Shown here: in pieces, positions 1 through 39,235 of the stretch
Layout of the letters: every line of letters starts with the position of its first letter
How positions within the stretch are numbered: position 1 is the first letter of the stretch
Origin: Escherichia phage 64795_ec1
Reading direction: 5' to 3' (one strand)
Length of the DNA: 39,235 nucleotides
Sequence record: NC_031114.1
Made by a program: the position numbers and the translations under genes
The notes under the pieces: generated by a model
Seen by the model: the letters and a program-made list of their open reading frames with translations, nothing else
The model's database searches: none
What the model was told of the DNA's origin: nothing

Positions 1-66
1 ACAAAAGCCTATTCCTAAAGACGCCTTGTTGTCACCTATAAAGAGATAATCTTCATCCATCGTCTT

Positions 67-89
67 TAATACAACTCACTATAGGGAGA
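67..89 (+). promoter_or_regulatory. T7-RNAP promoter phiOL (TAATACAACTCACTATAGGGAGA)
   Basis: 23-bp match to T7 class promoter consensus, +1 G at 84. Confidence 0.8.
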
Positions 90-140
90 CTACTTAAAGA
101 TGCCTTAAAAGATTAATTTAAAGATTTATTAAAAAGAGTA

Positions 141-176
141 TTGACTTAAAGAGTCCTTAAGGTTACTATTCATCTC
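141..176 (+). promoter_or_regulatory. host sigma70 early promoter A1
   Basis: TTGACT (141-146), 17-bp spacer, TACTAT (164-169); position as in T7. Confidence 0.75.
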
Positions 177-268
177 GTCAACGGGACAACGGCCTTAAAG
201 CCACTCCCTGAGATACCGGGGTCAACCGGATAAGTAGACAGCCTGATAAGTCATACGAAAAACAGGCA

Positions 269-305
269 TTGACAACACGAAGTAACATGCAGTAAGATAC
301 ACAAC
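269..305 (+). promoter_or_regulatory. host sigma70 early promoter A2
   Basis: TTGACA (269-274), 18-bp spacer, TAAGAT (293-298). Confidence 0.75.
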
Positions 306-374
306 GTCAACCACTGACACGGTGTCTTCTAGGTGACTTAAGCGCACCACGGCACATAGGGTGAAACAAAACGG

Positions 375-410
375 TTGACAACATGAAGTAAACACGGTAC
401 GATGTACCAC
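375..410 (+). promoter_or_regulatory. host sigma70 early promoter A3
   Basis: TTGACA (375-380), 17-bp spacer, TACGAT (398-403). Confidence 0.75.
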
Positions 411-587
411 ATAAAGACACCGAGTGTCGTAGGTGTAAAAACGCGACATAGTGGATAGATGCCGAAAGCACAAGCGACCACGATAATAAAGAGCTTGTCG
501 GACATACAACGCAAGTGACGGCTAACACTGAAACAGCCTCGGCTCGATGAAACTGTAGCTTAAAGTTCTTTAACAATCTGGTAAATA

Positions 588-655
588 GCTCTTGAGTGCA
601 TGACTAGCGGATAACTCAAGGGTATCGCAAGGTGCCCTTTATGATATTCACTAAC
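588..655 (+). promoter_or_regulatory. RNase III processing hairpin R0.3 (approximate bounds)
   Basis: conserved leader ...CTCAAGGGTATCGCAAGGTGCCCTTTATGATATTCAC upstream of gene 0.3. Confidence 0.5.
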
Positions 656-676
656 AACTGCACGAGGTAATACAAG

Positions 677-1039
677 ATGGCTATGTCTAACATGACTTAC
701 AACAACGTTTTCGACCACGCTTACGAAATGCTGAAAGAAAACATCCGTTATGATGACATCCGTGACACTGATGACCTGTATGATGCTGTTCACATGGCTG
801 CCGATAGCGCCGTTCCGCACTACTACGCGGACATTTTCAGCGTAATGGCAAGCGAGGGTATTGACCTTGAGTTCGAAGACTCTGGTCTGATGCCGGACAC
901 CAAGGACGTAATTCGCATTCTACAAGCTCGCATCTATGAGCAACTCACGATTGACCTCTGGGAAGACGCTGAGGACTTGCTGAACGAGTACCTTGAGGAA
1001 GTCGAGGAAGATGAAGACTACGAAGAGGACGAAGAGTGA
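677..1039 (+). CDS. 0.3: Ocr, DNA-mimic anti-restriction protein (gene 0.3)
   Basis: 120 aa [27 protein letters not shown]... with acidic tail; near-identical to T7 Ocr as recalled. Confidence 0.97.
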
Positions 1040-1191
1040 TGGCTAATAGCACGCAATACGGTCTGACCGCTCAAACTGTACTGTTCTATAGTGATATGGT
1101 GCGCTGCGGCTTCAACTGGTCGCTCGCAATGGCACACCTTAAGGAACTGTACGAAAACAACAAGGCAATAGCCTTGGAGTCTGCTGAGTGA
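1039..1191 (+). CDS. 0.4: gene 0.4 protein (FtsZ inhibitor in T7)
   Basis: 50 aa [50 protein letters not shown]; ATG overlaps ocr stop; below ORF-track size cutoff. Confidence 0.85.
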   Translation: MANSTQYGLTAQTVLFYSDMVRCGFNWSLAMAHLKELYENNKAIALESAE

Positions 1192-1193
1192 TA

Positions 1194-1236
1194 GGCTCAA
1201 GGTCGCTCCTAGCGAGTGGCCTTTATGATTATCACT
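1194..1236 (+). promoter_or_regulatory. RNase III site R0.5
   Basis: CTCAAGGTCGCTCCTAGCGAGTGGCCTTTATGATTATCAC hairpin motif. Confidence 0.55.
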
Positions 1237-1253
1237 TTACTTGAATGGGAGTA

Positions 1254-1388
1254 ATGTATATGCTTACTATCGGTCTACTCACCGCTCTAGGTCTAGCTGT
1301 AGGTGCATCCTTTGGGAAGGCTTTGGGTGTAGCTGTAGGCGCTTACTTGGTGGCTTGTATCGTCACGGGAGCACTACGCAAATGCTGA
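1254..1388 (+). CDS. 0.5: gene 0.5 small hydrophobic protein
   Basis: 44 aa MYMLTIGLLTALGLAVGASFGKALGVAVGAYLVACIVTGALRKC, hand-translated; ORF-track entry 1241-1519 is a different frame. Confidence 0.7.
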   Translation: MYMLTIGLLTALGLAVGASFGKALGVAVGAYLVACIVTGALRKC

Positions 1389-1519
1389 AACACTACGTTA
1401 TGCCAATCCACACGCCCAACGGGGCAACTGTATGCACACCTAATGGGTTCGCAATGAAACAGCGAATCGAACGCCTTAAGCGTGAACTACGAATCAACCG
1501 CAAGATTAACAACATCTAA
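1382..1519 (+). CDS. 0.6: gene 0.6 protein (0.6A-like, short form)
   Basis: 45 aa MLKHYVMPIHTPNGATVCTPNGFAMKQRIERLKRELRINRKINNI; overlaps 0.5 stop. Confidence 0.65.
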   Translation: MLKHYVMPIHTPNGATVCTPNGFAMKQRIERLKRELRINRKINNI

Positions 1520-1531
1520 CTTTTGGAGAAT

Positions 1532-2617
1532 ATGCAAGTGAACATTACCAACATCATGAACGCTATCGACGCAATCAAAGCACTGCCAATCTGTGAACTC
1601 GACAAACGTCAGGGTATGCTCATCGACTTACTGGTTGAGATGGTCAACAGCGAGACATGCGATGGCGAGATAACCGAACTGAATCAGGCACTTGAGCATC
1701 AAGATTGGTGGACTACCTTGAAGTGCCTCACGGCTGACGCAGGTTTTAAGATGCTCGGTAATGGTCACTTCTCGGCTGCTTATAGTCACCCGCTGCTACC
1801 TAACAGAGTGATTAAGGTGGGCTTTAAGAAAGAGGACTCAGGCGCTGCGTATACCGCATTCTGCCGCATGTATCAGGGCCGTGCAGGTATCCCTAACGTC
1901 TACGATGTGCAGCGTCACGCTGGGTGCTATACGGTTGTTCTCGATGCACTGAATGATTGCGAACGTTTCAACAACGATGAGCACTATAAATACGCTGAGA
2001 TTGCAAGTGACATCATTGACTGTAAATCAGATGCGCACGATATGTTAACTGGGTGGGATGGAGAGTTCGTCGAGACTTGCAAGCTAATCCGCAAGTTCTT
2101 TGAGGGCATCGCTTCGTTCGACATGCACAGCGGGAACATTATGTTCAGTGATGACGGTACGCCATTCATTACCGACCCTGTATCGTTCTCGCAGAAGAAA
2201 GACGGTGGCGCATTCAGTATTGACCCTGATGAACTCATTAAGGAAGTCGAGGAGGTCGCACGCCAGAAGGCAATCGACCGTGCAGTTGACCGCAAGCGTA
2301 GACATGAGGAGCGTCCAGTTCGCCGTAAACTCAAGCGTCGCAACCGTAAGGCACGCAAGGCGCACCAAGAGAAGCACAAGCGAATGGTTGCTGCGTGGCG
2401 TATGGCTGAGCGCCAAGAACGACGTAACCATGAGGTAGCTGTAGATGTACTGGGAAGGACCAATAACGCTATACGCTGGGTTAACATGCTCGCTGGGGAC
2501 TTTAAGGCGCTTGAGGAACGAATTGCGGCGCACTGGTTCCAAGCTGACCGAATGGCTATCGCTAACGGTCTTCCGCTTAACATTGACAAGAAACTTGACG
2601 CAATGTTAATGGGCTGA
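1532..2617 (+). CDS. 0.7: gene 0.7 Ser/Thr protein kinase / host transcription shut-off protein
   Basis: strong similarity to T7 gp0.7 (…[39 protein letters not shown]…); ATG 1532 chosen, TTG 1523 is the alternative. Confidence 0.92.
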
Positions 2618-2680
2618 TAGTCTTATCTTACAGGTCATCCGACTGAGGGTGGCCTGAATAGATACGATTTACTAACCATA
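2618..2680 (+). promoter_or_regulatory. RNase III site R1 (approximate)
   Basis: conserved leader GATAGTCTTATCTTACAGGTCATC...GGTGGCCTGAATAG upstream of gene 1. Confidence 0.45.
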
Positions 2681-2691
2681 AGAGGCACTAA

Positions 2692-5343
2692 ATGAACACG
2701 ATTAACATCGCTAAGAACGACTTCTCTGACATCGAACTGGCTGCTATCCCGTTCAACACTCTGGCTGACCATTACGGTGAGCGTTTAGCTCGCGAACAGT
2801 TGGCCCTTGAGCATGAGTCTTACGAAATGGGTGAAGCACGCTTCCGCAAGATGTTTGAGCGTCAATTGAAAGCTGGTGAGGTTGCGGATAACGCTGCCGC
2901 TAAGCCTCTCATTACTACCCTGCTCCCTAAGATGATTGCACGCATCAACGACTGGTTTGAGGAGGTGAAAGCTAAGCGTGGCAAGCGCCCGACAGCCTTC
3001 CAGTTCCTGCAAGAAATCAAGCCGGAAGCTGTAGCGTACATCACCATTAAGACCACTCTGGCTTGTCTGACTAGCGCGGATAACACAACAGTTCAGGCTG
3101 TAGCAAGCGCAATCGGTCGAGCAATTGAGGATGAGGCGCGATTCGGTCGCATCCGTGACCTTGAGGCCAAGCACTTCAAGAAAAACGTTGAGGAGCAACT
3201 AAACAAGCGCGTAGGTCACGTCTACAAGAAAGCATTCATGCAGGTTGTCGAGGCTGACATGCTCTCTAAGGGTCTAATGGGCGGCGAGGCGTGGTCTTCA
3301 TGGCACAAGGAAGACTCCATTCACGTAGGTGTTCGCTGCATTGAGATGCTCATTGAGTCAACCGGAATGGTTAGCTTACACCGCCAAAACGCTGGCGTAG
3401 TGGGGCATGACTCTGAGACTATCGAACTCACGCCGGAATACGCTGAGGCTATCGCAACCCGTGCGGGTGCACTGGCTGGCATCTCTCCGATGTTCCAACC
3501 TTGCGTGGTTCCTCCTAAGCCTTGGACTGGTATTACTGGAGGTGGCTATTGGGCCAACGGTCGCCGTCCTCTGGCACTGGTGCGCACTCACAGCAAGAAA
3601 GCACTGATGCGCTACGAAGACGTTTACATGCCTGAGGTGTACAAGGCGATTAACATTGCGCAAAACACCGCATGGAAAATCAACAAGAAAGTCCTAGCGG
3701 TCGCCAACGTAATCACCAAGTGGAAGCACTGCCCTGTAGAGGACATCCCCGCGATTGAACGTGAAGAACTCCCGATGAAACCGGAAGACATCGACACGAA
3801 TCCTGAGGCGCTCACCGCTTGGAAACGTGCTGCCGCTGCTGTATACCGCAAAGACAAGGCACGCAAGTCTCGCCGTATCAGCCTTGAGTTCATGCTTGAG
3901 CAAGCCAACAAGTTCGCTAACCATAAGGCCATCTGGTTCCCTTACAACATGGACTGGCGCGGTCGTGTTTACGCTGTGTCAATGTTCAACCCGCAAGGTA
4001 ACGACATGACCAAGGGTCTGCTGACGCTGGCTAAAGGTAAACCAATCGGTAAAGAGGGTTACTACTGGTTGAAAATCCACGGTGCAAACTGCGCTGGTGT
4101 CGATAAGGTTCCGTTCCCTGAGCGCATCAAGTTCATTGAGGACAACCACGAGAACATCATGGCTTGCGCTAAGTCTCCACTGGAGAACACTTGGTGGGCT
4201 GAGCAAGATTCTCCGTTCTGCTTCTTAGCGTTCTGCTTTGAGTACGCTGGGGTTCAGCACCACGGCCTTAGCTACAACTGCTCGCTGCCTCTGGCGTTCG
4301 ATGGGTCTTGCTCTGGTATCCAGCACTTCTCCGCGATGCTTCTCGATGAGGTAGGCGGTATGGCTGTTAACCTACTGCCTAGTCCTACCGTTCAGGATAT
4401 CTACGGGATTGTCGCTAAGAAAGTCAACGTGATTCTACAAGAAGACGTAATCAACGGGACCGATAACGAAGTAGTCACCGTGACCGATGAGAACACTGGG
4501 GAAATCTCTGAGAAAGTCAAGCTGGGCACTAAGGCGCTGGCTGGTCAATGGCTGGCTTACGGTGTTACTCGCAGCGTGACTAAGCGTTCAGTCATGACGC
4601 TGGCTTACGGGTCCAAAGAGTTCGGCTTCCGCCAACAAGTGCTGGAAGATACCATTCAGCCAGCTATTGATTCCGGTAAGGGTCTTATGTTCACTCAACC
4701 GAATCAGGCTGCTGGGTACATGGCTAAACTGATTTGGGAAGCTGTGAGCGTCACGGTGGTGGCTGCGGTTGAAGCAATGAACTGGCTTAAGTCTGCTGCT
4801 AAGCTGCTTGCTGCTGAGGTCAAAGATAAGAAGACTGGGGAGATTCTTCGCAAGCGTTGCGCTGTACATTGGGTTACTCCTGATGGCTTCCCTGTGTGGC
4901 AGGAATACAAGAAGCCTATCCAGACTCGCTTGAACCTGATTTTCCTCGGTCAGTTCCGTCTACAGCCCACCATTAACACAAACAAGGATAGTGAGATTGA
5001 CGCTCACAAACAGGAGTCCGGTATAGCTCCTAACTTTGTGCATAGCCAAGATGGTAGCCACCTGCGTAAGACTGTAGTGTGGGCACACGAGAAGTACGGA
5101 ATCGAATCGTTTGCACTGATTCACGACTCCTTCGGGACCATTCCGGCTGACGCTGCCAACCTGTTCAAAGCTGTACGCGAAACTATGGTTGACACCTATG
5201 AGTCTTGTGATGTACTGGCTGACTTCTATGAGCAGTTCGCTGACCAGTTACACGAGTCTCAATTGGATAAAATGCCAGCACTTCCGGCTAAAGGTAACTT
5301 GAACCTACAGGACATCCTTAAGTCAGACTTCGCGTTCGCGTAA
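2692..5343 (+). CDS. 1: T7-type single-subunit DNA-dependent RNA polymerase (gene 1)
   Basis: 883 aa, MNTINIAKNDFSDIELAAIPFNTLADHYGERLAREQLALEHESYEMGEARFRKMF…, ends …LKSDFAFA. Confidence 0.99.
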   Translation: MNTINIAKNDFSDIELAAIPFNTLADHYGERLAREQLALEHESYEMGEARFRKMFERQLKAGEVADNAAAKPLITTLLPKMIARINDWFEEVKAKRGKRPTAFQFLQEIKPEAVAYITIKTTLACLTSADNTTVQAVASAIGRAIEDEARFGRIRDLEAKHFKKNVEEQLNKRVGHVYKKAFMQVVEADMLSKGLMGGEAWSSWHKEDSIHVGVRCIEMLIESTGMVSLHRQNAGVVGHDSETIELTPEYAEAIATRAGALAGISPMFQPCVVPPKPWTGITGGGYWANGRRPLALVRTHSKKALMRYEDVYMPEVYKAINIAQNTAWKINKKVLAVANVITKWKHCPVEDIPAIEREELPMKPEDIDTNPEALTAWKRAAAAVYRKDKARKSRRISLEFMLEQANKFANHKAIWFPYNMDWRGRVYAVSMFNPQGNDMTKGLLTLAKGKPIGKEGYYWLKIHGANCAGVDKVPFPERIKFIEDNHENIMACAKSPLENTWWAEQDSPFCFLAFCFEYAGVQHHGLSYNCSLPLAFDGSCSGIQHFSAMLLDEVGGMAVNLLPSPTVQDIYGIVAKKVNVILQEDVINGTDNEVVTVTDENTGEISEKVKLGTKALAGQWLAYGVTRSVTKRSVMTLAYGSKEFGFRQQVLEDTIQPAIDSGKGLMFTQPNQAAGYMAKLIWEAVSVTVVAAVEAMNWLKSAAKLLAAEVKDKKTGEILRKRCAVHWVTPDGFPVWQEYKKPIQTRLNLIFLGQFRLQPTINTNKDSEIDAHKQESGIAPNFVHSQDGSHLRKTVVWAHEKYGIESFALIHDSFGTIPADAANLFKAVRETMVDTYESCDVLADFYEQFADQLHESQLDKMPALPAKGNLNLQDILKSDFAFA

Positions 5344-5351
5344 CGTCAAAT

Positions 5352-5374
5352 TAATACGACTCACTATAGAGGGA
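5352..5374 (+). promoter_or_regulatory. T7-RNAP promoter phi1.1A
   Basis: TAATACGACTCACTATAGAGGGA, +1 at 5369. Confidence 0.85.
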
Positions 5375-5375
5375 C

Positions 5376-5416
5376 AAACTCAAGGTCATTCGCAAGAGTG
5401 GCCTTTATGATTGACC
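5376..5416 (+). promoter_or_regulatory. RNase III site R1.1
   Basis: AACTCAAGGTCATTCGCAAGAGTGGCCTTTATGATTGACC. Confidence 0.55.
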
Positions 5417-5426
5417 TTCTTCCGGT

Positions 5427-5449
5427 TAATACGACTCACTATAGGAGAA
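5427..5449 (+). promoter_or_regulatory. T7-RNAP promoter phi1.1B
   Basis: TAATACGACTCACTATAGGAGAA, +1 at 5444. Confidence 0.85.
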
Positions 5450-5520
5450 CCTTAAGGTTTAACTTTAAGACCATTAAGTGTTAATTAGAGATTAAATTAA
5501 AGAATACTAAGAGAGGACTT
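5450..5520 (+). other. AT-rich segment of the primary replication origin region (by position downstream of phi1.1A/B)
   Basis: AT-rich TTAACTTTAAGACCATTAAGTGTTAATTAGAGATTAAATTAAAGAATACTAAGAGAGG between phi1.1B and gene 1.1, as in T7. Confidence 0.5.
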
Positions 5521-5525
5521 TAAGT

Positions 5526-5654
5526 ATGCGTAACTTCGAAAAGATGACCAAACGTTCTAACCGTAACGCTCATGACTTCGAGGCAACCAAAGGTCGTAAG
5601 TTTAATAAACCATTACGCACCCGTGCGCATAAACGCTGCTGGGAGGGTAAATAA
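5526..5654 (+). CDS. 1.1: gene 1.1 small basic protein
   Basis: 42 aa MRNFEKMTKRSNRNAHDFEATKGRKFNKPLRTRAHKRCWEGK. Confidence 0.8.
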   Translation: MRNFEKMTKRSNRNAHDFEATKGRKFNKPLRTRAHKRCWEGK

Positions 5655-5655
5655 G

Positions 5656-5928
5656 ATGGGACGTCTGTATAGTGGCAATCTGGCGGCATACAAAGATGCT
5701 ATCGAGCGCCTCAGAGAAGACCATGCTGTAGATGTGGTCACTGAGACTTATCGACGTGAAGACTACGCACAGCGCCGATGGGTAGCTGGTGAGACTCTTC
5801 GAGTGGTCTTGCGGAATGGCGTAGAGTTGACATCCAAGAGGTTCGAACAGGGTGATGAGGATGTACGCTGCAACGCACAGACCGAGTGGTTACGCAAGGT
5901 GCATAGTGATTTGAAGCACTGGAAGTAA
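5656..5928 (+). CDS. 1.2: gene 1.2 protein (host dGTPase inhibitor family), divergent allele
   Basis: 90 aa starting MGRLYSGNLAA and ending …DLKHWK; stop TAA is the first triplet of phi1.3. Confidence 0.75.
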   Translation: MGRLYSGNLAAYKDAIERLREDHAVDVVTETYRREDYAQRRWVAGETLRVVLRNGVELTSKRFEQGDEDVRCNAQTEWLRKVHSDLKHWK

Positions 5929-5948
5929 TACGACTCAGTATAGGGAGA
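5926..5948 (+). promoter_or_regulatory. T7-RNAP promoter phi1.3
   Basis: TAATACGACTCAGTATAGGGAGA, +1 at 5943. Confidence 0.85.
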
Positions 5949-5952
5949 ACCA

Positions 5953-6369
5953 ATGAACGACATAGAACGATTCAACGCAAAGACTGAACCATGCGGAGAA
6001 TGTATTCGTTGGACTGGTCGAATCCAGCCTAACGGGTACGGTCAGTTACGATTAAACGGTAAAACACAGTATGCACACAGAGCAGCTTACACACTGTTCA
6101 ATGGAGAAATACCAGAAGGATACGTGGTTATGCACTCCTGCGATAACAGATGGTGTGTAAACCCAAGGCACCTAACTTTAGGAACACAATCTGATAACCT
6201 CATTGACATGACCAGAAAAGGTAGGCACAGTAAGACCGTAATACCAAACGATCACATAGAGGGAATCAGGAATGATACCCGATCTTCCTACGTAATAGCT
6301 AGGGAGTGGGGAGTGAATCCATCAACTATCCAAAAGATTAAATCTGGAAAGAATAGGAGATTTGTATGA
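5953..6369 (+). CDS. free-standing HNH homing-type endonuclease
   Basis: 138 aa; motif HSCDNRWCVNPRHLTLGTQSDNLIDM (H-x-C-D-N-x-x-C-x-N-P-x-H-L…N) and a helix-turn-helix-like C-terminus (VIAREWGVNPSTIQKIKSGK). Confidence 0.85.
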   Translation: MNDIERFNAKTEPCGECIRWTGRIQPNGYGQLRLNGKTQYAHRAAYTLFNGEIPEGYVVMHSCDNRWCVNPRHLTLGTQSDNLIDMTRKGRHSKTVIPNDHIEGIRNDTRSSYVIAREWGVNPSTIQKIKSGKNRRFV

Positions 6370-7436
6370 ACATTAAGACCAGCCCGTTTAAAGCCGTGTC
6401 CTTTGTTGAATCCGCCGTGAAGAAGGCGTTAGACAATGCTGGATACCTAATTGTCGATTGTAAATATGATGGTGTACGTGGGAACATCTGCGTAGACAAT
6501 ACCGCTAACAGTTGCTGGCTATCTCGTGTATCTAAAACGATTCCGGCACTGGAGCACCTAAACGGATTTGATGTTCGCTGGAAGAGTCTGCTTAACGATG
6601 ACCGTTGCTTCTACAAAGATGGCTTTATGCTTGATGGGGAACTCATGGTCAAAGGCGTAGACTTTAACACCGGGTCTGGCCTACTGCGTACCAAATGGCT
6701 CAACAAGAAGAACTTTGAGTTCGACGTTGGCGGTGTGCCACCACTCAAGGGGTCCAAGGTTGAGTTCGCATTGGACACCAAACGTCTGAGTGTCCGGTTG
6801 TACGCTATCCTCCCGCTGCACATCGTGGAGTCTGGAGAAGACTGCGATGTCATGACGTTGCTCATGCAGGAACACGTTAAGAACATGCTGCCTCTGCTAC
6901 AGGAATACTTCCCTGAAATAGAATGGCAAGCGGCTGAGTCTTACGAGGTTTACGACATGGTAGAACTACAGCAACTGTACGAGAAGAAGCGAGCGGAAGG
7001 GCATGAGGGTCTCATTGTGAAAGACCCTATGTGCATCTACAAGCGCGGTAAGAAGTCCGGCTGGTGGAAAATGAAACCTGAGAACGAAGCTGACGGTATC
7101 ATTCAGGGTCTTGTGTGGGGAACAGAAGGTTTAGCCAATGAAGGTAAAGTAATCGGATTTGAGGTGCTTCTTGAGAGTGGTCGTGTAGTTAACGCCACAA
7201 ACATCTCTCGCGCCTTAATGGATGAGATCACCGAGACAGTAAAAGAGGCCACCCTGAGTCAATGGGGATTCTTTAGCCCATATGGTATTGGCGACAACGA
7301 TGCCTGTACGATTAACCCTTACGATGGCTGGTCGTGTCAAATCAGCTACATGGAGGAAACACCTGATGGCTCTCTGCGTCACCCATCGTTCGTAATGTTC
7401 CGTGGCACCGAGGACAACCCTCAAGAGAAAATGTAA
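6366..7436 (+). CDS. 1.3: ATP-dependent DNA ligase (gene 1.3)
   Basis: 356 aa, MNIKTSPFKAVSFVESAVKKALDNAGYLIVDCKYDGVRGN… (KxDG adenylation motif). Confidence 0.97.
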   Translation: MNIKTSPFKAVSFVESAVKKALDNAGYLIVDCKYDGVRGNICVDNTANSCWLSRVSKTIPALEHLNGFDVRWKSLLNDDRCFYKDGFMLDGELMVKGVDFNTGSGLLRTKWLNKKNFEFDVGGVPPLKGSKVEFALDTKRLSVRLYAILPLHIVESGEDCDVMTLLMQEHVKNMLPLLQEYFPEIEWQAAESYEVYDMVELQQLYEKKRAEGHEGLIVKDPMCIYKRGKKSGWWKMKPENEADGIIQGLVWGTEGLANEGKVIGFEVLLESGRVVNATNISRALMDEITETVKEATLSQWGFFSPYGIGDNDACTINPYDGWSCQISYMEETPDGSLRHPSFVMFRGTEDNPQEKM

Positions 7437-7443
7437 TCACACT

Positions 7444-7474
7444 GGCTCACCTTCTGGTGGGCCTTTCTGCATTT
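7444..7474 (+). terminator. host-RNAP early terminator TE
   Basis: GGCTCACC-TTCT-GGTGGGCC stem followed by TTTCTGCATTT, directly after the ligase gene. Confidence 0.6.
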
Positions 7475-7489
7475 ATAAGGAGACACTTT

Positions 7490-7645
7490 ATGTTTAAGAA
7501 GGTTGGTAAGTTCCTTGCGGCTTGGGCCGTCATCCTCATACTCACATATCTTCTGGTTGTTCATCCTCCGGTAGCGTTTGTGTTTATCGGCGGGTGCTTA
7601 CTCATCTCAGCGTGTATATGCGTGTGGAGTATAGTTAACTGTTAA
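7490..7645 (+). CDS. 1.4: gene 1.4 small hydrophobic protein
   Basis: 51 aa MFKKVGKFLAAWAVILILTYLLVVHPPVAFVFIGGCLLISACICVWSIVNC; SD AGGAG upstream. Confidence 0.8.
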   Translation: MFKKVGKFLAAWAVILILTYLLVVHPPVAFVFIGGCLLISACICVWSIVNC

Positions 7646-7665
7646 TACGACTCACTAAAGGAGGT
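7643..7665 (+). promoter_or_regulatory. T7-RNAP promoter phi1.5
   Basis: TAATACGACTCACTAAAGGAGGT, +1 at 7660. Confidence 0.8.
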
Positions 7666-7672
7666 ACACATC

Positions 7673-7762
7673 ATGATGTACTTAATGCCATTACTCATCG
7701 TAATCATAGGATGCCTTGCGCTCTGCTGTGGCGATGATGATATGCCAGATGGTCACGCTTAA
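7673..7762 (+). CDS. 1.5: gene 1.5 small protein
   Basis: 29 aa MMYLMPLLIVIIGCLALCCGDDDMPDGHA, hand-translated. Confidence 0.7.
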   Translation: MMYLMPLLIVIIGCLALCCGDDDMPDGHA

Positions 7763-7782
7763 TACGACTCACTAAAGGAGAC
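7760..7782 (+). promoter_or_regulatory. T7-RNAP promoter phi1.6
   Basis: TAATACGACTCACTAAAGGAGAC, +1 at 7777. Confidence 0.8.
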
Positions 7783-7787
7783 ACTAT

Positions 7788-8048
7788 ATGTTTCGACTTC
7801 ATTACAACAAAAGTCTTGAGAATTTCACGGTTCGCCGTGCTGACCGTTCAATCGTATGTGCGAGCGAGCGCCGAGCTAAGTTACCTCTTATTGGTAACAC
7901 AGTTCCTCTGGCACCGAGCGTACACATCATTATCACCCGTGGTGACTTTGAGAAAGCAATAGACAAGAAACGTCCGGTTCTTAGTGTGGCAGTGACCCGC
8001 TTCCCGTTCGTCCGTCTGTTACTCAAACGAATCAAGGAGGTGTTCTGA
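7788..8048 (+). CDS. 1.6: gene 1.6 protein
   Basis: 86 aa ORF at the T7 gene 1.6 position. Confidence 0.8.
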
Positions 8049-8576
8049 TGGGATGCATAGCGTGCTTAGAGAAAGACGACCGTTACCCGCACACCTGTAA
8101 TAAAGGAGTTAACAATATGACCGAACGTGAACAAGAGATTATCATTAAGTTGATAGACAATAACGAAGGTCGTAGCGGAGACACATCTGGCTGTGGCCTG
8201 TTCTGCGCTGGAGTACCTTGTGGCGAGTGTCCTGTAACAAACGATGAGCACATTACCTTAGGTGAAATCCGAGCGATGGACCCACGTAAACCTCATCTGA
8301 ATAAACTTGAGGTAACTCCTACGGATGACCAGCCTTCCTCTGAATCAATCGAAGGTGTCACTAAGCCTTCACATTACATGCTGTTTGACGACATTGAGGC
8401 TATCGAGGTGATTGCCCGTTCAATGACTCGTGAGCAGTTCAAAGGGTATTGCTTAGGGAACATCCTTAAGTACCGCCTACGTGCTGGTAAGAAGTCCGAA
8501 CTGGCTTACTTAGAGAAGGACATGGCGAAAGCTGGCTTCTATGGTGAACTGTACGAGAAACATAAGGATAAGTGCT

Positions 8577-8587
<11 letters not shown>
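8048..8587 (+). CDS. 1.7: gene 1.7 protein (nucleotide kinase family in T7)
   Basis: 179 aa, [20 protein letters not shown]…KPSHYMLFDDIEAIEVIARSMTREQFKGYCLGNILKYRLRAGKK…. Confidence 0.85.
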
Positions 8588-8892
<305 letters not shown>

Positions 8893-8895
<3 letters not shown>

Positions 8896-8915
8896 TACGA
8901 CTCACTATTGGGGAA
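8893..8915 (+). promoter_or_regulatory. T7-RNAP promoter phi2.5
   Basis: TAATACGACTCACTATTGGGGAA; gene 2 stop TAA is its first triplet. Confidence 0.75.
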
Positions 8916-8960
8916 GACTCCCTTTAAGAAACTAAACGAAACCTAAAGGAGATTAACATT

Positions 8961-9659
8961 ATGGCTAAGAAGATTTTCACCTCTGCGCTGGGTACTGCTG
9001 AACCTTACGCTTACATCGGCAAGCCGGACTACGGTAACGAAGAGCGTGGCTTTGGGAACCCTCGTGGTGTATACAAAGTTGACCTGACCATTCCCAACAA
9101 AGACCCGCGTTGTCAACGTATGGTCGATGAAATCGTGAAGTGTCACGAAGAGGCTTATGCTGCTGCCGTTGAGGAATACGAAGCGAACCCGCCTGCTGTA
9201 GCTCGTGGTAAGAAACCGCTGAAACCATATGAAGGCGACATGCCGTTCTTCGATAACGGTGACGGCACGACTACCTTTAAGTTCAAATGCTACGCGTCTT
9301 TCCAAGACAAGAAGACCAAAGAGACCAAGCACATCAATCTGGTTGTGGTTGACTCCAAAGGTAAGAAGATGGAAGACGTTCCGATTATCGGTGGTGGCTC
9401 TAAGTTGAAAGTCAAATACTCTCTGGTTCCATACAAGTGGAACACCGCTGTAGGTGCGAGCGTTAAGCTGCAACTGGAATCCGTGATGCTGGTCGAACTG
9501 GCTACCTTTGGTGGTGGTGAAGACGATTGGGCTGACGAAGTTGAAGAGAACGGCTATGTTGCCTCTGGTTCTGCCAAAGCGAGCAAACCACGCGACGAAG
9601 AAAGCTGGGACGAAGACGACGAAGAGTCAGATGAAGTAGACGAAGACGGAGACTTCTAA
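8961..9659 (+). CDS. 2.5: single-stranded DNA-binding protein (gene 2.5)
   Basis: 232 aa with acidic C-terminal tail …DEESDEVDEDGDF. Confidence 0.97.
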   Translation: MAKKIFTSALGTAEPYAYIGKPDYGNEERGFGNPRGVYKVDLTIPNKDPRCQRMVDEIVKCHEEAYAAAVEEYEANPPAVARGKKPLKPYEGDMPFFDNGDGTTTFKFKCYASFQDKKTKETKHINLVVVDSKGKKMEDVPIIGGGSKLKVKYSLVPYKWNTAVGASVKLQLESVMLVELATFGGGEDDWADEVEENGYVASGSAKASKPRDEESWDEDDEESDEVDEDGDF

Positions 9660-10115
9660 GTGGCTGGCGCATATGCTGCGCGTGGTATCCGAAAGGTCGG
9701 GACATTCCGTTCCGGCCTAGAAGATAAGGTCTCTAAGCAGCTAGAGGGTAAGGGCATTAAGTTCGACTATGAACTGTGGAAAATCCCTTACGTTGTCCCT
9801 GCGAGCAACCATATGTATACTCCAGACTTCCTGCTGCCTAACGGAATCTTTATTGAAACCAAAGGTTTATGGGAGAGTGACGACCGAAAGAAACACTTAT
9901 TGATTCGCGAACAGTTTCCTGAACTGGACATCCGTCTGGTGTTCTCAAGCTCACGCACCAAGCTGTACAAAGGGTCCCCGACCAGTTACGGTGAGTGGTG
10001 TGAGAAGCATGGTATTCTGTTTGCTGACAAATTAATTCCTGTAGAATGGCTCAAAGAACCCAAAAAGGAGGTGCCATTTGACAGGCTAAAACAATCGAAG
10101 GGAGGAAAGAAATAA
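9660..10115 (+). CDS. 3: endonuclease I, Holliday-junction resolvase (gene 3)
   Basis: 151 aa, GTG start; …GIRKVGTFRSGLEDKVSKQLEGKGIKF…PDFLLPNGIFIETKGLWESDDRKKHLLIREQ…. Confidence 0.95.
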   Translation: MAGAYAARGIRKVGTFRSGLEDKVSKQLEGKGIKFDYELWKIPYVVPASNHMYTPDFLLPNGIFIETKGLWESDDRKKHLLIREQFPELDIRLVFSSSRTKLYKGSPTSYGEWCEKHGILFADKLIPVEWLKEPKKEVPFDRLKQSKGGKK

Positions 10116-10570
10116 TGGCTCGTGTACAGTTTAAACCGCGTGAATCTACTGACGCAATCTTTGTTCACTGCTCGGCTACCAAGCCAAGTCAGAATGTAGG
10201 TGTCCGTGAGATTCGCCAGTGGCACAAAGAGCAAGGTTGGCTCGATGTGGGGTATCACTTTATCATCAAGCGCGATGGTACTGTGGAGGAAGGCCGAGAT
10301 GAGATGGCTGTAGGCTCTCACGCTAAGGGTTACAACCACAACTCCATCGGTGTCTGCCTTGTGGGTGGTATTGACGATAAAGGTAAGTTCGACGCTAACT
10401 TTACGCCAGCCCAAATGCAATCCCTACGCTCACTGCTTGTCACACTGCTGGCTAAGTACGAAGGCGCTGTACTGAAAGCTCACCACGATGTGGCACCTAA
10501 GGCTTGCCCATCATTCGACCTTAAGCGTTGGTGGGAGAAGAACGAACTTGTAACTTCTGACCGAGGGTAA
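10115..10570 (+). CDS. 3.5: lysozyme, N-acetylmuramoyl-L-alanine amidase (gene 3.5)
   Basis: 151 aa MARVQFKPRESTDAIFVHCSATKPSQNVGVREIRQWHKEQGWLDVGYHFIIKRDGTVEEGR…. Confidence 0.97.
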   Translation: MARVQFKPRESTDAIFVHCSATKPSQNVGVREIRQWHKEQGWLDVGYHFIIKRDGTVEEGRDEMAVGSHAKGYNHNSIGVCLVGGIDDKGKFDANFTPAQMQSLRSLLVTLLAKYEGAVLKAHHDVAPKACPSFDLKRWWEKNELVTSDRG

Positions 10571-10573
10571 AAC

Positions 10574-10660
10574 ATGATTATTCACGAAATGGGTTTATAC
10601 GATTTGATTTATCATCTTGCTTTCTTACTGGCAATGGTATACGTATTGACCCGTAACTAA
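10574..10660 (+). CDS. hypothetical 28-aa hydrophobic micro-ORF
   Basis: MIIHEMGLYDLIYHLAFLLAMVYVLTRN in ~85 bp between gene 3.5 and phi3.8; no clear SD. Confidence 0.2.
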   Translation: MIIHEMGLYDLIYHLAFLLAMVYVLTRN

Positions 10661-10662
10661 TT

Positions 10663-10685
10663 TAATTGAACTCACTAAAGGGAGA
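10663..10685 (+). promoter_or_regulatory. T7-RNAP promoter phi3.8
   Basis: TAATTGAACTCACTAAAGGGAGA, +1 at 10680. Confidence 0.8.
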
Positions 10686-10721
10686 CCACAACGGTTTCCC
10701 TTTCAACACAAGGAGGAAGCT

Positions 10722-12913
<2,192 letters not shown>

Positions 12914-12925
12914 AGGAGACACACC

Positions 12926-13138
12926 ATGTTCAAACTGATTAAGAAATTAGGCCAACTGCTGGTTCGTATGTACAACGTGGAAGCTAAACGACTGAACGAC
13001 GAGGCTCGTAAAGAGGCCACACAGTCACGCGCTCTGGCGATTCGTTCCAACGAACTGGCTGACAGTGCATCCACTAAAGTTACAGAAGCTGCCCGTGTAG
13101 CAAACCAAGCTCAACAGCTTTCCAAATTCTTTGAGTAA
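12926..13138 (+). CDS. 4.3: gene 4.3 protein
   Basis: 70 aa MFKLIKKLGQLLVRMYNVEAKRLNDEARKEA…. Confidence 0.85.
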   Translation: MFKLIKKLGQLLVRMYNVEAKRLNDEARKEATQSRALAIRSNELADSASTKVTEAARVANQAQQLSKFFE

Positions 13139-13158
13139 TCAAACAGGAGAAACCCATT

Positions 13159-13428
13159 ATGTCAAACGTAGCTGAAACTATCCGTCTATCCGATACCGCT
13201 GACCAGTGGAACCGTCGTGTTCACATCAACGTTCGCAACGGTAAGGCGACTATGGTTTACCGCTGGAAGGACTCCAAGTCCTCTAAGAATCACACTCAGC
13301 GTATGACGTTGACAGATGAGCAAGCACTGCGTCTGGTCAATGCGCTTACCAAAGCTGCCGTGACAGCAATCCATGAAGCTGGTCGCGTCAACGAAGCTAT
13401 GGCTATCCTCGACAAGATTGATAGCTAA
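13159..13428 (+). CDS. 4.5: gene 4.5 protein
   Basis: 89 aa MSNVAETIRLSDTADQWNRRVHINVRNGKATMVYRWKDSKSSKNHTQRMTLTDEQALRLVNALTKAAVTAIHEAGRVNEAMAILDKIDS. Confidence 0.85.
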   Translation: MSNVAETIRLSDTADQWNRRVHINVRNGKATMVYRWKDSKSSKNHTQRMTLTDEQALRLVNALTKAAVTAIHEAGRVNEAMAILDKIDS

Positions 13429-13432
13429 AGAG

Positions 13433-13472
13433 TGGTATACTCAAGGTCGCCCAAGTGGTGGCCTTCATGAAT
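13433..13472 (+). promoter_or_regulatory. RNase III site R4.7
   Basis: ATACTCAAGGTCGCCCAAGTGGTGGCCTTCATGAATAC. Confidence 0.55.
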
Positions 13473-13473
13473 A

Positions 13474-13496
13474 CTATTCGACTCACTATAGGAGAT
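13474..13496 (+). promoter_or_regulatory. T7-RNAP promoter phi4.7
   Basis: CTATTCGACTCACTATAGGAGAT, +1 at 13491. Confidence 0.8.
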
Positions 13497-13502
13497 ATTA
13501 TC

Positions 13503-13910
13503 ATGCGTGACCCTAAAGTTATCCAAGCAGAAATCGCTAAGTTGGAAGCTGAACTGGAGGACGTTAAGTGCCATGAAGCTAAGACTCGCTCCGCTGTTCA
13601 TATCTTGAAGAACTTAGGTTGGACTTGGACAAGACAGACTGGCTGGAAGAAACCAGAAGATTACAAGCTGAGCCACAAGGTGTTCGATAAGGACACTATG
13701 ACCCACATCAAGGCTGGTGATTGGGTTAAGGTTGACATGGGAGTTGTTGGTGGCTATGGATACGTCCGCTCTGTGAGTGGCAAATATGCTCAAGTGTCAT
13801 ACATCACTGGTGTCACTCCACGTGGTGCAATCGTAGCCGATAAGACCAACATGATTCACACAGGCTTCTTGACTGTTGTCTCGTATGAAGAGATTGTTAA
13901 GTCACGATAA
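13503..13910 (+). CDS. 4.7: gene 4.7 protein
   Basis: 135 aa from MRDPKVIQAEIAKLEAELED; start chosen downstream of phi4.7. Confidence 0.85.
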   Translation: MRDPKVIQAEIAKLEAELEDVKCHEAKTRSAVHILKNLGWTWTRQTGWKKPEDYKLSHKVFDKDTMTHIKAGDWVKVDMGVVGGYGYVRSVSGKYAQVSYITGVTPRGAIVADKTNMIHTGFLTVVSYEEIVKSR

Positions 13911-13928
13911 TCAATAGGAGAAATCAAT

Positions 13929-16043
13929 ATGATCGTTTCTGACATCGAAGCTAACGCCCTCTTAGAGAGCGTCACTAAGTTCCACTGCGGGGTTATCTAC
14001 GACTACTCCACCGCTGAGTACGTAAGCTACCGTCCGGGTGACTTCGGTGCGTATCTGGATGCGCTGGAAGCCGAGGTTGCACGAGGCGGTCTTATTGTGT
14101 TCCACAACGGTCACAAGTATGACGTTCCTGCATTGACCAAACTGGCAAAGCTACAATTGAACCGAGAGTTCCATCTTCCCCGTGAGAACTGCATCGACAC
14201 CCTTGTGTTGTCACGTTTGATTCACTCCAACCTAAAAGACACCGATATGGGTCTTCTGCGTTCCGGTAAGTTGCCGGGGAAACGCTTTGGGTCTCACGCT
14301 TTGGAGGCTTGGGGCTATCGCTTAGGAGAAATGAAAGGTGAATACAAGGATGACTTTAAGCGTATGCTTGAAGAGCAGGGTGAAGAATACGTTGACGGAA
14401 TGGAATGGTGGAACTTCAACGAAGAGATGATGGACTATAACGTTCAGGACGTTGTGGTCACTAAAGCTCTCCTTGAGAAGCTACTCTCTGACAAACATTA
14501 CTTCCCTCCTGAGATTGACTTTACGGACGTAGGATACACTACGTTCTGGTCAGAATCCCTTGAGGCCGTTGACGTTGAACATCGTGCTGCATGGCTGCTC
14601 GCTAAGCAAGAGCGCAATGGGTTCCCGTTTGACACGAAAGCAATCGAAGAGTTGTACGTAGAGTTGGCTGCTCGCCGCTCTGAGTTGCTCCGTAAGCTGA
14701 CCGAAACGTTCGGCTCATGGTATCAACCTAAAGGTGGCACCGAAATGTTCTGCCATCCGCGAACAGGTAAGCCACTACCTAAATACCCTCGCATTAAGAT
14801 ACCTAAAGTTGGTGGTATCTTTAAGAAGCCTAAGAACAAGGCACAGCGAGAGGGCCGTGAGCCTTGCGAACTGGATACCCGCGAGTACGTTGCAGGTGCT
14901 CCTTACACCCCAGTTGAGCACGTAGTGTTTAACCCTTCGTCCCGTGACCACATTCAGAAGAAACTCCAAGAGGCTGGATGGGTCCCCACGAAGTACACCG
15001 ATAAGGGTGCTCCTGTGGTGGACGATGAGGTACTCGAAGGAGTGCGTGTAGATGACCCTGAGAAGCAAGCTGCAATCGACCTCATTAAAGAGTACCTGAT
15101 GATTCAGAAGAGAATCGGACAGTCTGCTGAGGGAGACAAGGCGTGGCTTCGTTACGTTGCTGAGGACGGTAAGATTCATGGTTCTGTTAATCCTAATGGA
15201 GCAGTTACGGGTCGTGCGACCCATGCGTTCCCCAACCTTGCGCAAATTCCGGGTGTACGTTCTCCTTATGGAGAGCAGTGTCGCGCTGCTTTTGGCGCTG
15301 AGCACCATTTGGATGGGATAACTGGTAAGCCTTGGGTTCAGGCAGGTATCGACGCAAGCGGCCTTGAGTTGCGCTGCTTGGCCCACTTTATGGCTCGCTT
15401 TGATAACGGTGAGTACGCTCACGAGATTCTTAATGGGGACATCCACACTAAGAACCAGATGGCTGCCGAATTGCCTACCCGCGATAACGCTAAGACGTTC
15501 ATCTATGGGTTCCTTTATGGTGCTGGTGATGAGAAGATTGGGCAGATTGTTGGTGCTGGTAAAGAGCGCGGTAAGGAACTAAAGAAGAAATTCCTTGAGA
15601 ACACCCCTGCGATTGCAGCACTACGCGAGTCTATCCAACAGACACTTGTCGAGTCCTCTCAGTGGGTAGCTGGTGAGCAGCAAGTCAAGTGGAAACGCCG
15701 CTGGATTAAAGGTCTGGATGGTCGTAAGGTACACGTTCGTAGTCCTCACGCTGCCTTGAATACCCTACTGCAATCTGCTGGCGCTCTCATCTGCAAACTG
15801 TGGATTATCAAGACCGAAGAGATGCTCGTAGAGAAAGGCTTGAAGCACGGTTGGGATGGGGACTTTGCGTACATGGCGTGGGTACACGATGAAATCCAAG
15901 TAGGTTGCCGTACCGAAGAGATTGCTCAGGTTGTCATTGAGACCGCACAGGAAGCAATGCGCTGGGTTGGAGACCACTGGAACTTCCGGTGTCTTCTGGA
16001 TACCGAAGGTAAGATGGGTCCTAATTGGGCGATTTGCCATTAA
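13929..16043 (+). CDS. 5: DNA polymerase, family A with 3'-5' exonuclease (gene 5)
   Basis: 704 aa [39 protein letters not shown]…, ends …GPNWAICH. Confidence 0.99.
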
Positions 16044-16056
16044 AGGAGGTATACAA

Positions 16057-16413
16057 GTGGATTCGAAACACGTCACTGGTGCTGCGTCGGAACTACTTGT
16101 TGCCTACAAGTTTACCAAGGCTGGGTACACTGTGTATTACCCTATGCTTACTCAAAGTAAAGAGGACTTAGTTGTATGTAAGGATGGTAAATTTAGTAAG
16201 GTGCAGGTTAAGACTGCGACATCGTTAACTGTTGGTGGCAGTACGGCACATCAAGTCAGACTAGGCGGTTGTGGTAGAGCGTCCTACAAGGATGGCGACT
16301 TTGACCTACTGGCTGCTGTGGTGGAAGATGAAGTCCTCCTGTACACATGGGAGGAAGTTAAAGGCAAGACCTCTATGTGCGTAGGTAAGCGCAACAAAGG
16401 CGTTAAACTATAG
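16057..16413 (+). CDS. 5.3: gene 5.3 protein
   Basis: 118 aa from GTG 16057 after SD AAGGAGG; VDSKHVTGAASELLVAYKFTKAGYTVYYPMLTQSKEDLVVCKDGKF…. Confidence 0.75.
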   Translation: MDSKHVTGAASELLVAYKFTKAGYTVYYPMLTQSKEDLVVCKDGKFSKVQVKTATSLTVGGSTAHQVRLGGCGRASYKDGDFDLLAAVVEDEVLLYTWEEVKGKTSMCVGKRNKGVKL

Positions 16414-16424
16414 GAGAAATTATT

Positions 16425-16721
16425 ATGGCTATCACTAAGAAATTTAAAGTGTCCTTTGATGTTACCCTTAAGCTGGACAGCGAGACAGAAGAACTGATGC
16501 GAGAAAAGATTCTGGACTTAGCCCATCGTGCTGGTGCTGGTGAGGAAATTGCTCCTGTGGACCGAGAGATGCTAGTTCAGGCCCTGACACGTGGTCCAGA
16601 CGGTGCTGCTGCATTTGCTGTGCGCCAAGGTATCCGTAAGGCTGTCAAGGAGATGTTCGAAGATACTAGCGATAAATCACTGTTCAAACTCTCTCCTGCA
16701 ACTGTACGGGAGGTGTTCTGA
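16425..16721 (+). CDS. 5.5: gene 5.5 protein (H-NS-binding in T7)
   Basis: 98 aa MAITKKFKVSFDVTLKLDSETEELMREKILDLAHRAGAGEE…. Confidence 0.85.
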   Translation: MAITKKFKVSFDVTLKLDSETEELMREKILDLAHRAGAGEEIAPVDREMLVQALTRGPDGAAAFAVRQGIRKAVKEMFEDTSDKSLFKLSPATVREVF

Positions 16722-16930
16722 TGTCTGACTATCTGAAAGTGCTGCAAGCAATCAAAAGTTGCCCTAAGACTTTCCAGTCCAACTATGTACGGAACAATGC
16801 GAGCCTCGTAGCGGAGGCCGCTTCACGTGGTCACATCTCGTGTCTGACCACAAGTGGACGTAACGGTGGCGCTTGGGAAATTACTGCTTCTGGTACTCGC
16901 TTTCTGAAACGAATGGGAGGCTGTGTATAA
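16721..16930 (+). CDS. 5.7: gene 5.7 protein
   Basis: 69 aa MSDYLKVLQAIKSCPKTFQSNYVRNNASLVAEAASRGHISCLTTSGRNGGAWEITASGTRFLKRMGGCV. Confidence 0.85.
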   Translation: MSDYLKVLQAIKSCPKTFQSNYVRNNASLVAEAASRGHISCLTTSGRNGGAWEITASGTRFLKRMGGCV

Positions 16931-17088
16931 TGTCTCGTGACCTTGTGACTATTCCGCGCGATGTGTGGAACGATATGCAGGGCTACATCGACTCTCTGGA
17001 ACGTGAGAACGATAGCCTTAAGAATCAACTAATGGAAGCTGACGAATACGTGGCTGAGCTAGAGGAGAAACTTAATGGCACTTCTTGA
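16930..17088 (+). CDS. 5.9: gene 5.9 RecBCD inhibitor
   Basis: 52 aa MSRDLVTIPRDVWNDMQGYIDSLERENDSLKNQLMEADEYVAELEEKLNGTS. Confidence 0.85.
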   Translation: MSRDLVTIPRDVWNDMQGYIDSLERENDSLKNQLMEADEYVAELEEKLNGTS

Positions 17089-17977
17089 CCTGAAACAATT
17101 CTACGAGTTACGTGAAGGCTGCAACGACAAAGGCATCCTTGTTATGGACGGTGACTGGCTGGTATTCCAAGCGATGAGTGCTGCTGAGTTTGATGCCTCA
17201 TGGGAGGAAGAGATTTGGCACCGCTGCTGTGACCACGCTAAGGCACGTCAGATTCTTGAGGATTCCATCAAGTCCTACGAGACCCGCAAGAAGGCTTGGG
17301 TAGGTGCTCCGATTGTCCTTGCGTTCACAGATAGTGTCAACTGGCGCAAAGAACTGGTGGACCCGAACTACAAGGCTAACCGTAAGGCCACGAAGAAACC
17401 AGTAGGTTACTTTGAGTTCCTTGACGCTCTCTTTGAGCGCGAAGAGTTCTATTGCATCCGTGAGCCGATGCTTGAAGGTGATGACGTTATGGGGGTTATT
17501 GCTTCCAATCCGTCTGCATTCGGTGCTCGTAAGGCGGTAATCATCTCGTGCGATAAGGACTTTAAGACCATCCCTAACTGTGACTTCCTGTGGTGTACCA
17601 CTGGTAACATCCTGACTCAGACCGAAGAGTCCGCTGACTGGTGGCACCTCTTCCAGACCATCAAAGGTGACATCACCGATGGTTACTCTGGGATTGCAGG
17701 ATGGGGTGATACTGCTGAGGACTTCCTTAATAACCCGTTCATAACCGAGCCTAAAACGTCTGTGCTTAAGTCTGGTAAGAACAAAGGTCAAGAGGTCACT
17801 AAGTGGGTTAAGCGTGCCCCTGAGCCTCATGAGACGCTTTGGGACTGCATTAAGTCCATTGGCGCTAAGGCTGGTATGACCGAAGAGGATGTTATCAAGC
17901 AGGGCCAGATGGCTCGTATCCTACGGTTCAACGAGTACAACTTTATTGACAAGGAGATTTACCTGTGGAGACCGTAG
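17075..17977 (+). CDS. 6: 5'-3' exonuclease (gene 6)
   Basis: 300 aa MALLDLKQFYELREGCNDKGILVMDGDWLVFQAMSAAEFDASWEEEIWHR…. Confidence 0.97.
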   Translation: MALLDLKQFYELREGCNDKGILVMDGDWLVFQAMSAAEFDASWEEEIWHRCCDHAKARQILEDSIKSYETRKKAWVGAPIVLAFTDSVNWRKELVDPNYKANRKATKKPVGYFEFLDALFEREEFYCIREPMLEGDDVMGVIASNPSAFGARKAVIISCDKDFKTIPNCDFLWCTTGNILTQTEESADWWHLFQTIKGDITDGYSGIAGWGDTAEDFLNNPFITEPKTSVLKSGKNKGQEVTKWVKRAPEPHETLWDCIKSIGAKAGMTEEDVIKQGQMARILRFNEYNFIDKEIYLWRP

Positions 17978-18078
17978 CGTATATTGGCATTGGTATTAGT
18001 GCTATCGGAATGTGCCTCATTGCGTGGGGCCTTTGGGACTTAGCCAGAATAATCAAGTCGTTACAAGACACTAAGTGA
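17965..18078 (+). CDS. 6.3: gene 6.3 small hydrophobic protein
   Basis: 37 aa from GTG: (M)ETVAYIGIGISAIGMCLIAWGLWDLARIIKSLQDTK, hand-translated. Confidence 0.55.
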   Translation: METVAYIGIGISAIGMCLIAWGLWDLARIIKSLQDTK

Positions 18079-18140
18079 TAAACTCAAGGTCCCTAAATTA
18101 ATACGACTCACTATAGGGAGATAGGGGCCTTTATGATTAT
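18079..18140 (+). promoter_or_regulatory. RNase III site R6.5 (hairpin enclosing phi6.5)
   Basis: AACTCAAGGTCCC…(promoter)…GGGGCCTTTATGATTATTAC. Confidence 0.55.
18099..18121 (+). promoter_or_regulatory. T7-RNAP promoter phi6.5
   Basis: TAATACGACTCACTATAGGGAGA, +1 at 18116. Confidence 0.88.
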
Positions 18141-18175
18141 TACTTTAAGATTTAACTCTAAGAGGAATCTTTATC

Positions 18176-18430
18176 ATGTTAACACCTATTAACCAATTAC
18201 TTAAGAACCCTAACGATATTCCAGACGTGCCTCGTGCAACCGCTGAGTATCTACAGGTTCGATTCAACTATGCGTACCTCGAAGCGTCTGGTCATATAGG
18301 ACTTATGCGTGCTAATGGCTGTAGTGAAGCCCACATCTTGGGTTTCATTCAGGGCCTACAGTATGCCTCTAACGTCATTGACGAGATTGAGTTACGCAAG
18401 GAACAACTACGAGATGATGGGGAGGATTGA
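18176..18430 (+). CDS. 6.5: gene 6.5 protein
   Basis: 84 aa [84 protein letters not shown]. Confidence 0.85.
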
Positions 18431-18434
18431 CCTT

Positions 18435-18701
18435 ATGTGTTTCTCACCGAAAGTTAAAGTTCCGAAGATGGATACCAATCAGATTCGAGCCATCGAGCCA
18501 GCGCCTCTGACCCAAGAAGTGTCAAGCGTGGAGTTCGGCGGGTCTTCTGATGAGACGGATACCGAAGGCACCGAAGTGTCTGGACGCAAAGACCTCAAGG
18601 TCGAACGTGATGATTCCGTAGCGAAGTATAAAGCCAGCGATACTGGTTCCGCTCGTATGAAATCTTCAATCCGTAAGTCCGCATTTGGAGGCAAGAAGTG
18701 A
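18435..18701 (+). CDS. 6.7: gene 6.7 virion protein
   Basis: 88 aa from MCFSPKVKVPKMDTNQIRAIEPAPLTQEVSSVEFGGSSDETDTEGTEVSGRK…. Confidence 0.85.
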   Translation: MCFSPKVKVPKMDTNQIRAIEPAPLTQEVSSVEFGGSSDETDTEGTEVSGRKDLKVERDDSVAKYKASDTGSARMKSSIRKSAFGGKK

Positions 18702-19102
18702 TGTCTGAGTTCACATGTGTGGAGGCCAAGAGTCGCTTCCGTGCAATCCGGTGGACTGTGGAACACCTTGGGTTGCCTAAGGGATTCGAAGGACACTTTG
18801 TGGGCTACAGCCTCTACGTAGACGAAGTAATGGACATGTCTGGTTGCCGTGAAGAGTACGTTCTGGACTCTACCGGAAAACATGTGGCGTACTTCGCGTG
18901 GTGCGTAAGCTGTGATATTCACCACAAAGGAGACATTCTGGACGTAACGTCAGTTGTCATTAATCCTGAGGCAGACTCTAAGGGCTTACAGCGATTCCTA
19001 GCGAAACGCTTTAAGTACCTTGCTGAACTCCACGATTGCGATTGGGTGTCTCGTTGTAAGCACGAAGGCGAGACAATGCGTGTATACTTTAAGGAGGTAT
19101 AA
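18698..19102 (+). CDS. 7: gene 7 host-range / virion protein
   Basis: 134 aa MMSEFTCVEAKSRFRAIRWTVEHLGLPKGFEGHFVGYSLYVDEVMDMSGCREEYVLDSTGKHVAYFAWCVSCDIHHKGD…. Confidence 0.9.
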   Translation: MMSEFTCVEAKSRFRAIRWTVEHLGLPKGFEGHFVGYSLYVDEVMDMSGCREEYVLDSTGKHVAYFAWCVSCDIHHKGDILDVTSVVINPEADSKGLQRFLAKRFKYLAELHDCDWVSRCKHEGETMRVYFKEV

Positions 19103-19105
19103 GTT

Positions 19106-19423
19106 ATGGGTAAGAAAATCAAGAAGGCCGTGAAGAAAGTCACCAAGCCAATTACGAAAGCCGTTAAGAAAGTCGTTAAGGAAGTGGCCCGTCCGGTTAA
19201 ACAGGTTGCCAGTGGTCTGGCTGGTGGTGCAGGTGAAGCACAAGTCGTGGAAGTGCCACAGGCTGCTGCTGCAACTCCTGCTGCACAGATTGTTGACGTA
19301 CCTGAGAAAGAGGTCTCCACTGAGGACGAAGCACAGACCGAAAGCGGACGTAAGAAAGCCCGCGCTGGTGGCAAGAAGTCCTTGAGTGTGGCTCGTAGCT
19401 CCGGTGGCGGCATCAACATTTAA
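19106..19423 (+). CDS. 7.3: gene 7.3 tail/adsorption protein
   Basis: 105 aa Lys/Ala-rich MGKKIKKAVKKVTKPITKAVKKVVKEVARPVKQV…. Confidence 0.85.
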   Translation: MGKKIKKAVKKVTKPITKAVKKVVKEVARPVKQVASGLAGGAGEAQVVEVPQAAAATPAAQIVDVPEKEVSTEDEAQTESGRKKARAGGKKSLSVARSSGGGINI

Positions 19424-19437
19424 TCAGGAGGTGACAC

Positions 19438-21048
19438 ATGGCTGAGAAGCGTAAAGGTCTAGCCGAGGAAGGAGCAAAGTCGGTTTATGACCGATTGAAG
19501 AACGACCGCGCTCCTTATGAGACTCGTGCTCAAAACTGCGCTCAGTACACCATTCCGTCCCTCTTCCCTAAGGATTCCGATAACTCATCCACAGACTACA
19601 CGACTCCGTGGCAAGCTGTGGGTGCTCGCGGTCTCAATAACTTGGCCTCTAAGCTCATGCTGGCGCTCTTCCCGATGCAAACGTGGATGAAGCTGACCAT
19701 CTCTGAGTACGAGGCAAAACAGTTACTGAATGACCCCGATGGACTCGCTAAGGTCGATGAGGGTCTCTCAATGGTAGAGCGTATCATTATGAACTACATT
19801 GAGTCTAACAGTTACCGAGTGACTCTCTTTGAGGCCCTCAAGCAGTTAGTCGTAGCTGGCAACGTTATGCTATACCTACCGGAACCAGAAGGGTCAAACT
19901 ACAATCCAATGAAGCTGTACAGATTGTCTTCTTATGTGGTCCAACGAGACGCATTCGGCAACGTTCTGCAAATGGTGACGCGTGATCAGATAGCTTTCGG
20001 TGCACTCCCTGAGGACATCCGTAAGTCTGTAGAAGGTCAAGGTGGTGAGAAGAAAGCCGATGAGACCATCGACGTGTACACTCACATCTATCTGGATGAG
20101 GACTCAGTTGAATACCTCAGATACGAAGAGGTAGAGGGTATGGAAGTCCAAGGCTCCGCTGGGACTTACCCTAAAGAGGCTTGCCCATATATCCCGATTC
20201 GAATGGTTCGACTGGATGGTGAATCCTACGGTCGTTCGTACATTGAGGAATACTTGGGCGACTTACGGTCCCTTGAGAATCTCCAAGAGGCCATCGTTAA
20301 GATGTCAATGATTAGCTCTAAGGTTATCGGCTTAGTGAATCCTGCTGGTATCACCCAGCCACGCCGACTGACCAAAGCTCAGACTGGTGACTTCGTTACT
20401 GGTCGTCCAGAAGACATCTCGTTCCTCCAACTGGAGAAGCAAGCAGACTTTACTGTAGCCAAGGCTGTCAGTGACGCTATTGAGGCTCGCCTTTCGTTTG
20501 CCTTTATGTTGAACTCTGCGGTTCAACGTACAGGGGAACGTGTGACCGCCGAAGAGATTCGGTATGTGGCCTCCGAACTTGAAGATACTTTAGGTGGTGT
20601 CTACTCTATCCTTTCTCAAGAATTACAATTGCCTCTGGTACGAGTGCTCTTGAAGCAACTACAAGCCACGCAACAGATTCCTGAGTTACCTAAGGAAGCA
20701 GTAGAGCCAACCATTAGTACAGGCTTGGAAGCAATTGGTCGAGGACAAGACCTTGATAAGCTGGAGCGTTGCGTAACTGCGTGGGCTGCTCTGGCTCCTA
20801 TGCGCGATGACCCTGACATCAACCTTGCGATGATTAAGCTGCGCATTGCGAACGCTATCGGTATTGACACTTCTGGCATTCTTCTTACCGAAGAACAGAA
20901 GCAACAGAAGATGGCTCAACAGGCTATGCAAATGGGTATGGATAATGGTGCTGCTGCGCTTGGTCAAGGTATGGCTGCACAGGCTACAGCTTCACCTGAG
21001 GCTATGGCTGCTGCCGCTGATTCCGTAGGTTTACAGCCGGGCATTTAA
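19438..21048 (+). CDS. 8: portal (head-tail connector) protein (gene 8)
   Basis: 536 aa MAEKRKGLAEEGAKSVYDRLKNDRAPYETRAQNCAQYTIPSLFPKDSD…. Confidence 0.98.
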   Translation: MAEKRKGLAEEGAKSVYDRLKNDRAPYETRAQNCAQYTIPSLFPKDSDNSSTDYTTPWQAVGARGLNNLASKLMLALFPMQTWMKLTISEYEAKQLLNDPDGLAKVDEGLSMVERIIMNYIESNSYRVTLFEALKQLVVAGNVMLYLPEPEGSNYNPMKLYRLSSYVVQRDAFGNVLQMVTRDQIAFGALPEDIRKSVEGQGGEKKADETIDVYTHIYLDEDSVEYLRYEEVEGMEVQGSAGTYPKEACPYIPIRMVRLDGESYGRSYIEEYLGDLRSLENLQEAIVKMSMISSKVIGLVNPAGITQPRRLTKAQTGDFVTGRPEDISFLQLEKQADFTVAKAVSDAIEARLSFAFMLNSAVQRTGERVTAEEIRYVASELEDTLGGVYSILSQELQLPLVRVLLKQLQATQQIPELPKEAVEPTISTGLEAIGRGQDLDKLERCVTAWAALAPMRDDPDINLAMIKLRIANAIGIDTSGILLTEEQKQQKMAQQAMQMGMDNGAAALGQGMAAQATASPEAMAAAADSVGLQPGI

Positions 21049-21069
21049 TACGACTTCACTATAGGGAGA
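21046..21069 (+). promoter_or_regulatory. T7-RNAP promoter phi9, variant with one extra T (TAATACGACTTCACTATAGGGAGA)
   Basis: 24-nt match to the 23-nt consensus with an inserted T at 21055/21056; gene 8 stop TAA is its first triplet. Confidence 0.6.
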
Positions 21070-21148
21070 CCTCATCTTTGAAATGAGCGATGACCAGAGG
21101 TTGGAGTCCTCGGTCTTCCTATAGTTCAACTTTAAGGAGACAATAATA

Positions 21149-22072
21149 ATGGCTGAATCTAATGCAGACGTATATGCATCTTTTGGCGTGAACTCCGCTG
21201 TGATGTCTGGTGGTTCCGTTGAGGAACATGAGCAGAACATGCTGGCTCTTGATGTTGCTGCCCGTGATGGCGATGATGCAATCGAGTTAGCGTCCGACGA
21301 AGCGGAAACAGAACGTGACCTGTATGACAACTCTGACCCATTCGGTCAAGAAGATGATGAGGGGCGCATTCAGGTTCGTATTGGTGATGGCTCTGAGCCG
21401 ACCGATGTGGACACTGGAGAAGAAGGCTTTGAGGGCACCGAAGGTTCCGAAGAGTTTACCCCACTGGGTGAGACTCCAGAAGAACTGGTAGCTGCCTCTG
21501 AGCAACTTGGCGAGCACGAAGAAGGCTTCCAAGAGATGATTAACATTGCTGCCGAGCGTGGCATGAGTGTCGAGACCATTGAGGCTATCCAGCGTGAGTA
21601 CGAGGAGAACGAAGAGTTGTCCGCTGAGTCCTACGCTAAGCTGGCTGAAATTGGCTACACGAAGGCGTTCATTGACTCATATATCCGTGGTCAAGAAGCT
21701 CTGGTGGAGCAGTACGTAAACAGTGTCATTGAGTACGCTGGTGGTCGTGAACGCTTTGACGCACTGTATAATCACCTTGAGACGCACAACCCTGAGGCTG
21801 CACAGTCGCTTGACAATGCGTTGACCAATCGTGACTTAGCGACCGTTAAGGCTATCATCAACTTGGCTGGTGAGTCTCGCGCTAAGGCGTTCGGTCGTAA
21901 GCCAACTCGTAGTGTGACTAATCGTGCTATTCCGGCTAAACCTCAGGCTACTAAGCGTGAAGGCTTTGCGGACCGTAGCGAGATGATTAAAGCTATGAGC
22001 GACCCTCGGTATCGCACAGATGCCAACTATCGTCGTCAAGTCGAACAGAAAGTAATCGATTCGAACTTCTGA
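21149..22072 (+). CDS. 9: capsid assembly scaffolding protein (gene 9)
   Basis: 307 aa acidic protein MAESNADVYASFGVNSAVMSGGSVEEHEQNMLALDVAARDGDDAIELASDEAE…. Confidence 0.97.
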   Translation: MAESNADVYASFGVNSAVMSGGSVEEHEQNMLALDVAARDGDDAIELASDEAETERDLYDNSDPFGQEDDEGRIQVRIGDGSEPTDVDTGEEGFEGTEGSEEFTPLGETPEELVAASEQLGEHEEGFQEMINIAAERGMSVETIEAIQREYEENEELSAESYAKLAEIGYTKAFIDSYIRGQEALVEQYVNSVIEYAGGRERFDALYNHLETHNPEAAQSLDNALTNRDLATVKAIINLAGESRAKAFGRKPTRSVTNRAIPAKPQATKREGFADRSEMIKAMSDPRYRTDANYRRQVEQKVIDSNF

Positions 22073-22085
22073 TAGACTCTGAAAT

Positions 22086-22108
22086 TAATACGACTCACTA
22101 TAGGGAGA
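22086..22108 (+). promoter_or_regulatory. T7-RNAP promoter phi10
   Basis: TAATACGACTCACTATAGGGAGACCACAACGGTTTCCCTCTAGAAAT, +1 at 22103; strong SD AAGGAG before gene 10. Confidence 0.9.
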
Positions 22109-22170
22109 CCACAACGGTTTCCCTCTAGAAATCATTCTTTGTTTAACTTTCTTAAGAAGGAGACATACAT

Positions 22171-23205
22171 ATGGCTAACATGACTGGTGGACAGCAACTG
22201 GGTACTAACCAAGGTAAAGGCGTAAGCGGTGGTGCCGATAAACTGGCGTTGTTCTTGAAGGTATTTGGTGGTGAAGTTCTGACTGCATTCGCTCGTACCT
22301 CCGTGACCACTTCTCGCCACATGGTCCGTTCCATCTCCAGCGGTAAATCTGCTCAGTTCCCTGTTCTGGGTCGCACTCAGGCAGCGTATCTGGCTCCGGG
22401 TGAGAACCTCGACGATAAACGTAAAGACATCAAACACACCGAGAAGGTAATCACCATTGATGGTCTCCTGACGGCTGACGTTCTGATTTACGATATTGAG
22501 GACGCGATGAACCACTATGACGTTCGCTCTGAGTACACCTCTCAGTTGGGTGAATCTCTGGCGATGGCTGCTGATGGTGCGGTTCTGGCTGAGATTGCCG
22601 GTCTGTGTAACTTGGTAGGGACCTCTAACGAGAACATTGAGGGCCTAGGTGCTGCTACCGTAATTGAGACCACTCAGGCCAAGACTGCACTTACCGACCA
22701 AGTTGCTCTGGGTAAAGAGATTATTGCGGCTCTGACTAAAGCTCGTGCGGCTCTGACCAAGAACTATGTTCCGGCTGCTGACCGAGTGTTCTACTGCGAC
22801 CCTGACAGCTACTCTGCGATTCTGGCAGCACTGATGCCGAACGCTGCAAACTACGCTGCTCTGATTGACCCTGAGAAGGGTTCTATCCGCAACGTTATGG
22901 GCTTTGAGGTTGTAGAAGTTCCGCACCTCACCGCTGGTGGCGCTGGTACTGCCCGTGATGGCGTAACTGGTCAGAAGCACACCTTCCCTGCCACTAAGAG
23001 TGGTAATGACAAGGTAGCTAAGGACAACGTTATCGGCCTGTTCATGCACCGCTCTGCGGTAGGTACCGTTAAGCTGCGCGACTTGGCTCTGGAGCGCGCT
23101 CGCCGTGCTAACTTCCAAGCTGACCAGATTATCGCTAAGTACGCAATGGGTCACGGTGGTCTGCGCCCAGAAGCTGCTGGTGCAGTGGTTTTCAAGGGGG
23201 AGTAA
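22171..23205 (+). CDS. 10A: major capsid protein 10A
   Basis: 344 aa MANMTGGQQLGTNQGKGVSGGADKLALFLKVFGGEVLTAFARTSVTTSRH…. Confidence 0.98.
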   Translation: MANMTGGQQLGTNQGKGVSGGADKLALFLKVFGGEVLTAFARTSVTTSRHMVRSISSGKSAQFPVLGRTQAAYLAPGENLDDKRKDIKHTEKVITIDGLLTADVLIYDIEDAMNHYDVRSEYTSQLGESLAMAADGAVLAEIAGLCNLVGTSNENIEGLGAATVIETTQAKTALTDQVALGKEIIAALTKARAALTKNYVPAADRVFYCDPDSYSAILAALMPNAANYAALIDPEKGSIRNVMGFEVVEVPHLTAGGAGTARDGVTGQKHTFPATKSGNDKVAKDNVIGLFMHRSAVGTVKLRDLALERARRANFQADQIIAKYAMGHGGLRPEAAGAVVFKGE

Positions 23206-23342
23206 TGCTAAGGGTGGCCTCAACGGTCGCTGCTAGTCCCGAAGAGGCGAGTGTTACTTCAACAGAAGAAACCTTAACGCCAGCACAGAAGGCCGCACGC
23301 ACCCGCGCTGCTAACAAACCAGCTGCTGCCGCTGAGCAATAA
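22171..23342 (+). CDS. 10B: minor capsid protein 10B by -1 ribosomal frameshift near 23188-23194
   Basis: slippery G GTT TTC; -1 frame then reads QGGVMLRVASTVAASPEEASVTSTEETLTPAQKAARTRAANKPAAAAEQ to TAA 23340-23342. Confidence 0.7.
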
Positions 23343-23349
23343 CTAGCAT

Positions 23350-23390
23350 AACCCCTTGGGGCCTCTAAACGGGTCTTGAGGGGTTTTTTG
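23350..23390 (+). terminator. T7-RNAP terminator Tphi
   Basis: AACCCCTTGGGGCCTCTAAACGGGTCTTGAGGGGTTTTTTG hairpin plus U-run. Confidence 0.9.
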
Positions 23391-23407
23391 CTTAAAGGAG
23401 GAACTAT

Positions 23408-23998
23408 ATGCGCTCATACGATATGAACGTTGAGACTGCCGCTGAGTTATCCGCTGTTAACGACATTCTGGCATCTATCGGTGAACCTCCGGTATCAACT
23501 CTGGAAGGTGATGCTAACGCGGATGTAGCGAACGCTCGGCGTATTCTCAACAAGATTAACCGACAGATTCAGTCTCGTGGCTGGACGTTCAACATTGAGG
23601 AAGGCATAACGCTATTACCCGATGTTTACTCCAACCTGATTGTATACAGTGACGATTATCTGTCCCTAATGGCTACTTCCGGTCAATCCATCTACGTGAA
23701 CCGAGGTGGCTACGTCTATGACCGAACGAGTCAATCAGACCGCTTTGAGTCCGGTATTACCGTGAACATTATTCGTCTCCGAGACTACGATGAGATGCCT
23801 GAGTGCTTCCGTTACTGGATTGTCACCAAGGCTTCCCGTCAGTTCAATAACCGATTCTTTGGGGCACCGGAAGTAGAGGGTGTACTCCAAGAAGAGGAAG
23901 ATGAGGCTAGACGTCTCTGTATGGAGTACGAGGTGGACTACGGTGGGTACAATATGCTGGATGGTGACGCGTTCACTTCTGGTCTACTGACTCGCTAA
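23408..23998 (+). CDS. 11: tail tubular protein A (gene 11)
   Basis: 196 aa [66 protein letters not shown]…. Confidence 0.97.
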
Positions 23999-24018
23999 TA
24001 ATCAATAAGGAGGCTCTA

Positions 24019-26406
24019 ATGGCACTCATTAGCCAATCAATCAAGAACTTGAAGGGTGGTATCAGCCAACAGCCTGACATCCTTCGTTATCCCGACCAAG
24101 GGTCACGCCAAGTTAACGGTTGGTCTTCGGAGACCGAGGGCCTCCAAAAGCGTCCACCTCTGGTTTTCCTTAAGACCCTAGGAGGTAGTGGCGACTTAGG
24201 ACCAGCGCCTTACATCCATCTGATTAACCGTGATGAGAACGAACAGTATTACGCTGTGTTCACTGGTACAGGAATCCGTGTGTTTGACCTTGCTGGTAAC
24301 GAGAAGCAGGTTCGTTACCCAACCGATGGCGCTGCATATATACAGACAGCAAACCCTCGGAATGACCTGAGGATGGTCACAGTAGCTGACTACACCTTCA
24401 TCGTCAACAGGAATGTCCGTGTAGGTAAGAATACCAACTCGGTCAACCTTGCAGGGTTTAACCCTAAGAAAGACGCTTTAATTAATGTCCGTGGCGGTCA
24501 GTATGGTAGAACACTCCAGATTCAGATTAATGGAGGCACTCAGGCAAGCTATCAGATTCCAGATGGGTCACAGCCAGCGCATGTAAACAATACGGACGCT
24601 CAGTGGTTAGCTGAGGAACTGGCTAGACAACTAAGGGCTAACACTCCCGGATGGACATTCAACGTGGGCCAAGGCTTTATCCACATCATAGCAGATGCTG
24701 CTGGTGAGATTAACTCCTTGGTAACTAAGGATGGTTACGCGGACCAGTTGATTAACCCTGTAACCCACTACGCCCAATCATTCGCCAAGTTACCGCCAAA
24801 CGCGCCTGATGGATACATGGTTAAAATCGTTGGGGATGCCTCGAAGTCTGCTGACCAATATTACGTTCGCTATGACGCACAGCGTAAGGTCTGGGTTGAG
24901 ACATTAGGTTGGAACGTTACTAACCAACTTCTGTACGGGACTATGCCTCACGCCCTTGTGCGTGCTGCTGATGGTAACTTTGAGTTCAAGTGGATTGAGT
25001 GGAACCCGAAAACCTGTGGTGACGATGATACTAACCCTTGGCCCTCCTTCGTGGACTCCACAATCAACGATGTGTTCTTCTTCCGTAACCGTTTAGGTTT
25101 CCTCAGTGGAGAGAATATAATCTTGAGTAGAACCGCTAAGTACTTCAACTTCTACCCAGCGTCAATCGCAAACTTGAGCGACGATGACCCTATCGACGTA
25201 GCTGTGAGTACCAACCGAATCGCAATCCTTAAGTACGCCGTTCCGTTCTCGGAGGAGTTACTCATATGGTCCGACGAAGCACAGTTCGTCCTGACTGCAT
25301 CCGGCACCCTCACGTCGAAATCGGTAGAGTTGAACCTAACGACCCAGTTTGATGTACAGGACCGAGCGAGACCTTATGGTATTGGGCGCAATGTCTACTT
25401 CGCTAGTCCGAGGTCCAGCTTCACGTCAATACACAGGTACTACGCTGTGCAGGATGTAAGTTCCGTTAAGAACGCTGAGGACATTACAGCACACGTGCCT
25501 AACTACATCCCTAATGGTGTGTTCAGTATTTGCGGTAGTGGTACGGAAAACTTCTGTTCGGTACTATCTCACGGGGACCCTAGCAAAATCTTCATGTACA
25601 AATTCCTGTACCTGAACGAAGAGCTAAGGCAACAGTCGTGGTCTCATTGGGACTTTGGGGAAAACGTGCAGGTTCTAGCTTGCCAGAGTATCAACTCAGA
25701 TATGTATGTTATTCTCCGTAATGAGTTCAATACGTTCCTAGCTAAAATCTCTTTCACTAAGAACGCCATTGACTTACGAGGCGAACCCTATCGTGCCTTT
25801 ATGGACATGAAGATTCGCTACACGATTCCTAGCGGAACATACAACGATGATACCTATACTACCTCTATTCACCTGCCAACAATCTATGGTGCAAACTTCG
25901 GGAGGGGCAAAATCACTGTACTGGAACCTGACGGTAAGATAACTGTCTTTGAGCAACCTACGGCTGGGTGGCAAAGCGACCCATGGCTGAGGCTCAACGG
26001 TAACTTAGAGGGACGCACGGTGTACATTGGGTTCAACATTAACTTCATCTATGAGTTCTCTAAGTTTCTCATCAAGCAGACTGCCGACGACGGGTCTACC
26101 TCCACGGAAGACATTGGTCGCTTGCAGTTACGCCGAGCGTGGGTGAACTACGAGGATTCTGGTACGTTCGATATTTATGTTGAGAACCAATCGTCTAACT
26201 GGAAGTACACAATGGCAGGTTCTCGATTAGGCTCTAACGCTCTGAGGGCTGGGCGATTGAACTTAGGGACCGGACAATACCGATTCCCTGTAGTTGGCAA
26301 CGCCAAGTTCAATACTGTATACATCTCGTCAGATGAGACTACCCCATTGAACATCATTGGGTGTGGCTGGGAAGGTAACTACTTACGGAGAAGTTCCGGT
26401 ATTTAA
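24019..26406 (+). CDS. 12: tail tubular protein B (gene 12)
   Basis: 795 aa MALISQSIKNLKGGISQQPDILRYPDQGSRQVNGWSSETEGLQKRPP…. Confidence 0.97.
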   Translation: MALISQSIKNLKGGISQQPDILRYPDQGSRQVNGWSSETEGLQKRPPLVFLKTLGGSGDLGPAPYIHLINRDENEQYYAVFTGTGIRVFDLAGNEKQVRYPTDGAAYIQTANPRNDLRMVTVADYTFIVNRNVRVGKNTNSVNLAGFNPKKDALINVRGGQYGRTLQIQINGGTQASYQIPDGSQPAHVNNTDAQWLAEELARQLRANTPGWTFNVGQGFIHIIADAAGEINSLVTKDGYADQLINPVTHYAQSFAKLPPNAPDGYMVKIVGDASKSADQYYVRYDAQRKVWVETLGWNVTNQLLYGTMPHALVRAADGNFEFKWIEWNPKTCGDDDTNPWPSFVDSTINDVFFFRNRLGFLSGENIILSRTAKYFNFYPASIANLSDDDPIDVAVSTNRIAILKYAVPFSEELLIWSDEAQFVLTASGTLTSKSVELNLTTQFDVQDRARPYGIGRNVYFASPRSSFTSIHRYYAVQDVSSVKNAEDITAHVPNYIPNGVFSICGSGTENFCSVLSHGDPSKIFMYKFLYLNEELRQQSWSHWDFGENVQVLACQSINSDMYVILRNEFNTFLAKISFTKNAIDLRGEPYRAFMDMKIRYTIPSGTYNDDTYTTSIHLPTIYGANFGRGKITVLEPDGKITVFEQPTAGWQSDPWLRLNGNLEGRTVYIGFNINFIYEFSKFLIKQTADDGSTSTEDIGRLQLRRAWVNYEDSGTFDIYVENQSSNWKYTMAGSRLGSNALRAGRLNLGTGQYRFPVVGNAKFNTVYISSDETTPLNIIGCGWEGNYLRRSSGI

Positions 26407-26436
26407 TTAAATGTTCTCCCTGTGGTGGCTCGAAAT

Positions 26437-26459
26437 TAATACGACTCACTATAGGGAGA
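26437..26459 (+). promoter_or_regulatory. T7-RNAP promoter phi13
   Basis: TAATACGACTCACTATAGGGAGA, +1 at 26454. Confidence 0.88.
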
Positions 26460-26486
26460 ACAATACGACTACGGGAGGGTTTTCTT

Positions 26487-26903
26487 ATGATGATTATAAG
26501 ACCTACTAAAAGTACAGACTTTGAGGTATTCGCTCCGGCTCACCATGACATTCTTGAAGCTAAGGCCGCTGGTATTGAGCCGAGTTTCCCTGATGCTTCC
26601 GAGTGTGTCACGTTGAGCCTTTATGGGTTCCCTCTAGCCATAGGTGGCAACTGTGGGGACCAATGCTGGTTCGTTACTAGCGACCAAGTGTGGCGACTTA
26701 GTGGAAAAGCTAAGCGAGAGTTCCGTAAGTTAATCATGGAGTATCGCGATAAGATGCTTGAGAAGTATGATACTCTTTGGAATTACGTATGGGTAGGCAA
26801 TACGTCCCACATTCGTTTCCTCAAGACTATCGGTGCGGTATTCCATGAAGAGTACACACGAGATGGTCAGTTTCAACTATTCACAATAACGAAAGGAGGA
26901 TAA
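26487..26903 (+). CDS. 13: internal virion / assembly protein (gene 13)
   Basis: 138 aa MMIIRPTKSTDFEVFAPAHHDILEAKAAGIEPSFPDASECVTLSLYGFPLAIGGNCGDQCWFVTSDQVWRL…. Confidence 0.9.
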   Translation: MMIIRPTKSTDFEVFAPAHHDILEAKAAGIEPSFPDASECVTLSLYGFPLAIGGNCGDQCWFVTSDQVWRLSGKAKREFRKLIMEYRDKMLEKYDTLWNYVWVGNTSHIRFLKTIGAVFHEEYTRDGQFQLFTITKGG

Positions 26904-26907
26904 CCTT

Positions 26908-27498
26908 ATGTGCTGGCCTACCGCAATACCTATTGCATTGTCTGGTGTACAAGCTGTAAGTAATCAATACACTCAGTCCAAAATGATTGCCGCTCAGACC
27001 GCTGCTGGTCGTCGGCAAGCTATCGAACTTTTGAAGCAGACGAACATCCAGAATGCCGACCTATCGTTGCAAGCTCGAAGTAAACTTGAGGAAGCATCCT
27101 CTGAGTTGACCTCACAGAACATGCAGAAGGTCCAAGCTCTTGGGTCTATCCGAGCGGCTATCGGAGAGAGTATGCTCGAAGGTTCCTCAATGGACCGCAT
27201 TAAGCGAGTCACAGAGGGACAGTTCATTCGGGAAGCCAATATGGTAACTGAGAACTATCGCCGTGACTACCAAGCAATCTTCGCACAGCAACTTGGTGGC
27301 ACTCAAAGTGCTGCAAGTCAGATTAGCGAAATCTATAAGGGAGAACAGAAGCAGAAGAGTAAGCTACAGATGGTTCTGGACCCACTGGCTATCATGGGGT
27401 CTTCCGCTGCGAGTGCTTACGCATCCGGTGCGTTCGACTCTAAGTCCACAACTAAGGCACCTATTGTTGCCGCTAAAGGAACCAAGACGGGGAGGTAA
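26908..27498 (+). CDS. 14: internal virion protein B (gene 14)
   Basis: 196 aa MCWPTAIPIALSGVQAVSNQYTQSKMIAAQTAAGRRQAIELLKQTN…. Confidence 0.95.
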   Translation: MCWPTAIPIALSGVQAVSNQYTQSKMIAAQTAAGRRQAIELLKQTNIQNADLSLQARSKLEEASSELTSQNMQKVQALGSIRAAIGESMLEGSSMDRIKRVTEGQFIREANMVTENYRRDYQAIFAQQLGGTQSAASQISEIYKGEQKQKSKLQMVLDPLAIMGSSAASAYASGAFDSKSTTKAPIVAAKGTKTGR

Positions 27499-27504
27499 TG
27501 AGCT

Positions 27505-29748
27505 ATGAGTAAAATTGAATCTGCCCTTCAAGCGGCACAACCGGGACTCTCTCGGTTACGTGGTGGCACTGGCGGTATGGGCTATCGTGCAGCAACCACT
27601 CAGGCTGAGCAGCCAAAGTCCAGCCTATTGGACACCATTGGTCGGTTCGCTAAAGCTGGTGCCGATATGTATACCGCTAAGGAACAACGAGCACGCGACC
27701 TAGCTGACGAACGCTCTAACGAGATTATCCGTAAGCTGACTCCTGAGCAACGCCGAGAAGCTCTCAACAACGGGACACTTCTGTATCAGGATGACCCATA
27801 CGCTATGGAAGCACTACGAGTCAAGACTGGTCGTAACGCTGCGTACCTTGTGGACGATGACGTTATGCAGAAGGTCAAAGAGGGTGTCTTCCGTACTCGT
27901 GAAGAGATGGAACAATATCGCCATAGTCGTCTTCAAGAGGGCGCTAAGGCATACGCTGAGCAGTTCGGCATTGACCCTGAGGACGTTGATTATCAGCGTG
28001 GTTTCAACGGGGACATCACCGAGCGTAACATCTCGCTGTATGGTGCGCATGATAACTTCTTGAGCCAGCAAGCTCAGAAGGGTGCCATCATGAACAGCCG
28101 AGTGGAACTCAACGGTGTCCTTCAAGACCCTGACATGCTTCGCCGCCCAGACTCTGCGGACTTCTTTGAGAAGTACATCGACAACGGTCTGGTCACTGGG
28201 GCGATACCGTCTGACGCTCAAGCCACACAGCTTATAAGCCAAGCGTTCAGTGATGCTTCTAGCCGTGCTGGTGGTGCTGACTTCCTGATGCGAGTTGGTG
28301 ACAAGAAGGTAACACTCAACGGGACCACTACGACTTACCGAGAGTTGATGGGTGAAGAACAATGGAATGCTCTCATGGTCACAGCGCAACGTTCTCAGTT
28401 TGAGAATGACGCTAAGCTGAACGAGCAGTATCGTTTGAAGATTAACTCGGCGCTGAACCAAGAGGACCCTCGTACTGCGTGGGAGATGCTTCAAGGTATC
28501 AAGGCTGAACTCGATAAGGTTCAACCTGATGAGCAGATGACACCGCAACGTGAGTGGTTAATCTCGGCACAGGAGCAAGTTCAGAATCAGATGAACGCAT
28601 GGACGAAAGCTCAAGCGAAAGCTCTGGATGACTCAATGAAGTCTATGAACAAACTTGACGTAATCGACAAGCAGTTCCAGAAGCGAATCAACGGTGAGTG
28701 GGTCTCAACGGACTTCAAGGATATGCCAGTCAATGAGAACACTGGTGAGTTCAAACATAGCGATATGGTTAACTACGCCAATAAGAAACTCGCTGAGATT
28801 GACCGTATGGACATCCCAGATAGCGCCAAGGACATGATGAAGTTGAAATACCTTCAAGCGGACTCTAAGGACGGGGCATTCCGTACAGCAATCGGAACTA
28901 TGGTGACTGACGCTGGTCAAGAGTGGTCTGCCGCTGTGATTAACGGTAAGTTGCCAGAACGAACCCCAGCTCTGGATGCTCTACGTAGAATCCGTAATGC
29001 CGACCCTCAGTTGATTGCTGCGCTATACCCAGACCAAGCTGAGCTATTCCTGACGATGGACATGATGGACAAGCAGGGTATTGACCCTCAGGTTATTCTT
29101 GATGCCGACCGACTGAGTGTTAAGCGGTCCAAAGAGCAACGCTTTGAGGATGATAAAGCATTCGAGTCTGCACTGAACGCGTCTAAGGCTCCTGAGATTG
29201 CCCGTATGCCAGCGTCACTGCGTGAGTCTGCGCGTAAGATTTATGACTCAGTTAAATATCGCTCAGGGAACGAAAGTATGGCTATGGAGCAGATGACCAA
29301 GTTCCTTAAGGAATCTACCTACACGTTCACTGGTGACGATGTTGGTGGTGATACCGTTGGTGTAATTCCGAAGAACATGATGCAAGTCAACTCTGACCCG
29401 AAATCATGGGAGCAAGGTCGCGATATTCTGGAGGAAGCACGTAAGGGAATCATTGCGAGCAACCCTTGGATAACCAACAAGCAACTGACCATGTATTCTC
29501 AAGGTGACTCCATTTACCTCATGGACACCACTGGTCAAGTCCGCGTCCGTTATGATAAAGAGTTACTATCGAAGGTATGGAGTGAGAACCAGAAGAAACT
29601 CGAAGAGAAGGCTCGCGAGAAGGCTCTGACTGATGTTAACAAGCGAGCACCTATCGTTGCCGCTAAGAAGGCCCGTGAAGCTGCTGCTAAACGAGTCCGA
29701 GAGAAACGTAAACAGACTCCGAAGTTCATCTATGGACGTAAGGAGTAA
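27505..29748 (+). CDS. 15: internal virion protein C (gene 15)
   Basis: 747 aa MSKIESALQAAQPGLSRLRGGTGGMGYRAATTQAEQPKSSLLDTIGRFAKAGADMYTAKEQ…. Confidence 0.97.
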   Translation: MSKIESALQAAQPGLSRLRGGTGGMGYRAATTQAEQPKSSLLDTIGRFAKAGADMYTAKEQRARDLADERSNEIIRKLTPEQRREALNNGTLLYQDDPYAMEALRVKTGRNAAYLVDDDVMQKVKEGVFRTREEMEQYRHSRLQEGAKAYAEQFGIDPEDVDYQRGFNGDITERNISLYGAHDNFLSQQAQKGAIMNSRVELNGVLQDPDMLRRPDSADFFEKYIDNGLVTGAIPSDAQATQLISQAFSDASSRAGGADFLMRVGDKKVTLNGTTTTYRELMGEEQWNALMVTAQRSQFENDAKLNEQYRLKINSALNQEDPRTAWEMLQGIKAELDKVQPDEQMTPQREWLISAQEQVQNQMNAWTKAQAKALDDSMKSMNKLDVIDKQFQKRINGEWVSTDFKDMPVNENTGEFKHSDMVNYANKKLAEIDRMDIPDSAKDMMKLKYLQADSKDGAFRTAIGTMVTDAGQEWSAAVINGKLPERTPALDALRRIRNADPQLIAALYPDQAELFLTMDMMDKQGIDPQVILDADRLSVKRSKEQRFEDDKAFESALNASKAPEIARMPASLRESARKIYDSVKYRSGNESMAMEQMTKFLKESTYTFTGDDVGGDTVGVIPKNMMQVNSDPKSWEQGRDILEEARKGIIASNPWITNKQLTMYSQGDSIYLMDTTGQVRVRYDKELLSKVWSENQKKLEEKAREKALTDVNKRAPIVAAKKAREAAAKRVREKRKQTPKFIYGRKE

Positions 29749-29774
29749 CTAAAGGCTACATAAGGAGGCCCTAA

Positions 29775-32700
29775 ATGGATAAGTACGATAAGAACGTACC
29801 AAGTGATTATGATGGTCTGTTCCAAAAGGCGGCTGATGCCAACGGGGTCTCGTATGACCTTTTACGTAAAGTCGCTTGGACGGAATCACGCTTTGTACCT
29901 ACAGCAAAATCTAAGACTGGACCATTAGGCATGATGCAGTTCACCAAGGCAACCGCTAAGGCACTTGGTCTGCGAGTTACCGATGGTCCAGATGATGACC
30001 GACTAAACCCTGAGTTGGCTATCAATGCTGCCGCCAAGCACCTTGCAGGTCTGGTAGGGAAGTTTGATGGCGATGAACTCAAAGCTGCCCTTGCATACAA
30101 CCAAGGCGAGGGACGCTTGGGTAATCCTCAACTTGAGGCGTACTCTAAGGGAGACTTCGCGTCCATCTCTGAGGAAGGACGGAACTACATGCGTAACCTT
30201 CTGGATGTTGCTAAGTCACCTATGGCTGGACAGTTAGAAACTTTTGGAGGTATCACCCCAAAGGGTAAAGGCATTCCGGCTGACGTTGGACTAGCTGGAA
30301 TAGACCATAGTCAGAAAGTAACACAGGAACTTCCTGAGTCCACAAGTTTTGACGTTAAAGGTATCGAACAGGAGGCTCCGGCGAAACCATTCGCCAAGGA
30401 CTTTTGGGAGACCCACGGAGAAACACTTGATGAGTACAACAGTCGTTCAACCTTCTTCGGATTCAAAAATGCTGCCGAAGCTGAACTCTCCAACTCAGTC
30501 GCTGGGATGGCTTTCCGTGCTGGTCGCCTCGATAATGGTTTTGATGTGTTTAAAGACACCATTACGCCGACTCGCTGGAACTCTCACATCTGGACTCCAG
30601 AAGAGTTAGAGAAGATTCGAACTGAGGTTAAGAACCCTGCGTATATCAACGTGGTAACTGGTGGTTCTCCTGAGAATCTTGACGACCTCATTAAGCTGGC
30701 TAACGAGAACTTTGAGAATGACTCACTCGCTGCCGAAGCTGGCCTCGGTGCTAAACTGAGTGCTGGCATTATTGGCGCTGGTGTGGACCCTCTTAGTTAT
30801 GTTCCCATGGTTGGTGTAACTGGTAAGGGCTTTAAGTTAATCAATAAGGCTCTTGTGGTTGGTGCAGAAAGTGCTGCGCTGAACGTTGCATCCGAAGGTC
30901 TCCGCACATCCGTAGCTGGTGGCGATGCAGATTATGCTGGTGCTGCCTTAGGTGGCTTTGTGTTTGGCGCTGGTATGTCTGCAATCAGTGATGCTGTAGC
31001 TGCTGGTCTGAAACGTAGTAAACCAGAAGCTGAGTTCGACAATGAGTTCATTGGTCCCATGATGCGGATGGAAGCCCGTGAGACAGCGCGTAACGCCAAC
31101 TCTGCGGACCTCTCTCGGATGAACACTGAGAACATGAAGTTTGAAGGTGAATACAAAGGCGTTCCATATGAGGAACTTCCGACCGAAAAGGGTGCTGTGG
31201 TTCTCCATGACGGCTCCATACTTAGTGCGAGCAACCCAATCAACCCCAAGACTCTCAAAGAGTTCTCCGAGGTTGACCCTGAGAAAGCGGCACGAGGAAT
31301 CAAACTAGCAGGGTTCACTGAGATAGGGTTAAAGACCTTAGGCTCAGACGACGCTGATATTCGACGGGTAGCTATTGACCTAGTGCGGTCTCCTACCGGA
31401 ATGCAATCAGGTTCCTCAGGGAAGTATGGTTCAACAGCTTCGGACATTTTCGAGAAACTTCGTGGCACTGACCAGCGTACTTACAACGACTTGTATAAGG
31501 CGATGTCTGACGCGATGAAAGACCCTGAGTTCTCCACTGGCGGCGCTAAGATGTCTCGCGAAGAAGCTCGTTACACTATCGAGCGTCGAGTGTCCTTGGC
31601 TATTGAGAACCCTGAGCTACAGAAGGCTTTAACTCCTAACGAGCGAATCGTAATGGACATCGTTAAGCGACATTATGACACCAAGCGTGAACTTATGGAG
31701 AACCCTGCGGTCTTTGGTAACACGAAGGCTGTGAGTATCTTTCCGGAGAGTAGACACAAGGGAACATATGTTCCACATGTGTACGACAAGTACGCTAAGG
31801 CACTCAAAATTCAACAATATGGTGCTGAGGGCTTACAGGAAGGTATCGCTCGGTCATGGATGTGTAGCTACGATTTGAGGCCTGCGGTAAAGGCCCGTAT
31901 TGACGAAGCACTTAAAGAGATGCACGGTGTAGAGGAAGTCACACATGATATGGTGTATAAGTACGCTATGGATAAAGCATACGGTATCTCTCACTCAGAC
32001 AGGTTCACTAATAGCTCCATCATTGAGGAGAACATTGAGGGTCTTGTTGGTATTGAGAATAACTCATTCCTTGAAGCACGAAACCTCTTTGACTCCGACT
32101 TAGCAATCACCATGCCAGATGGTCAGCAATTCTCTGTGAACGATTTGAGGGACTTTAGTATGTTCCGTATCATGCCAGCGTATGACCGCCGTATCAACGG
32201 TGACATAGCCATCATGGGGTCTACCGGTAAAACCACTAAGGAACTTAAGGATGAGATTTTGGCTCTCAAAGCGAAAGCTGAGGGTGACGGTAAGAAGACT
32301 GGCGAGGTTCATGCTCTAATGGATACCGTTAAGATTCTTACTGGTCGTGCTCGACGCAATCAGGACACTGTGTGGGAAACCTCACTGCGTGCCATTAATG
32401 ACCTAGGGTTCTTCGCCAAGAACGCCTATATGGGTGCTCAGAACCTTACGGAGATTGCTGGGATGATTGCCACGGGTAACGTGCGTGCTCTTGGTCACGG
32501 TATCCCAATTCTACGTGATACACTCTACAAGTCTAAACCAGTTTCCGCTAAGGAACTTAAGGAACTCCATGCGTCTCTGTTCGGGAAGGAGGTGGACCAG
32601 TTGATTAGACCTCAACGTGCTGACATAGTGCAGCGTCTAAGGGAAGCAACTGACACAGGGCCTGTTGTGGCGAACATCGTAGGAACCTTAAAGTATTCCA

Positions 32701-33581
32701 CACAGGAACTAGCTGCTCGCTCTCCATGGACTAAGCTGCTTAATGGAACCACTAACTACCTTCTTGATGCTGCGCGTCAAGGTATGCTTGGGGACGTTAT
32801 TAGTTCTACCCTAACAGGTAAGACTACCCGCTGGGAGAAAGAAGGATTCCTTCGTGGTGCCTCCGTAACTCCTGAGCAGATGGCTGGAATCAAGGCTCTC
32901 ATCAAGGAACATATGGTACGTGGTGAGGACGGGAAGTTTACCGTTAAGGATAAGCACGCGTTCTCTATGGACCCTCGTGCTATGGACTTATGGAGACTGG
33001 CTGACAAGGTAGCTGATGAGGCGATGCTGCGTCCACACAAGGTGTCCTTACAGGATTCCCATGCGTTCGGAGCATTAGGTAAGATGGTCATGCAGTTTAA
33101 GTCTTTCACTATCAAGTCCCTTAACTCTAAGTTCCTGCGAACCTTCTACGATGGGTACAAGAACAACCGAGCGATTGACGCTGCGCTGACTGGTATCATA
33201 TCTATGGGTCTCGCTGGTGGCTACTACGCTATGGCTGCACACGTCAAAGCATATGGAATGCCTAAGGAGAAACGTAAAGAGTACTTGGAGCGAGCACTGG
33301 ACCCAACCATGATTGCCCACGCTTCGTTGTCTCGTAGTTCTCAATTGGGTGCTACTTTGGCTATGGCTGACCTAGTTGGTGGCCTGTTCGGGGTTGAGTC
33401 CTCAAAGATGGCCCGCTCTACGATTCTGCCTAAAGACACCATGAGGGAGCGTGACCCTAATAAGCCTTATACCTCGTGGGAGGTAATGGGTAATATGGGT
33501 TCCAACATTCTTGAACAGATGCCATCGGCTGGATTTGTGGCTAACGTTGGGGCTTCCCTACTTAATCTGCTGGCGTGGTGA
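29775..33581 (+). CDS. 16: internal virion protein D with N-terminal lytic transglycosylase domain (gene 16); reading frame ends early at TGA 33579-33581
   Basis: 1268 aa; …GVSYDLLRKVAWTESRFVPTAKSKTGPLGMMQFTKATAKALGL… (transglycosylase motif). Confidence 0.9.
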   Translation: MDKYDKNVPSDYDGLFQKAADANGVSYDLLRKVAWTESRFVPTAKSKTGPLGMMQFTKATAKALGLRVTDGPDDDRLNPELAINAAAKHLAGLVGKFDGDELKAALAYNQGEGRLGNPQLEAYSKGDFASISEEGRNYMRNLLDVAKSPMAGQLETFGGITPKGKGIPADVGLAGIDHSQKVTQELPESTSFDVKGIEQEAPAKPFAKDFWETHGETLDEYNSRSTFFGFKNAAEAELSNSVAGMAFRAGRLDNGFDVFKDTITPTRWNSHIWTPEELEKIRTEVKNPAYINVVTGGSPENLDDLIKLANENFENDSLAAEAGLGAKLSAGIIGAGVDPLSYVPMVGVTGKGFKLINKALVVGAESAALNVASEGLRTSVAGGDADYAGAALGGFVFGAGMSAISDAVAAGLKRSKPEAEFDNEFIGPMMRMEARETARNANSADLSRMNTENMKFEGEYKGVPYEELPTEKGAVVLHDGSILSASNPINPKTLKEFSEVDPEKAARGIKLAGFTEIGLKTLGSDDADIRRVAIDLVRSPTGMQSGSSGKYGSTASDIFEKLRGTDQRTYNDLYKAMSDAMKDPEFSTGGAKMSREEARYTIERRVSLAIENPELQKALTPNERIVMDIVKRHYDTKRELMENPAVFGNTKAVSIFPESRHKGTYVPHVYDKYAKALKIQQYGAEGLQEGIARSWMCSYDLRPAVKARIDEALKEMHGVEEVTHDMVYKYAMDKAYGISHSDRFTNSSIIEENIEGLVGIENNSFLEARNLFDSDLAITMPDGQQFSVNDLRDFSMFRIMPAYDRRINGDIAIMGSTGKTTKELKDEILALKAKAEGDGKKTGEVHALMDTVKILTGRARRNQDTVWETSLRAINDLGFFAKNAYMGAQNLTEIAGMIATGNVRALGHGIPILRDTLYKSKPVSAKELKELHASLFGKEVDQLIRPQRADIVQRLREATDTGPVVANIVGTLKYSTQELAARSPWTKLLNGTTNYLLDAARQGMLGDVISSTLTGKTTRWEKEGFLRGASVTPEQMAGIKALIKEHMVRGEDGKFTVKDKHAFSMDPRAMDLWRLADKVADEAMLRPHKVSLQDSHAFGALGKMVMQFKSFTIKSLNSKFLRTFYDGYKNNRAIDAALTGIISMGLAGGYYAMAAHVKAYGMPKEKRKEYLERALDPTMIAHASLSRSSQLGATLAMADLVGGLFGVESSKMARSTILPKDTMRERDPNKPYTSWEVMGNMGSNILEQMPSAGFVANVGASLLNLLAW

Positions 33582-33730
33582 ATGCTCCCAACAAAGCCAC
33601 TGAGCAGGACTTCATGACTGGCTTGATGAACTCTACCAAGGAGTTAGTACCTAACGACCCTCTTACTCAACAGCTTGTGTTGAAGATTTATGAGGCGAAT
33701 GGTGTTAACTTGAGGGAACGTCGGAAATAA
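33578..33730 (+). other. 16: displaced 3' segment of gene 16 (last 50 codons in the other frame)
   Basis: VNAPNKATEQDFMTGLMNSTKELVPNDPLTQQLVLKIYEANGVNLRERRK, stop TAA 33728-33730 inside phi17; 1268+50 codons equals the T7 gp16 length as I recall it. Confidence 0.6.
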
Positions 33731-33750
33731 TACGACTCACTATAGGGAGA
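33728..33750 (+). promoter_or_regulatory. T7-RNAP promoter phi17
   Basis: TAATACGACTCACTATAGGGAGA, +1 at 33745. Confidence 0.88.
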
Positions 33751-33802
33751 GGCGAAAGAATCTTCTCCCTGTAGTCTCTTAGATTTACTTTAAGGAGGTC
33801 AA

Positions 33803-34675
33803 ATGGCTAACGTAATTAAAACCGTTTTGACTTACCAGTTAGATGGCTCCACTCGTGATTTTAATATCCCGTTTGAGTATCTAGCCCGTAAGTTCGTAGT
33901 GGTAACTCTTATTGGTGTAGACCGCAAGGTCCTTACGATTAATACAGACTACCGTTTTGCTACTCGCACTACTATCTCACTAACCAAGGCTTGGGGTCCA
34001 GCGGATGGATATACTACAATAGAGCTACGTCGAGTAACCTCCACGACCGACCGCTTGGTTGACTTTACGGATGGCTCAATCCTCCGTGCGTATGACCTTA
34101 ACGTCGCTCAGATTCAAACGATGCACGTAGCGGAAGAGGCCCGTGACTTAACTGCGGATACTATCGGTGTCAATAATGATGGTAACTTGGATGCTCGTGG
34201 TCGTCGAATTGTGAACCTAGCGAACGCTGTAGATGACCGTGACGCTGTTCCGTTTGGTCAACTTAAGGCTATGAACCAGAACTCATGGCAGGCGCGTAAT
34301 GAGGCCTTACAGTTCCGTAATGAGGCTGAGACTTTCAGAAATCAAGCGGAGGGCTTTAAGACCGAGTCTGGCACTAACGCTGCTAATACGAAGCAGTGGC
34401 GTGATGAGACCAAAGGTTTCCGAGACGAAGCTGAGCAGTTTAAGAATACTGCTGGTCAATATTCTACATCCGCTGGGAACTCTGCGACCGCAGCACACCA
34501 ATCTGAGGTAAACGCTGAGAACTCCGCAACAGCCTCCGCTAACTCTGCCCAGTCAGCAGAACAGCAAGCAGACCGCGCTAAGGTGGAAGCAGACAAGTTG
34601 GGTAACTGGAATGCACTTGCAGGGGCAATTGATAGTGTTGACGGGAACAATGTCATGTTTAAAGGCGACATTTAG
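33803..34675 (+). CDS. 17: tail fibre protein (gene 17), proximal part: T7-type tail-anchor and coiled-coil shaft
   Basis: 290 aa MANVIKTVLTYQLDGSTRDFNIPFEYLARKFVVVTLIGVDRKVLTINTDYRF…; stops at TAG 34673-34675. Confidence 0.9.
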   Translation: MANVIKTVLTYQLDGSTRDFNIPFEYLARKFVVVTLIGVDRKVLTINTDYRFATRTTISLTKAWGPADGYTTIELRRVTSTTDRLVDFTDGSILRAYDLNVAQIQTMHVAEEARDLTADTIGVNNDGNLDARGRRIVNLANAVDDRDAVPFGQLKAMNQNSWQARNEALQFRNEAETFRNQAEGFKTESGTNAANTKQWRDETKGFRDEAEQFKNTAGQYSTSAGNSATAAHQSEVNAENSATASANSAQSAEQQADRAKVEADKLGNWNALAGAIDSVDGNNVMFKGDI

Positions 34676-35675
34676 AACACCTGCAAATATCGTAGGTGGT
34701 GGCTTAATCTCCAACGGTTCTGGTCATTTTGAGAAAGGCGTGGCTGTTAAGGGTGAATTAGATGTTGTAGGGGATGTTTCGGCGCATAAGGATGTGTGGG
34801 TAGATGGTGTAGTTGTAGCCAATGGTGGGATACAGCAACATTCAAATCCTAATACCCTTAATGAGGTGTGGAGGGTGTTTATTAAGGGGGTCCCACTCCA
34901 TATTGGAAACCGACAAGGTCTTCATCTTGGTTGGAACGAGACCAGTAATGGCGAGTCGTGTTTTGTTACTAACAAAGGTGCAGGTGGTGGTGGTTTTGTT
35001 TTCCGCACGGTAAACTTTGAGAACACTGCTGAGATTGGTCGCGTTACATTCACTGGTAACGGTGGAGTACGCGCCTTCGATTTACAAGCAATTAATGGTG
35101 CTCGTATTGAGGCTGGGAATAATATAGTTGGTGCGAGCATTTTCTCAGGAATGGGCGCCTGCCAGTTCAATACCGAAGGTAACTTGCTGGGAGGTCTATG
35201 GAACAGAGTTGGAGGTGACCTATACAACTACCTGTGGAACAAGAGTCACTTTGCTAAGCCACCTGCTGGGGTTCAATTGTTTACAGGCCGTGGTGGGGAC
35301 TACCTTGAGGGCCTTGTTGATACTACAGCTGTTGGGTTCCGCTGGTTCAATTCTGACAGAAGGCTTAAAGAAAACATAAAGGTTGTACGTTCCGCTGATG
35401 ATATGCTTAAGATTATCCGCTCATACATCCCGGTTTCCTATAAGTATAAGGACTCTGAGTATGTTGATAAGCGTGGCAGAACGGTAAGCGTTACCGGTAA
35501 GAACTCTCGTGCTGGTTTCATTACTCAGGATTTGATTCGAATCTGGCCAGAGGCGGTGGACGTGCTATCCGATGGTATGCAATCCCCAGACCCTAACCAA
35601 ATCATCGGTGGACTCATGCTTCTTGTCAAGAATCTTGATGAACGCGTACAGGAGTTGGAGAAAAATAACGTTTAA
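34674..35675 (+). CDS. 17: tail fibre (gene 17), distal receptor-binding part with C-terminal S74-like intramolecular chaperone, in the other frame
   Basis: RTPANIVGGGLISNGSGHFEKGVAVKGELDVVGD… then …NSDRRLKENIKVVRSADDMLKIIRSYIPVSYKYKD…IIGGLMLLVKNLDERVQELEKNNV; no independent SD, so a continuation of the proximal ORF is assumed. Confidence 0.75.
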   Translation, partial: RTPANIVGGGLISNGSGHFEKGVAVKGELDVVGDVSAHKDVWVDGVVVANGGIQQHSNPNTLNEVWRVFIKGVPLHIGNRQGLHLGWNETSNGESCFVTNKGAGGGGFVFRTVNFENTAEIGRVTFTGNGGVRAFDLQAINGARIEAGNNIVGASIFSGMGACQFNTEGNLLGGLWNRVGGDLYNYLWNKSHFAKPPAGVQLFTGRGGDYLEGLVDTTAVGFRWFNSDRRLKENIKVVRSADDMLKIIRSYIPVSYKYKDSEYVDKRGRTVSVTGKNSRAGFITQDLIRIWPEAVDVLSDGMQSPDPNQIIGGLMLLVKNLDERVQELEKNNV

Positions 35676-35723
35676 GGATAACACTGGATTAGGACCAAGG
35701 ATGGTATTTAATAAGGAGGATAC

Positions 35724-35927
35724 ATGCTGTCTTTGGATTTCAATAATGAGTTAGTCAAGGCTGCGCCTATTGTTGGCACTGGTGTTGCCGATGGTGCTGC
35801 GAGGCTTTTCTTCGGGCTGAGTCTTAATGAGTGGTTCTATATTGCTGCTATCGCCTACACAGTGGTTCAGATTGGTGCCAAGGTAGTCGATAAGATGATT
35901 GACTGGAAGAAAGCCAATAAGGAGTGA
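35724..35927 (+). CDS. 17.5: class II holin (gene 17.5)
   Basis: 67 aa with one hydrophobic span, MLSLDFNNELVKAAPIVGTGVADGAARLFFGLSLNEWFYIAAIAYTVVQIGAKVVDKMIDWKKANKE. Confidence 0.9.
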   Translation: MLSLDFNNELVKAAPIVGTGVADGAARLFFGLSLNEWFYIAAIAYTVVQIGAKVVDKMIDWKKANKE

Positions 35928-35932
35928 TATGT

Positions 35933-36202
35933 ATGGAAAAAGATAAGAGCCTCATTACGTTCTTAGAGATGTTGGACACTGCGATGGCTCAGCGTATGCT
36001 TGCGGACCTTTCGGACCCTGAGCGGCGCTCTCCTCAACTCTATAACGCCATCAACAAACTGTTAGACCGCCACAAGTTCCAGATTGGTAAGTTGCAGCCG
36101 GATGTTCACATCTTAGGTGGCCTTGCTGGTGCTCTTGAAGAGTACAAAGAGAAAGTAGGTGATAACGGTCTTATGGATGACGATATTTACACATTACAGT
36201 GA
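35933..36202 (+). CDS. 18: terminase small subunit (gene 18)
   Basis: 89 aa MEKDKSLITFLEMLDTAMAQRMLADLSDPERRSPQLYNAINKLLDRHKFQIGKLQPDVHILGG…. Confidence 0.95.
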   Translation: MEKDKSLITFLEMLDTAMAQRMLADLSDPERRSPQLYNAINKLLDRHKFQIGKLQPDVHILGGLAGALEEYKEKVGDNGLMDDDIYTLQ

Positions 36203-36240
36203 TATACTCAAGGCCACTACATATAGTGGTCTTTATGGAT
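36203..36240 (+). promoter_or_regulatory. RNase III site R18.5
   Basis: ATACTCAAGGCCACTACATATAGTGGTCTTTATGGAT hairpin. Confidence 0.5.
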
Positions 36241-36296
36241 GTCATTGTCTACACGAGATGCTCCTACGTGAAATCTGAAAGTTAACGGGAGGCATT

Positions 36297-36740
36297 ATGC
36301 TAGAATTTTTACGTAAGCTAATCCCTTGGGTTCTCGCTGGGATGCTATTCGGATTAGGATGGCATCTAGGGTCAGACTCAATGGACTCTAAATGGAAACA
36401 GGAGGTACACGATGAGTACGTTAAGAGAGTTGAGGCTACGGCGAGCACTCAAAGAGCAATCAATGAAATATCGGCTAAGTATCAAGAAGACCTTGCCGCG
36501 CTGGAAGGGAGCACTGATAGGATTATTTCTGATTTGCGTAGCGACAATAAGCGGCTGCGCGTCAGAGTCAAAACTACCGGAACCTCCGATGGTAAGTGTG
36601 GATTCGAGCCTGATGGTCGAGCCGAACTTGACGACCGAGATGCTAAACGTATTCTCGCAGTGACCCAGAAGGGTGACGCATGGATTCGTGCGTTACAGGA
36701 TACTATTCGTGAACTGCAACGTAAGCAGGAAATCAAGTAA
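36297..36740 (+). CDS. 18.5: i-spanin Rz (gene 18.5)
   Basis: 147 aa with N-terminal TM segment MLEFLRKLIPWVLAGMLFGLGWHLG and coiled-coil periplasmic domain. Confidence 0.9.
   Translation: MLEFLRKLIPWVLAGMLFGLGWHLGSDSMDSKWKQEVHDEYVKRVEATASTQRAINEISAKYQEDLAALEGSTDRIISDLRSDNKRLRVRVKTTGTSDGKCGFEPDGRAELDDRDAKRILAVTQKGDAWIRALQDTIRELQRKQEIK
36412..36663 (+). CDS. 18.7: o-spanin Rz1 (gene 18.7), embedded in the +1 frame of Rz
   Basis: 83 aa with lipobox …LFLICVATISGCASES… and Pro-rich C-terminal part. Confidence 0.8.
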   Translation: MSTLRELRLRRALKEQSMKYRLSIKKTLPRWKGALIGLFLICVATISGCASESKLPEPPMVSVDSSLMVEPNLTTEMLNVFSQ

Positions 36741-36749
36741 GGAGGCAAT

Positions 36750-38510
36750 GTGTCTACTCAATCCAATCGTAATGCGCTCGTAGTGGCGCAACTGAAAGGA
36801 GACTTCGTGGCGTTCCTGTTCGTCTTATGGAAGGCGTTAAACCTTCCGGTACCCACCAAGTGTCAGATTGATATGGCTAAGGTACTGGCGAATGGAGACA
36901 ACAAGAAGTTCATCCTACAGGCTTTCCGTGGTATCGGTAAGTCGTTCATCACGTGTGCGTTCGTTGTGTGGTCCTTATGGAGAGACCCTCAGTTGAAGAT
37001 ACTTATCGTATCAGCCTCTAAGGAACGTGCAGACGCTAACTCCATCTTTATTAAGAACATCATTGACCTGCTCCCGTTCCTAGCTGAGCTAAAGCCAAGA
37101 CCCGGACAGCGTGATTCTGTAATCAGCTTTGATGTAGGTCCGGCTAACCCTGACCACTCTCCTAGTGTGAAATCAGTAGGTATCACTGGTCAGTTAACTG
37201 GTAGCCGTGCTGACATTATCATTGCGGATGACGTTGAGATTCCGTCTAACAGTGCAACTATGGGTGCCCGTGAGAAGCTATGGACTCTCGTTCAGGAGTT
37301 CGCTGCGTTACTTAAACCGCTGCCTTCCTCTCGCGTTATCTACCTTGGTACACCTCAGACAGAGATGACTCTCTATAAGGAACTTGAGGATAACCGTGGG
37401 TACACAACCATTATCTGGCCTGCCCTGTACCCAAGGACGCGTGAAGAGAACCTCTATTACTCACAGCGTCTTGCTCCTATGTTACGCGCTGAGTATGATG
37501 AGAACCCTGAGGCCCTCGCTGGGACTCCTACAGACCCTGTTCGCTTTGACCGTGATGACCTCCGTGAGCGTGAGTTGGAATACGGCAAGGCTGGCTTCAC
37601 ACTACAGTTCATGCTTAACCCGAACCTGAGTGATGCCGAGAAGTACCCTCTGAGGCTCCGTGACGCTATCGTAGCGGCCTTAGACTTAGAGAAGGCCCCA
37701 ATGCATTACCAGTGGCTTCCGAACCGTCAGAACATCATTGAGGACCTTCCTAACGTTGGCCTTAAGGGTGATGACCTTCATACGTATCACGATTGCTCCA
37801 ACAACTCTGGTCAGTATCAACAGAAGATTCTGGTCATTGACCCTAGTGGTCGCGGTAAGGACGAAACAGGTTACGCTGTGCTGTACACCCTGAACGGTTA
37901 TATCTACCTTATGGAAGCTGGAGGTTTCCGTGATGGTTACTCCGATAAGACCCTTGAGTTGCTCGCTAAGAAGGCCAAGCAGTGGGGAGTCCAGACGGTT
38001 GTCTATGAGAGTAACTTCGGTGACGGTATGTTTGGTAAGGTGTTCAGTCCTATCCTTCTTAAACACCACAACTGTGCAATGGAAGAGATTCGCGCTCGTG
38101 GTATGAAGGAGATGCGTATTTGTGATACCCTTGAGCCAGTCATGCAGACTCACCGCCTTGTCATTCGTGATGAGGTCATTCGGGCCGACTACCAGTCCGC
38201 TCGTGACGTAGACGGTAAGCATGACGTTAAGTACTCACTGTTCTACCAGATGACCCGTATCACCCGTGAGAAAGGCGCTCTGGCTCATGATGACCGATTG
38301 GATGCCCTTGCGTTAGGCATTGAGTATCTCCGTGAGTCCATGCAGTTGGATTCCATTAAGGTCGAGGGTGAAGTACTTGCTGACTTCCTTGAGGAACACA
38401 TGATGCGTCCTACAGTAGCTGCCACGCACATCATTGAGATGTCTGTGGGAGGAGTTGATGTGTACTCTGAGGACGATGAGGGTTACGGTACGTCTTTCAT
38501 TGAGTGGTGA
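36750..38510 (+). CDS. 19: terminase large subunit / DNA maturase (gene 19)
   Basis: 586 aa from GTG 36750 after GGAGG; [66 protein letters not shown] (Walker A-like). Confidence 0.98.
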
Positions 38511-38591
38511 TTTATGCATTGAGACTGCATAGGGATGCACTATAGACCACGGATGGTCAGTTCCTTAAGTTACTGAAAAGACATGATAAAT

Positions 38592-38614
38592 TAATACGAC
38601 TCACTATAGGGAGA
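38592..38614 (+). promoter_or_regulatory. T7-RNAP promoter phiOR
   Basis: TAATACGACTCACTATAGGGAGA, +1 at 38609. Confidence 0.88.
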
Positions 38615-38767
38615 GGAGGGACGAAAGGTTACTATATAGATACTGAATGAATACTTATAGAGTGCATAAAGTATGCATAGTAGTGTACCTAAAGTGACCT
38701 CTAAGAATGGTGATTATATTGTATTAATATCACCTTAACTTAAAGACCAACATAAAGGAGGAGACTC

Positions 38768-38917
38768 ATGTTCCGCTTATTGTTGAACCTACTGCGGCAT
38801 AGAGTCACCTACCGCTTTCTTATGGTACTTTGTGCTGCCCTTGGTTACGCAGTTCTTAATGGAGACCTCAGTTCATTGGAGTCTACCGTTTGCTCTTTAC
38901 TTACTTGTGTTGATTAA
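38768..38917 (+). CDS. 19.5: gene 19.5 small protein
   Basis: 49 aa MFRLLLNLLRHRVTYRFLMVLCAALGYAVLNGDLSSLESTVCSLLTCVD after SD AAGGAGG. Confidence 0.75.
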   Translation: MFRLLLNLLRHRVTYRFLMVLCAALGYAVLNGDLSSLESTVCSLLTCVD

Positions 38918-38989
38918 GGTCTTCATAACAGACTGATGGCTCACCGAGGGATTCAGCGGTATGATTGCATCACACCACTTCATCCCTAT

Positions 38990-39156
38990 AGAGTCAAGTC
39001 CTAAAGTATATCCATAAAGAGCCTCTAATGGTCTATCCTAAGGTCTATACCTAAAGATAGGCCATCCTATCAGTGTCACCTAAAGAGAGTCCTAGAGAGG
39101 GCCTAGGGAGTTCCTAGAGGGTCCTTTAAAATATACCATAAAAATCTGAGTGACTA
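38990..39156 (+). repeat. right-end short-repeat region (CCTAAAG-like heptamers) preceding the terminal repeat; concatemer-processing/packaging signals by position
   Basis: recurring CCTAAAG / CCATAAAG / CCTAGAG units spaced along the segment. Confidence 0.45.
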
Positions 39157-39235
39157 TCTCACAGTGTACGGACCCAAAGTTCCCCCCATACGGGGTACCT
39201 AAAGCCCACCTAAAGTCAACCGAAGGTCCTTAGGG
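39157..39235 (+). repeat. beginning of the direct terminal repeat (partial, truncated by the window edge)
   Basis: TCTCACAGTGTACGGACCCAAAGTTCCCCCCATACGGGGTACCTAAAGCCCACCTAAAGTCAACC closely matches the T7 genome-end sequence as recalled. Confidence 0.7.

Follow-up and report, generated by a model that had tools for sequence, protein, structure and literature searches.

The acidic tail of Escherichia phage 64795_ec1 Ocr has the commonest length among the homologues surveyed, and that of T7 Ocr is short

The ocr locus and its genomic context

This study examined the ocr gene (gene 0.3) of Escherichia phage 64795_ec1 in the sequence record NC_031114.1, a stretch of 39,235 nucleotides referred to below as the window. 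Sequence identity to T7 and to Cedecea phage Yanou is ~92% over the first 25 kb of the genome. T7 332-3300 and positions 14-2821 are collinear, with T7 332-766 aligning to 14-425. By its position, ocr is the first putative early gene of this T7-like genome, 3' of promoter-like sites for the host RNA polymerase, and it is followed by homologues of 0.4, 0.5, 0.6A and the 0.7 kinase and then by the gene 1 RNA polymerase (883 aa). The features of the region are collected in Table 1.

Table 1. Features in and around ocr in the 64795_ec1 window
Feature	Position	Strand	Basis and remarks
Sigma-70 promoter-like site, A1 equivalent	141-169	+	Consensus scan; order and position as in T7
Sigma-70 promoter-like site, A2 equivalent	269-298	+	Consensus scan; order and position as in T7
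Sigma-70 promoter-like site, A3 equivalent	375-403	+	Consensus scan; order and position as in T7
ocr (gene 0.3) coding sequence	677..1039	+	120 aa plus TGA stop; ORF list; Pfam, PDB and PHROG matches
Acidic C-terminal tail, residues 107-120	995..1036	+	12 of 14 residues D or E; sequence and ORF list
Three codons GAT GAA GAC (D112 E113 D114) that T7 ocr is without	1010..1018	+	HMMER alignment to 1s7z; within the length-variable GAR/GAY tract
GAGGA in ocr codons E117-D118, likely Shine-Dalgarno of gene 0.4	1025..1029	+	9 nt upstream of the gene 0.4 ATG
Gene 0.4 homologue, 50 aa	1039..1191	+	PHROG 7202, E 1.5e-33, full length; the ORF list starts it at GTG 1036

The promoter-like sites match the consensus at 9-10 of 12 positions, and the scan returned four sites where 2.0 are expected from shuffled sequences. 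The order and positions of the A1-A3-like sites agree with the T7 annotation. In T7, the early promoters A1, A2 and A3 drive ocr, and in 64795_ec1 ocr is likewise the first gene after their equivalents.

Some further features of the record concern its ends and its other early genes. A T7-type phage-polymerase promoter, TAATACAACTCACTATAGGGAGA, is present at 67-89, upstream of the A1-like site. We take it to be one base off the T7 consensus, its seventh base being A instead of G, and to be placed like T7 phiOL. A sequence similar to that of the T7 left end (TCTCACAGTGTACGGACC..., T7 1-72, 85% identity) is located at 39157-39221, while position 14 aligns with T7 332, and the record is therefore not cut at the physical ends of the genome. 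No blastn match to T7 73-331 was obtained in 64795_ec1, so that the bulk of the terminal-repeat region is missing or diverged. Similarly, blastn found nothing in 64795_ec1 corresponding to T7 1770-2015 (the end of 0.6A plus the 0.6B region), and this phage is thus without part of the T7 0.6 region. Depending on whether it starts at TTG 1523 or ATG 1532, the 0.7 kinase homologue (1523-2617) is about 361-364 aa long, compared with 359 aa in T7.

Identity of the gene product

The gene encodes a standard and correctly named Ocr DNA mimic that was already known: an exact-sequence look-up found the same 120-aa sequence on deposit at NCBI as 'ocr-like anti-restriction [Escherichia phage 64795_ec1]' (YP_009291479.1 / ANM45726.1). 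The protein matches the Pfam family PF08684, 'DNA mimic ocr', with 209.3 bits (E 1e-62) where the gathering score is 25 bits, over profile positions 1-101 of 101. It also matches PHROG 2568, 'ocr-like anti-restriction' (E 2e-56), and phmmer aligns its residues 1-120 with residues 1-117 of PDB 1s7z_A, the T7 Ocr (E 5e-69). The PF08684 and 1s7z matches agree with the identification as Ocr in an earlier interpretation of the DNA made without database searches, hereafter the sequence-only reading. No identical record was present in the phage collection searched, in which the nearest ocr is that of Serratia phage Pila, at 95.6%.

The extreme acidity of the Ocr family is evident in the mature 119-aa protein, which contains 37 D/E against 6 K/R. 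For T7 Ocr, the published figures are 34 D/E against 6 K/R per 116-aa monomer (PMC3439906). The AlphaFold2 model of the 64795_ec1 monomer (mean pLDDT 86.6) has helices at residues 8-25, 31-45, 50-57 and 78-119, and its predicted fold is all-alpha with a long C-terminal helix, as expected of the Ocr family. In this model the last helix runs on through the tail with a mean pLDDT of 73 for residues 111-120, compared with 91-96 for the preceding blocks, values from a monomer model that cannot settle whether the tail is disordered.

Two minus-strand open reading frames lie over the tail (945..1052, 35 aa, and 1018..1200, 60 aa). They were discounted, as the genes identified here and the annotations of the homologous T7 region are all on the plus strand.

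The names attached to this protein in databases are not uniform. The UniRef name of 64795_ec1 Ocr is 'Protein kinase', and ocr is labelled 'protein kinase' or 'receptor binding protein kinase' in many deposited T7-like genomes, e.g. those of Salmonella phage C2, PHB19, PHB20 and EFA-2. These kinase labels on ocr are a propagated annotation error.

Differences from T7 Ocr

All 117/117 residues of T7 Ocr (gp0.3; UniProt OCR_BPT7; PDB 1s7z; 117 aa) align with 64795_ec1 Ocr at 97% identity, a direct comparison to which no chance statistic applies. Residues 1-34, 36-37, 39-43 and 45-111 are identical in the two proteins, and there are exactly three substitutions from T7 to 64795_ec1: H35Y, I38V and N44S (Met1 numbering, phmmer alignment to 1s7z_A). 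None of the three alters the charge. The remaining difference is a gap of three residues in T7 Ocr, opposite D112-E113-D114 (DED) of 64795_ec1 Ocr and before the tail tyrosine, although within the acidic run it could just as well be placed a few residues away. The stop codon also differs, being TGA (nt 1037-1039) in 64795_ec1 and TAA in T7. The full-length homology covers the region around residues 48-57 and the central residues 59-91, all of which fall within the identical stretch 45-111.

The descriptive part of the sequence-only reading is borne out by this alignment. It had described a tail three residues longer than that of T7, had given the T7 tail correctly as EEVEEYEEDEE, and had been right about the internal substitutions, for which it quoted a 12-residue stretch corresponding to LHDAIHMAADNA in T7. 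The span that it gave, 1000-1039, corresponds approximately to the tail and the stop codon.

Tail length in the Ocr family

Tail lengths were surveyed in the best 120 cluster representatives from a search of 5.8 billion proteins, together with the 64795_ec1 protein and T7, using the conserved N-E-Y-L motif as the anchor. The tail was measurable in 114 sequences (112 cluster representatives, 64795_ec1 and T7), among which a closest subset of 66 (64 representatives, 64795_ec1 and T7) was considered separately. A tail of 14 residues is the mode, with 29 of the 114 measurable tails and 26 of the 66 closest ones, whereas the T7 length of 11 residues occurs in 8/114 and 2/66, respectively. Full-length close relatives in IMG/VR and GenBank have an Ocr of 114 to 123 aa, most commonly 120 aa, the length of half (14) of the 28 members listed for the two 90% clusters concerned. 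The commonest tail string, shared by 9 sequences, is one conservative E-to-D change away from that of 64795_ec1, and a tail identical to the latter is present in an independent cluster representative, P0001, on 4 contigs.

The body substitutions follow a similar pattern. S44 is the family consensus and N44 of T7 the deviation, V38 is frequent among Ocr homologues, and the combination Y35/V38/S44 is found in four cluster representatives besides 64795_ec1. Across the family, no part of the protein varies more than the tail. On these sequence counts, the usual Ocr of the family has 120 aa and a 14-residue tail, and T7 Ocr is a short minority form. The significance that the sequence-only reading had attached to a longer tail is consequently unsupported, the longer form being the usual one and T7 the outlier. 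The alignment with homologues that it had proposed as a check places the 64795_ec1 tail among common Ocr variants, which is the first half of the outcome it had itself named as speaking against its idea about the tail, the other half being that the variants do not differ in function.

With regard to where the length varies, the tail DNA consists of successive GAR and GAY codons (Glu and Asp), and in 27 related loci differences in length are limited to the part from V109 to the tyrosine. In homologues whose tail has a tyrosine, the spacing between EEV and the tyrosine ranges from 0 to 10 residues and is most often 5. The segment after the tyrosine, on the other hand, comprises exactly 5 residues in 29 of the 37 tyrosine-bearing tails.

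Overlap of ocr with gene 0.4

The gene 0.4 ATG (1039-1041) overlaps the ocr stop codon, forming TGATG in 64795_ec1 and TAATG in T7. The same 1-nt overlap is present in T7, where ocr occupies 925-1278 and gene 0.4 occupies 1278-1433. In 24/24 loci with an intact downstream gene, 64795_ec1 included, the start of that gene is preceded at 7-10 nt by a GAGGA or AGGAGG, although GAGGA turns up readily in any Glu-rich coding run. The combination of stop/start overlap and GAGGA/AGGAGG extends to SP6-like phages, whose downstream gene is unrelated. In the annotation of Serratia phage Pila, a ribosome-binding site of the 0.4 homologue is independently marked at the equivalent place.

Codon -4 of ocr is GAG in 17/17 distinct sequences. 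A synonymous-site control, in which 3/5 of the last five codons are invariant compared with 41% of the D/E codons of the body, was not significant with these 17 distinct sequences. A search of positions 1-3000 of 64795_ec1 on both strands against Rfam gave nothing at the gathering threshold. The layout of the motifs is such that the 3' end of ocr may reasonably be thought to double as the ribosome-binding site of gene 0.4. As the last ocr codons overlap this likely initiation region, ocr deletions and C-terminal tags may disturb the translation of gp0.4, and the possibility of altered gp0.4 expression is thus relevant to engineered ocr constructs.

Origin and significance of the tail length difference

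The 64795_ec1 phage is a Teseptimavirus with a standard Ocr, which would be expressed first after infection from host-type early promoters. The difference of three residues from T7 sits in a low-complexity GAR/GAY run, from V109 to the tail tyrosine, that is prone to length change. Replication slippage or misaligned recombination is the most plausible source, and both would be expected to give in-frame length changes in a tract of repeated triplets. The tract usually contains 5 residues in the Ocr family, giving a 14-residue tail, compared with 2 in T7, which would make the event to be explained a 9-nt loss in the lineage of T7, not a gain in 64795_ec1. The last five codons (EEDEE) appear fixed in length, possibly because the gene 0.4 ribosome-binding site is held there. 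Taken together, the tail length difference is very probably a neutral or nearly neutral polymorphism of a slippage-prone acidic tract, the extreme 3' end of which may be fixed by the start region of gene 0.4.

A sequencing or assembly artefact is hardly credible. Miscalls are conceivable in such a repetitive tract, but the difference is in frame and of exactly 9 nt, the identical tail recurs in P0001, an independent representative seen on 4 contigs, and 14-residue tails occur in many independently sequenced phages. It is also very unlikely that the tail is shaped at the RNA level as a whole, with the gene 0.4 initiation region setting it and the variable tract serving as a spacer for coupling between 0.3 and 0.4. 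The stop/start overlap with its motif in all 24 loci, SP6-like phages included, the independent annotation in Pila and the fixed length of the post-tyrosine segment all speak for a role of the gene 0.4 start region. This role accounts for the conserved last five codons, however, and not for the length variation of the upstream tract. At 21-29 nt upstream of the gene 0.4 ATG, the inserted codons are too distant to belong to a normal ribosome-binding site, and the synonymous-site control gives the role no significant backing.

The proposal that remains is adaptive tuning, the general idea of the sequence-only reading, and we consider it improbable. By lengthening or recharging the end of the mimic, three extra acidic residues would here change the host systems that are inhibited or triggered (type I R-M families, BREX BrxX, PARIS AriA). 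In a cryo-EM study of E. coli BrxX with Ocr, the tail residues Glu107, Glu111 and Glu116 are reported to form hydrogen bonds with BrxX (PMC11317158), and the DED insertion, being located between Glu111 and Glu116, could therefore shift these contacts. Charge is one of the major factors in the recognition of Ocr by AriA (PMC10802264). The variability of the tail within the family could also reflect diversifying selection, but neutral slippage in a repetitive GAR tract would yield such variability as well. Moreover, the common 14-residue form spans phages whose listed hosts are Escherichia, Salmonella, Shigella, Serratia and Yersinia, which argues against any special adaptation of 64795_ec1. Anti-EcoKI restriction activity survives deletion of the tail, since the T7 truncations Ocr109 and Ocr99 are still active, and Roberts et al. 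(2012) stated that the tail can be deleted 'with little effect' (PMC3439906). Salmonella BREX is inhibited to the same full extent by T7 Ocr and by SP6 Gp5, whose tail is different (PMC11341690).

The tail is nevertheless not completely inert, given the unexplained failure of Ocr109 to block EcoKI methylation in vivo (PMC3439906), and in view of the BrxX contacts a small effect of its length is conceivable. The change from 34 to 37 acidic residues is small, and Ocr tolerates far larger ones in charge-removal studies: ~16 acidic side chains per monomer are neutralised before the binding of Ocr to M.EcoKI drops to the level of DNA (PMC3439906). The charge block crucial for EcoKI inhibition is that of residues 59-91 (Roberts et al. 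2012, PMC3439906). No Ocr tail mutants are reported in two PARIS papers (including PMC10802264) or in the paper on the Salmonella PglX-Ocr structure, and we found no comparison of natural tail lengths (117-aa against 120-aa alleles) in the literature. The published evidence, although indirect, suggests that the 14-residue tail makes no functional difference. There is only a slim chance that a tail of 11 as opposed to at least 14 residues measurably alters the engagement of BrxX or AriA, the two lengths being alternative solutions to a trade-off between BREX inhibition and PARIS avoidance or triggering. A neutral or nearly neutral length polymorphism remains our preferred interpretation.

Comparison with known Ocr proteins

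Close counterparts of 64795_ec1 Ocr are the 120-aa proteins of Escherichia phage MeretOppenheim_Bas102 and Salmonella phage C2, which have the same length, tail layout and overlap with a 0.4 homologue. In the 111-nt tail region, their DNA is 95.5% and 91.9% identical to that of 64795_ec1, respectively, and the sole tail difference is conservative, with E112 in both instead of D112. The P0001 protein (metagenome and Logan contigs, 120 aa) has the same tail and 97% overall identity, and differs by four body substitutions, D33G, Y35H, A51S and E96A. The homologue SP6 Gp5 (NP_853565.1, P0066) is more distant, with 77% identity; it comprises 119 aa, its 13-residue tail (EEIEAEEDEEEDE) is without the tyrosine, and its downstream gene differs from that of 64795_ec1.

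Two deposited records in this group are unusual. The 'Ocr' of Yersinia phage phiA1122 (P0027; L002, IMG/VR 638277131, 37,555 bp) has 140 aa, of which the N-terminal 108 residues are Ocr while the C-terminus is the end of the gp0.7 kinase. Such a hybrid implies a deletion fusing genes 0.3 and 0.7. The record MT350293.1, 'Enterococcus phage EFA-2', carries a T7-type ocr with 93.9% identity, and its host is given as Enterococcus faecalis. As a Gram-positive host is implausible for a Teseptimavirus, the probable cause is contamination or an error in the host label.

T7 Ocr mimics DNA as a dimer, filling the groove in which type I R-M enzymes and BREX BrxX/PglX bind DNA. Because of the 97% identity and the identical residues 45-111, 64795_ec1 Ocr should, judging from its sequence, behave like T7 Ocr, forming a dimer and inhibiting type I R-M and BREX systems. 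All Ocr biochemistry and structural work nevertheless takes T7 as its reference, the tail of which is atypically short, and statements on the C-terminus derived from T7, namely its disorder, its dispensability and its contacts with BrxX, therefore describe a minority variant of the family.

Follow-up and report, generated by a model that had tools for sequence, protein, structure and literature searches.

How much of gene 1.2 can differ between T7-like phages while the product still inhibits the host dGTPase, Dgt? The question is raised by positions 5656..5928 (+ strand) of Escherichia phage 64795_ec1 (NC_031114.1), where a gene in the usual place of gene 1.2 resembles its T7 counterpart closely at the ends and poorly in the middle. 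The window, by which we mean the whole stretch of DNA that was analysed, is 39,235 nucleotides long and is a Teseptimavirus (T7-like phage) genome, 93% of its length aligning to T7 at 91.6% identity in the whole-genome comparison. We consider it probable that the locus holds a functional gene 1.2 of Berlinvirus/BA14 type, more distantly of T3 type, whose product would inhibit Dgt in the manner of T7 Gp1.2 and would present a surface insensitive to PifA.

Within the class II region, the gene directly follows gene 1.1 and precedes the promoter phi1.3 and the DNA ligase gene, as on the T7 map. Its 90 residues are encoded from an ATG at 5656 to a TAA at 5926-5928, and the preliminary description had the coordinates, strand and length right when it gave 90 rather than 85 residues. 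The Shine-Dalgarno sequence GGAGGG, read from the sequence at 5642..5647 (+ strand), falls within the 3' end of gene 1.1 and 8-9 nt before the ATG, and a ribosome binding site is annotated at the equivalent place in the record of phage Pila. A longer in-frame start at 5572 (118 aa) was rejected, since it would run across gene 1.1 in a different frame, every homologue begins MGRLYS and the Shine-Dalgarno sequence precedes 5656. The RNA polymerase gene (2692-5343) lies upstream; between it and gene 1.1 (5526..5654, + strand; 42 aa; PF08200, E 6.5e-14) are sites at 5352 and 5427 that resemble the T7 promoter consensus. Downstream, a promoter scan located the T7-type class II promoter phi1.3, TAATACGACTCAGTATAGGGAGA, at 5926-5948 (+ strand), overlapping the gene 1.2 stop codon; it has one mismatch to the T7 consensus where chance would give 0 matches, and phi1.3 is also annotated in the T7 record. 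It is followed by a gene for a 138-aa HNH homing-type endonuclease (5953..6369, + strand; PF13392, E 9e-16), which overlaps the start of the ligase gene (6366-7436) at 6366.

The strong divergence from T7 Gp1.2 noted in the preliminary description is borne out by alignment. Over the full length, the two proteins share about 40% of their residues (39-41%, or 39-46% in the comparison that included BA14), and three small insertions account for the length of 90 rather than 85 aa. Residues 1-11 are the same as in T7 Gp1.2, and the central 53 residues are about 17% identical; submitted alone to BLASTP against T7 Gp1.2, these 53 residues gave no significant match (E 0.87). Likeness had been reported only for the first ~11 residues and a terminal HWK. 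The first part of that statement stands, but the C-terminal likeness is wider and extends over the last ~25 residues (DEDV..N..T.WL....LK.WK).

The further proposal that the middle of the protein is unrelated to Gp1.2 does not survive profile and structure comparison. Pfam family PF10922 matches the protein from end to end (profile positions 1-85 of 85, E 7.8e-12, 45.8 bits against a cut-off of 22), as does phrog_2949, the PHROG that also holds T7 Gp1.2 (E 5.4e-34, positions 1-85 of 85). Aligned by hhalign, the clade of 90-aa proteins and T7 Gp1.2 match over 85/85 columns with a probability of 98.8% and an E value of 1e-16, and phmmer matches the 90-aa protein to PDB entries 2MDP and 7U65-67 at E 1e-9. 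An AlphaFold2 model built on 71 homologues (pLDDT 86, pTM 0.73) predicts the order H6-23, E25-36, E41-52, E57-63, H68-89, which is the alpha-beta-beta-beta-alpha order of T7 Gp1.2, and shows the two helices on a three-stranded antiparallel sheet that characterise 2MDP and 7U65-67. With this model, the top three Foldseek hits, and the sole significant ones in the PDB, were the Gp1.2 entries 7U66_G, 7U65_G and 2MDP; superposition on Dgt-bound 7U66 chain G gave TM scores of 0.84/0.89 and an rmsd of 1.9 A. As far as a predicted model can tell, the product is a full-length Gp1.2 homologue with the Gp1.2 fold. It therefore shares with T7 Gp1.2 (NP_041962; PDB 2MDP, 7U65-7U67) the Pfam family, the PHROG, the fold, the first 11 residues and the C-terminal helix with its DEDV, WL and LK.WK motifs, whereas the T7 protein has 5 fewer residues. 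Together, reading frame, PF10922, phrog_2949 and fold mark 5656..5928 as gene 1.2, coding for a predicted inhibitor of host dGTPase (Dgt).

Matches to the 90-aa protein occur in 431 deposited phage records (tblastn), and the novelty suggested by the preliminary description disappears among them, since several known Gp1.2 proteins are more than 80% identical to it over their full length. By global pairwise alignment, amino acid identity is 98% to EmilieLinder (Bas103), 97% to JeanTinguely (Bas64) and 92% to Cedecea phage Yanou; it is 83% to Berlinvirus BA14 (80-84% for BA14 and its relatives) and 56% to T3 gp1.2. The protein thus groups with Berlinvirus rather than T7 Gp1.2 in an otherwise Teseptimavirus genome. 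Full-gene DNA matches were found in seven T7-like genomes, namely Yanou, AV103, PDP351P2, Bas103, SYGE1 and JeanTinguely at 90-93% and Bas104 at 84%, and Serratia phage Pila holds a sister version of the allele; in the T7-like carriers and in Pila, the gene is annotated as dGTPase inhibitor. The number of Teseptimavirus carriers, about eight, is an estimate from deposited nucleotide matches. The identical 90-aa sequence is present on four further metagenome or sequencing-run contigs, two of them about 39 kb long. In the protein database, the clade comprises 70 cluster representatives, and conservation figures are given over 71.

The closest relatives, JeanTinguely (MZ501081) and EmilieLinder (PQ850602), share the length of 90 aa, the position between gene 1.1 and phi1.3/ligase and the T7-like backbone, and differ at two to three residues (E17 against K, G66 against S, and E77 against A in JeanTinguely). 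BA14 (YP_002003457) together with S523, BSP161, CarlSpitteler and FE44 has a 90-aa Gp1.2 that is collinear without gaps, and Gp1.2 of this type is annotated 'dGTPase inhibitor; target for F exclusion'. The BA14 gene differs in that its DNA is only about 79% identical, and it belongs to another genus with its own downstream promoter type. T3 gp1.2 (CAC86267, 92 aa) is more distant. It shares the family and the insertions relative to T7 over the full length, but has two extra annotated N-terminal Met codons and a considerably diverged beta-sheet region. The T3 record describes its product as a dGTP triphosphohydrolase inhibitor that is needed to overcome F exclusion; a literature search for dGTPase biochemistry of T3 gp1.2 found none, and the T3 activity rests on this record annotation. 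A Berlinvirus-like gp1.2 allele in Teseptimavirus has already been described and linked to PifA resistance in the BASEL papers (PMC8594841, PMC11990801; clade in figures S5E and S6A). The allele class is therefore already deposited, annotated and published, and the window is one more Teseptimavirus carrier. Judged by its sequence, the divergence of the 90-aa protein from T7 is real but ordinary, that of an intact gene 1.2 of a known allele.

The preliminary description also proposed module exchange at this locus, and here the DNA comparison agrees with it. In bins of 30 nt, identity to T7 is 90-100% up to 5609 and 80-86% over 5640-5699. It then drops to 26-53% over 5700-5909, where the window is 60-100% identical to BA14 and 70-100% identical to JeanTinguely, Bas103 and Yanou, and it returns to 93% over 5910-5939, at the gene 1.2 3' end and phi1.3, where T7, Yanou, Pila and JeanTinguely all lie at 93-100%. 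The cassette is closest to BA14-type genes, and the blastn breakpoints against T7 fall at 5693 and 5911. In the whole-genome comparison, no T7 homology was found across 5694-6351, a block that is one of five such segments of the window.

Three parts of the gene can be distinguished on this basis, all on the + strand. The 5' part, 5656..5699, is T7-like DNA that encodes the conserved N-terminus MGRLYSGNLAAYK, including G2/R3, and the start of helix alpha1. The replaced cassette, 5700..5909, encodes the rest of alpha1, three beta strands and most of alpha2. The third part, 5910..5948, comprises the conserved 3' end of gene 1.2 (..LKHWK and the stop codon) and phi1.3. Relative to T7, the cassette is thus limited by the first ~12 codons on one side and by the last ~6 codons and the phi1.3 promoter on the other, and the promoter that follows it is of T7 type rather than BA14 type. 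Because of the bin identities and the T7-type promoter, the exchange is bounded by two stretches conserved throughout the family and able to serve as homology arms, the MGRLYSGNLAA codons and the ..LKHWK-TAATACGACTCA junction; 5656..5699 probably served as the left arm and 5910..5948 as the right one.

A small patch in the last ~45 nt of gene 1.1 (5610-5639) is 50% identical to T7, 63% to Yanou and Pila and 96% to JeanTinguely and Bas103. The exchanged segment may accordingly have its left edge inside gene 1.1, or two exchanges may be nested. In Pila, BA14-like sequence extends from codon 1 onward. Escherichia phage EG1 (MG488277) carries two tandem gp1.2 genes (1157-1423 and 1423-1695), one encoding a T7-like protein of 88 aa (56% identical to T7) and the other a BA14-like protein of 90 aa (81% identical to the window protein), which suggests that redundancy between the two allele classes is incomplete. 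From the BA14-like start at codon 1 in Pila and the tandem copies in EG1, it follows that the gene 1.2 locus has been exchanged more than once. As to the age of the exchange in the window, gene 1.2 and the RNA polymerase gene have similar dS values to JeanTinguely (0.49 and 0.34), and the exchange is therefore old rather than recent. A recent transfer from BA14-like phages was rejected, since dS to BA14 in gene 1.2 is about 1.6 (saturated) against the 0.49 to JeanTinguely.

What the cassette would mean for Dgt inhibition can be judged from the T7 complex. The cryo-EM structure (Klemm et al. 2022, PMC9478638) places helix alpha1 of T7 Gp1.2 between two Dgt subunits. The G2 N-terminal amine and the R3 side chain reach into the Dgt active site, where they push the (d)GTP phosphates and H126 aside, while L4, Y5, S6, G7, A10 and V65 contact Dgt subunit A and F12, K13 and Y28 contact R436 and F437 of Dgt subunit E, Y28 through a cation-pi interaction with R436; the remainder of Gp1.2 'hangs out into the solvent' (PMC9478638). 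In the 90-aa protein, 9/11 of these contact residues are the same as in T7, compared with 24/74 of the non-contact residues (Fisher p = 0.003). G2, R3, L4, Y5, S6, G7, A10, K13 and the valine of DEDV are kept; F12 is conservatively replaced by Y, and Y28 aligns with T29, a position that is non-aromatic across the clade. Among the 71 clade representatives, conservation is 95% or higher at G2, R3, L4, Y5, G7, K13 and V70 (the valine of DEDV). The divergent residues fall in parts of Gp1.2 for which the cryo-EM paper reports no Dgt contact, and the sequence comparison marks the replaced portion as mainly the Gp1.2 body outside the Dgt contacts.

Based on the conserved contacts and the annotation of relatives, we infer that the 90-aa protein inhibits E. 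coli Dgt as T7 Gp1.2 does. Its helix alpha1 would wedge between two Dgt subunits, and its processed N-terminus would enter the Dgt active site and hold (d)GTP in a non-catalytic pose, so that dGTP would be preserved for phage DNA replication. At the subunit-E side, where F12 is replaced by Y and Y28 by T29, the interface may differ from that of T7.

This difference bears on the suggestion, also made in the preliminary description, that the allele may have an altered target, which would mean adaptation to a host dGTPase or dNTPase other than the one bound by T7 Gp1.2. Phages with this allele class have been reported on Cedecea, Serratia, Salmonella and Erwinia as well as E. coli, the Y28 contact is lost, and positions 10 (M/A/I) and 12 (F/Y/L) vary within the clade; the hint of incomplete redundancy from EG1 would fit as well. 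We nevertheless consider altered specificity unlikely. The identical contacts include every residue that enters the Dgt active site, the divergent residues lie in solvent-facing non-contact parts, and the same allele, with proteins 97-98% identical, is found in phages that were both isolated and grown on E. coli K-12. BA14 is an E. coli phage according to its host field, and T3, too, is an E. coli phage; the annotation of T3 gene 1.2 also names dGTP triphosphohydrolase as the enzyme inhibited. T7-like inhibition of Dgt remains the preferred reading.

A second alternative holds that gene 1.2 is a non-functional accessory gene whose divergence reflects relaxed drift. It draws on a note in the T7 record, according to which T7 requires gene 1.2 only when the host overproduces Dgt. 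Nothing in the gene itself looks decayed, however. The reading frame is intact and preceded by its Shine-Dalgarno sequence, the predicted fold is confident, and 48/90 positions are at least 90% conserved in the 71 cluster representatives. In comparisons with six clade members, dN/dS of gene 1.2 is 0.04-0.15, as low as the 0.03-0.04 of the RNA polymerase gene. Gene 1.2 is under strong purifying selection, and the dN/dS values effectively refute a pseudogene or drift, to which we assign a negligible chance.

The HNH endonuclease gene next to gene 1.2 raises a further possibility, namely that the allele was co-converted when this element invaded the 1.2/1.3 intergenic site and has no selective meaning of its own. 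The HNH gene starts 25 nt after gene 1.2, precisely in the gap from phi1.3 to the ligase gene; this slot also holds related HNH genes in about 22 phages from several genera, and Yanou and PDP351P2 hold both the allele and an HNH gene 94-95% identical to that of the window. The two are nonetheless found apart. JeanTinguely, Bas103 and Pila carry the allele class with no HNH at the site downstream of gene 1.2, and on the four contigs that encode the identical 90-aa protein, the next gene starts 79 nt after gene 1.2 with no HNH between, this gene being a 340-aa ligase in the two longest of the four. Outside Teseptimavirus, the phages whose HNH genes are closest (e.g. Klebsiella phage 6998) have a T3-like gp1.2 that is only 58% identical. 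Within the window itself, the T7-type phi1.3 separates the cassette from the HNH gene, leaving two separate non-T7 blocks. HNH-driven co-conversion was rejected because the allele and the HNH gene are not physically linked across genomes and the allele occurs without the endonuclease; as an origin of the allele it is very improbable, and the HNH endonuclease is not linked to the gp1.2 allele.

In T7, the place of the HNH gene (5953-6369) is taken by ~40 nt that separate phi1.3 from the ligase gene and contain the RNase III site R1.3; the T3 record annotates R1.3 at the corresponding position. The HNH relatives in this slot are 60-95% identical and occur in phages of Klebsiella, Enterobacter, Shigella, Yersinia and Cedecea, a distribution that fits a site-specific homing element.

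If Dgt binding was left in place, as the contact residues suggest, the exchange of a functional gene 1.2 for one of another allele class may owe more to host defence. JeanTinguely, whose Teseptimavirus genome carries a Berlinvirus-like gp1.2, resists PifA, whereas T7 and Bas65 are sensitive (PMC8594841). Of the phages Bas102-104, PifA inhibits only Bas102, the one with a T7-like allele (Humolli et al. 2025, PMC11990801); PifA resistance was found to correlate with one Gp1.2 clade, which implies resistance of Bas103 and Bas104 (PMC11990801). The T7 allele is thus a PifA trigger, whereas the allele class of the 90-aa protein is associated with PifA resistance. Secondary citations credit T3 gp1.2 with preventing F exclusion (e.g. 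PMC3276506), and Gp1.2 is possibly sensed by ApeA too (PMC11482910). By analogy with JeanTinguely and Bas103/Bas104, the allele class would be expected to render the phage insensitive to PifA. The replaced beta sheet and the helix faces that point to the solvent may be what sensors such as the F-plasmid PifA see, and exchanging this exposed surface would then let the phage escape PifA sensing.

Two observations complicate this picture. Bas105, a Kayfunavirus whose allele is different again, is sensitive to PifA, so that no simple two-allele rule applies (Humolli et al., PMC11990801). PifA sensitivity of T7 also depends on the capsid protein gp10, and escape needs mutations in both genes (PMC10286901). 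In the window, gp10A is 93.4% identical to T7 and 94.2% identical to JeanTinguely. Since it is T7-like and gp10 is a PifA determinant, PifA resistance of this phage can therefore not be read from gene 1.2 alone.

A bolder proposal is that Gp1.2 of the Berlinvirus/T3 type is a dual-function protein, its divergent face actively neutralising PifA or an ApeA-like sensor while the N-terminus still inhibits Dgt. We put this forward tentatively, as the less likely course. If true, it would explain how Teseptimaviruses whose gp10, itself a PifA trigger, is still T7-like become PifA-resistant after a gene 1.2 swap alone, and why both allele types persist side by side in EG1. On the preferred reading, that of passive escape through an altered surface, the locus is a natural cassette swap in which the putative Dgt-binding 'warhead' and the downstream promoter are kept and only the solvent-exposed body is exchanged. 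Such a pattern agrees with selection exerted by PifA and other sensors of the inhibitor itself, and it could guide allele-swap mapping of the Gp1.2 surface sensed by PifA.

Several other parts of the window depart from T7. Further blocks without blastn homology to T7 lie at 426-566, 10571-10661 and 10704-11355, the last of them in the place of the T7 HNH endonuclease gene 3.8 and the beginning of gene 4; JeanTinguely lacks this last block too. The gene 16 reading frame (29775-33581) encodes 1268 aa compared with the 1318 aa of T7. Near 33566, the window lacks one base that T7 has (AAT-CTGCTGG against AATGCTGCTGG), which shifts the frame and leads to a stop at 33581. The last ~150 nt of the gene (33560-33735 region), up to the normal stop at the phi17 promoter, are still there but in a different frame. 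Either an error in sequencing or assembly is responsible, or the C-terminal frameshift is genuine. The tail-fibre gene (33803-35675) is present as two overlapping reading frames in different frames. The first (33803-34675) encodes 290 aa that are 92% identical to residues 1-290 of T7 gp17, and the second (34611-35675) encodes 354 aa; over 34654-35712, blastn finds no homology to T7. The frame break falls where a non-T7 receptor-binding module joins on.

Follow-up and report, generated by a model that had tools for sequence, protein, structure and literature searches.

A predicted free-standing HNH homing endonuclease gene at the DNA ligase start of a T7-group phage

In a T7-group phage, the DNA ligase gene is directly preceded by a 138-codon gene that, judging from its sequence and its relatives, is likely to be a free-standing, I-HmuI-like homing endonuclease gene of the HNH (His-Me finger) type lodged at this site. 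The gene occupies the place of a conserved RNase III processing site, appears to share its translation signals with its neighbours, and recurs at the same position in a small minority of related phages. The DNA analysed here, which we call the window, is 39,235 bp long and constitutes an essentially complete T7-group (Teseptimavirus) genome, the first 25 kb of which are ~92% identical to Cedecea phage Yanou, Escherichia phage Bas104, Shigella phage ESh1 and T7.

The HNH gene replaces the R1.3 leader

The features of the locus, all on the + strand, are as follows.

5656–5928 (+): gene 1.2, the left neighbour, annotated as dGTPase inhibitor in its Yanou, AV103 and Bas104 counterparts
5926–5948 (+): phi1.3, a T7-type promoter (TAATACGACTCAGTATAGGGAGA) with +1 at 5943 and one mismatch to the T7 consensus
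5953–6369 (+): free-standing HNH endonuclease gene, 138 aa, ATG start, identified as an open reading frame (ORF) with a Pfam HNH_3 match
6355–6360 (+): AGGAGA, Shine–Dalgarno (SD) sequence for ligase, inside HNH codons Arg135–Arg136, 5 nt 5′ of the ligase ATG
6366–7436 (+): gene 1.3, ATP-dependent DNA ligase, the right neighbour, annotated as DNA ligase in all relatives
6366–6480 (+): first ~115 nt of ligase, including the motif I K-Y-D-G codons; candidate co-conversion tract and/or target/immunity region
7441–7474 (+): early terminator TE, near-identical to the T7 sequence around the annotated TE

A sequence-only reading of the window had placed the ORF between gene 1.2 and ligase, with its ATG 4 nt past promoter position +6 and its TGA overlapping the ligase ATG, and this arrangement held in every detail: +6 is 5948, ACCA (5949–5952) leads to the ATG at 5953, and the TGA (6367–6369) and the ligase ATG (6366–6368) share the sequence ATGA. 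Gene 1.2, which has 92–93% nucleotide identity to its Yanou and AV103 counterparts, ends in a TAA (5926–5928) that supplies the first three bases of phi1.3. From −17 to +4 this promoter is identical to phi1.3 of T7, AV103 and Yersinia phage R, and it shares the G at −5 with T7's own phi1.3. TE was missed by a simple terminator scan and identified by direct comparison with T7; its conservation just 3′ of ligase places the HNH gene inside the early transcription unit. Scanning for sigma-70 promoters and terminators revealed nothing relevant in the HNH region. The gene does not reside in an intron: it begins after the gene 1.2 stop, ends at the ligase start and interrupts no gene.

T7 has no ORF at this position, as the sequence-only reading had stated; its phi1.3 +1 is at T7 position 6409 and its ligase gene begins 66 nt on, at 6475. 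In HNH-less AV103, Yersinia phage R and T7, the promoter reads GGGAC, and AATGCTTAAGGTCGCTC...GAGTGGCCTTAGTCATTTAACC separates it from the ligase SD and ATG; R1.3 is annotated between phi1.3 and ligase in Yersinia phage R and T3. Alignment of the gene 1.2–ligase junction set the boundaries of the insertion at promoter +5 on the left, where the window diverges from HNH-less sequence, and at the ligase start on the right, where recognisable homology returns. Position +5 is C in all five HNH-less Teseptimavirus genomes compared and another base in all six that carry the gene. The HNH gene thereby replaces the ~43-nt R1.3 RNase III hairpin that its HNH-less relatives have between phi1.3 and the ligase SD. 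For AV103 and Yersinia phage R, the computed folding energy of this hairpin is −23.5 to −24.6 kcal/mol (z about −3); folding of the window leader revealed no significant structure (z −0.86 and −0.24) and no surviving R1.3-type hairpin. The suspicion that the RNase III site had been displaced was therefore justified, the hairpin being lost from the leader with no R1.3 copy nearby. A search for a relocated R1.3 stem recovered only other RNase III-like sites (for example ~1196–1225 and ~5379–5407), none of them between gene 1.2 and ligase, and an Rfam search of 5000–8000 at a permissive E-value found no RNA family, no intron and no relocated known structure. This replacement recurs in a second genus, in which T3 keeps R1.3 and an SD of its own behind phi1.3, and ECA2 and Poynor run from promoter +6 straight into the HNH ATG. 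Given the loss of R1.3, the 1.1–1.2–HNH–1.3 message is probably uncleaved between genes 1.2 and 1.3.

Translation signals are shared with promoter and ligase

Transcripts from phi1.3 have a leader of 10 nt (+1 at 5943, ATG at 5953), and GGGAGA (5943–5948) is the sole SD-like sequence available to the HNH gene, in agreement with the earlier proposal that the promoter purines double as its SD. A promoter start that doubles as an SD is a layout native to T7-group genes, as at the window promoters at 7643 and 7760. In these phi1.5-like (7643–7677) and phi1.6-like (7760–7790) promoters (TAATACGACTCACTAAAGGAGGT and ...AAAGGAGAC), the transcribed start doubles as the SD of the next gene.

At the other end, the last HNH codons, Asn-Arg-Arg-Phe (AAT AGG AGA TTT), contain AGGAGA at 6355–6360. 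The N-R-R-F/AGGAGA layout is also found in Yanou, Poynor, ECA2, phiA020 and the metagenomic P0017 contig, and the Bas104 group has GAGGAAA as an equivalent purine-rich ligase SD, so that every HNH-carrying lineage has such a sequence. The native ligase SD of T3 differs from the AGGAGA of the HNH cassettes. As read from these comparisons, the cassette brings, or preserves, the predicted ribosome-binding site of ligase. Ligase translation had been proposed to be coupled to that of the endonuclease. The ATGA overlap on which this rested is real, but a strong SD with a 5-nt spacer lies within the last HNH codons, and for this reason ligase translation need not depend on termination–reinitiation. 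Ligase is probably able to initiate independently; strict coupling is not required, and the overlap would allow termination–reinitiation.

The product has a predicted I-HmuI-like architecture

The sequence-only reading had described an intact HNH signature and a helix-turn-helix (HTH)-like tail, and both features were recovered. The signature, HSCDNRWCVNPRHLTLGTQSDNLIDM, spans residues 61–86 of the 138-aa protein. Profile searches with the product matched Pfam HNH_3 (PF13392; E = 8.9e-16, 57.7 bits against a gathering cut-off of 24.8, residues 40–82) and PHROG 59 (HNH endonuclease; E = 2.5e-35), and zf-His_Me_endon scored 25.0, slightly below its cut-off of 27. Together with a low dN/dS (see below), the HNH_3 and PHROG 59 matches argue that the ORF is not a chance one. 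The protein is laid out as follows.

Residues ~10–40: N-terminal beta-sheet region
Residues ~57–88 (window ~6121–6216, +): HNH beta-beta-alpha-metal core
Residues ~89–98: flexible linker
Residues 99–130 (window ~6247–6342, +): C-terminal three-helix HTH

In an alignment of 62 homologs, C17, H42, H61, C63, C68, H73 and N82 were invariant and D64, N65, N70 and P71 were at least 90% conserved; the catalytic core is thus intact, with both His61 and Asn82 retained throughout. An AlphaFold2 model built from this alignment (mean pLDDT 91) contained core strands at 57–61 and 74–78 and a core helix at 79–88 (pLDDT ~95), as well as N-terminal beta-strands, a lower-confidence linker and three C-terminal helices; the predicted HTH (99–130) aligned with that of I-HmuI. 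Searching PDB sequences with the single protein sequence yielded no match. The family profile reached I-HmuI (E = 0.0047) over nearly the whole length, with profile positions 31–152 aligned to residues 34–163 of chain 1u3e_M. In this alignment I-HmuI H75 corresponds to window H61 and N96 to N82, and the C-terminal HTHs are also paired. Foldseek comparison of the predicted structure with I-HmuI gave 162 aligned columns, and the predicted core also matches I-PpoI. The modelled protein therefore has the His-Me finger nuclease fold, a beta-hairpin plus helix with a general-base His and a metal-binding Asn, and the predicted order of domains is that of I-HmuI: N-terminal beta-sheet, HNH core and C-terminal HTH.

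Orthologs are sporadic and tied to the ligase start

Megablast with the 1.5-kb junction matched 230 phage records, only 2 of which were covered to at least 80%. With the HNH protein as a tblastn query, 1,849 records contained some homolog and 22 contained one at 60% identity or more; in all 22, the match abuts or overlaps the ligase gene. The orthologs belong to at least three genera (Teseptimavirus, Teetrevirus and Minipunavirus) and fall into the following three groups by identity to the window protein.

94–95%: Yanou and PDP351P2 (Teseptimavirus)
70–75%: ECA2, E-2, E-4 and several Klebsiella and Shigella phages (72–75%; ECA2 is a Teetrevirus), and phiA020 (70%; Minipunavirus)
61%: Bas104, ESh1, ESh3 and WW2 (ESh1 is a Teseptimavirus)

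In GenBank, orthologs at the same position with 70–95% amino acid identity include Yanou ORF12, PDP351P2, the Klebsiella phages Poynor, Patroon and Bumbleweed, ECA2 and Morganella phage phiA020. Several already bear the annotation 'HNH endonuclease' or 'endonuclease', and the window allele is ~5% different from the nearest of them. Literature searches found no description or functional study of the ligase-linked HNH gene. In a 40.8-kb metagenomic contig that lacks gene 1.2, a 57% ortholog is flanked by a gene 1.1 homolog and ligase. Orthologs at or above this identity were found only beside ligase; homologs at 45–47% identity occupy unrelated genomic contexts, and a scan of IMG/VR with the HNH protein returned one distant locus (36% identity) only. 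Across the orthologs the right junction with ligase is constant and the left context varies, a pattern indicative of a specific link to the start of ligase. Presence at this one fixed site is sporadic among collinear relatives, most of which carry R1.3 there. The gene is accordingly not a conserved core gene of all close relatives: its orthologs form a small minority, and their history appears uncoupled from that of the backbone.

Divergence, composition and selection

Bas104 and ESh1 have backbones ~92% identical to the window. Between the window and Bas104, nucleotide identity is 92.7% in the RNA polymerase gene, 96% in gene 1.1, 83% in gene 1.2 and 87.7% in ligase, versus 64.8% in the HNH gene. 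The comparison with Yanou gave a dS of 0.19 for HNH and 0.44 for ligase. Against Poynor and ECA2, the HNH gene (74% nucleotide identity, dN 0.21) resembles ligase (75%, dN 0.17) and the RNA polymerase gene (77%). The GC content of the HNH gene, 43.0%, is at the 3.7th percentile of 414-nt windows, and its GC3 is 40.6% versus 56–59% in ligase and RNA polymerase. All ten orthologs examined were intact, and dN/dS was 0.11–0.15, near the 0.09–0.12 of ligase. These substitution ratios show that the HNH protein has been kept functional by purifying selection. As selection appears to be as strong as that on ligase, a domesticated function would be equally compatible with them.

A block of ligase travels with the gene

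Sliding-window identity along the ligase region revealed a sharp block at ~6360–6480, corresponding to ligase nt 1 to ~115 and including motif I (K-Y-D-G). HNH-less AV103, Emilie, JeanTinguely, T7 and UFV01 are 70–81% identical to the window within the block and 90–98% identical just downstream. HNH-carrying Yanou and PDP351P2 are 92–96% identical within it and drop to 74–82% at 6520–6640. By analogy with T4 MobE, the block resembles a tract of co-conversion or a target/immunity region. It is not a clean immunity marker, because Yersinia phage R has the window-type block despite lacking the HNH gene, and the Bas104-class HNH gene adjoins a T7-type block. Other mosaic patches lie within 1 kb (6680–6760, 7200–7330 and 7440–7600, where identity to particular relatives falls to 45–70%), and a mosaic patch might border the HNH gene by chance.

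A simple polymorphism-based immunity signature was considered and rejected: no flank position beyond promoter +5 and the leader separates the six HNH-carrying from the five HNH-less Teseptimavirus genomes, and among flank positions +5 alone does so. In Bas104, ESh1 and WW2 the ligase N terminus is remodelled, with MIINFKTSPYKA in place of M(M)NIKTNPFKA, which suggests that the Bas104-class allele may have brought its own first ~35 nt of ligase. One of the mosaic patches contains an ORF (7457–7645; 62 aa, hydrophobic) at the gene 1.4 position. Gene 1.2 (window 5656–5925) also exists as two deeply divergent alleles (~41–62% nucleotide identity in 80-nt windows), one in the window, AV103, Emilie and Yanou and the other in T7, Yersinia phage R, ESh1 and UFV01, on backbones otherwise 90–99% identical; phage EG1 has two tandem copies of gene 1.2 (L023, 1259–1797).

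Mobile, domesticated, ancestral or inactive

The discordant divergence, the low GC3 and the co-inherited ~115 nt of the ligase 5′ end together point to a mobile or recently mobile element, as far as sequence comparison can tell, rather than to a core or domesticated gene. The sequence-only reading had called the gene domesticated, a description that sits poorly with its patchy distribution, with three divergent alleles at one site and with flank-discordant divergence, low GC3 and a co-inherited flank. On a domestication account, the nuclease would have arrived by homing and then been kept for a benefit to the phage, such as damage to co-infecting relatives (interference competition), a stimulus to recombination or replication, or tuning of ligase expression, and would no longer spread by gene conversion. 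The dN/dS of 0.11–0.15, as low as that of ligase, would fit such a history, as would the neat integration of the gene (promoter-derived SD, embedded ligase SD and 4-nt overlap) and its conservation across lineages. A precedent comes from a phage intron endonuclease that is reported to mediate competition between co-infecting viruses (PMC11620839). However, the gene is present in a small minority of relatives, divergent alleles have been exchanged on similar backbones, and the foreign GC3 and co-inherited flank block are expected of an element that is still moving. Domestication without homing thus seems unlikely to us, and a competitive benefit and homing are in any case not mutually exclusive.

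Ancestry offers another route to sporadic presence, in which HNH was a T7-group core gene that most lineages have lost. The similar divergence of HNH, ligase and RNA polymerase between the window and Poynor/ECA2 would fit vertical co-divergence of two clades. Against this, HNH-less members of both Teseptimavirus and Teetrevirus share at this locus a leader with homologous promoter, R1.3 hairpin and SD, and loss would have had to recreate R1.3 repeatedly. The Bas104-class alleles are, moreover, far more diverged than their backbone, GC3 is atypical, and a fixed right junction is combined with a variable left context; we consider ancestral presence very improbable. Still harder to credit is a catalytically dead DNA-binding protein that keeps only the fold, for example as a repressor near phi1.3 or on ligase. 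The predicted C-terminal HTH would serve such a role, and some homing endonucleases, I-TevI among them, double as autorepressors (PMC2790892), but all 62 aligned homologs retain His61 and Asn82 (I-HmuI H75 and N96) as well as the Cys/His ligands, and nothing suggests a loss of activity.

Comparison with I-HmuI and T4 MobE

The homing endonuclease that we favour has two informative relatives in function. I-HmuI of Bacillus phage SPO1 (PDB 1U3E) resembles the window protein in its N-terminal beta-sheet, HNH core, HTH and catalytic His and Asn, and enzymes of this type nick one strand (PMC3428280). The window gene differs from that class in being free-standing, with no intron found around it. T4 MobE is encoded by a free-standing HNH gene between nrdA and nrdB and nicks the 5′ end of the downstream gene; its target lies there, close to codons that are critical for function, and neighbouring sequence undergoes co-conversion (PMC2790892). 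The window gene and that for MobE are alike in being free-standing HNH genes between two conserved genes and in depending on the transcription signals of the host phage, and the ligase 5′ block that travels with the window gene includes motif I. MobE, in contrast, is promoterless and has an internal terminator, whereas the window gene lies directly behind a phage promoter. The likeness to T4 Mob proteins is one of functional analogy only.

Within T7 itself, gp7.7 and gp3.8 belong to the same Pfam family (HNH_3) but are encoded at different loci. T7 gp7.7 is ~41% identical to the window protein over 89% of the protein, and represents in T7 and phiA1122 a paralog of the ligase-linked HNH. A tblastn search of the whole window with the HNH protein recovered only itself and a gene 3.8-like match, and no gp7.7 homolog.

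A proposed homing cycle

In the homing cycle that we propose, the HNH gene would be transcribed early: its position 5′ of TE would allow transcription from the host-polymerase promoters, and phi1.1A, phi1.1B and phi1.3 would contribute as well. During mixed infection, the monomeric enzyme would recognise and cut the HNH-less allele at an extended asymmetric site. This site would be the junction of R1.3 leader and ligase start, or else the opening ~120 nt of ligase, around motif I. A one-strand nick as made by I-HmuI and T4 MobE seems most likely and a double-strand cut possible; we infer both the strand specificity and the extended asymmetric target from these precedents and from the presence of a single active site. 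Recombinational repair from the HNH-carrying genome would then transfer the cassette, together with neighbouring ligase sequence, to the recipient. Carriers themselves would be immune because their leader is gone and/or their ligase 5′ block is different. Marker exclusion by such an enzyme is plausible by analogy.

A more ambitious reading, which we offer tentatively and consider possible rather than probable, operates at two levels. At the first, the orthologs would form an actively homing clade of nickases specialised on a single target across several Studiervirinae genera, the phi1.3–R1.3–ligase start region, where recognition would fall on DNA encoding the conserved RNase III processing site or on the ligase motif I codons. 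The cassette would be almost cost-free, borrowing promoter purines as its own SD and supplying a replacement ligase SD in its last codons. The second level is more speculative: the invariant 4-nt or 1-nt overlap between HNH and ligase may be functional, tying the nickase to ligase synthesis so that a carrier could seal the nicks in its own DNA, to the disadvantage of competitors with little ligase or with different timing.

Significance

The coming and going of HNH genes is familiar among T7-like phages (for example PMC4925675), so an HNH insertion as such will not surprise specialists. The window gene is, as predicted from its sequence, an ordinary free-standing homing endonuclease gene, an element of a well-known kind. 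Of modest interest are that it occupies one site, the ligase start, in several genera, that it replaces an RNase III site precisely, and that it carries within it an SD for the gene downstream. The element also marks a recombination boundary in the T7-group early region. It provides a natural case in which a selfish gene has deleted a conserved RNase III site, R1.3, without evident harm to the phage, which bears on the dispensability of R1.3 processing and on how selfish genes integrate into compact phage transcription units. If active, the enzyme would be a new long-site nickase or cutter directed against T7 and T3 ligase-region DNA, and it could bias inheritance in mixed infections, with relevance to phage cocktails and engineered T7 derivatives.

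Other endonuclease genes

A role like that of HK97-type packaging HNH proteins was rejected for the ligase-linked gene, which is early and beside ligase, not beside terminase; no such HNH factor is known in T7-group packaging. The window contains a second HNH_3 gene at the T7 gene 3.8 position (10851–11207, +; Pfam E = 1.4e-11), which bears only weak similarity to its ligase-linked counterpart (tblastn 26% identity, E = 0.019). Just 3′ of the DNA polymerase gene, an ORF at 15922–16413 (+) matches the PD-(D/E)XK endonuclease family PF11645 (E = 3.4e-10); relatives have homing endonucleases at this position, which is that of gene 5.3. Around ligase, the early region looks like a hotspot for predicted endonuclease genes. 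In Escherichia phage JeanTinguely (L019, 3058–3528) a putative homing endonuclease gene overlaps the ligase 3′ end, and in Serratia phage UFV01 (L022, 1028–1504) an HNH homing endonuclease gene lies between the RNA polymerase gene and gene 1.1.

Follow-up and report, generated by a model that had tools for sequence, protein, structure and literature searches.

The sequence record of Escherichia phage 64795_ec1 (NC_031114.1) has one T inserted within its phi9 promoter, and this base is probably an artefact, in which case the true phi9 would be canonical and would serve as an ordinary late (class III) promoter. The artefact reading is drawn from sequence comparison rather than from reads, and it is suggested by an insertion that is unique and of run-length type, by other like events in the same record, and by the likely sequencing platform. 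The window analysed here, meaning the whole stretch of DNA at its full length of 39,235 nucleotides, has ~92% nucleotide identity to T7, and its first 25 kb is also ~92% identical to Cedecea phage Yanou, Bas104, and ESh1.

Read directly from the window, the phi9 site at positions 21046-21069 of the + strand is TAATACGACTTCACTATAGGGAGA. These 24 nt can be written as TAATACGACT-T-CACTATAGGGAGA and correspond to the 23-mer consensus plus one T, with all 23 consensus bases present and in order. At 21055-21056, the record has TT in place of the one T of the consensus (position -8), and the insertion point lies between -8 and -7. The first-pass annotation had placed an extra T at 21055/21056 and a would-be +1 G at 21064, and the window sequence confirms both; the G at 21064 is +1 in the downstream register, and the A at 21063 takes this place in the upstream register. 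By synteny, the site is homologous to T7 phi9, as it overlaps the gene 8 stop codon, lies 5' of gene 9, and is followed by a conserved leader. Gene 8 (19438-21048, + strand) encodes the portal, or head-tail connector, of 536 aa, and its TAA stop (21046-21048) forms the first three bases of phi9, a layout that is the same in T7 and phage 13a. Since the inserted T is downstream of this stop codon, it is non-coding. Gene 9 (21149-22072, + strand), which is served by phi9, is intact and encodes a scaffolding protein of 307 aa. The sequences flanking phi9 align with those of T7, 13a, and 19 other loci. In T7 itself, phi9 (+1 at T7 position 21865) occupies the same place, with the same overlap with the gene 8 TAA, the same distance of ~100 nt 5' of gene 9, and the same leader, but the extra T is found in the 64795_ec1 record alone, and no indel is present in the other members examined. 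Folding of the phi9 leader RNA gave nothing notable, with z about -1.2 for the window and T7 alike.

A weight matrix derived from 17 T7 promoters was used to score both strands of the window. It detected 16 ungapped promoters on the + strand (26.5-39.9 bits), one for each remaining T7 promoter position, and zero promoter sites on the minus strand. The same matrix gives phi9 -5.4 bits when it is read in the upstream register and -0.3 bits in the downstream register; it is thus below zero in either register, whereas the other five class III sites score 39.9 bits each. As recorded, phi9 lacks the ungapped 23-bp consensus TAATACGACTCACTATAGGGAGA (-17 to +6) by which class III promoters are defined. 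Its resemblance to that consensus is nevertheless not a matter of chance, as a search of the window for the 23-mer with up to 3 mismatches returned 10 matches, compared to 0 expected. Explicit enumeration of the one-base-indel variants of the promoter core identified exactly one site in the window, which is phi9. The other promoters had been described earlier as all keeping the same spacing behind an initial TAA; the ungapped register indeed holds for 16/16 of them, but the TAA start is not universal (of the class II promoters, phi4c and phi4.3 begin with CAA, and phi4.7 with CTA). As a separate observation, the phiOL homologue (67-89) starts with GGGAGA where T7 phiOL starts with AGGAGA, and it is nearer to the class III consensus than T7 phiOL is (37.1 vs 34.3 bits).

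Comparative analyses point to a strictly conserved site among the relatives of 64795_ec1. All 21 distinct phi9 loci (21/21) read TTAATACGACTCACTATAGGGAGA, and phi9 is identical over 24 nt in these 21 distinct relatives while the surrounding DNA is 6-9% different. The exact phi9 24-mer of the window was not found in IMG/VR. A looser pattern, TTTAAT-N(14-20)-leader, recovered 11 IMG/VR contigs and 6 metagenome contigs, and 17/17 have the canonical 17-nt spacing. None of the 162 GenBank phage records that extend across an 85-nt query on phi9 has the insertion; the best of these 162 has 97.6% identity, with 84 subject bases over the 85-nt query. Three contigs encode a gp9 identical to that of the window, and these likewise have a canonical phi9, their DNA being 91.6-93.9% identical. 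Additionally, explicit enumeration of the 17 ungapped promoters in each of six complete relatives gave 0/102 copies with an indel. The invariance of phi9 in 21 relatives and the absence of indels from these 102 copies together indicate strong purifying selection on phi9. Exact-protein look-ups with gp8, the truncated gp16, and both gp17 fragments of the window gave no match, and there is thus no independent assembly of the same phage with which the record could be compared. A 16-mer, ACGACTTCACTATAGG, was also sought in bacterial and archaeal sequence (596 Gb) and set aside: its 55 matches are in unrelated organisms and are at or below the number expected by chance, such that a 16-mer is too short to inform, and the sole match in Enterobacteriaceae, TTGACGACTTCACTATAGGCG, does not represent a phage promoter.

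The inserted T is one of several single-base differences of this kind. Among the indels that the record does not share with six complete relatives, five are single-base events, at 5492, 13153, 13427, 21055, and 33567. The change at 13427 (AA to AAA) is also present, within the whole phage collection, in phage CQ615 and others; it is therefore natural, and some single-base indels in the genome are real. Upstream of gene 1.1, the record has TT at 5491-5492 (+ strand) where the six compared relatives have TTT, and no record of the phage collection has the same TTT to TT change at 5492. It also has CCC at 13151-13153 (+ strand), 3' of the ribosome-binding site of gene 4.5 and 5' of its ATG, where relatives have CC; the extra C at 13153 is the sole difference from several relatives over 71 nt, and it is common to 0/148 records.

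Two further single-base events interrupt genes. When T7 proteins were compared to the window by tblastn, gp16 was split over two frames at 33566, and alignment with HZ2R8 and T7 located a missing base at 33566-33567 (+ strand), where the record reads AAT-CTG and its relatives read AATACTG or AATGCTG. The gene 16 ORF (29775-33581) consequently ends at 33581 and encodes 1268 aa rather than the full 1318; the final 54 residues of gp16 are encoded in another frame at 33566-33727 (within ORF 33575-33730). This deletion was not found in any of the top-scoring relatives that were aligned. In gene 17, which encodes the tail fibre, the record has TTT at 34671-34673 (+ strand) where Bas102 has TT. Relative to Bas102 and ESh1, this one extra T makes a TAG stop at 34673-34675, so that the gene is read as two ORFs, 33803-34675 and 34611-35675. 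The split was left unchanged in the deposited annotation, and in GenBank and RefSeq the 341-aa C-terminal piece is named 'tail fiber protein' (ANM45766.1 / YP_009291519.1). A programmed or natural split of genes 16 and 17 was considered and rejected, because each event is a single base that interrupts contiguous homology to the full-length genes present in every relative.

Genes 16 and 17 of T7 are essential virion genes (Dunn and Studier 1983; Molineux). For a strictly lytic phage isolated from plaques, frameshifts in both at the consensus level are therefore not biological, and that in gene 16 is almost certainly a sequencing error. The T in phi9 appears to belong to the same error class as the other indels of the record.

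Unlike the indels, the substitutions in the record are unremarkable. There are 337 private substitutions, of which 288 are in coding sequence; of the latter, 218/288 are at third codon positions, and 229 are synonymous while 59 are non-synonymous. The private substitutions thus look like real evolution. Evolutionary substitutions alongside anomalous indels imply that the quality problem is confined to indels, as flow-based chemistry would give, and the record is accurate for substitutions and unreliable for single-base indels. In the vicinity of phi9 (20900-21300), no cluster of private substitutions was found, the sole one being at 20923, and there is thus no sign of either a low-quality patch or relaxed constraint. 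Two differences in the phi9 leader are not private when compared to the six full relatives. The ends of the record are draft-like: it starts near T7 position 319 and covers ~80 nt of the right terminal repeat before it stops, and no overlap was found between its two ends (1-20 and 39150-39235). Although the genome is labelled complete, ~240 nt and one of the direct terminal repeats are absent.

Flow-based chemistry is prone to run-length miscalls. Ion Torrent PGM was the platform for sister phages that the same laboratory described from this series of samples (118970_sal1 KU927500, 64795_sal3, and others); SPAdes was used for their assembly and an in-house tool for finishing (PMC5114364), and two further announcements from the same group also name Ion Torrent. 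No announcement giving the sequencing platform of 64795_ec1 was found, and Ion Torrent is its presumed platform. The indels of the record are like the miscalls of flow-based platforms (Ion Torrent PGM, 454) in that they are single-base events, 4/5 alter the length of a short run, and they are unique to the record. They also share with such miscalls the occurrence of indels in conserved sequence and of frameshifts in essential genes next to sound substitutions. In contrast to typical flow-based miscalls, the runs are short (1-3 nt) and the gene 16 deletion is outside a homopolymer, and the platform of this comparison is itself the presumed one.

These observations suggest how the recorded sequence could have arisen. 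A single T would have been read as TT, a run-length miscall on an indel-prone platform, which was probably Ion Torrent PGM. The true phi9 would then be TAATACGACTCACTATAGGGAGA and would work as it does in T7: the phage RNA polymerase would bind -17 to -5 of the canonical promoter, with its AT-rich recognition loop reading -17 to -13 and its specificity loop reading -11 to -7, and would open the TATA element. Transcription would start at the first G and would proceed through genes 9 and 10 as far as Tphi. The first-pass annotation had given the T a biological reading. The evidence instead favours a sequencing error, given a unique insertion, the frameshifts in genes 16 and 17, two intergenic indels that are also unique, and sister genomes from Ion Torrent PGM.

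The case for an artefact is not without counter-evidence. The most typical Ion Torrent errors are other than an over-call from 1 to 2 bases at high coverage, and no homopolymer is involved in the gene 16 event. Moreover, engineered loss of phi9 costs T7 little in the laboratory, and the viability of the phage therefore fits a real mutation too. Rough arithmetic also leaves the two routes to the insertion at a similar prior size. On one side, 2 errors per ~36 kb of coding sequence correspond to a chance of ~0.001 of one error within the phi9 23-mer, if errors are uniform. On the other side, natural single-base indels in non-coding sequence occur at ~0.001 per nt, or ~0.02 per 23 nt if they are neutral; as phi9 is invariant in 21 relatives, at most a few percent of mutations persist, which gives <=0.001 for a natural insertion.

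A less probable explanation, and one to be regarded as doubtful, is that the insertion is real and that phi9 is inactive or nearly so. Transcripts of genes 9 and 10 would then come from phi6.5 by read-through, with phi10 as an additional promoter for gene 10. The upstream source, phi6.5 (18099-18121, + strand), is a consensus promoter from which read-through could reach genes 6.5-10, and phi10 (22086-22108, + strand) is an intact consensus promoter. No + strand terminator was found between phi6.5 and gene 9; the sole terminator-like site on the + strand within 18000-23500 is the Tphi-like hairpin after gene 10 (23350-23385). Earlier it had been proposed that gene 9 would depend on phi6.5, and this is feasible, given the uninterrupted path and the viability of T7 without phi9, but it presupposes an insertion that is probably an artefact.

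A very weak phi9 would be expected for the recorded site from what is known of the polymerase. The specificity loop of T7 RNA polymerase contacts -11 to -7 in the major groove, and the binding element spans -17 to -5 (PMC5937735; PMC11617373); the structural literature on this enzyme places the intercalation of the Val loop between -5 and -4. The insertion therefore falls within the stretch contacted by the specificity loop, and the recorded phi9 is below 0 bits in both registers, compared to 26-40 bits for working promoters. The RNA polymerase of 64795_ec1 is 98% identical to that of T7 and retains R746, N748, R756, and Q758, and the T7 register is thus expected to be necessary. With a T7-like polymerase and 16 promoters in the T7 register, a shifted phi9 should be very weak, the size of the defect being predicted from the contact map. 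The prediction in the first-pass annotation that the promoter would be weakened or abolished thus stands for the sequence as written, in which the upstream contacts and the TATA/+1 region are not retained together in any register; it does not extend to the phage if, as is probable, the base is an artefact.

In T7, loss of phi9 is survivable. Paff, Jack, Smith, Bull, and Wilke (2018, mSystems) exchanged the promoter for other sequence, and the resulting phage was viable (PMC6068830). RNA from genes 9-12 was reduced, and the fitness loss was small provided that the gene 8 stop was kept; in a wild-type background, the loss was not significant (P = 0.089), and the severe defect in T7 came with destruction of that stop, which is kept here (PMC6068830). 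If the insertion were real, 64795_ec1 would therefore resemble the engineered knockout in having lost phi9 with the gene 8 stop kept and genes 9-10 fed from upstream, in a viable phage. The two differ in that the knockout exchanged 18-23 bp for arbitrary sequence and was verified, whereas the change in 64795_ec1 is one unverified base in a wild isolate. Natural one-base intergenic indels do exist in this genome, as at 13427. However, phi9 is unchanged in the 21 distinct relatives and the 102 promoter copies are indel-free, the weight matrix found no compensating promoter 5' of gene 9, the record has other single-base indels that are impossible in a viable lytic phage, and the probable platform is prone to indels. 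For these reasons, the sequencing artefact is preferred over a natural loss of the promoter.

It is very improbable that the insertion is real and that phi9 remains usefully active, whether by use of the upstream register with a start at A 21063 or with help from the private RNA polymerase changes Q239H or M750I. Read in the upstream register, the site matches the consensus from -17 to -8, and its start AGGGAG resembles that of the A-initiating phi2.5, AGGGAA; the polymerase does differ from that of T7 by Q239H in the intercalating hairpin and M750I in the specificity loop. However, -7 to -1 would then read TCACTAT instead of CACTATA, which are seven consecutive mismatches that include a specificity-loop contact (-7) and the whole TATA melting element, in agreement with the score of -5.4 bits. 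The 16 other promoters in the T7 register show that the spacing requirement of the polymerase is unchanged, and no report of a tolerated insertion between -8 and -7 was found in the literature consulted. The gene 1 product keeps the T7-type specificity determinants named above, and its AT-rich recognition loop is unchanged. Overall, the RNA polymerase (gene 1, 2692-5343) differs from T7 RNA polymerase at 16/883 residues, and the base-contacting residues are unchanged; Q239H adjoins V237 in the intercalating hairpin, and M750I is inside the specificity loop.

Two further loci in the window differ from their surroundings or from T7. Within gene 4 (primase/helicase), the bin 11501-12000 has 33 private substitutions per 500 nt, ~3x any other bin; this patch appears divergent and may be a mosaic produced by recombination. 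A 138-aa ORF at 5953-6369 separates the phi1.3 promoter from the ligase gene. It has 35-40% identity to the T7 gp2.8 and gp7.7 homing endonucleases, and an HNH endonuclease is annotated at the matching position in Yanou and Bas104. Neither a T7-like gene 2.8 (after gene 2.5) nor a gene 7.7 (before gene 8) is present in the window.

Phage 64795_ec1 represents the species Teseptimavirus tv64795ec1 as its exemplar and is included in RefSeq, and its record appears to need correction. At least three apparent single-base errors are consequential, as they result in a broken phi9, a truncated gp16, and a split gp17, and the last of these already circulates in protein databases under the name "tail fiber protein" (341 aa). 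Such artefacts would pass into promoter catalogues, studies of covariation between RNA polymerases and promoters, and comparisons of tail fibres and host range. The biological weight of the insertion is low, since a real one would repeat the result obtained with the engineered T7 phi9 knockout. It would be a mildly deleterious natural knockout and the field counterpart of that laboratory result. In that case, a late promoter that is otherwise invariant would be dispensable outside the laboratory, and the scaffold protein would be supplied by read-through from phi6.5 in a wild Teseptimavirus.

Follow-up and report, generated by a model that had tools for sequence, protein, structure and literature searches.

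Closest described systems

Promoters of bacteriophage T7 have a two-part architecture, with a polymerase-binding part from -17 to -5 and an initiation part from -4 to +6 (PMC4496689). One of its class III promoters, phi9, overlaps the stop codon of gene 8 about 100 nt upstream of gene 9 (NC_001604, position 21865). The internal virion or ejection protein gp16 of T7 (NP_042004) consists of 1318 aa, the last five of which are required for infectivity (PMC8954989), and adsorption requires the tail fibre gene 17 (PMC6962156). Tail fibres of the Bas102, ESh1 and NC-A type comprise about 623 aa and combine a T7-type N-terminus with a C-terminal Peptidase_S74 domain. Recoding is used in the same phage family by gene 10, where a genuine -1 frameshift separates 10A from 10B.

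The window analysed here is the 39,235-nt sequence record of Escherichia phage 64795_ec1 (NC_031114.1), a near-complete T7-like (Teseptimavirus) genome with approximately 91% identity to T7. In its backbone it is a mosaic of wild-type character that shares about 91-94% identity with many environmental phages and does not correspond to a laboratory T7 strain. An earlier note had reported one-base indels in phi9, gene 16 and gene 17 and an amber codon in gene 3.8, and all of these are present in the sequence as recorded. The four lesions are private to this record; the relatives examined are intact at each site, with identical or nearly identical flanks. Most likely, the lesions represent a data-quality warning rather than new biology.

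State of the genome record

The two ends of the contig are unequal. At the right end (39157-39235, + strand), the terminal repeat breaks off after its first 79 nt, whereas the left end starts at approximately T7 nt 320 and lacks the repeat, which indicates an unfinished or collapsed assembly. Variation in the C/G runs of the terminal repeat was considered as a further sign of error, but the same runs also vary among relatives and are thus uninformative.

All 56 T7 proteins were compared with the window by tblastn, and gp16 and gp17 were the only proteins split across two frames. Under strict criteria, the window contained two private 1-bp indels, compared to 0-3 per genome in six complete or near-complete relatives. 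Hence, there was no overall excess of such indels; what is unusual is their location rather than their number. Those private indels of the relatives that could be placed against annotated genes were intergenic, and gene 16 or gene 17 was broken in none of the six. An alignment of positions 33400-34800 with three independent metagenome contigs (about 94% identical) contained only two gap columns, which are the two frameshift lesions.

The relatives examined included metagenome contigs 93-94% identical to the window, and many of its close relatives are metagenome assemblies. Exact-protein look-ups with the truncated gp16, the N-terminal fragment of gp17, gp12, gp15 and gp14 yielded no independent copy of the same strain, and neither did megablast searches of positions 33000-35700 against complete E. 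coli genomes and against plasmids. IMG/VR, JGI metagenomes and GTDB genomes were also scanned for exact patterns that allowed either state of the lesions, and HZ2R8 was the only match.

Gene 16

As written, gene 16 (29775-33581, + strand) encodes 1268 aa, i.e. 1264 native residues followed by LLAW and a TGA stop codon (33579-33581). The remainder of the gene is stranded in the -1 frame (33569-33730, + strand) as 53 codons and a stop, ending in RERRK. A single base has been lost between positions 33566 and 33567, where the window reads TTAAT^CTG. At this site HZ2R8, ESh1, PHB19 and L017 have TTAATACTG, while T7, NC-A and L018 have a G at the lost position. HZ2R8 and PHB19 each match the window exactly over 20 nt on both sides of the gap. 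The missing base, a single A (or G) with T on one side and C on the other, thus lies outside any homopolymer. The deletion had earlier been assigned to the GG at 33577-33578, but the GTGGT at that point is the same in T7 and the other relatives, so that the lesion has to be moved upstream.

Over residues 1-1264 the product is 94% identical to T7 gp16, with the same Pfam SLT domain (residues 15-127), and the total lengths are equal once the missing base is restored. T7 residues 1265-1318 are found with 96% identity in the other frame of the window (tblastn). In contrast to T7 gp16, the open reading frame as written lacks the conserved C-terminus, including RERRK; in total, the frameshift removes the last 54 residues. 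The stranded 53 codons nevertheless still show purifying selection, with 0 nonsynonymous and 11 synonymous codon differences from HZ2R8, and 1 nonsynonymous and 17 synonymous differences from T7.

Gene 17

The upstream fragment of gene 17 (33803-34675, + strand) encodes 290 aa with a tail-attachment domain (Pfam Phage_T7_tail, residues 1-162) and a coiled coil, and ends at a TAG stop codon (34673-34675). This stop codon is created by an extra T in the TTT at 34671-34673. The distal part of the gene lies in the +1 frame (34674-35675, + strand), where 333 codons and a stop form an open frame encoding the Peptidase_S74 chaperone domain (Pfam). The mechanically called reading frame over this part extends from 34611 to 35675, and the two frames overlap at 34611-34675. 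If real, the frameshift would remove the whole distal half of gp17, including the S74 chaperone domain.

Without the extra T, gp17 has 623 aa, and intact homologues of 623 aa are 95-96% identical to it. The corrected protein is 86-90% identical to the tail fibres of Bas102 (89.7%), ESh1 and NC-A, whose domain order it shares, and 96% identical to the metagenomic tail fibres P0001 and P0003. It differs from the Bas102, ESh1 and NC-A fibres in that the gene as written is split at codon 290 by one T. The 37 closest gp17 homologues (82-96% identical, 601-626 aa) all cover the full query, and the extra T was absent from every relative whose DNA was aligned; for instance, L017-L019 have GACA-TTAGAACACC at this site, with near-identical flanks.

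The amber codon in the gene 3.8-like gene

A gene 3.8-like HNH homing-endonuclease gene (10722-11207, + strand; Pfam HNH_3) starts with the ATG at 10722 and contains an in-frame TAG at codon 24 (10791-10793). Its closest homologues (161 aa; 93% and 91% identical) have AAG (Lys) at this codon, and the TAG is thus a private A-to-T substitution. It is the only amber codon, and the gene is dispensable.

The phi9 promoter

In the window, phi9 (21046-21069, + strand) consists of the 23-nt T7 consensus with one insertion and reads TAATACGACTTCACTATAGGGAGA. The extra T, at 21055/21056, adjoins consensus position -8. The promoter is in the same syntenic position as in T7: its first three bases (TAA, 21046-21048) form the stop codon of gene 8, all 23 consensus bases are retained and the transcribed leader is near-identical. 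The difference from T7 is the extra T between -9 and -7. With this T, the sequence does not form the contiguous 23-bp consensus (-17 to +6), in which the recognition bases (-12 to -7) lie at a fixed distance from the melting and start region (-4 to +1). No single register then fits both the polymerase-binding part and the initiation part, and the activity of phi9 is predicted from its sequence to be reduced or lost. In contrast, the five other class III promoters (at 18099, 22086, 26437, 33728 and 38592) match the consensus exactly, with phi17 (33728-33750, + strand) serving as an intact control.

The extra T was absent from T7, NC-A, L020-L024 and every other fetched locus, as well as from three contigs that encode an identical gp9. 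When an 85-nt phi9 query was compared with 294 phage records, none matched at 99% identity or above, and the best 12 matches listed span 84 nt. The 24-mer with the insertion was likewise absent from IMG/VR and the JGI metagenomes.

The polymerase encoded in the window has T7-type residues in both its specificity loop and its AT-rich loop, in that residues 739-770 equal those of T7 except for M750I, and residues 93-101 are the same as in T7. The idea that the polymerase has adapted its specificity to the altered promoter was rejected, since M750I, the sole substitution in the specificity loop, is shared with Yanou and Bas104, which have a consensus phi9. An RNA structure that compensates for the insertion within the leader of gene 9 was rejected as well, as the folds of the window and the consensus were no better than those of shuffled sequences (z of about -0.5 to -0.6).

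The 100-nt spacer between genes 8 and 9 carries two further private substitutions, C21095 and A21121. The six 23-bp class III promoters together occupy 138 bp, or 0.35% of the genome, and a random error within them was improbable in advance. This low prior chance, in combination with the two private substitutions in the spacer, suggests that the change in phi9 may be genuine lineage-specific drift.

Origin of the lesions

The frameshifts in genes 16 and 17 probably reflect mistakes in base calling or assembly, in view of their expected lethality if real and of the draft state of the contig. The window would then represent a T7-like phage that is normal in other respects, recorded as an unfinished contig in which the loss of one A (33566/33567) and the gain of one T (34671-34673) arose during base calling, consensus polishing or assembly, at a rate of roughly one error per 10-20 kb. 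Both lesions would probably be absent from the replicating genome, and the real phage would encode a gp16 of 1318 aa and a gp17 of 623 aa. Errors of the same origin might also account for the extra T in phi9 and for the change from AAG to TAG in the HNH gene; equally, as neither element is essential, both might be genuine mutations that are tolerated.

The frames beyond the lesions have not decayed in either the gp16 tail or the distal open frame of gp17, which implies that they were translated until essentially the present. Each gene has a single lesion and downstream changes are predominantly synonymous, unlike in a decaying pseudogene. A compensating second indel was rejected, because comparison with relatives gave only one gap column per gene. 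The earlier suggestion of an artefact or a non-viable genome agrees with these findings, as the lesions are private, the stranded frames constrained, the frameshifts lethal if real and the contig ends unfinished. It is also possible, though rather unlikely, that all lesions are real. The genome would then be defective, originating from a metagenome or a high-multiplicity lysate in which wild-type phages supplied gp16 and gp17 in trans, or the mutations would be very recent. The lesions are undeniably part of the recorded sequence, and very recent mutations would likewise leave the downstream frames undecayed. Moreover, with many metagenome assemblies among the close relatives, plaque formation may never have been demonstrated for the source, and on the + strand all four lesions point in one odd direction (+T, +T, -A and A to T). 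However, a single lineage would have to have brought two independently lethal frameshifts, together with a promoter lesion and a nonsense codon, to consensus frequency without further decay, whereas lethal mutations cannot become fixed in a clonal lytic phage. None of these lesions occurs in any relative examined, and trans-complemented defectives are not known to predominate in T7-like populations.

Laboratory mutagenesis was suggested as an option in the earlier note, and the amber at 10791-10793 and the TAG created in gene 17 could point to a deliberately made amber or frameshift mutant stock. It is very improbable, as a screen for conditional lethals would not pick up the sole amber, which affects a dispensable homing-endonuclease gene, a suppressor host would not rescue the TAG of gene 17, which results from a frameshift, and tblastn found only gp16 and gp17 to be split. 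In addition, the environmental-like mosaic backbone is unlike laboratory T7, and the general surveys of reading frames and homologues brought no marker or engineered sequence to notice. Even less probable is recoding of gene 17, by a prfB-like +1 shift at AUU-UAG-A (34670-34676) or a slip at the upstream AAA-G, which would yield full-length fibre at a reduced dose. The site loosely has the geometry of prfB: a NUU codon in the P site directly precedes a stop codon that begins with U, a +1 shift is required, and a weak Shine-Dalgarno-like AAGG lies 4 nt upstream. The two frames also overlap, and the -1 site of gene 10 (GGTTTTC) is conserved in the window. Yet, judged by eye, the Shine-Dalgarno-like element is weak and its spacing is off, and tRNA-Ile would re-pair with UUU at only two of three positions. 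In contrast to prfB and gene 10A/10B, there is no strong stimulatory element, and the shifted arrangement occurs in no relative: the closest gp17 homologues are of full coverage, the aligned relatives lack the extra T, and the gp16 of relatives is an unshifted 1318 aa. Recoding of gene 17 could not rescue gene 16, where the 15-nt overlap of the frames (33567-33581) contains neither an X XXY YYZ heptamer nor another slippery site visible by eye. It is equally far-fetched that the T in gene 17 is real and the +1 shift a newly arisen throttle on fibre dosage, or the 290-aa piece a separate adaptor, with the insertion in phi9 as a down-mutation that re-tunes scaffold and capsid expression.

Implications for annotation

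In annotation, gene 16 (1318 aa) and gene 17 (623 aa) are best treated as intact pending confirmation at the level of reads. Taken at face value, the lesions would lead to false calls, with the ejection protein read as truncated, the tail fibre as split, the promoter as lost and the phage as an amber mutant, and they could mislead inferences on host range or recoding from this genome. Conversely, if a viable phage truly carried the lesions, two essential virion genes would prove more tolerant than expected or subject to recoding, but the evidence points the opposite way. The caution urged earlier over other conclusions from the window is sound, and other single-base oddities should be compared with relatives before they are interpreted.

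Sequence context of the lesions

The affected elements had been described as normally invariant or essential. This holds for gp16 and gp17, which are needed, but not for phi9, which is not essential in T7 (PMC6068830). Likewise, the three indels had all been attributed to short homopolymers, which is correct for the TTT of gene 17 but not for the lone A of gene 16, while in phi9 the reference state is a single T and the TT is the result of the change rather than its substrate. Flow-based or nanopore platforms would be expected to err in homopolymers; two of the three indels extend a T or TT run, but the third deletes a lone A, and the remaining lesion is a substitution. With one of three indels outside any run, the proposed homopolymer-prone signature has no clear support, and the error profile as a whole has no clean homopolymer character. 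Nor is a spatial cluster of the sites significant, as three random points fall within 35% of the length with a probability of about 0.28. Both insertions (2 of 2) duplicate a neighbouring base, which would occur by chance with p of about 0.19.

Frameshifts in genes 16 and 17

The upstream reading frame of gene 16 (29775–33581; 1268 amino acids) ends at a TGA, and the remainder lies in a different frame, up to 33730. When aligned with T7 and NC-A, the gene showed only one gap of 1 nt. At this site the window has CTTAAT-CTGCTGG, versus CTTAATACTGCTGG in the metagenome contig L017 and in the closest local relatives, HZ2R8, PHB19 and ESh1 (93–96% identity). The 20 nt on each side of the gap are the same in the window, HZ2R8 and PHB19. 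The lesion is therefore a lost A between positions 33566 and 33567. The earlier note had placed this indel in the GG near 33577–33578; the true site is about 11 nt upstream and outside any run, and the GTGGT at 33575–33579 is the same in T7 and the other relatives.

The 53 stranded codons of the gp16 tail differ from HZ2R8 in 11 codons, all synonymously, and from T7 in 17 codons synonymously and 1 nonsynonymously. The frame was thus selected until effectively the present day. The tail ends in RERRK; in T7, infectivity is reported to depend on the five C-terminal residues of gp16 (PMC8954989). The two frames of gene 16 overlap by only 15 nt (33567–33581), and this overlap contains no slippery heptamer. 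NC-A has a longer gp16 than the window and T7 (1486 versus 1318 amino acids), with about 504 nt inserted in frame opposite window positions ~31918–31929.

The upstream frame of gene 17 (33803–34675; 290 amino acids) ends at a TAG, and the remainder lies in an open reading frame at 34611–35675. Compared with Bas102, ESh1 and NC-A, the sole gap with a length not divisible by three is an extra T in the window, at 34671–34673. Once corrected, gp17 matched intact homologues of 623 amino acids in a protein search (95–96% identical). The corresponding DNA in three assemblies reads GGCGACA-TTAGAACACCTGC, with near-identical flanks that extend beyond 60 nt in both directions; between 33400 and 34800, the alignment of the window with these three contigs contained two gap columns only, namely the lesions in genes 16 and 17.

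Corrected gp17 comprises the T7 tail-attachment domain (residues 1–162) and a C-terminal Peptidase_S74 chaperone domain (residues 517–585). Bas102, ESh1, NC-A and many metagenome contigs have fibres of the same clade, with a T7-type N-terminus and a C-terminal Peptidase_S74 intramolecular-chaperone domain. T7 gp17 has no such domain, and it ceases to be homologous to the window at residue 290–291, essentially at the frameshift. Gene 17 is indispensable for adsorption (PMC6962156), and with the gene as written the phage would have no distal fibre at all.

Promoter phi9 and the gene 8–9 spacer

A fuzzy scan with the 23-nt T7 promoter consensus recovered five class III promoters with the exact consensus (at 18099, 22086, 26437, 33728 and 38592) and phi9 with one inserted base (21046–21069), which reads TAATACGACTTCACTATAGGGAGA. 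The extra T, at 21055/21056, was absent from T7 and NC-A, from three contigs whose gp9 protein is exactly that of the window, and from each of the 25 loci retrieved by then. None of 294 matching phage records had at least 99% identity to the phi9 region, and the 12 best listed of these records span 84 nt versus 85 nt in the query. The variant 24-mer did not occur in IMG/VR or the JGI metagenomes.

The RNA polymerase of the window is of the T7 type, and its specificity loop differs from that of T7 only by M750I, which is common to Yanou and Bas104, both with a consensus phi9. T7-type promoters consist of recognition bases and a melting and start region (PMC4496689), and the insertion falls between them. 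Because it separates these two parts, phi9 is predicted to be weakened or dead. Ablation of phi9 in T7 costs about 4 doublings per hour, a cost explained by read-through transcripts from upstream promoters (PMC6068830); its loss need not be lethal here. The gene 8 stop codon (21046–21048) is upstream of the insertion and thus untouched.

Two private substitutions, C21095 (A in the relatives aligned) and A21121 (G in the relatives aligned), are located in the same 100-nt spacer and slightly favour genuine drift there. Predicted folds of the gene 9 leader, in the window and consensus versions, were no better than those of shuffled sequence. The related Logan contig L023 (DRR848658) has its own one-base run-length change in the gene 8–9 leader, outside the promoter (GAAAATG versus GAAATG, ~4565–4575), so single-base indels in this spacer arise, or are mis-called, elsewhere.

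Amber codon in the HNH gene

The gene 3.8-like HNH gene (10722–11207) has a TAG at codon 24 (10791–10793). Lys occupies this position in the closest homologues (161 amino acids; 93% and 91% identical), with ACC AAG AAA versus ACT TAG AAA in the window, so the codon arose by an A-to-T substitution private to the window. The first 23 codons are identical even in homologues of only about 50% overall identity (13a, Ebrios, HZP2), and the amber codon is right at the mosaic junction of the gene. The product is a dispensable homing endonuclease, and the codon could be a true inactivation or a further error. In either case it is uninformative about laboratory mutagenesis. A further one-base change in run length, a private extra C (CCC versus CC in six relatives), occurs at ~13153–13155, in the non-coding spacer that separates the ATG of gene 4.5 from the ribosome-binding site.

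Genome placement and contig ends

Megablast against 50,697 phage records assigned the window to Teseptimavirus, with ~91% identity to T7, 13a and NC-A in the late region and ~92% identity to Yanou, Bas104 and 04922B in the early region; none of the records searched was near-identical. In tblastn searches with all 56 T7 proteins, the T7 gene order was kept across the whole window, and only gp16 and gp17 were split over two reading frames. At the right end, the terminal repeat is represented by its first 79 nt (39157–39235). The left end lacks the repeat: the sequence begins ~160 nt past it, at about T7 nt 320, and the repeat-rich end region is short of ~250 nt. Hence, the assembly of the contig is unfinished or collapsed.

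Distribution and origin of the lesions

As features of the text the lesions are real, and relative to homology they are clearly not random, as every one of them breaks an otherwise conserved element. The earlier note was right that these one-base lesions are present, but the pattern it claimed is weak. Three points fall within 35% of the length with p ~0.28, two of two insertions copy the neighbouring base with p ~0.19, and one indel is outside any run; neither a spatial cluster nor a homopolymer signature is supported. Under strict criteria the window has two private 1-bp indels, and six complete or near-complete relatives, used as a control, have 0–3 each. Where the relatives' indels could be positioned relative to annotated genes, they were between genes, and none of these relatives had a broken gene 16 or 17, going by annotation or called genes. 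The window's indels are unusual by location, not by number. On the + strand, all four lesions gain T or lose A (+T, +T, −A, A to T); a systematic base-calling bias could give this direction, but four events are too few to interpret.

The two frameshifts are probably errors in the record, because they are private with flanks the same or nearly the same as in the closest relatives, the frames behind them are still open and constrained, each alone would be expected to be lethal, and the contig is of draft quality. In a clonal lytic phage, two lethal frameshifts could not stand at consensus frequency. With indel-prone platforms or light polishing of the assembly, about one error per 10–20 kb is ordinary. 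The broader proposal of an artefact or a defective genome is supported. A truly defective genome, from a metagenome or a trans-complemented population, is the main alternative, although an unlikely one. A laboratory-mutagenised stock, also proposed earlier, is very improbable. Recoding across the frameshifts is likewise very unlikely, as neither shift is present in any relative and adequate signals are absent. The extra T in phi9 and the amber codon may be errors or real mutations that are tolerated. The lesions represent no new biology and are useful as a caveat on other single-base features of the window.

Several other features were observed. The T7 gene 10A/10B −1 frameshift motif GGTTTTC is kept near the end of gene 10 (~23183–23205), with a short open reading frame downstream (23205–23342). 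After gene 3.5 there is a hydrophobic open reading frame of 28 codons (10574–10660; MIIHEMGLYDLIYHLAFLLAMVYVLTRN). The window shares with Yanou and Bas104 an additional HNH endonuclease gene (5953–6369), located between genes 1.2 and 1.3.

Follow-up and report, generated by a model that had tools for sequence, protein, structure and literature searches.

10B is an established virion protein of phage T7, and Condron, Atkins and Gesteland are said to have reported, in 1991, a programmed -1 ribosomal frameshift in T7 gene 10A/10B. One review lists T7 gene 10 with a heptamer of the G_GU type and gives the CCCC in the terminator as required for frameshifting (PMC5009743). Elsewhere, frameshifting in T7 gene 10 is put at about 10% (PMC1635266), and 10B is reported to be dispensable for growth of T7 (PMC3276506, PMC11482910, and PMC5592923).

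Other T7-like phages end gene 10 in other ways. In the T3 type, the shift site is CCC_AAA_G and the extension has 84-94 residues, which include an Ig-like domain; this extension is unrelated in sequence to the tail described below. A second group with long tails (96 residues) has G_GTT_TTC. In phage Vi06 (L029 / L085), the corresponding sequence is G_GTT_TTA_AAG, which includes the overlapping heptamer T_TTA_AAG, and the tail has 48 codons. (T_TTA_AAG is a highly shift-prone motif in E. coli.)

We analysed a stretch of 39,235 nucleotides (the window). In megablast comparisons with GenBank phages, the best matches to both halves of the window were Teseptimavirus genomes. T7 itself matched with 91.5-92.5% identity across 92% of the length, and the top match to the gene 10 region was Escherichia phage NC-A, at 93.6%. 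T7 proteins are colinear along the window. Together, the megablast matches and the colinear proteins indicate that the window is a T7-group phage genome, from a lineage that is absent from the collections we searched, and not T7 itself. The RNA polymerase (the product of gene 1) is 98.2% identical to that of T7.

Other genes show a wide range of similarity to T7: genes 4.3, 5.7, and 6.5 are 100% identical to their T7 counterparts, and genes 1.2, 3.8, and 5.5 have just 31-50% identity. At the sites where T7 has its homing-endonuclease genes 2.8 and 7.7, the window has none; a single homing-endonuclease homologue, 35-41% identical to T7 2.8 and 7.7, lies between genes 1.2 and 1.3 (5953-6369). 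The genome is mosaic.

The features of the gene 10 region are collected in Table 1. The product of gene 10A matches the Pfam family Gp10A-like (E 1e-111) as well as PDB entry 2xvr and others, and it has a predicted mass of about 36.2 kDa. It is 93.6% identical to T7 gp10A at the amino acid level, that is, 6.4% of the residues differ, and exact-protein look-ups did not find this exact sequence elsewhere.

Table 1. Coordinates of the features of the gene 10 cassette and its surroundings within the window.
Feature	Position	Strand	Remarks
phi10, class III T7-RNAP promoter	22086..22108	+	TAATACGACTCACTATAGGGAGA; +1 G at 22103; 23/23 to consensus; aligns to the annotated T7 phi10
Gene 10 Shine-Dalgarno	22157..22162	+	AAGGAG; 8 nt upstream of ATG; counterpart of the T7 s10 leader
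Gene 10A, major capsid protein	22171..23205	+	ORF of 344 aa; TAA stop at 23203-23205
Slippery heptamer, proposed -1 shift site	23187..23193	+	G_GTT_TTC at Val340-Phe341; same sequence and position as in T7
10B-specific -1 frame segment	23193..23342	+	49 sense codons (23193-23339) and TAA (23340-23342); homologous to the T7 10B tail
Conserved tail core	23274..23321	+	LTPAQKAARTRAANK-P; the last position is P in the window alone, A in relatives
Indel junction	23319..23321	+	CCA; relatives have GCC CGA AAG GAA GCT GAG TTG; ACC also lost; net -21 nt
Tphi terminator	23345..23392	+	15-bp stem at 23350-23385 with 6-nt loop; CCCC at 23352-23355; T6 at 23384-23389
Gene 11, tail tubular protein A	23408..23998	+	Downstream neighbour; 98% amino acid identity to T7 gp11

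All of the sequence elements of the T7 gene 10 cassette are present in the window. The 3' end of 10A reads GTG (23185-87), GTT (23188-90), TTC (23191-93), AAG, GGG, GAG, and TAA. Thus, G_GTT_TTC is in the X_XXY_YYZ register, with exactly three sense codons from TTC to the 10A stop, and T7 gene 10 has the identical heptamer in the same register and at the same distance from its stop. The first codons after the heptamer are AAG GGG in the window and AAA GTG in T7. An alignment with T7, 13a, and NC-A shows conservation of the heptamer, the TAATG context of the stop, the entire terminator, and the greater part of the tail.

In the -1 frame, the first codon after the slip would be CAA (at 23193), and the tail reads QGGVMLRVASTVAASPEEASVTSTEETLTPAQKAARTRAANKPAAAAEQ. 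The predicted 10B thus has 341 + 49 = 390 amino acids (about 40.8 kDa), versus 398 for T7 10B. The first 42 of the 49 tail residues align to T7 10B, with 3 substitutions, and the tail matches PHROG 12582 (E 3e-19). The tail is short and rich in Ala, Glu, and Thr. A Pfam search (E up to 1) found no domain in these 49 residues, and specifically no Ig-like C-terminal extension of about 85-95 residues; among the PDB matches to the capsid protein, no chain contains the tail. The predicted peptide across the 10A/10B junction is AVVFQGGVMLR, and the predicted tail peptides include VASTVAASPEEASVTSTEETLTPAQK.

As in T7, the -1 stop lies directly ahead of Tphi: the hairpin begins after a gap of 7 nt. 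The hairpin has a predicted energy of -26.4 kcal/mol (z = -4.9 relative to dinucleotide shuffles). Tphi, in T7 a late class I terminator for T7 RNA polymerase, is identical to that of T7 at 48 of 48 positions, from CTAGCATAA to TTTTTTG, which includes the CCCC; the base beyond the U-run context differs (GCTT in the window, GCTG in T7). In T7, Tphi likewise lies between genes 10 and 11, and its predicted hairpin is the same. The T7 record gives 10B as a joined coding sequence that ends at the homologous -1 stop and places Tphi at the homologous point: position 24210 of that record corresponds to a termination point at about 23390 in the window. The initial annotation of this DNA had described a slippery run three codons ahead of the 10A stop, a -1 frame that is open for 49 codons up to a TAA directly ahead of Tphi, and an intact Tphi, and our results agree with it on each of these; its end coordinate, 23390, matches the Tphi point of the T7 record.

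Given these similarities, the locus is very probably orthologous to the programmed -1 frameshift cassette of T7 gene 10A/10B, together with Tphi, and would operate as it does in T7. The phage RNA polymerase would initiate at phi10, and ribosomes would translate 10A from the transcript. At G_GUU_UUC, a minority of the ribosomes would slip by -1, with the tRNA-Phe in the A site moving from UUC to UUU and the tRNA-Val in the P site moving from GUU to GGU. The slipped ribosomes would skip the 10A stop and add 49 residues, which would yield a minor capsid protein, 10B, of 390 amino acids with the tail at its C terminus. Most transcripts would end at Tphi, 7 nt past the -1 stop, and read-through would supply gene 11 and the genes beyond it. 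The slippage itself, its level of about 10%, and a contribution from the distal CCCC are what we infer from the experiments with T7. The feature is the known textbook T7 system and is ordinary, and the gene 10 cassette opens no new question. It does imply that gene 10 should be annotated with a joined 10B coding sequence (22171..23193, 23193..23342) and not with a separate 45-amino-acid "head protein" ORF.

To compare the tail across phages, we used 80 IMG/VR loci that were retrieved with the 10A protein (78-96% amino acid identity). Across these roughly 80 T7-like loci, the -1 frame is open for 38-93 codons beyond the 10A stop, with one exception (16 codons, owing to a premature stop), and the +1 frame is shut after 2-17 codons. 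Most of the loci have G_GTT_TTC; the alternatives are A/C_GTT_TTC, G_GTT_TTA_AAG (Vi06), G_GTA_AAG, and the T3-type CCC_AAA_G. By length, the tails form a short class (44-58 amino acids) and long classes (84-96 amino acids), and all of the short tails share the core LTP[AQ]QKAA[RI]TRA[AR]NKA. Tails that follow G_GTT_TTC were found both in the short class and in the class of 96 amino acids.

The tail peptide is under purifying selection. Among 27 distinct nucleotide versions of the basic, 16-residue core (LTPAQKAARTRAANKA), 6 first, 4 second, and 16 third codon positions are variable (all 16 of the third positions). At the level of codon positions, this is the signature of a translated peptide under purifying selection. 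Furthermore, in this region, which does not code in the zero frame, the tails of the T7 clade carry indels of 3, 6, 21, or 24 nt, every one a multiple of three.

In one locus, L034 (IMGVR_UViG_2700988866_000001), a TAG interrupts the tail prematurely, after 19 codons and ahead of the core, and the core is still recognisable further on. This is consistent with L034 being a natural variant with a truncated 10B and with 10B being dispensable.

The initial annotation had also held that the 10A/10B module was unaffected. Every element that could be checked is present, but the tail is a net 21 nt shorter and has a proline in place of an alanine, and "intact" hides a shortened tail allele. The tail has 49 codons. 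That of T7 has 56, and of the 17 other T7-clade sequences that we compared, 15 have 55-58. After AAC AAA (Asn-Lys), the relatives continue with GCC CGA AAG GAA GCT GAG TTG GCT GCT GCC ACC GCT GAG CAA, and the window continues with CCA GCT GCT GCC GCT GAG CAA; this in-frame net loss of 21 nt changes ARKEAELAAATAEQ to PAAAAEQ. The proline replaces an otherwise invariant alanine, the last residue of the core, and only the window has it among the 27 core versions. Owing to the loss, the terminator is 21 nt nearer to the shift site: the distance from the heptamer to the CCCC is 158 nt in the window, 179 nt in T7, and 140-303 nt among relatives. The deletion also removes a weak predicted hairpin that lies upstream in T7 (AAAGCCCGAAAGG...GGCU).

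The closest tail alleles in a collection of 5.8 billion proteins (P0001; contigs L087-L092) are identical to the tail of the window up to the junction and then continue with the long form, so the short form is derived. A single simple deletion between repeats was rejected as its origin, since at least the replacement of 21 nt by CCA and the loss of ACC are required. Scans for the exact pattern of the deletion junction in IMG/VR and in JGI metagenomes found no occurrence, blastn against GenBank phages gave no match spanning the junction that was better than 87%, and exact-protein look-ups did not find the window's 45-amino-acid tail ORF elsewhere.

The site of this indel is a recurrent spot of length polymorphism. 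The Salmonella phages Vi06 and Sal_R1S also have a tail that is shortened past the (N/K)K of the core, by 24 nt where the window has lost 21. Their tails end in AAAAEK or AAATEK, similar to the window; unlike them, the window retains an extra CCA (Pro) codon. Judging from these relatives, the in-frame change of 21 nt lies within natural variation. The shortened allele offers one modest observation on which part of the 10B tail can be dispensed with, and another on how freely the distance from the shift site to the distal terminator element can vary.

Some database matches to the tail are of a different kind. The metaclust matches P0020, P0023, P0024, and P0026 start with LEDPEEASVTS... and carry the T7 allele. 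These entries appear to be translated from the T7 terminator fragment of expression vectors rather than from phage genes. One such entry has a 9-nt deletion (ANKEAEL).

The loss of 21 nt might instead be a further lesion of this genome, which either weakens or abolishes the stimulation of frameshifting or gives 10B a non-functional tail. The genome does have other apparent lesions, namely single-base frameshifts in genes 16 and 17, both of which are essential in T7. The short allele with proline is unique to the window in the collections searched, and the closest alleles carry the long form past the junction. Furthermore, PMC5009743 describes T7 frameshifting as relying on a distal 3' element that is poorly understood. 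On the other hand, the loss preserves the reading frame and spares the most conserved part of the core, and both the heptamer and Tphi are unchanged. Because the spacing of the window from heptamer to CCCC is inside the natural range of its relatives, and because phages of the Vi06 group are 24 nt shorter at the same spot, we consider impairment unlikely. Even if it did occur, it would cost little, as 10B is described as dispensable in T7 (PMC3276506 and PMC11482910).

The initial annotation had referred to lesions elsewhere in the genome. In the sequence as it stands, genes 16 and 17 do have such lesions; neither touches gene 10. The gene 10 cassette, including the promoter, the shift site, the tail frame, and the terminator, is untouched by these frameshifts. 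In the homologue of gene 16 (internal virion protein D; 29775-33727), one base has been lost near 33566 relative to T7 (AAT-CTGCTGG versus AATGCTGCTGG). The ORF stops at 33581, with 1268 amino acids versus 1318, and the last 54 codons are in another frame (33566-33727). The break may be genuine or may reflect an error in the assembly. The tail-fibre gene 17 (33803-35675) has gained one base near 34673 relative to Bas102 (ATTTAGAAC versus ATTC-GAAC). The break lies near 34672-34675; the extra base creates a TAG, so that two overlapping ORFs (33803-34675 and 34611-35675) stand in place of a single gene. Bas102, ESh1, and NC-A have one undivided tail-fibre gene at this position. The C-terminal half of gene 17 in the window is unlike T7 gp17.

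An idea slightly more doubtful than impairment by the 21-nt loss is that the 10B tail has a natural function that has gone unrecognised, and that the adjacency of the -1 stop and Tphi might join in the long-range stimulation by the CCCC. We raise a function for the tail because the core is selected across T7-like phages of Escherichia, Salmonella, Klebsiella, and Yersinia even though the tail is dispensable in the laboratory. If this idea were true, then the allele in the window, with the terminator 21 nt closer, the distal part of the tail gone, and alanine changed to proline, would be a ready-made test case.

Less probable still is independent synthesis of the tail, as an unfused peptide of 45 amino acids that starts at the ATG at 23205, by termination-reinitiation or with AAGGGGGAG as the Shine-Dalgarno sequence. 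This ATG overlaps the 10A stop (TAATG), a purine-rich run (23194-23202) lies just upstream, and 14 of the 16 aligned T7-clade sequences have the ATG. Also, gene callers do report a separate "head protein" here: there are 26 standalone ORFs of 41-69 amino acids, as well as PHROG 12582 and the annotation of NC-A. Gene finders have no model of frameshifting, which accounts for these separate calls. The spacing from GGAG to the ATG is just 2 nt, and unlike the window, Vi06 and Sal_R1S have no ATG that overlaps the 10A stop; they have TAACAC at that point. More broadly, most of the short-tail clades outside the T7 clade have no methionine ahead of the core, which makes an ATG start impossible there, yet the peptide is conserved, and in these clades the -1 frame extends uninterrupted back through the heptamer. 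Three sources describe the T7 product as the frameshift fusion 10B (PMC5009743, PMC1635266, and PMC3276506).

The window taken by itself says little about whether the -1 frame is meaningful. In a single-sequence test, a 49-codon open frame arose in about 17% of shuffles (P about 0.17), which is not significant, and 10 of the 32 long ORFs of the window have a -1 extension of at least 46 codons, mostly because the next gene occupies that frame. There are three copies of GGTTTTC in the window, two of them in register inside an ORF. It is solely the homology and the comparative evidence that set this open frame apart from chance. A coincidental open frame in untranslated sequence 3' of 10A and ahead of Tphi, which the shuffling result and the recurrence of GGTTTTC would allow, is scarcely credible given the 6/4/16 pattern in the core, the tail indels in multiples of three, the fact that almost all relatives have an open -1 frame and a closed +1 frame, and the established presence of T7 10B in virions.

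The second in-register G_GTT_TTC of the window, at 24162-24168 within gene 12, is probably due to chance, because the list of ORFs suggests that the neighbouring frame soon closes. We also examined synonymous conservation at the heptamer of gene 10. GTT is conserved in 95% of sequences and TTC in 100%, but 14 of the 99 conserved four-fold columns are also at 95% or above; the test is undiscriminating because gene 10 has a strong codon bias.

We then considered RNA structure. An Rfam scan of 22000-23600 (E up to 1) found no family for a frameshift element or for Tphi. The minimum free energy folds of the region from the heptamer to the terminator differ between the window and T7, and a consensus fold of 16 T7-clade sequences with RNAalifold revealed no conserved local structure that would stimulate frameshifting (covariation -0.09, one compensatory pair). 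The sole consistent structure in that alignment was the invariant Tphi hairpin. Pairing of the G-run 3' of the heptamer (AAGGGG) with the CCCCUU of the terminator was rejected as well: the position of the G-run varies, and it is absent from several T7-clade sequences (AAGACGGAG and GCGGCGGAG) and from most other clades.

Finally, across about 75 T7-like loci (L001-L083), with tails of 44-96 codons, the -1 stop is nearly always no more than about 20 nt from the ACCCCTTGGG stem of the terminator. The exceptions are a few T3-like loci (L020, L021, and L024).

Follow-up and report, generated by a model that had tools for sequence, protein, structure and literature searches.

The frame break late in gene 16 of the Escherichia phage 64795_ec1 record is very probably a one-base sequence error

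The record of Escherichia phage 64795_ec1 (accession given as KU927499 in a paper) holds a T7-group podophage genome of 39,235 bp, the whole of which was analysed here and is referred to as the window. Gene 16 lies between the genes for gp15 and gp17, and its deposited product (ANM45763.1/YP_009291516.1) carries an SLT lytic transglycosylase domain (PF01464) at residues 15–127 (E 7e-31). The gene 16 region shares about 91–94% nucleotide identity with T7, HZ2R8 and N30. By exact-sequence look-up, the capsid protein, gp12 and a 290-residue gene 17 fragment were likewise identified as deposited 64795_ec1 proteins, and tblastn finds the other large genes (1, 4, 5, 6, 8, 9, 10, 11, 12, 13, 14, 15 and 19) to be full length. 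The features considered below are collected in Table 1.

Table 1. Positions of the features discussed, in coordinates of the window
Feature	Position	Strand	Remarks
Promoter phi9	21046..21069	+	TAATACGACTTCACTATAGGGAGA; 23-nt consensus plus a private T at 21055/21056
Gene 16 as deposited	29775..33581	+	1268 codons, then TGA; from the ORF list and tblastn
Missing-base site in gene 16	33566..33567	+	in relatives, T33566 and C33567 are separated by A or G
Displaced 3′ end of gene 16	33566..33730	+	54 codons plus TAA, matching T7 gp16 residues 1265–1318
Out-of-frame codons and premature stop	33567..33581	+	CTG CTG GCG TGG (LLAW), then TGA; result of the missing base
Promoter phi17	33728..33750	+	matches the 23-nt class III consensus perfectly
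Gene 17 (tail fibre), N-terminal fragment	33803..34675	+	290 codons; TAG created by the extra T
Extra T in gene 17	34671..34673	+	TTT, against TT in relatives; private +1
Displaced distal gene 17	34674..35675	+	333 codons; intact Peptidase_S74 chaperone domain

As deposited, the gene 16 reading frame ends with ...LLNLLAW followed by TGA. T7 gp16 nevertheless aligns colinearly with the window over its full length, in two adjacent frames: in tblastn, residues 1–1264 map to 29775–33566 with 94% identity, and residues 1265–1318 map to 33566–33727 in the other frame with 96% identity (E 4e-27). The match of the displaced frame to the T7 gp16 C-terminus is far beyond chance. This neighbouring frame is closed on its upstream side by a TAA at 33563–33565, remains open for 54 codons (33566–33727), and ends with ...NLRERRK before a TAA at 33728–33730 that is the true gene 16 stop codon and at the same time makes up bases 1–3 of phi17. 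The distance from the start of gene 16 to the start of gene 17 is 4028 nt in 64795_ec1 and 4029 nt in T7. A single gp16 ORF of about 1318 codons with the basic C-terminus RERRK is thus absent from the genome as deposited, and present once one A is restored, when gene 16 becomes an ORF of 3957 nt. An earlier, sequence-only reading of the window had described the stop after 1268 codons, the continuation in the other frame as far as the TAA inside phi17, the closure of that frame by the upstream TAA, and a 16-to-17 spacing one nucleotide short of that in T7, all of which were confirmed. Its arithmetic, in which 1268 plus 50 codons equal the length of T7 gp16, also holds after one base is restored (1318).

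T7 gp16 (internal virion protein D, NP_042004.1) is represented by the structures with PDB codes 7EYB, 7K5C and 6YT5. The two proteins are alike in the position of their genes between genes 15 and 17, in the SLT domain, in colinearity, and in a stop codon that overlaps phi17. They differ in that the 64795_ec1 frame is broken after codon 1264; with the base restored, no structural difference from T7 gp16 is left.

The site of the break was aligned with T7, HZ2R8 and N30, with 13 IMG/VR contigs together with Bas102 and ESh1, with 10 ENA/Logan metagenome contigs, and with the nearest relative. Every alignment places one single gap between T33566 and C33567, where relatives read AAT[A/G]CTGCTGG, with A (Thr codon ACT) in the nearest ones, and this placement is unambiguous because the flanking bases differ from the missing base. 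Nine relatives match the 26-nt junction sequence of the window exactly, apart from an additional A, and the missing base is therefore most likely A, as judged from these alignments. With A restored the sequence becomes ...LLNTAGVVNAPNK..., as in the relatives, and the protein reads ...LLNTAGVVN.... The sequence-only reading had placed the loss of a single nucleotide within 33566–33578, which stands, the gap falling at the first position of that interval (33566/33567). Its more specific proposal, that TGG(G)TG had lost a G, does not, because GGCGTGGTGAAT reads alike in the nine relatives and in 64795_ec1; a repair by G would instead have given ...LLNLLAWVN....

The one-base gap was seen in the alignments to T7-group gp16 sequences in 64795_ec1 only. 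A base is present at the site in all 23 related contigs that span it, and across 33401–33760 the window has no private substitution relative to these 23, the gap being its one private difference. Among the 120 best gp16 homologues from a collection of 5.8 billion proteins (93–99% identity), the length is 1318 residues, with one protein of 1317 and none of 1268. The members listed for the 90% cluster that contains the deposited gp16 are likewise 1318 residues long, except for one partial sequence of 271, and an exact look-up of the 1268-residue protein returned one contig only, from 64795_ec1. The deleted junction 21-mer TTAATCTGCTGGCGTGGTGAA has no exact match in IMG/VR, JGI metagenomes or GTDB genomes. 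The 1268-codon stop thus occurs in none of the relatives, no two-frame layout of gene 16 was found in the 23 related contigs or the 120 best homologues, and on the strength of these comparisons the deletion is private to the 64795_ec1 record.

Compared with the nearest relative (ENA contig L041, 99% protein identity), repaired gene 16 shows 147 nucleotide and 17 amino acid differences, and the stretch 3′ of the break shows 12 nucleotide differences with none at the amino acid level in the last 70 residues. Because no residue has changed despite the 12 nucleotide changes, the displaced frame has not decayed, and the break is either extremely recent or not real.

A second break of the same kind is found in gene 17, for which only the 290-residue N-terminal piece is annotated, as 'tail fiber protein'. 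At the break, 64795_ec1 reads GAC ATT TAG where relatives read GAC ATT AGA or CGA. Removal of one T gives a gp17 of 623 residues whose gap-free alignment with the 623-residue gp17 of a metagenomic relative shows 96% identity, and in related contigs this type of tail fibre is encoded by a single ORF of 623–624 residues. A prfB-like +1 frameshift at ATT TAG A was considered and rejected, the upstream sequence being the same in relatives that have no extra T. In addition, tRNA-Ile re-pairs poorly on UUU.

The tail-fibre region also varies between relatives. Close relatives with gene 16 sequences 94–99% identical (L023, 7719–9946; L030, 7740–9944; L041, 14030–16242) carry a different module, composed of a gp17 of 556–558 residues and a separate Caudo_TAP tail-fibre assembly protein, whereas 64795_ec1 has the 623-residue Peptidase_S74 type. 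By sequence comparison, a probable recombination breakpoint lies within gene 17, near window position 34632. Some metagenomic relatives encode enlarged gene 16 products of 1487 and 1513 residues (L024, 3546–8009; L029, 3514–8055), and in others an HNH endonuclease ORF is located just upstream of gene 16 (L028, 1054–1470; L030, 3327–3743), which suggests that, in this group of phages, mobile insertions may occur within gene 16 or beside it.

A third private indel affects phi9, where the extra T falls within the recognition core; the five other class III promoters are perfect 23-mers. This T is missing from all 11 relatives that span the site, and the resulting 24-mer has no match among the 2.9 million viral contigs of IMG/VR. 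A census against 36 related loci, in which an indel was called private when it stood against all or nearly all loci, gave six more private one-base indels, at 5492, 5505, 13153, 13429, 38757 and 39191. The thresholds of this census are loose, and stricter ones miss the gene 16 site. The six are located in intergenic or ribosome-binding-site regions, in or near short base runs whose length most of them alter, and could represent either additional errors or true variation.

Based on these observations, the frame break in gene 16 very probably reflects the erroneous deletion of one base from the deposited 64795_ec1 sequence. An A would have been lost from the record between T33566 and C33567, and the phage most likely encodes an ordinary gp16 of 1318 residues, that is, an internal virion and ejection protein with an N-terminal lytic transglycosylase domain, the stop codon of which would be the TAA that opens phi17. 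The extra T in gene 17 would likewise be an error, and gp17 would have 623 residues. Errors of base calling, assembly or editing would account for the indels. The phage DNA would lack them, and this explanation implies for it AATACTG in gene 16 (AATCTG as deposited), ACATTAGA in gene 17 (deposited as ACATTTAGA) and GACTCAC in phi9. The hallmarks of an artefact are present: an indel private to the record, a displaced frame without decay, and more private indels that hit essential or invariant elements. In this respect the record resembles other deposited phage genomes with split-gene frameshift artefacts, in which record-private indels split essential genes and the displaced parts are conserved, and the additional private indels in short base runs elsewhere in 64795_ec1 extend the likeness. 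It differs from them in that gene 16 loses a lone A and no homopolymer is shortened. Homopolymers are the classic context of 454, Ion Torrent and nanopore indels, and the position of the missing A outside any such run (AAT[A]CTG) counts against an error. A primary description of 64795_ec1 was not found in the literature by phage name or accession.

The same non-homopolymer context, less typical of platform indel errors, speaks for a genuine and very recent deletion in the sequenced DNA, for example in a defective variant or a subpopulation of the lysate, with gp16 ending after residue 1264 and a LLAW tail. The break does stand in the public record, and the complete conservation of the downstream frame is equally compatible with a very recent mutation and with an error. 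We consider a genuine mutation unlikely, however. In T7, gene 16 and gene 17 both encode essential virion proteins. An isolate that forms plaques cannot have most of its genomes broken at both sites, and one with the breaks as written should be unable to propagate. Genomes of this kind could not predominate in an isolate that propagates, and the deletion is present in no independent assembly. The same genome would also be without the whole distal tail fibre, since in a gp17 of 290 residues all of it is missing, the presumed receptor-binding domain included. For gp16, a review of ejection proteins (PMC8954989), citing Chang, Kemp and Molineux 2010, states that infectivity requires the five basic residues at the C-terminus and that close relatives conserve them, and the same source assigns residues 1119–1290 to putative membrane region II; according to these statements, the mutation would cost the basic residues needed for infectivity as well as part of the putative membrane region. 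A deletion that is real in a phage that is nonetheless viable, with gp16 either lacking its last 54 residues or receiving them through a separate peptide or unconventional recoding, is very unlikely; if true, the gp16 C-terminus, which is reported as required for T7 infectivity, would be dispensable or separable. The sequence-only reading had raised the possibility that a truncated gp16 C-terminus matters to the phage, which is unlikely, the 1268-codon stop being absent from related phages and the gene 17 frameshift and the phi9 insertion being private to the same record.

Functional two-frame arrangements are known from this phage group, and the T7 gene 10A/10B −1 frameshift resembles the gene 16 break in that a second frame prolongs the ORF of a virion protein near its 3′ end. 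In 64795_ec1 the gene 10A/10B site G GTT TTC is kept at 23189–23195, together with a 49-codon 10B extension (region 23189–23342), in which two in-frame deletions, one of 18 nt and one of 3 nt, are the only differences from T7. It could thus be argued, from the use of −1 frameshifting by T7-group phages, that gene 16 is recoded by ribosomal frameshifting or polymerase slippage within 33566–33581, or, from a GTG-initiated ORF of 51 codons at 33575..33730, that the gene is split and a separate protein of 51–54 residues is made from GTG 33575. We regard a functional layout of either kind as very unlikely. In gene 10 a slippery heptamer is present, and relatives share the two-frame layout. The break in gene 16, by contrast, occurs in one record only and is accompanied by neither a slippery site nor a stimulatory structure: of the 13 heptamers in TAATCTGCTGGCGTGGTGA (33563–33581), not one fits the pattern X XXY YYZ, and the RNA at 33567–33690 folds at −29.7 kcal/mol against a mean of −28 for shuffled sequences (z = −0.49). 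Transcriptional slippage is opposed by the absence of a long A/T run, and recoding of any type by the single-frame gene 16 in every relative compared. As for a split gene, GTG 33575 is not preceded by a strong Shine-Dalgarno sequence.

With an error in the deposited sequence as the preferred explanation, the finding is mainly a matter of database hygiene. The GenBank/RefSeq entries for a gp16 of 1268 residues and a 'tail fiber protein' of 290 residues propagate into UniRef and comparative studies, and a correction of the database entries is worthwhile. A truncation of gp16, if real, would bear on the question of which parts of the protein DNA ejection depends on, but the evidence speaks against one. 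In comparisons of host range, tail fibres and the ejectosome, the repaired ORFs, with a gp16 of 1318 residues and a gp17 of 623 residues, are preferable to the deposited ones.

Follow-up and report, generated by a model that had tools for sequence, protein, structure and literature searches.

Tail fibres with an intramolecular chaperone

In phage T7, the distal part of the tail fibre protein gp17 (NP_042005.1, 553 aa; PDB 7boz) consists of the gp37_trimer and gp37_C domains, which build the pyramid and the tip, and there is no S74 chaperone. The receptor of T7 is the rough-LPS core. A different design, with a T7-type anchor and an S74 chaperone, is documented for phiYeO3-12 and for MeretOppenheim_Bas102 (Bas102). 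The gp17 of phiYeO3-12 (NP_052117.1, 645 aa) contains a Phage_T7_tail domain and a C-terminal Peptidase_S74 domain, and the fibres of AP5, AP10 and phiYe-F10 are related to it. The recombinant protein of 69 kDa is converted into products of about 58 and 11 kDa (PMC7582827). This self-cleavage has been reconfirmed and binding to the O:3 O-antigen has been shown (PMC8739404). The fibre of Bas102 (XPK42577.1) also has a C-terminal chaperone domain, and this phage depends on the O16 O-antigen (PMC11990801).

Chaperones of the same type are found in the K1F endosialidase (3gw6), T5 pb1 (4uw8), the GA-1 neck appendage (3gud) and MyRF (7dc3). They all occupy the C-terminus, behind a trimeric beta-structured passenger, and share a Ser-x4-Lys dyad. 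The passengers themselves are unrelated: a sialidase beta-propeller with a beta-helix, the T5 'bullet' or a eukaryotic transcription factor. The chemistry and position of the cleavage are known from T5 pb1 (PMC4690869).

Gene 17 of phage 64795_ec1 and its relatives

Escherichia phage 64795_ec1, a Teseptimavirus already publicly available (accession KU927499; PMC9686686), carries a fibre of the chaperone-bearing design. The window, that is, the whole stretch of 39,235 nt that was analysed, aligns only to T7 positions 319-39849 and lacks the terminal repeats, so that the record must be regarded as unfinished. The parts of the gene 17 region described here all lie on the plus strand. The gene 17 region spans 33803-35675 and, at 1873 nt versus 1662 nt in T7, is 211 nt longer, in line with the approximately 200 nt estimated in a preliminary description made from the sequence. 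As in T7, it is located between genes 16 and 17.5 and is preceded by the same promoter and Shine-Dalgarno sequence. The class III T7-type promoter phi17 (33728..33750, TAATACGACTCACTATAGGGAGA), annotated at the same relative position in T7, agrees with the 23-nt consensus without a single mismatch; the window contains ten such perfect sites, while none is expected by chance. A Shine-Dalgarno sequence (TAAGGAGGT, 33790..33798), read from the sequence, ends 4 nt before the gene 17 ATG.

The same mosaic, with the same junction, is present over the full length in Bas102, Shigella phage ESh1, Escherichia phage NC-A and Yersinia phage vB_Yep_9. Their fibres are 79-85% identical to that of 64795_ec1 in residues 291-623 and 89-96% identical in residues 1-290. 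The fibre of phiYeO3-12, a phage with another host and another O-antigen, is more distant: its first 290 residues are of the T3/Teetrevirus type and 58% identical (13-40% in the shaft), its C-terminal half is collinear and 63-64% identical, and its chaperone is about 90% identical.

A frame break at the module junction

The region 33803-35675 had been taken to encode one protein, which is not the case in the deposited sequence: its length is not divisible by 3 and it is not a single open reading frame. ORF A (33803-34675) comprises codons 1-290, ends in FKGDI and is closed by TAG at 34673-34675. The remainder of the gene lies in the +1 frame, where homology starts at 34674 (RTPANIVGGG...) and the stop codon ends at 35675. 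The translation of the distal part proposed earlier, beginning at 34674, thus changes frame silently relative to ORF A. Both halves are annotated in the public record as 'tail fiber protein', ORF A as ANM45765.1 / YP_009291518.1 and the 341-aa distal product as ANM45766.1 / YP_009291519.1.

The break maps to 34670..34672, where 64795_ec1 reads TTT against TT or TC in every relative; the single surplus T creates ATT-TAG. In the alignment, GAC ATT T AGA stands against GAC ATT CGA or GAT ATT AAA in the four relatives, and the additional T is the sole non-triplet indel of gene 17 with respect to ESh1, Bas102, NC-A and Yep_9, also in a 3.8-kb alignment. Removal of one T yields an open gene of 1872 nt and 623 codons in which codon 291 specifies Arg (Arg or Lys in the relatives); the unbroken gp17 then contains the junction peptide FKGDIRTPANIVGGG. 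Residues are numbered here along this repaired protein. In all relatives examined, gene 17 is a single uninterrupted ORF, including that of phiYeO3-12; the Teseptimavirus relatives, all without the extra T, have 622-625 codons. Exact-pattern scans of IMG/VR and of JGI metagenomes, for the junction both with and without the additional T, revealed no second public sequence with the additional T, and the sole true relative among the hits was NC-A, which is in frame. The frame downstream of the break is free of decay and under strong purifying selection (dN/dS 0.03-0.33).

The break is situated three codons past the xFKG motif at which the T7 and non-T7 modules join, a coincidence that speaks against an artefact.

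The T7-type anchor and shaft

The first part of gp17 had been described as T7-like, with a tail-binding N-terminus and a shaft, and the comparisons bear this out, with 92% identity to T7 gp17 over residues 1-290. Tail binding is assigned to residues 1-162 (33803-34288), which match the complete Pfam profile Phage_T7_tail (PF03906; profile positions 1-157 of 157, E 3e-73, 245 bits with a cut-off of 25.2), and residues 1-165 are nearly identical to the solved N-terminal domains of T7 gp17 (8e4g, 8dsp). An Ala/Ser/Asn-rich helical shaft (residues 163-290) constitutes the rest of ORF A. The alignment with T7 gp17 is confined to residues 1-293 (E 6e-170), and the sliding identity places the breakpoint at residues 271-290.

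The distal module

Beyond the junction the resemblance to T7 is lost, as had been noted from about 34650 onward. At the DNA level, the similarity to T7 of about 90% ends at ~34653 and returns at 35713; at the protein level, the distal part is only 15% identical and T7 gp17 does not align across it. The region 34674..35351, in the +1 frame, encodes the Gly-rich, beta-structured receptor-binding part (residues 291-516), for which dN/dS is 0.19-0.33. All peptides quoted in the preliminary description are present in the sequence. It includes a sub-domain (~34905-35120; QGLHLGWNE...GGFVFRTVN...GRV) that also occurs in other fibres. Judged by its sequence, this 'non-T7' module is the long-known distal half of phiYeO3-12-type gp17 and not a new one. 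Residues 2-332 of the distal half match PHROG 9502, 'tail fiber protein' (E 8e-147), and tblastn retrieved the module with at least 80% coverage from 36 phage records, phiYeO3-12 among them. No NCBIfam family matches the distal half. Word-indexed protein searches gave 4 and 8 matches, and a search for encoding contigs with each half of gene 17 found neither on record.

An AlphaFold2 (AF2) monomer model shows strands with a 6-residue periodicity followed by a beta domain (pLDDT 55-90). The mean pLDDT was 77.1 with an alignment of 116 sequences, versus an unusable 32.5 with one of 4 sequences. A fold search with this monomer model of the intertwined domain 291-516 returned generic beta-helix matches only. 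Residues 450-501 locally resemble residues 434-482 of T7 gp17 (GN-x-x-G-x-x-W...), a recurrent and insignificant similarity.

The most divergent stretches, residues 291-360 and 420-465, are 47-80% identical to the Teseptimavirus relatives. As the most variable parts they likely set the receptor, and because the divergence is concentrated there, the receptor specificity of 64795_ec1 may differ from that of Bas102, ESh1, NC-A and vB_Yep_9.

The C-terminal chaperone

The last 107 residues (517-623; 35352..35675 with the stop codon) are a genuine Peptidase_S74 intramolecular chaperone, as had been proposed. The profile search suggested earlier is significant and well above the cut-off: residues 517-585 match positions 1-57 of the 58 of PF13884 with E 3.7e-12 and 46.8 bits, the gathering score being 22, and 48.1 bits are obtained with the distal half alone. 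The dyad, defined as a Ser and a Lys five positions apart as in endoNF, T5 (Ser1264/Lys1269) and MyRF (S578/K583), is contained in the motif FN-S517-DRRL-K522, with the catalytic Ser517 codon at 35352-35354 and the Lys522 codon at 35367-35369. This motif aligns with SDERLK (8jov) and SDRRIK (6f45), and in the 116-sequence alignment the serine is conserved in 92 of 110 sequences and the lysine in 87 of 99. The fold, with a long C-terminal helix (~35592-35669), agrees with solved S74 chaperone domains. Sequence identity to the chaperones of K1F, T5, GA-1 and MyRF is only 12-24%, and sequence searches of the PDB gave weak chaperone matches alone (E 0.07-0.7), in the last 127 residues; a PDB profile search added nothing further for the distal half.

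T5 pb1 and K1F suggest by analogy that the chain would be cut just before Ser517 (Asn516|Ser517), so that the serine would depart with the chaperone. The expected products of self-cleavage of the repaired protein (67.9 kDa) are 55.7 kDa and 12.2 kDa; the chain of ~55.7 kDa would end at Asn516 and is predicted to yield the peptide ...VMFKGDIRTPANIVGGGLISNGSGHFEK.

A second indel in gene 16

The essential gene 16 is also broken in 64795_ec1, by a private 1-nt deletion at ~33566, 1.1 kb upstream of the break in gene 17. The annotated gp16 (ANM45763.1) counts 1268 aa and misses the last 54 residues. As the deletion lies outside any homopolymer, it is not of the classic 454/Ion Torrent error type. 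The other T7-homologous genes that were tested are all intact, from which it follows that the record is not error-ridden in general. Frameshifting by -1 was dismissed as an explanation for gene 16, as the 6-codon overlap lacks a slippery heptamer. The idea of a special recombinant patch bridging the two indels was likewise rejected, the identity profiles shifting only gradually there.

Origin of the frame break

The preferred reading is that there is one gene 17 with a true product of 623 residues and that the additional T is an error of sequencing or assembly, which we hold to be probable. An artefact is the most likely explanation from the context: gene 17 is a single ORF in the relatives, a second private indel is present in gene 16 and the terminal repeats are missing; moreover, the downstream frame does not decay, and an isolate requires both gp16 and gp17 intact. 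It could be imagined instead that the T is real, probably together with the gene 16 deletion, and that the source of the DNA was a defective or minority variant, or else a stock that had acquired lesions. ORF A would then be a 31.9-kDa anchor-shaft stub devoid of a receptor-binding tip, and the distal half would be missing altogether or be produced as a free protein of 37 kDa from the ATG at 34650, which is in frame with the +1 part and preceded by a weak GGGA. The deposited sequence does have the TAG and both coding sequences are annotated accordingly; the genome has no further frame breaks, so that a general error rate is no obvious cause of two, and two within 1.1 kb could mark a true lesion-bearing variant. 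Yet adsorption is impossible for a fibre that lacks its distal half, and a gp16 short of 54 residues is suspect too, so that a plaque-forming isolate could not be propagated. The lack of secondary decay, and of any second occurrence of the allele in the public sequences scanned, also speaks against a real T, and we regard it as unlikely.

The T could also be real and be decoded by fortuitous +1 ribosomal frameshifting, so that one mRNA would give a 290-aa stub alongside the 623-aa fibre. In the prfB gene, a +1 shift takes place at CUU-UGA-C with a Shine-Dalgarno-like element upstream. In the sequence UUU AAA GGC GAC AUU UAG A, an A-site stop directly follows an XUU codon, and a Shine-Dalgarno-like AAGG(CG), which might assist, lies 2-4 nt ahead of the codon at which the shift would occur. 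While UAG awaits RF1, the tRNA-Ile in the P site would move from AUU to UUU; a +1 slip at precisely this position brings back the conserved protein, with D-I followed by R-T-P. However, the Shine-Dalgarno-like bases are merely the codons of the conserved F-K-G-D, and tRNA-Ile (GAU) on UUU would have a first-position U.U mismatch, which on general knowledge is worse than the CUU to UUU slip of Leu in prfB. The site is absent from ESh1, Bas102, NC-A, Yep_9, phiYeO3-12 and HZ2R8, so that there is nothing conserved or 'programmed' about it, and the break in gene 16 is devoid of a slippery sequence, a shared error being simpler for both. Such recoding, which seems highly improbable, would if true be the first reported in a tail-fibre gene of the T7 group and would show how a lethal indel can be tolerated where two modules join. 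Least probable of all is a fibre in two pieces, with a 290-aa anchor and shaft and a separately translated 341-aa distal protein held together non-covalently, in the manner of the adaptor-tailspike systems of SP6, K1-5 or KP32-type phages. Two adjacent tail-fibre coding sequences are indeed annotated, fibres that start with a T7-type N-terminus and are branched or use an adaptor are known from other Autographivirales, and the PDB matches of homologues of the N-terminal domain include tailspikes and depolymerases. The split is nevertheless located in a stretch that is unbroken in every homologue, from which a single base separates it; ORF A ends in the shaft without a docking domain, ORF B opens with 8 residues that are out of frame and shows no known peptide for adaptor binding, and neither Pfam nor PHROG indicates an adaptor.

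The preliminary description had proposed a T7-type anchor fused to an S74-terminated distal domain. This architecture stands, whereas the fusion is not present in the deposited sequence, with its TAG and its two annotated coding sequences.

Proposed assembly and function

With gene 17 read as a single 623-codon gene, the following scheme can be proposed. Transcription would start from the phi17 promoter and translation would be driven by the strong Shine-Dalgarno sequence. Three chains would assemble starting from the C-terminus, where the S74 chaperone trimerises, an order suggested by orthologues with 64-84% identity over the distal region, which also underlie the expected self-cleavage and receptor class. 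The chaperone would template the folding of the beta-structured domain 291-516. Once the correct fold is reached, Ser517 and Lys522 would cut at the predicted site, releasing the chaperone of ~12 kDa and leaving a mature chain of ~56 kDa. The T7-type domain would dock the trimer on the tail, and the helical shaft would extend the tip.

An O-antigen polysaccharide, instead of the rough-LPS core used by T7, is the most likely ligand of the tip. A receptor unlike that of T7, as suggested previously, is plausible since phiYeO3-12 gp17 binds the O:3 O-antigen and Bas102 needs the O16 O-antigen. The mosaic amounts to a cassette swap, in which a phiYeO3-12-type module of ~1.06 kb (~34655-35712) lies within T7-like flanks with the junction at the conserved xFKG. 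Chimeric assembly was rejected as the origin of the mosaic, the identical junction being present in four independent isolates.

Implications

The scientific weight of these observations is small and their worth is mainly curatorial. ANM45765.1/YP_009291518.1 and ANM45766.1/YP_009291519.1 are the two halves of one gene 17, and 64795_ec1 serves as a RefSeq species exemplar. Both frames should therefore be repaired before the record is used for host-range prediction, for catalogues of receptor-binding proteins or for fibre engineering. The locus also clearly illustrates the exchange of modules in this group of fibres, in which distal parts of the T7 type, the phiYeO3-12 type and a 467-aa type are joined to the same T7 anchor at xFKG.

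Reading frames of the tail fibre gene

The region 33803-35675, which a preliminary description took to encode one mosaic fibre protein, is 1873 nt long, one above a multiple of three, and an ORF scan shows that it is not one frame. Its 5' part, ORF A (33803-34675, plus strand), comprises 290 codons and ends in ...VMFKGDI followed by TAG, and a second gene 17 ORF is open at 34611-35675 in the +1 frame relative to ORF A. Across the break, the nucleotides are TTT AAA GGC GAC ATT TAG AAC ACC. All peptides quoted in that description are present but divided between the two frames, N-terminal ones in that of ORF A and distal ones in the +1 frame. The observation is partly confirmed: its content is correct, but the sequence as it stands encodes no single protein from 33803 to 35675. 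The break itself had gone unnoticed, and the suggested distal start, 34674, is the first codon of the +1 frame, overlapping the TAG, and hence in another frame than 33803.

In megablast searches, five phage records span the whole region (Shigella phage ESh1, Escherichia phages Bas102 and NC-A, the latter with two records, and Yersinia phage vB_Yep_9), and in all five gene 17 is a single ORF of 622-625 codons. Alignment of the junction reveals one extra T in the window (GAC ATT T AGA), where Bas102 has GAC ATT CGA and NC-A has GAT ATT AAA. In a 3.8-kb alignment, it is the sole non-triplet indel of gene 17 against all four relatives. Deleting one T yields an open gene of 1872 nt and 623 codons (the repaired protein) with Arg at position 291, which is Arg or Lys in the relatives. 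The upstream signals are intact, with a perfect phi17 promoter (33728-33750) and the Shine-Dalgarno sequence TAAGGAGGT 4 bases before the ATG. Nei-Gojobori dN/dS values against the four relatives are 0.08-0.11 for residues 1-290, 0.19-0.33 for residues 291-516 and 0.03-0.07 for residues 517-623, which indicates that translation of the distal half has continued in its own frame during the whole of its divergence, without decay. Searches of IMG/VR and JGI metagenomes yielded no independent copy of this lineage.

The public record, for which accession KU927499 is given in a Shigella phage paper (PMC9686686), annotates two fibre coding sequences and therefore already contains the frame break: the 290- and 341-aa products exactly match ANM45765.1/YP_009291518.1 and ANM45766.1/YP_009291519.1, both 'tail fiber protein' of 64795_ec1.

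A second break and the probable origin of both

When 33 T7 proteins were compared with the window by tblastn, every gene except 16 and 17 lay in one frame. Gene 16, encoding internal virion protein D, changes frame at about 33566 (break site within 33560-33581). Here the window has AAT-CTGCTGG where T7, NC-A, Bas102 and Yep_9 have AATGCTG... and ESh1 has AATACTGCTGG, the aligned set being AAT[G/A]CTGCTGG in these five phages. This 1-nt deletion, private to the window, shortens gp16 from 1318 to 1268 aa, the length given for ANM45763.1. It shifts the final 54 residues into a different frame, where the remainder of the gene extends to 33730 and runs into the phi17 promoter region. No slippery heptamer was found in the six-codon overlap at this break.

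The record also appears unfinished. T7-type direct terminal repeats are absent from its ends (1-100 and 39135-39235) and only T7 positions 319-39849 can be aligned, so the deposited ends are incomplete, consistent with a draft. Two private single-base indels, 1.1 kb apart, in two essential virion genes, together with an unfinished assembly of a phage isolate, favour sequencing or assembly error as the best explanation of both. A real lesion in 64795_ec1 would match the deposited sequence to the letter, but is unlikely, since the phage was propagated and would have had to manage with a fibre lacking its tip and a shortened gp16. Much more improbable is a prfB-like +1 frameshift at AUU-UAG-A: however suggestive the stop, the XUU codon and the upstream AAGG, the site is missing from all relatives, the slip would leave the first codon position mismatched, the bases that resemble a Shine-Dalgarno sequence are just the usual codons for F-K-G-D, and gene 16 is broken without any such site. 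Least probable of all is a genuine two-piece fibre, because the split sits within a stretch that every homologue encodes without interruption, and no docking domain is present.

A mosaic fibre on a T7 backbone

The phage is classified as Teseptimavirus tv64795ec1, and the first 25 kb of its genome are about 92% identical to T7, Yanou, Bas104 and ESh1. The placement of mobile endonuclease genes differs from T7: an HNH_3 homing-endonuclease ORF (5962-6366, plus strand; Pfam E 8e-16) lies between genes 1.2 and 1.3 and is 35-41% identical to T7 gp2.8 and gp7.7, whose own T7 positions are empty in this phage.

As proposed earlier, the fibre combines a T7-type anchor with a non-T7 distal half and a C-terminal chaperone. 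Both the architecture and the chaperone assignment withstood the refuting checks set for them in that proposal. In the repaired protein, Pfam assigns Phage_T7_tail to residues 1-162 (E 3e-73) and Peptidase_S74 to residues 517-585 (E 3.7e-12; 46.8 bits against a cut-off of 22), and T7 gp17 aligns to residues 1-293 only. Identity to T7 gp17 is 92% over residues 1-290 and 15% over 291-623, falling in sliding windows from 73% to 17% between residues 256 and 286. The corresponding values are 58% and 64% for phiYeO3-12 gp17, and 89-96% and 79-85% for ESh1, Bas102, NC-A and Yep_9. T7 gp17 carries gp37_trimer and gp37_C without an S74 domain, whereas both Pfam domains of the repaired protein recur in phiYeO3-12 gp17 and the Bas102 fibre. 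DNA similarity to T7 ends at 34653 and restarts at 35713, delimiting a swapped cassette of about 1.06 kb.

The modules switch at an xFKG motif (34655-34672, codons 285-290), read as YWKGNIHANG in T7, MFKGDIRTPAN in the window and TFKGLAVSGGN in 467-aa T7-type fibres on Logan contigs of 21 and 39 kb. The latter share the N-terminal part up to ...TFKG and continue into a third, unrelated distal module without S74. This common point of change points to the motif as a recombination junction.

Composition and distribution of the distal module

By tblastn, the distal module occurs in 57 phage records, at full length in 36, from T3- and T7-like phages of Yersinia, Enterobacter, Shigella, Citrobacter, Serratia, Klebsiella and Escherichia, and its family is already in PHROG 9502. 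HMMER, run exhaustively against 1.84 billion cluster representatives, gave 166 matches, full-length at E<=1e-30 in only two; the others cover either a sub-domain in the centre (QGLHLGWNE...GGFVFRTVN; residues ~70-190 of the distal half) or the pre-chaperone and chaperone (~200-330). The module is therefore itself assembled from shared pieces.

The sub-domain QGLHLGWNE..GE..N.G.G.GGFVFRTVN..N..E.GRV (~34905-35120; residues 368-440), for which there is no Pfam model, is common to many otherwise different fibre proteins at 40-58% identity, including those of Pseudomonas, Burkholderia, Dickeya and Erwinia phages and an Erwinia tracheiphila genome-encoded protein ending in Gp53-like_C. Further on, 35151-35297 (residues ~450-501) shows a recurrent but statistically insignificant local resemblance to T7 gp17 434-482, with the pattern G-x-x-x-x-x-x-x-GN-[LI]-x-G-x-x-W ... 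F-[VA]-AK; this likeness to the T7 pyramid/tip connector could reflect either a weak motif common to fibres or coincidence.

Chaperone and expected working of the fibre

The motif FN-S517-DRRL-K522 matches the Ser-x4-Lys dyad as established in endosialidase, T5 pb1 (Ser1264/Lys1269; PMC4690869) and MyRF (S578/K583), and aligns with SDERLK and SDRRIK of solved fibres. Across 116 aligned sequences, conservation is 92/110 for Ser, 92/105 for Asp and 87/99 for Lys. The chaperone-coding DNA (35330-35560) is 96-100% identical to Bas102, compared with 72-83% for the adjoining receptor-binding part, and its dS is much lower (0.19 versus 0.42), which suggests either that the segment was exchanged recently or that it serves as a conserved 3' arm of homology for swapping cassettes.

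Recombinant phiYeO3-12 gp17 (69 kDa) splits into ~58- and ~11-kDa fragments, ascribed to its S74 domain at 539-645 (PMC7582827); the cleavage was observed again, and the protein binds Y. enterocolitica O:3 O-antigen and not a rough mutant (PMC8739404). Bas102 was isolated as O16 O-antigen-dependent, and its fibre was described with a C-terminal intramolecular chaperone (PMC11990801). In T5 pb1, the Thr1263|Ser1264 bond is cut, the serine departs with the chaperone, and cleavage needs a correctly folded trimer (PMC4690869). For the 64795_ec1 fibre the analysis demonstrates the domain composition; its cleavage, assembly order and receptor class we infer by analogy with these three systems. It would trimerise from the C-terminus, be cut at Asn516|Ser517 into 55.7- and 12.2-kDa products, dock through its T7-type N-terminus and bind O-antigen. 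The earlier proposal of a receptor unlike that of T7 is reasonable.

The novelty of the fibre had been overrated. Its distal module belongs to a type long known from phiYeO3-12, this mosaic on a T7 backbone has been published for Bas102 and is present in ESh1 and NC-A as well, and the genome is a public RefSeq entry; the finding was hence known before. What remains of practical use is a point of curation: gene 17 is split and gene 16 truncated in the public annotation.

Follow-up and report, generated by a model that had tools for sequence, protein, structure and literature searches.

Genes 16 and 17 of phage T7 are essential virion genes, the former coding for the internal virion and ejection protein gp16, and T7-type particles devoid of tail fibres are essentially non-infective. 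A divergent architecture, in which an adaptor with a PF03906 domain is combined with separate tailspikes, is known from SP6-like phages. In the literature on T7-like phages, a search for gene 17 frameshifts retrieved only discussions of gene 10 frameshifting. The fibre of phage MeretOppenheim (Bas102) has been described as a homotrimer encoded by a single gene and provided with a C-terminal IMC domain, and the host range of this phage depends on the O16 O-antigen (PMC11990801). The window analysed here is the entire 39,235-nt sequence of Escherichia phage 64795_ec1 (NC_031114.1) and represents a Teseptimavirus genome that is complete or nearly so; it is collinear with and about 92% identical to that of T7. 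A scan with 53 T7 proteins (tblastn) identified genes 16 and 17 as the only disrupted genes of the window, gene 16 being the single multi-frame match.

In the recorded sequence the T7-like frame of gene 17 (33803–34675) ends with ...VDGNNVMFKGDI at the TAG codon 34673–34675 and the distal half of the fibre is continued in the +1 frame, which extends without interruption from 34512 up to the stop codon at 35673–35675; the coordinates given for this break in the initial annotation are thereby confirmed. The features of the locus and of the two further defects described below are compiled in Table 1.

Table 1. Features of the tail fibre locus and of the additional one-base defects; positions refer to the window.
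Feature	Position	Strand	Remarks
phi9-equivalent promoter with extra T	21046..21064	+	TT at 21055-56 in conserved core; reads TAATACGACTTCACTATAG
Gene 16 as recorded	29775..33581	+	1268 aa; early end after 1-base deletion at 33566/33567
Displaced gene 16 C-terminus	33568..33730	+	53-54 codons; -1 frame relative to gene body
T7-type promoter, phi17 equivalent	33728..33745	+	exact match to TAATACGACTCACTATAG; 5' of gene 17
Gene 17 proximal part	33803..34675	+	290 aa; tail-binding N-terminal domain and coiled-coil shaft; TAG 34673-75
TTT run with one extra base	34671..34673	+	TT in relatives (alignments)
Gene 17 distal part, +1 frame	34674..35675	+	333 codons and stop; receptor-binding region and C-terminal chaperone
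Peptidase_S74 intramolecular chaperone domain	35352..35558	+	PF13884; motif SDRRLK from 35352

The context of the gene corresponds to that of a T7-type gp17, as it follows gene 16, has its own promoter at the T7 phi17 position and is preceded by a strong Shine-Dalgarno (SD) sequence (−12.7 kcal/mol). The proximal part shares 92% amino acid identity with residues 1–290 of T7 gp17 and contains the Phage_T7_tail domain (PF03906; E = 7e-74, residues 1–162), and the distal part carries the Peptidase_S74 domain (PF13884; E = 1.4e-12, above the gathering score, distal residues 227–295). When the distal half was compared by sequence with solved structures, no match with an E-value of 0.01 or better was obtained. 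As previously claimed, removal of one T from the run at 34671–34673 restores a continuous protein, which comprises 623 residues, reads ...KGDIRTPANIVGGG... and ...FKGDIRTPANIVGGG... and matches the closest relatives at the break site. A single polypeptide from the anchor to the tip is thus not encoded by the record as written and is obtained once this T is removed. In the repaired protein the Ser-Lys motif S-D-x-x-x-K is found as SDRRLK at residue 517; it is conserved across 89 homologues and constitutes the predicted cleavage site, as in fibres and spikes of the endosialidase/T5 pb1 type. Judged from the domain content and from the described Bas102 orthologue, gp17 would form a homotrimeric fibre, which is attached to the tail by its T7-type N-terminal domain and whose coiled-coil shaft leads into the distal receptor-binding part. 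The C-terminal S74 chaperone would fold and trimerise this distal part and subsequently cut itself off at the Ser-Lys site.

The two closest relatives, the full-length metagenomic phage genomes L008 and L009, encode fibres of 623 residues with 96% amino acid identity (P0001 and P0003). At the break site, the window reads GACATTTAGAACACC compared to GACATT-AGAACACC in both of them. An alignment over 7.7 kb to these genomes at ca. 93% identity contains in total two indels, one in gene 16 (33567) and one in gene 17 (34673), both of which break a reading frame. In the annotated phages ESh1, Bas102, NC-A, vB_Yep_9 and HZ2R8 the fibre is specified by one continuous gene of 611–625 codons' worth of residues (611–625 aa), and DNA alignments to these five phages place one additional base in the window exactly at the break of gene 17. 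All 89 full-length homologues of the repaired gp17 (601–673 aa) are single polypeptides with both PF03906 and PF13884; since relatives carry the two domains in one protein, the break does not reflect a chance pattern of open reading frames. In 85 of the 89 homologues the alignment shows neither a gap nor an insertion in the 20 residues spanning the junction, so that the break falls within a contiguous, conserved region rather than at the natural limit of a gene. The distal part is devoid of internal stops and shows dN/dS values of 0.18–0.27 compared to the closest relatives; taking genes 16 and 17 together, the frames 3′ of the breaks are free of extra stops and evolve under purifying selection (omega 0.04–0.27). 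Pattern scans for the gene 17 lesion gave no matches in viral contigs and in GTDB genomes and 21 matches in metagenomes, none of which lies in a fibre gene and all of which are due to chance. A decaying pseudogene was ruled out on the basis of the dN/dS values, the 333 open codons and the lack of further indels.

A break of the same kind, which is absent from the initial annotation, is found in gene 16, 1.1 kb upstream of that in gene 17. Residues 1–1264 of T7 gp16 match frame 3 and residues 1265–1318 match frame 2, where the tail ORF extends over 33575–33730. T7, NC-A, ESh1, HZ2R8, L008, L009 and the further relative L039 share the sequence TTAAT[A/G]CTGCTGG, whereas the window has one base fewer and reads TTAATCTGCTGG (33560–33581). 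The protein sequence of the displaced tail is identical to that of the gp16 tail of L008 and its dN/dS amounts to 0.04–0.05. No recoding signal was found at the gene 16 break, and neither this lesion nor that of gene 17 is shared by any other public contig among those scanned. A foreign or chimeric origin of the 1.1 kb separating the two indels, such as contamination with T7, was discarded, as the sliding identity to four relatives revealed no block bounded by the indels. A third one-base change affects the phi9-equivalent promoter, the core of which is GACTTCAC in the window instead of GACTCAC. The extra T occurs neither in T7 nor in NC-A, the site is missing among the 15 promoter matches of the window, and the other late promoters are perfect. 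The variant was found in none of the viral contigs, as against eight with the consensus in an identical upstream context. If real, the insertion should inactivate the promoter.

A real break in gene 17 could be bypassed by ribosomes that change the frame or compensated by a separate translation of the distal half. A +1 shift anywhere within a rescue window of 164 nt (34512–34675) leads to the fusion protein, and at the break itself an AUU codon in the P-site is followed by the stop codon UAG in the A-site. As long as the release factor has not yet arrived at the amber codon, the peptidyl-tRNA-Ile might move onto UUU, which would yield some full-length fibre besides a larger amount of the 290-aa stub. 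The required direction, the stop codon in the A-site, the breadth of the rescue window and a weak SD-like AAGG 4 nt upstream of the AUU codon, loosely resembling the prfB site, are in line with such an event. However, the AUU to UUU shift implies a first-position mismatch for tRNA-Ile according to the anticodon rules, unlike the CUU to UUU shift in prfB, and the AAAGG stretch simply represents Lys-Gly codons conserved in all relatives. The frame is continuous in every relative, so neither the +1 break nor its signals are conserved; the rescue window contains no motif of the CTT_TGA or CCC_TGA type and no other known +1-prone motif; and the equivalent break in gene 16 would need a shift in the opposite direction, also without a signal. 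By contrast, the genuine −1 site GGTTTTC of gene 10A/10B (at 23187; region 23187–23342), which served as positive control, is conserved and in phase and produces a 49-aa extension, the sole differences from that of T7 being two deletions of 18 nt and 3 nt that preserve the frame. A true recoding site of this lineage is thus common to its relatives, unlike the break in gene 17. A bypass of the break by +1 frameshifting at AUU-UAG therefore appears highly improbable, as does a phage kept viable by a few +1-shifting ribosomes at a low and fixed ratio of full-length protein to stub, i.e. a newly arisen recoding site in an essential gene for receptor binding. The previous statement that a slippery heptamer is lacking has to be modified, because TTTAAAG, the only one, is present at 34658. 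Its essence persists, since this heptamer is not in phase with the frame upstream of the break and a shift there would go in the wrong direction (−1 instead of +1), and −1 frameshifting was ruled out for these reasons. Transcriptional slippage and phase variation were likewise ruled out, as the rescue window contains no homopolymer of five or more bases. A truly split gene 17 of the SP6/K1-5 type, consisting of the 290-aa adaptor and a separately translated distal receptor-binding protein, could be envisaged because the break coincides with the module boundary at which the homology to T7 ends and because PF03906 adaptors with partner tailspikes exist. Yet the distal part lacks a docking domain, the 89 homologues include no split gene and the junction is contiguous and conserved in the relatives. 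The distal frame also has no credible start. Instead of the sole ATG (34611) reported earlier, the overlap contains two, at 34611 and 34650, which would add 8–21 out-of-frame residues. As had been noted, a sensible SD is lacking: the candidate starts up to 65 nt from the break (34611–34740) exhibit anti-SD energies of −2.7 to −5.7 kcal/mol and are weaker than 98–100% of the SDs of real genes, the median of which is −9.3 kcal/mol, with about −12 kcal/mol for genes 16, 17 and 17.5. The only stronger candidate, GTG 34875 (−6.9 kcal/mol), is still weaker than 86% of those of real genes and would remove 67 distal residues. A separate start for a distal protein was consequently ruled out, and a functional split has to be rated as even slightly less probable than recoding, the two being unlikely also when taken together.

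The choice between a sequencing error and a real lesion, to which the initial annotation had narrowed the problem, is supported by these data and can now be shifted clearly towards the error. In the less favoured case, which we regard as unlikely albeit clearly ahead of recoding or a split, the extra T represents a genuine frameshift mutation of very recent date, irrespective of whether the gene 16 deletion is real, and the record describes a defective genome with a 290-aa fibre stub. Possible sources include a mutant sweeping through a laboratory stock, co-infection with trans-complementation, or a minority haplotype captured by the assembler. The record as given does carry the extra T, and an intact and constrained downstream sequence fits a brand-new mutation as well as an error. 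The term homopolymer error, used in the initial annotation, is only loosely apt, as the run affected by the change from TT to TTT is very short and the deletion in gene 16 involves no homopolymer at all; neither is a classic homopolymer miscall, and the long homopolymers in which miscalls concentrate are not affected, which speaks for real mutations. On the other hand, two or three independent deleterious one-base changes would have to be present as consensus at the same time, striking two essential genes and a strong promoter, and no other public contig has either of the two gene lesions. As fibreless particles are essentially non-infective, selection against a real lesion in gene 17 would be immediate, and the low dN/dS of the distal part and of the gene 16 tail together with the 333 open codons indicate that the lesion is not old. 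We therefore consider a base-calling or assembly artefact to be the likely origin of the frame break in gene 17. One to three one-base errors, introduced by base calling, polishing or contig merging, would account for all defects. That the indels are errors rather than mutations is most likely in view of the gene 16 indel and the phi9 insertion, which are of the same one-base kind and both unique to the record. It is further favoured because the defects, besides being unique, are located in strictly conserved elements and have left no evolutionary trace, and because the lesions, if jointly real, would leave the phage without functional gp16 and tail fibres. The phage itself thus probably encodes a single gp17 of 623 residues.

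The general quality of the record was also considered. The sequence starts (window positions 1–120) approximately at T7 coordinate 319, the left terminal repeat and adjoining sequence being missing, and at the right end (39100–39235) the terminal repeat is present only in part; the genome ends are thus unresolved and the absence of the left repeat implies that the record was not end-finished, in line with errors in the sequence. Roughly 50 other genes are clean and no ambiguous base is present, which argues against a grossly poor quality. No exact match was obtained for gp15, the truncated gp16, the stub of 290 aa or the distal ORF of 354 aa. Aside from the frame breaks, the comparison with T7 revealed an HNH-endonuclease-like ORF between genes 1.2 and 1.3 (5962–6366), which is 35–41% identical to T7 gp2.8 and gp7.7. 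As genes 2.8 and 7.7 have no match at their T7 positions, this ORF looks like a relocated homing endonuclease. The product of the adjacent gene 1.2 (5656–5925), a dGTPase inhibitor and, according to PMC11990801, the PifA/F-exclusion determinant, is just 41% identical to T7 gp1.2 and has thereby diverged much more strongly than the remaining genome. Gene 1.7 has 54 nt (18 codons) fewer near its 5′ end (8049–8054) than in T7, with the net change being in frame, and no match to gene 1.8 was found in the window.

The gene 17 split is most probably an artefact, and the annotation should present genes 16 and 17 as single genes with a suspected sequence error, coding for a protein of 1318 aa and a fibre of 623 aa, respectively, or flag both as disrupted. 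If this is not done, databases and host-range predictions will take up a truncated “tail fibre” and an orphan “S74 peptidase”. Were the lesions real, the genome would be that of a non-infective variant and of some interest for the persistence of defective phage genomes, still without implying a new mechanism.

A comparison with known systems puts the break into perspective. The −1 frameshift of T7 gene 10A/10B resembles it as a change of frame within a late structural gene, conserved in the same genome, but the break in gene 17 needs a +1 shift, lacks a slippery site in phase and occurs only in this record. The likeness to the E. coli prfB gene (RF2) is superficial and consists of a codon ending in U, a subsequent stop codon and an SD-like element a few nucleotides upstream; the P-site codon is CUU in prfB and AUU here, and the SD-like AAGG is weak and 4 nt away instead of 3. 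T7 gp17 (553 aa) corresponds to the fibre of the window in residues 1–290, i.e. in the tail-binding domain and the coiled-coil shaft, as well as in promoter and gene order. Its distal half is a different module with an own tip domain and without an S74 chaperone, the homology ending at about 34653. The closest counterparts among the described phages are the fibres of MeretOppenheim (Bas102), ESh1, NC-A and Yersinia phage vB_Yep_9, which agree with that of the window in gene position, in both Pfam domains and in the junction FKGDIRTP.N.VGGGLISNG. With 622–625 residues they also match the 623 residues of the repaired gene product at a DNA identity of 83–90%; their genes are continuous, whereas that of the window is split by one extra T.

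Follow-up and report, generated by a model that had tools for sequence, protein, structure and literature searches.

In phage T7, unit genomes are joined through the terminal repeat into concatemers that hold one repeat copy per junction. After the RNA polymerase has paused at a junction signal, the DNA is cut by the terminase (gp18/gp19) and the repeat is copied, so that each packaged genome has it at both ends. By our measurement, the repeat is 160 bp long in T7 (nt 1-160 = 39778-39937, NC_001604), 158 bp in Escherichia phage NC-A and 148 bp in phiA1122, and it is annotated as 159 bp in Yanou; in all relatives with determined ends it spans 148-160 bp and starts TCTCACAG, at nt 1 of the T7 genome. 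The motif ATCTGTT, which is the class II pause/termination signal of T7 RNA polymerase at the concatemer junction, where pausing has been linked to packaging, starts at the first position beyond the repeat (T7 nt 161, NC-A 159, phiA1122 149, Yanou 160), and the copy at nt 161 is the sole one on the + strand of the T7 genome. In the relatives, the left heptamer array comes after this pause signal, and T7 also has a leftward promoter, A0, at nt 224. Chung and Hinkle are said to have mapped the packaging signal. The right-hand and left-hand heptamer arrays discussed below are presumably the SRR and SRL of T7 (Dunn and Studier 1983). Our literature searches on the pacB site and on the SRL/SRR heptamer arrays gave irrelevant papers.

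The window (the whole stretch of DNA analysed here, 39,235 nt) matches T7 at 91.5-92.5% nucleotide identity over 92% of its length (megablast, 50,697 phage records). Homologues of the T7 genes from 0.3 to 19.5, including every T7 gene needed for replication and virion assembly, are present in T7 order (tblastn, 53 T7 proteins). The left side shares with T7 the layout of phiOL and the early promoters A1-A3, and the T7-class promoter family has 13 copies in the window. Judged by T7 gene order and high genome-wide nucleotide identity, the features that mark the genus, the window is a Teseptimavirus genome with about 91-92% DNA identity to T7 and a like order of genes. The record itself is very probably incomplete and of draft quality: it represents an ordinary T7-like genome but is cut short at both of the physical ends. 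Homology to relatives upholds what an earlier note on this DNA had proposed, namely that the record is incomplete at both ends and that the window ends inside the right repeat.

A few parts of the genome lie further from T7. The segment 141-600, with the A1-A3 equivalents, has 92-93% matches in T7-group phages of Shigella, Enterobacter, Klebsiella and Yersinia, and T7 is not among its top 40 matches, a pattern that suggests that the left end of the window may be mosaic. The proteins gp1.2 (41%) and gp5.5 (50%) are much further from T7 than their neighbours are. Between genes 1.2 and 1.3, at 5953-6369, there is a 138-aa ORF for an HNH_3 homing endonuclease with 35-41% identity to T7 gp2.8 and gp7.7, and the T7 sites of genes 2.8 and 7.7 hold no gene in the window genome.

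The right end of the window follows the normal T7 arrangement, from phiOR through gene 19.5 and the heptamer array to a repeat boundary at 39157, and stops 79 nt into the repeat. Its features are as follows:

38592..38614, + strand: phiOR-equivalent T7-class promoter TAATACGACTCACTATAGGGAGA, with +1 at 38609; the final phage promoter before the genome end
38768..38917, + strand: gene 19.5 homologue, an ORF of 49 aa with Pfam DUF5465; the last gene of the genome
39000..39119, + strand: right-hand heptamer array, eight same-strand CMTARRG copies
39157..39235, + strand: the right direct terminal repeat, of which the 5' 79 nt are present before the record ends; they correspond to nt 1-90 in relatives, where the repeat spans 148-160 bp
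39215..39235, + strand: inverted repeat inside the terminal repeat (GTCAACC-GAA-GGT...), with a 3' arm that breaks off after 39227

The phiOR equivalent belongs to the promoter family (member at 38587-38614, 100% to the reference copy), and its +1 lies 548 nt ahead of the repeat start (38609 to 39157), versus 549 nt in T7 (39229 to 39778). The gene 19.5 homologue is 84% identical to T7 gp19.5 over aa 13-49 (tblastn). The heptamers of the right array are CCTAAAG (three copies), CATAAAG, CCTAAGG, CCTAGAG (two copies) and CCTAGGG, and the array aligns column for column with those of T7, NC-A, phiA1122, 04922B, AV103, Salmonella phage C2 and a metagenome contig from ENA. Eight + strand matches to CMTARRG in 39000-39119 compare with about 0.05 expected from the whole-window shuffle rate. 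Over the whole window, the motif occurs 67 times versus 33.4 +/- 5.6 in shuffles, and CCTAAAG occurs 15 times versus 4.4 +/- 2.4, with 5 of these 15 copies within the last 236 nt. Chance enrichment of the heptamers was considered and rejected, as 0 of 100 shuffles reached either window-wide count. The right heptamer array is real and conserved.

Directly after this array, downstream of phiOR and gene 19.5, the repeat start TCTCACAGTGTACGGACC begins at 39157, and the window stops 79 nt further on. In semi-global alignments with free end gaps, these final 79 nt map to left-end nt 1-90 of T7 (73/79 identical), NC-A (77/79), phiA1122 (74/79), 04922B (74/79) and the ENA contig (72/79), to nt 1-97 of AV103 (76/79) and to nt 1-102 of Salmonella phage C2 (74/79). 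The T7-type repeat start that had been claimed at 39157, cut after 79 nt, is thereby confirmed. Nowhere else in the window is there another copy of the 79-mer 39157-39235; the same sequence does not stand at both ends, and the window thus has no terminal redundancy. Instead of a full repeat of about 148-160 bp that ends in ...CCCT right before ATCTGTT, the right end holds these 79 nt, and ATCTGTT does not occur on the + strand of the entire window. From the comparison with relatives, we infer that the lack of a second repeat copy would reflect truncation of the record and not a property of the phage.

That the window ends are instead the true physical ends, in a T7 relative with no terminal redundancy or with a different end structure, is barely conceivable. 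The one point in its favour is that no repeat is shared between the two window ends. Against this, a conserved repeat start stands at the homologous site 79 nt from the end, preceded by the heptamer array, and all relatives with determined ends have 148-160-bp repeats that begin in the same way. Moreover, the terminase proteins of the window are 99.7% (gp19) and 97.8% (gp18) identical to those of T7 (tblastn), which makes a different end chemistry very unlikely.

The fragment departs from its relatives mainly toward its 3' side. One extra nucleotide, a C, is inserted at 39191, 8 nt are deleted near 39206-39209, and 3 nt and 1 nt are lost past 39227. The final 8 nt of the fragment (39228-39235, CCTTAGGG) align poorly to every relative, two deletions being needed. 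Four indels are thus required in the last 45 nt (39191-39235), versus essentially no net indel in the preceding 450 nt, which match at 94-97%. In the relatives, the inverted repeat inside the terminal repeat is whole, with 7-bp arms (GTCAACC-TTC/GAA-GGTTGAC, T7 nt 65-81), and it is within the 3' arm of this GTCAACC-NNN-GGTTGAC element that the window departs from all of them. The window sequence around 39215-39235 is therefore probably unreliable. As for the element itself, the arms in Salmonella phage C2 carry a compensatory C-G to T-A change (GTCAACT/AGTTGAC), and the loop is GAA, the complement of TTC, in NC-A, AV103 and the window.

It is worth noting that the sequence shows breaks elsewhere as well. 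Gene 16 (internal virion protein D) is frameshifted in the region 33520-33730, lying in 29775-33581 plus 33566-33727: the match to T7 gp16 keeps one frame for aa 1-1264, as far as 33566, and continues in another for aa 1265-1318, at 33566-33727. Relative to both T7 and NC-A, there is a 1-nt deletion at about 33566 (AATGCTGCTGG to AAT-CTGCTGG), and this frameshift is probably a sequencing error. The tail-fibre gene 17 (33803-35675) is present as two overlapping ORFs:

33803-34675: gene 17 ORF 1, 290 aa, with the Phage_T7_tail N-terminal domain
34611-35675: gene 17 ORF 2, 354 aa, with a Peptidase_S74 intramolecular chaperone

The break in gene 17 falls at the boundary where the sequence diverges from the T7 fibre, and the fibre of the same type in NC-A is encoded by a single ORF of 625 aa. 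Every other T7 gene homologue that was found lies in a single reading frame (tblastn). Frameshifts in two essential virion genes are explained more easily by sequence errors than by biology, and the two in genes 16 and 17, each of one base, indicate that the window sequence is of draft quality. Errors at low-coverage ends are therefore plausible too.

At the left, the window opens with ACAAAAGCCTATTCCTAAAGACGCCTTGTTG, in the last heptamers of the left array, ahead of phiOL:

1..45, + strand: left-hand heptamer array remnant, with ACAAAAG at 1-7, CCTAAAG at 14-20 and CTATAAAG at 36-43
67..89, + strand: phiOL-equivalent promoter, the 23-mer TAATACAACTCACTATAGGGAGA, with +1 at 84 (T7 phiOL +1 at 405)

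The 66 nt that lie 5' of the phiOL equivalent agree with the claim of the earlier note that the window begins about 65 nt upstream of phiOL with no repeat copy. Apart from the T7-promoter match, the first 100 nt have no other copy in the window. The first 70 nt correspond to T7 318-388, NC-A 314-385, AV103 309-377, the ENA contig 300-369, phiA1122 291-360, Salmonella phage C2 279-347 and 04922B 268-337. Of the two same-strand heptamer arrays that flank the repeat in T7-type genomes, the window has the right one, with eight copies, and the last two or three heptamers of the left one (1-45). A separate feature of this region is seen in phiA1122, where about 15 GA dinucleotides follow straight after phiOL (about nt 375-420), which the other aligned relatives lack.

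From these correspondences, about 267-317 nt (about 0.27-0.32 kb) would be absent at the left end, and about 58-70 nt of the right repeat would be absent as well (148-160 minus the 90 nt represented). The earlier note was right that the left end and the rest of the right repeat are missing, and its figure of roughly 0.4 kb for the left end was too high. In all eight aligned relatives, T7_200S included, the repeat goes on beyond the equivalent of the last window position, first as a G/T-rich stretch of variable sequence and then to the conserved end ...TTGAGTGTCTC...CCCT. The repeat is followed by ATCTGTTACAG, except in T7_200S, which carries CTCTGTTACAG. By homology, the gap would hold the left repeat copy, ATCTGTT, A0 (mapped in T7) and nearly the whole left array.

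The 38990-39156 region had also been described as the only packaging-signal region present, which overstates the case, as the window also contains phiOR, half of the repeat (its first) and, at 1-45, what remains of the left array. The heptamers themselves are at most a candidate for the packaging signal; T7_200S, a viable laboratory line of T7, no longer has the left array.

According to the PhageTerm paper, assemblers set the first base of such genomes arbitrarily; they commonly merge the two repeat copies into one. Doubled read depth across the repeat, with peaks of read starts at both of its boundaries, is the mark of such ends described in that paper. Many T7-like records are circular permutations. 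The window could in principle be a complete circular permutation of a collapsed-repeat assembly, with 39235 joined to nt 1, so that ...GGTCCTTAGGG would run directly onto ACAAAAGCCTATTCC... (ACAAAAGCC); a real deletion in the phage would then have removed ATCTGTT and A0, together with the left heptamer array and the 3' half of the repeat. We consider this highly improbable. The final 300 nt of the window were joined to its initial 300 nt and searched against the phage collection, and the joined query was covered whole in one place in 29 listed records that are permuted or otherwise contain the junction. In all 29, the span is 185-400 nt longer than the query, for example by 185 nt in 04922B, 188 in CICC 80001, 198 in Salmonella phage C2, 227 in AV103, 238 in KKE5P, 241 in a permuted T7 record and 326 in two Bas phages, and in none of these 29 relatives are the window ends adjacent. 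The multiple alignment excludes KKE5P and CICC 80001, in which TCTCACAGTGTA has no exact match, although their junction spans were still counted; repeat copy number per record from megablast was dropped because the 28-nt seed misses a short, divergent repeat. The window is thus not a closed circular permutation, because relatives with an unbroken junction carry 185-400 nt extra between the positions of its ends. In addition to the second repeat copy, the window would lack about 180-230 nt of unique junction sequence.

Other features of the join also speak against a deletion. No overlapping k-mer is found between the two window ends, and a join of CCTTAGGG to ACAAAAG would not be a heptamer-to-heptamer recombination, unlike the deletion in T7_200S. 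It would also break the inverted repeat and take away the end of the terminal repeat, both of which are conserved, and the indel-rich last 45 nt resemble a low-quality contig end. On the other side, these elements differ in some deposited genomes. T7_200S (MZ375272), a mutagenised T7 line that propagates without the left heptamer array, has lost about T7 nt 177-322, almost all of that array, by a deletion from heptamer to heptamer. A further 18 nt are deleted within its repeat, and both of the ATCTGTT copies that flank the repeat read CTCTGTT. Yersinia phage Y (JQ957925) has ATCTGTA at 683-689, at the junction signal annotated by its authors, so that ATCTGTT is altered in two deposited genomes. 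Conserved is therefore not the same as strictly required, because T7_200S and phage Y lack or alter these elements, and a real deletion keeps a little of our credence because conservation does not prove necessity. There is, on our estimate, a very slim chance that the window ends are truly adjacent in concatemers and that this is a viable T7 relative that does without ATCTGTT, A0, the left array and the 3' half of its repeat; if so, its genome ends would be defined and duplicated with a repeat of at most about 79 nt and no class II pause.

Sequence collections were also searched for the same strain, as a source of the missing sequence. Exact-pattern scans of IMG/VR, JGI metagenomes and GTDB genomes with strain-specific 32-46-mers, drawn from the left end and from the right array and repeat, gave no match, and neither did an exact-protein look-up with gp0.3. 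The same look-up with gp19.5 returned only the 1,136-nt ENA contig, which is from a different strain and adds one contiguous junction. Over the end region searched, the phage collection (megablast, 50,697 phage records) has no entry above 97% identity to the window. This last result would suit the idea that the phage record is complete and that the truncation comes only from cutting the window out of a somewhat longer record. Such a cut is nevertheless very improbable: the length of 39,235 nt differs from that of a full T7-like genome by no more than about 1%, genome-end sequence lies on both sides, and a whole short record fits better than an arbitrary cut. The same parts are missing either way.

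Among known systems, T7 has the same repeat start in the same place, after phiOR, gene 19.5 and the right array; by contrast, only the equivalent of T7 nt 1-90 is present in the window, and only at its right end, and T7 nt 91-317, with ATCTGTT, A0 and the left heptamer array, have no counterpart. The closest match to the right end is NC-A (MK310182 / NC_048163), at 96.9% over window 38700-39208, which also shares the GAA loop of the inverted repeat and a tail fibre with a C-terminal Peptidase_S74 chaperone domain. NC-A differs in its complete 158-bp repeat at both ends and in its unbroken 625-aa tail-fibre ORF, whereas in the window the repeat is single and partial and the tail-fibre gene is split. 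One-sided or permuted repeats are common among deposited T7-like records. Like the window, Yersinia phage Y has a one-sided repeat, annotated as 'TR present only at 3' end', and 04922B, KKE5P, Salmonella phage C2 and AV103 are permuted records in which the repeat is single or displaced through assembly or layout. These five differ from the window in having kept one complete repeat with the sequence that follows it, whereas the window has lost about 180-230 nt of junction.

Overall, we infer that the record, through assembly, trimming or ends of low quality, and not the phage would account for what is missing. The full genome would be about 39.56-39.63 kb long and would have terminal repeats of about 148-160 bp on both sides.

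The feature is already known, being the T7 genome end in a truncated record, and it holds no new biology; its relevance is for curation and practical use only, and no biological question arises from it. The record falls short of the genome by about 0.33-0.39 kb, and one whole repeat copy, part of the other and the pause signal are missing from it. As it stands, it is unfit for defining the termini or for comparing repeat and packaging elements, and it is unfit for rebuilding the phage from synthetic or assembled DNA because T7-type genomes need both repeats. For T7 relatives more widely, the position of ATCTGTT at the first nucleotide after the repeat, in the four genomes with defined ends, offers a simple rule by which the right boundary of the repeat may be predicted.
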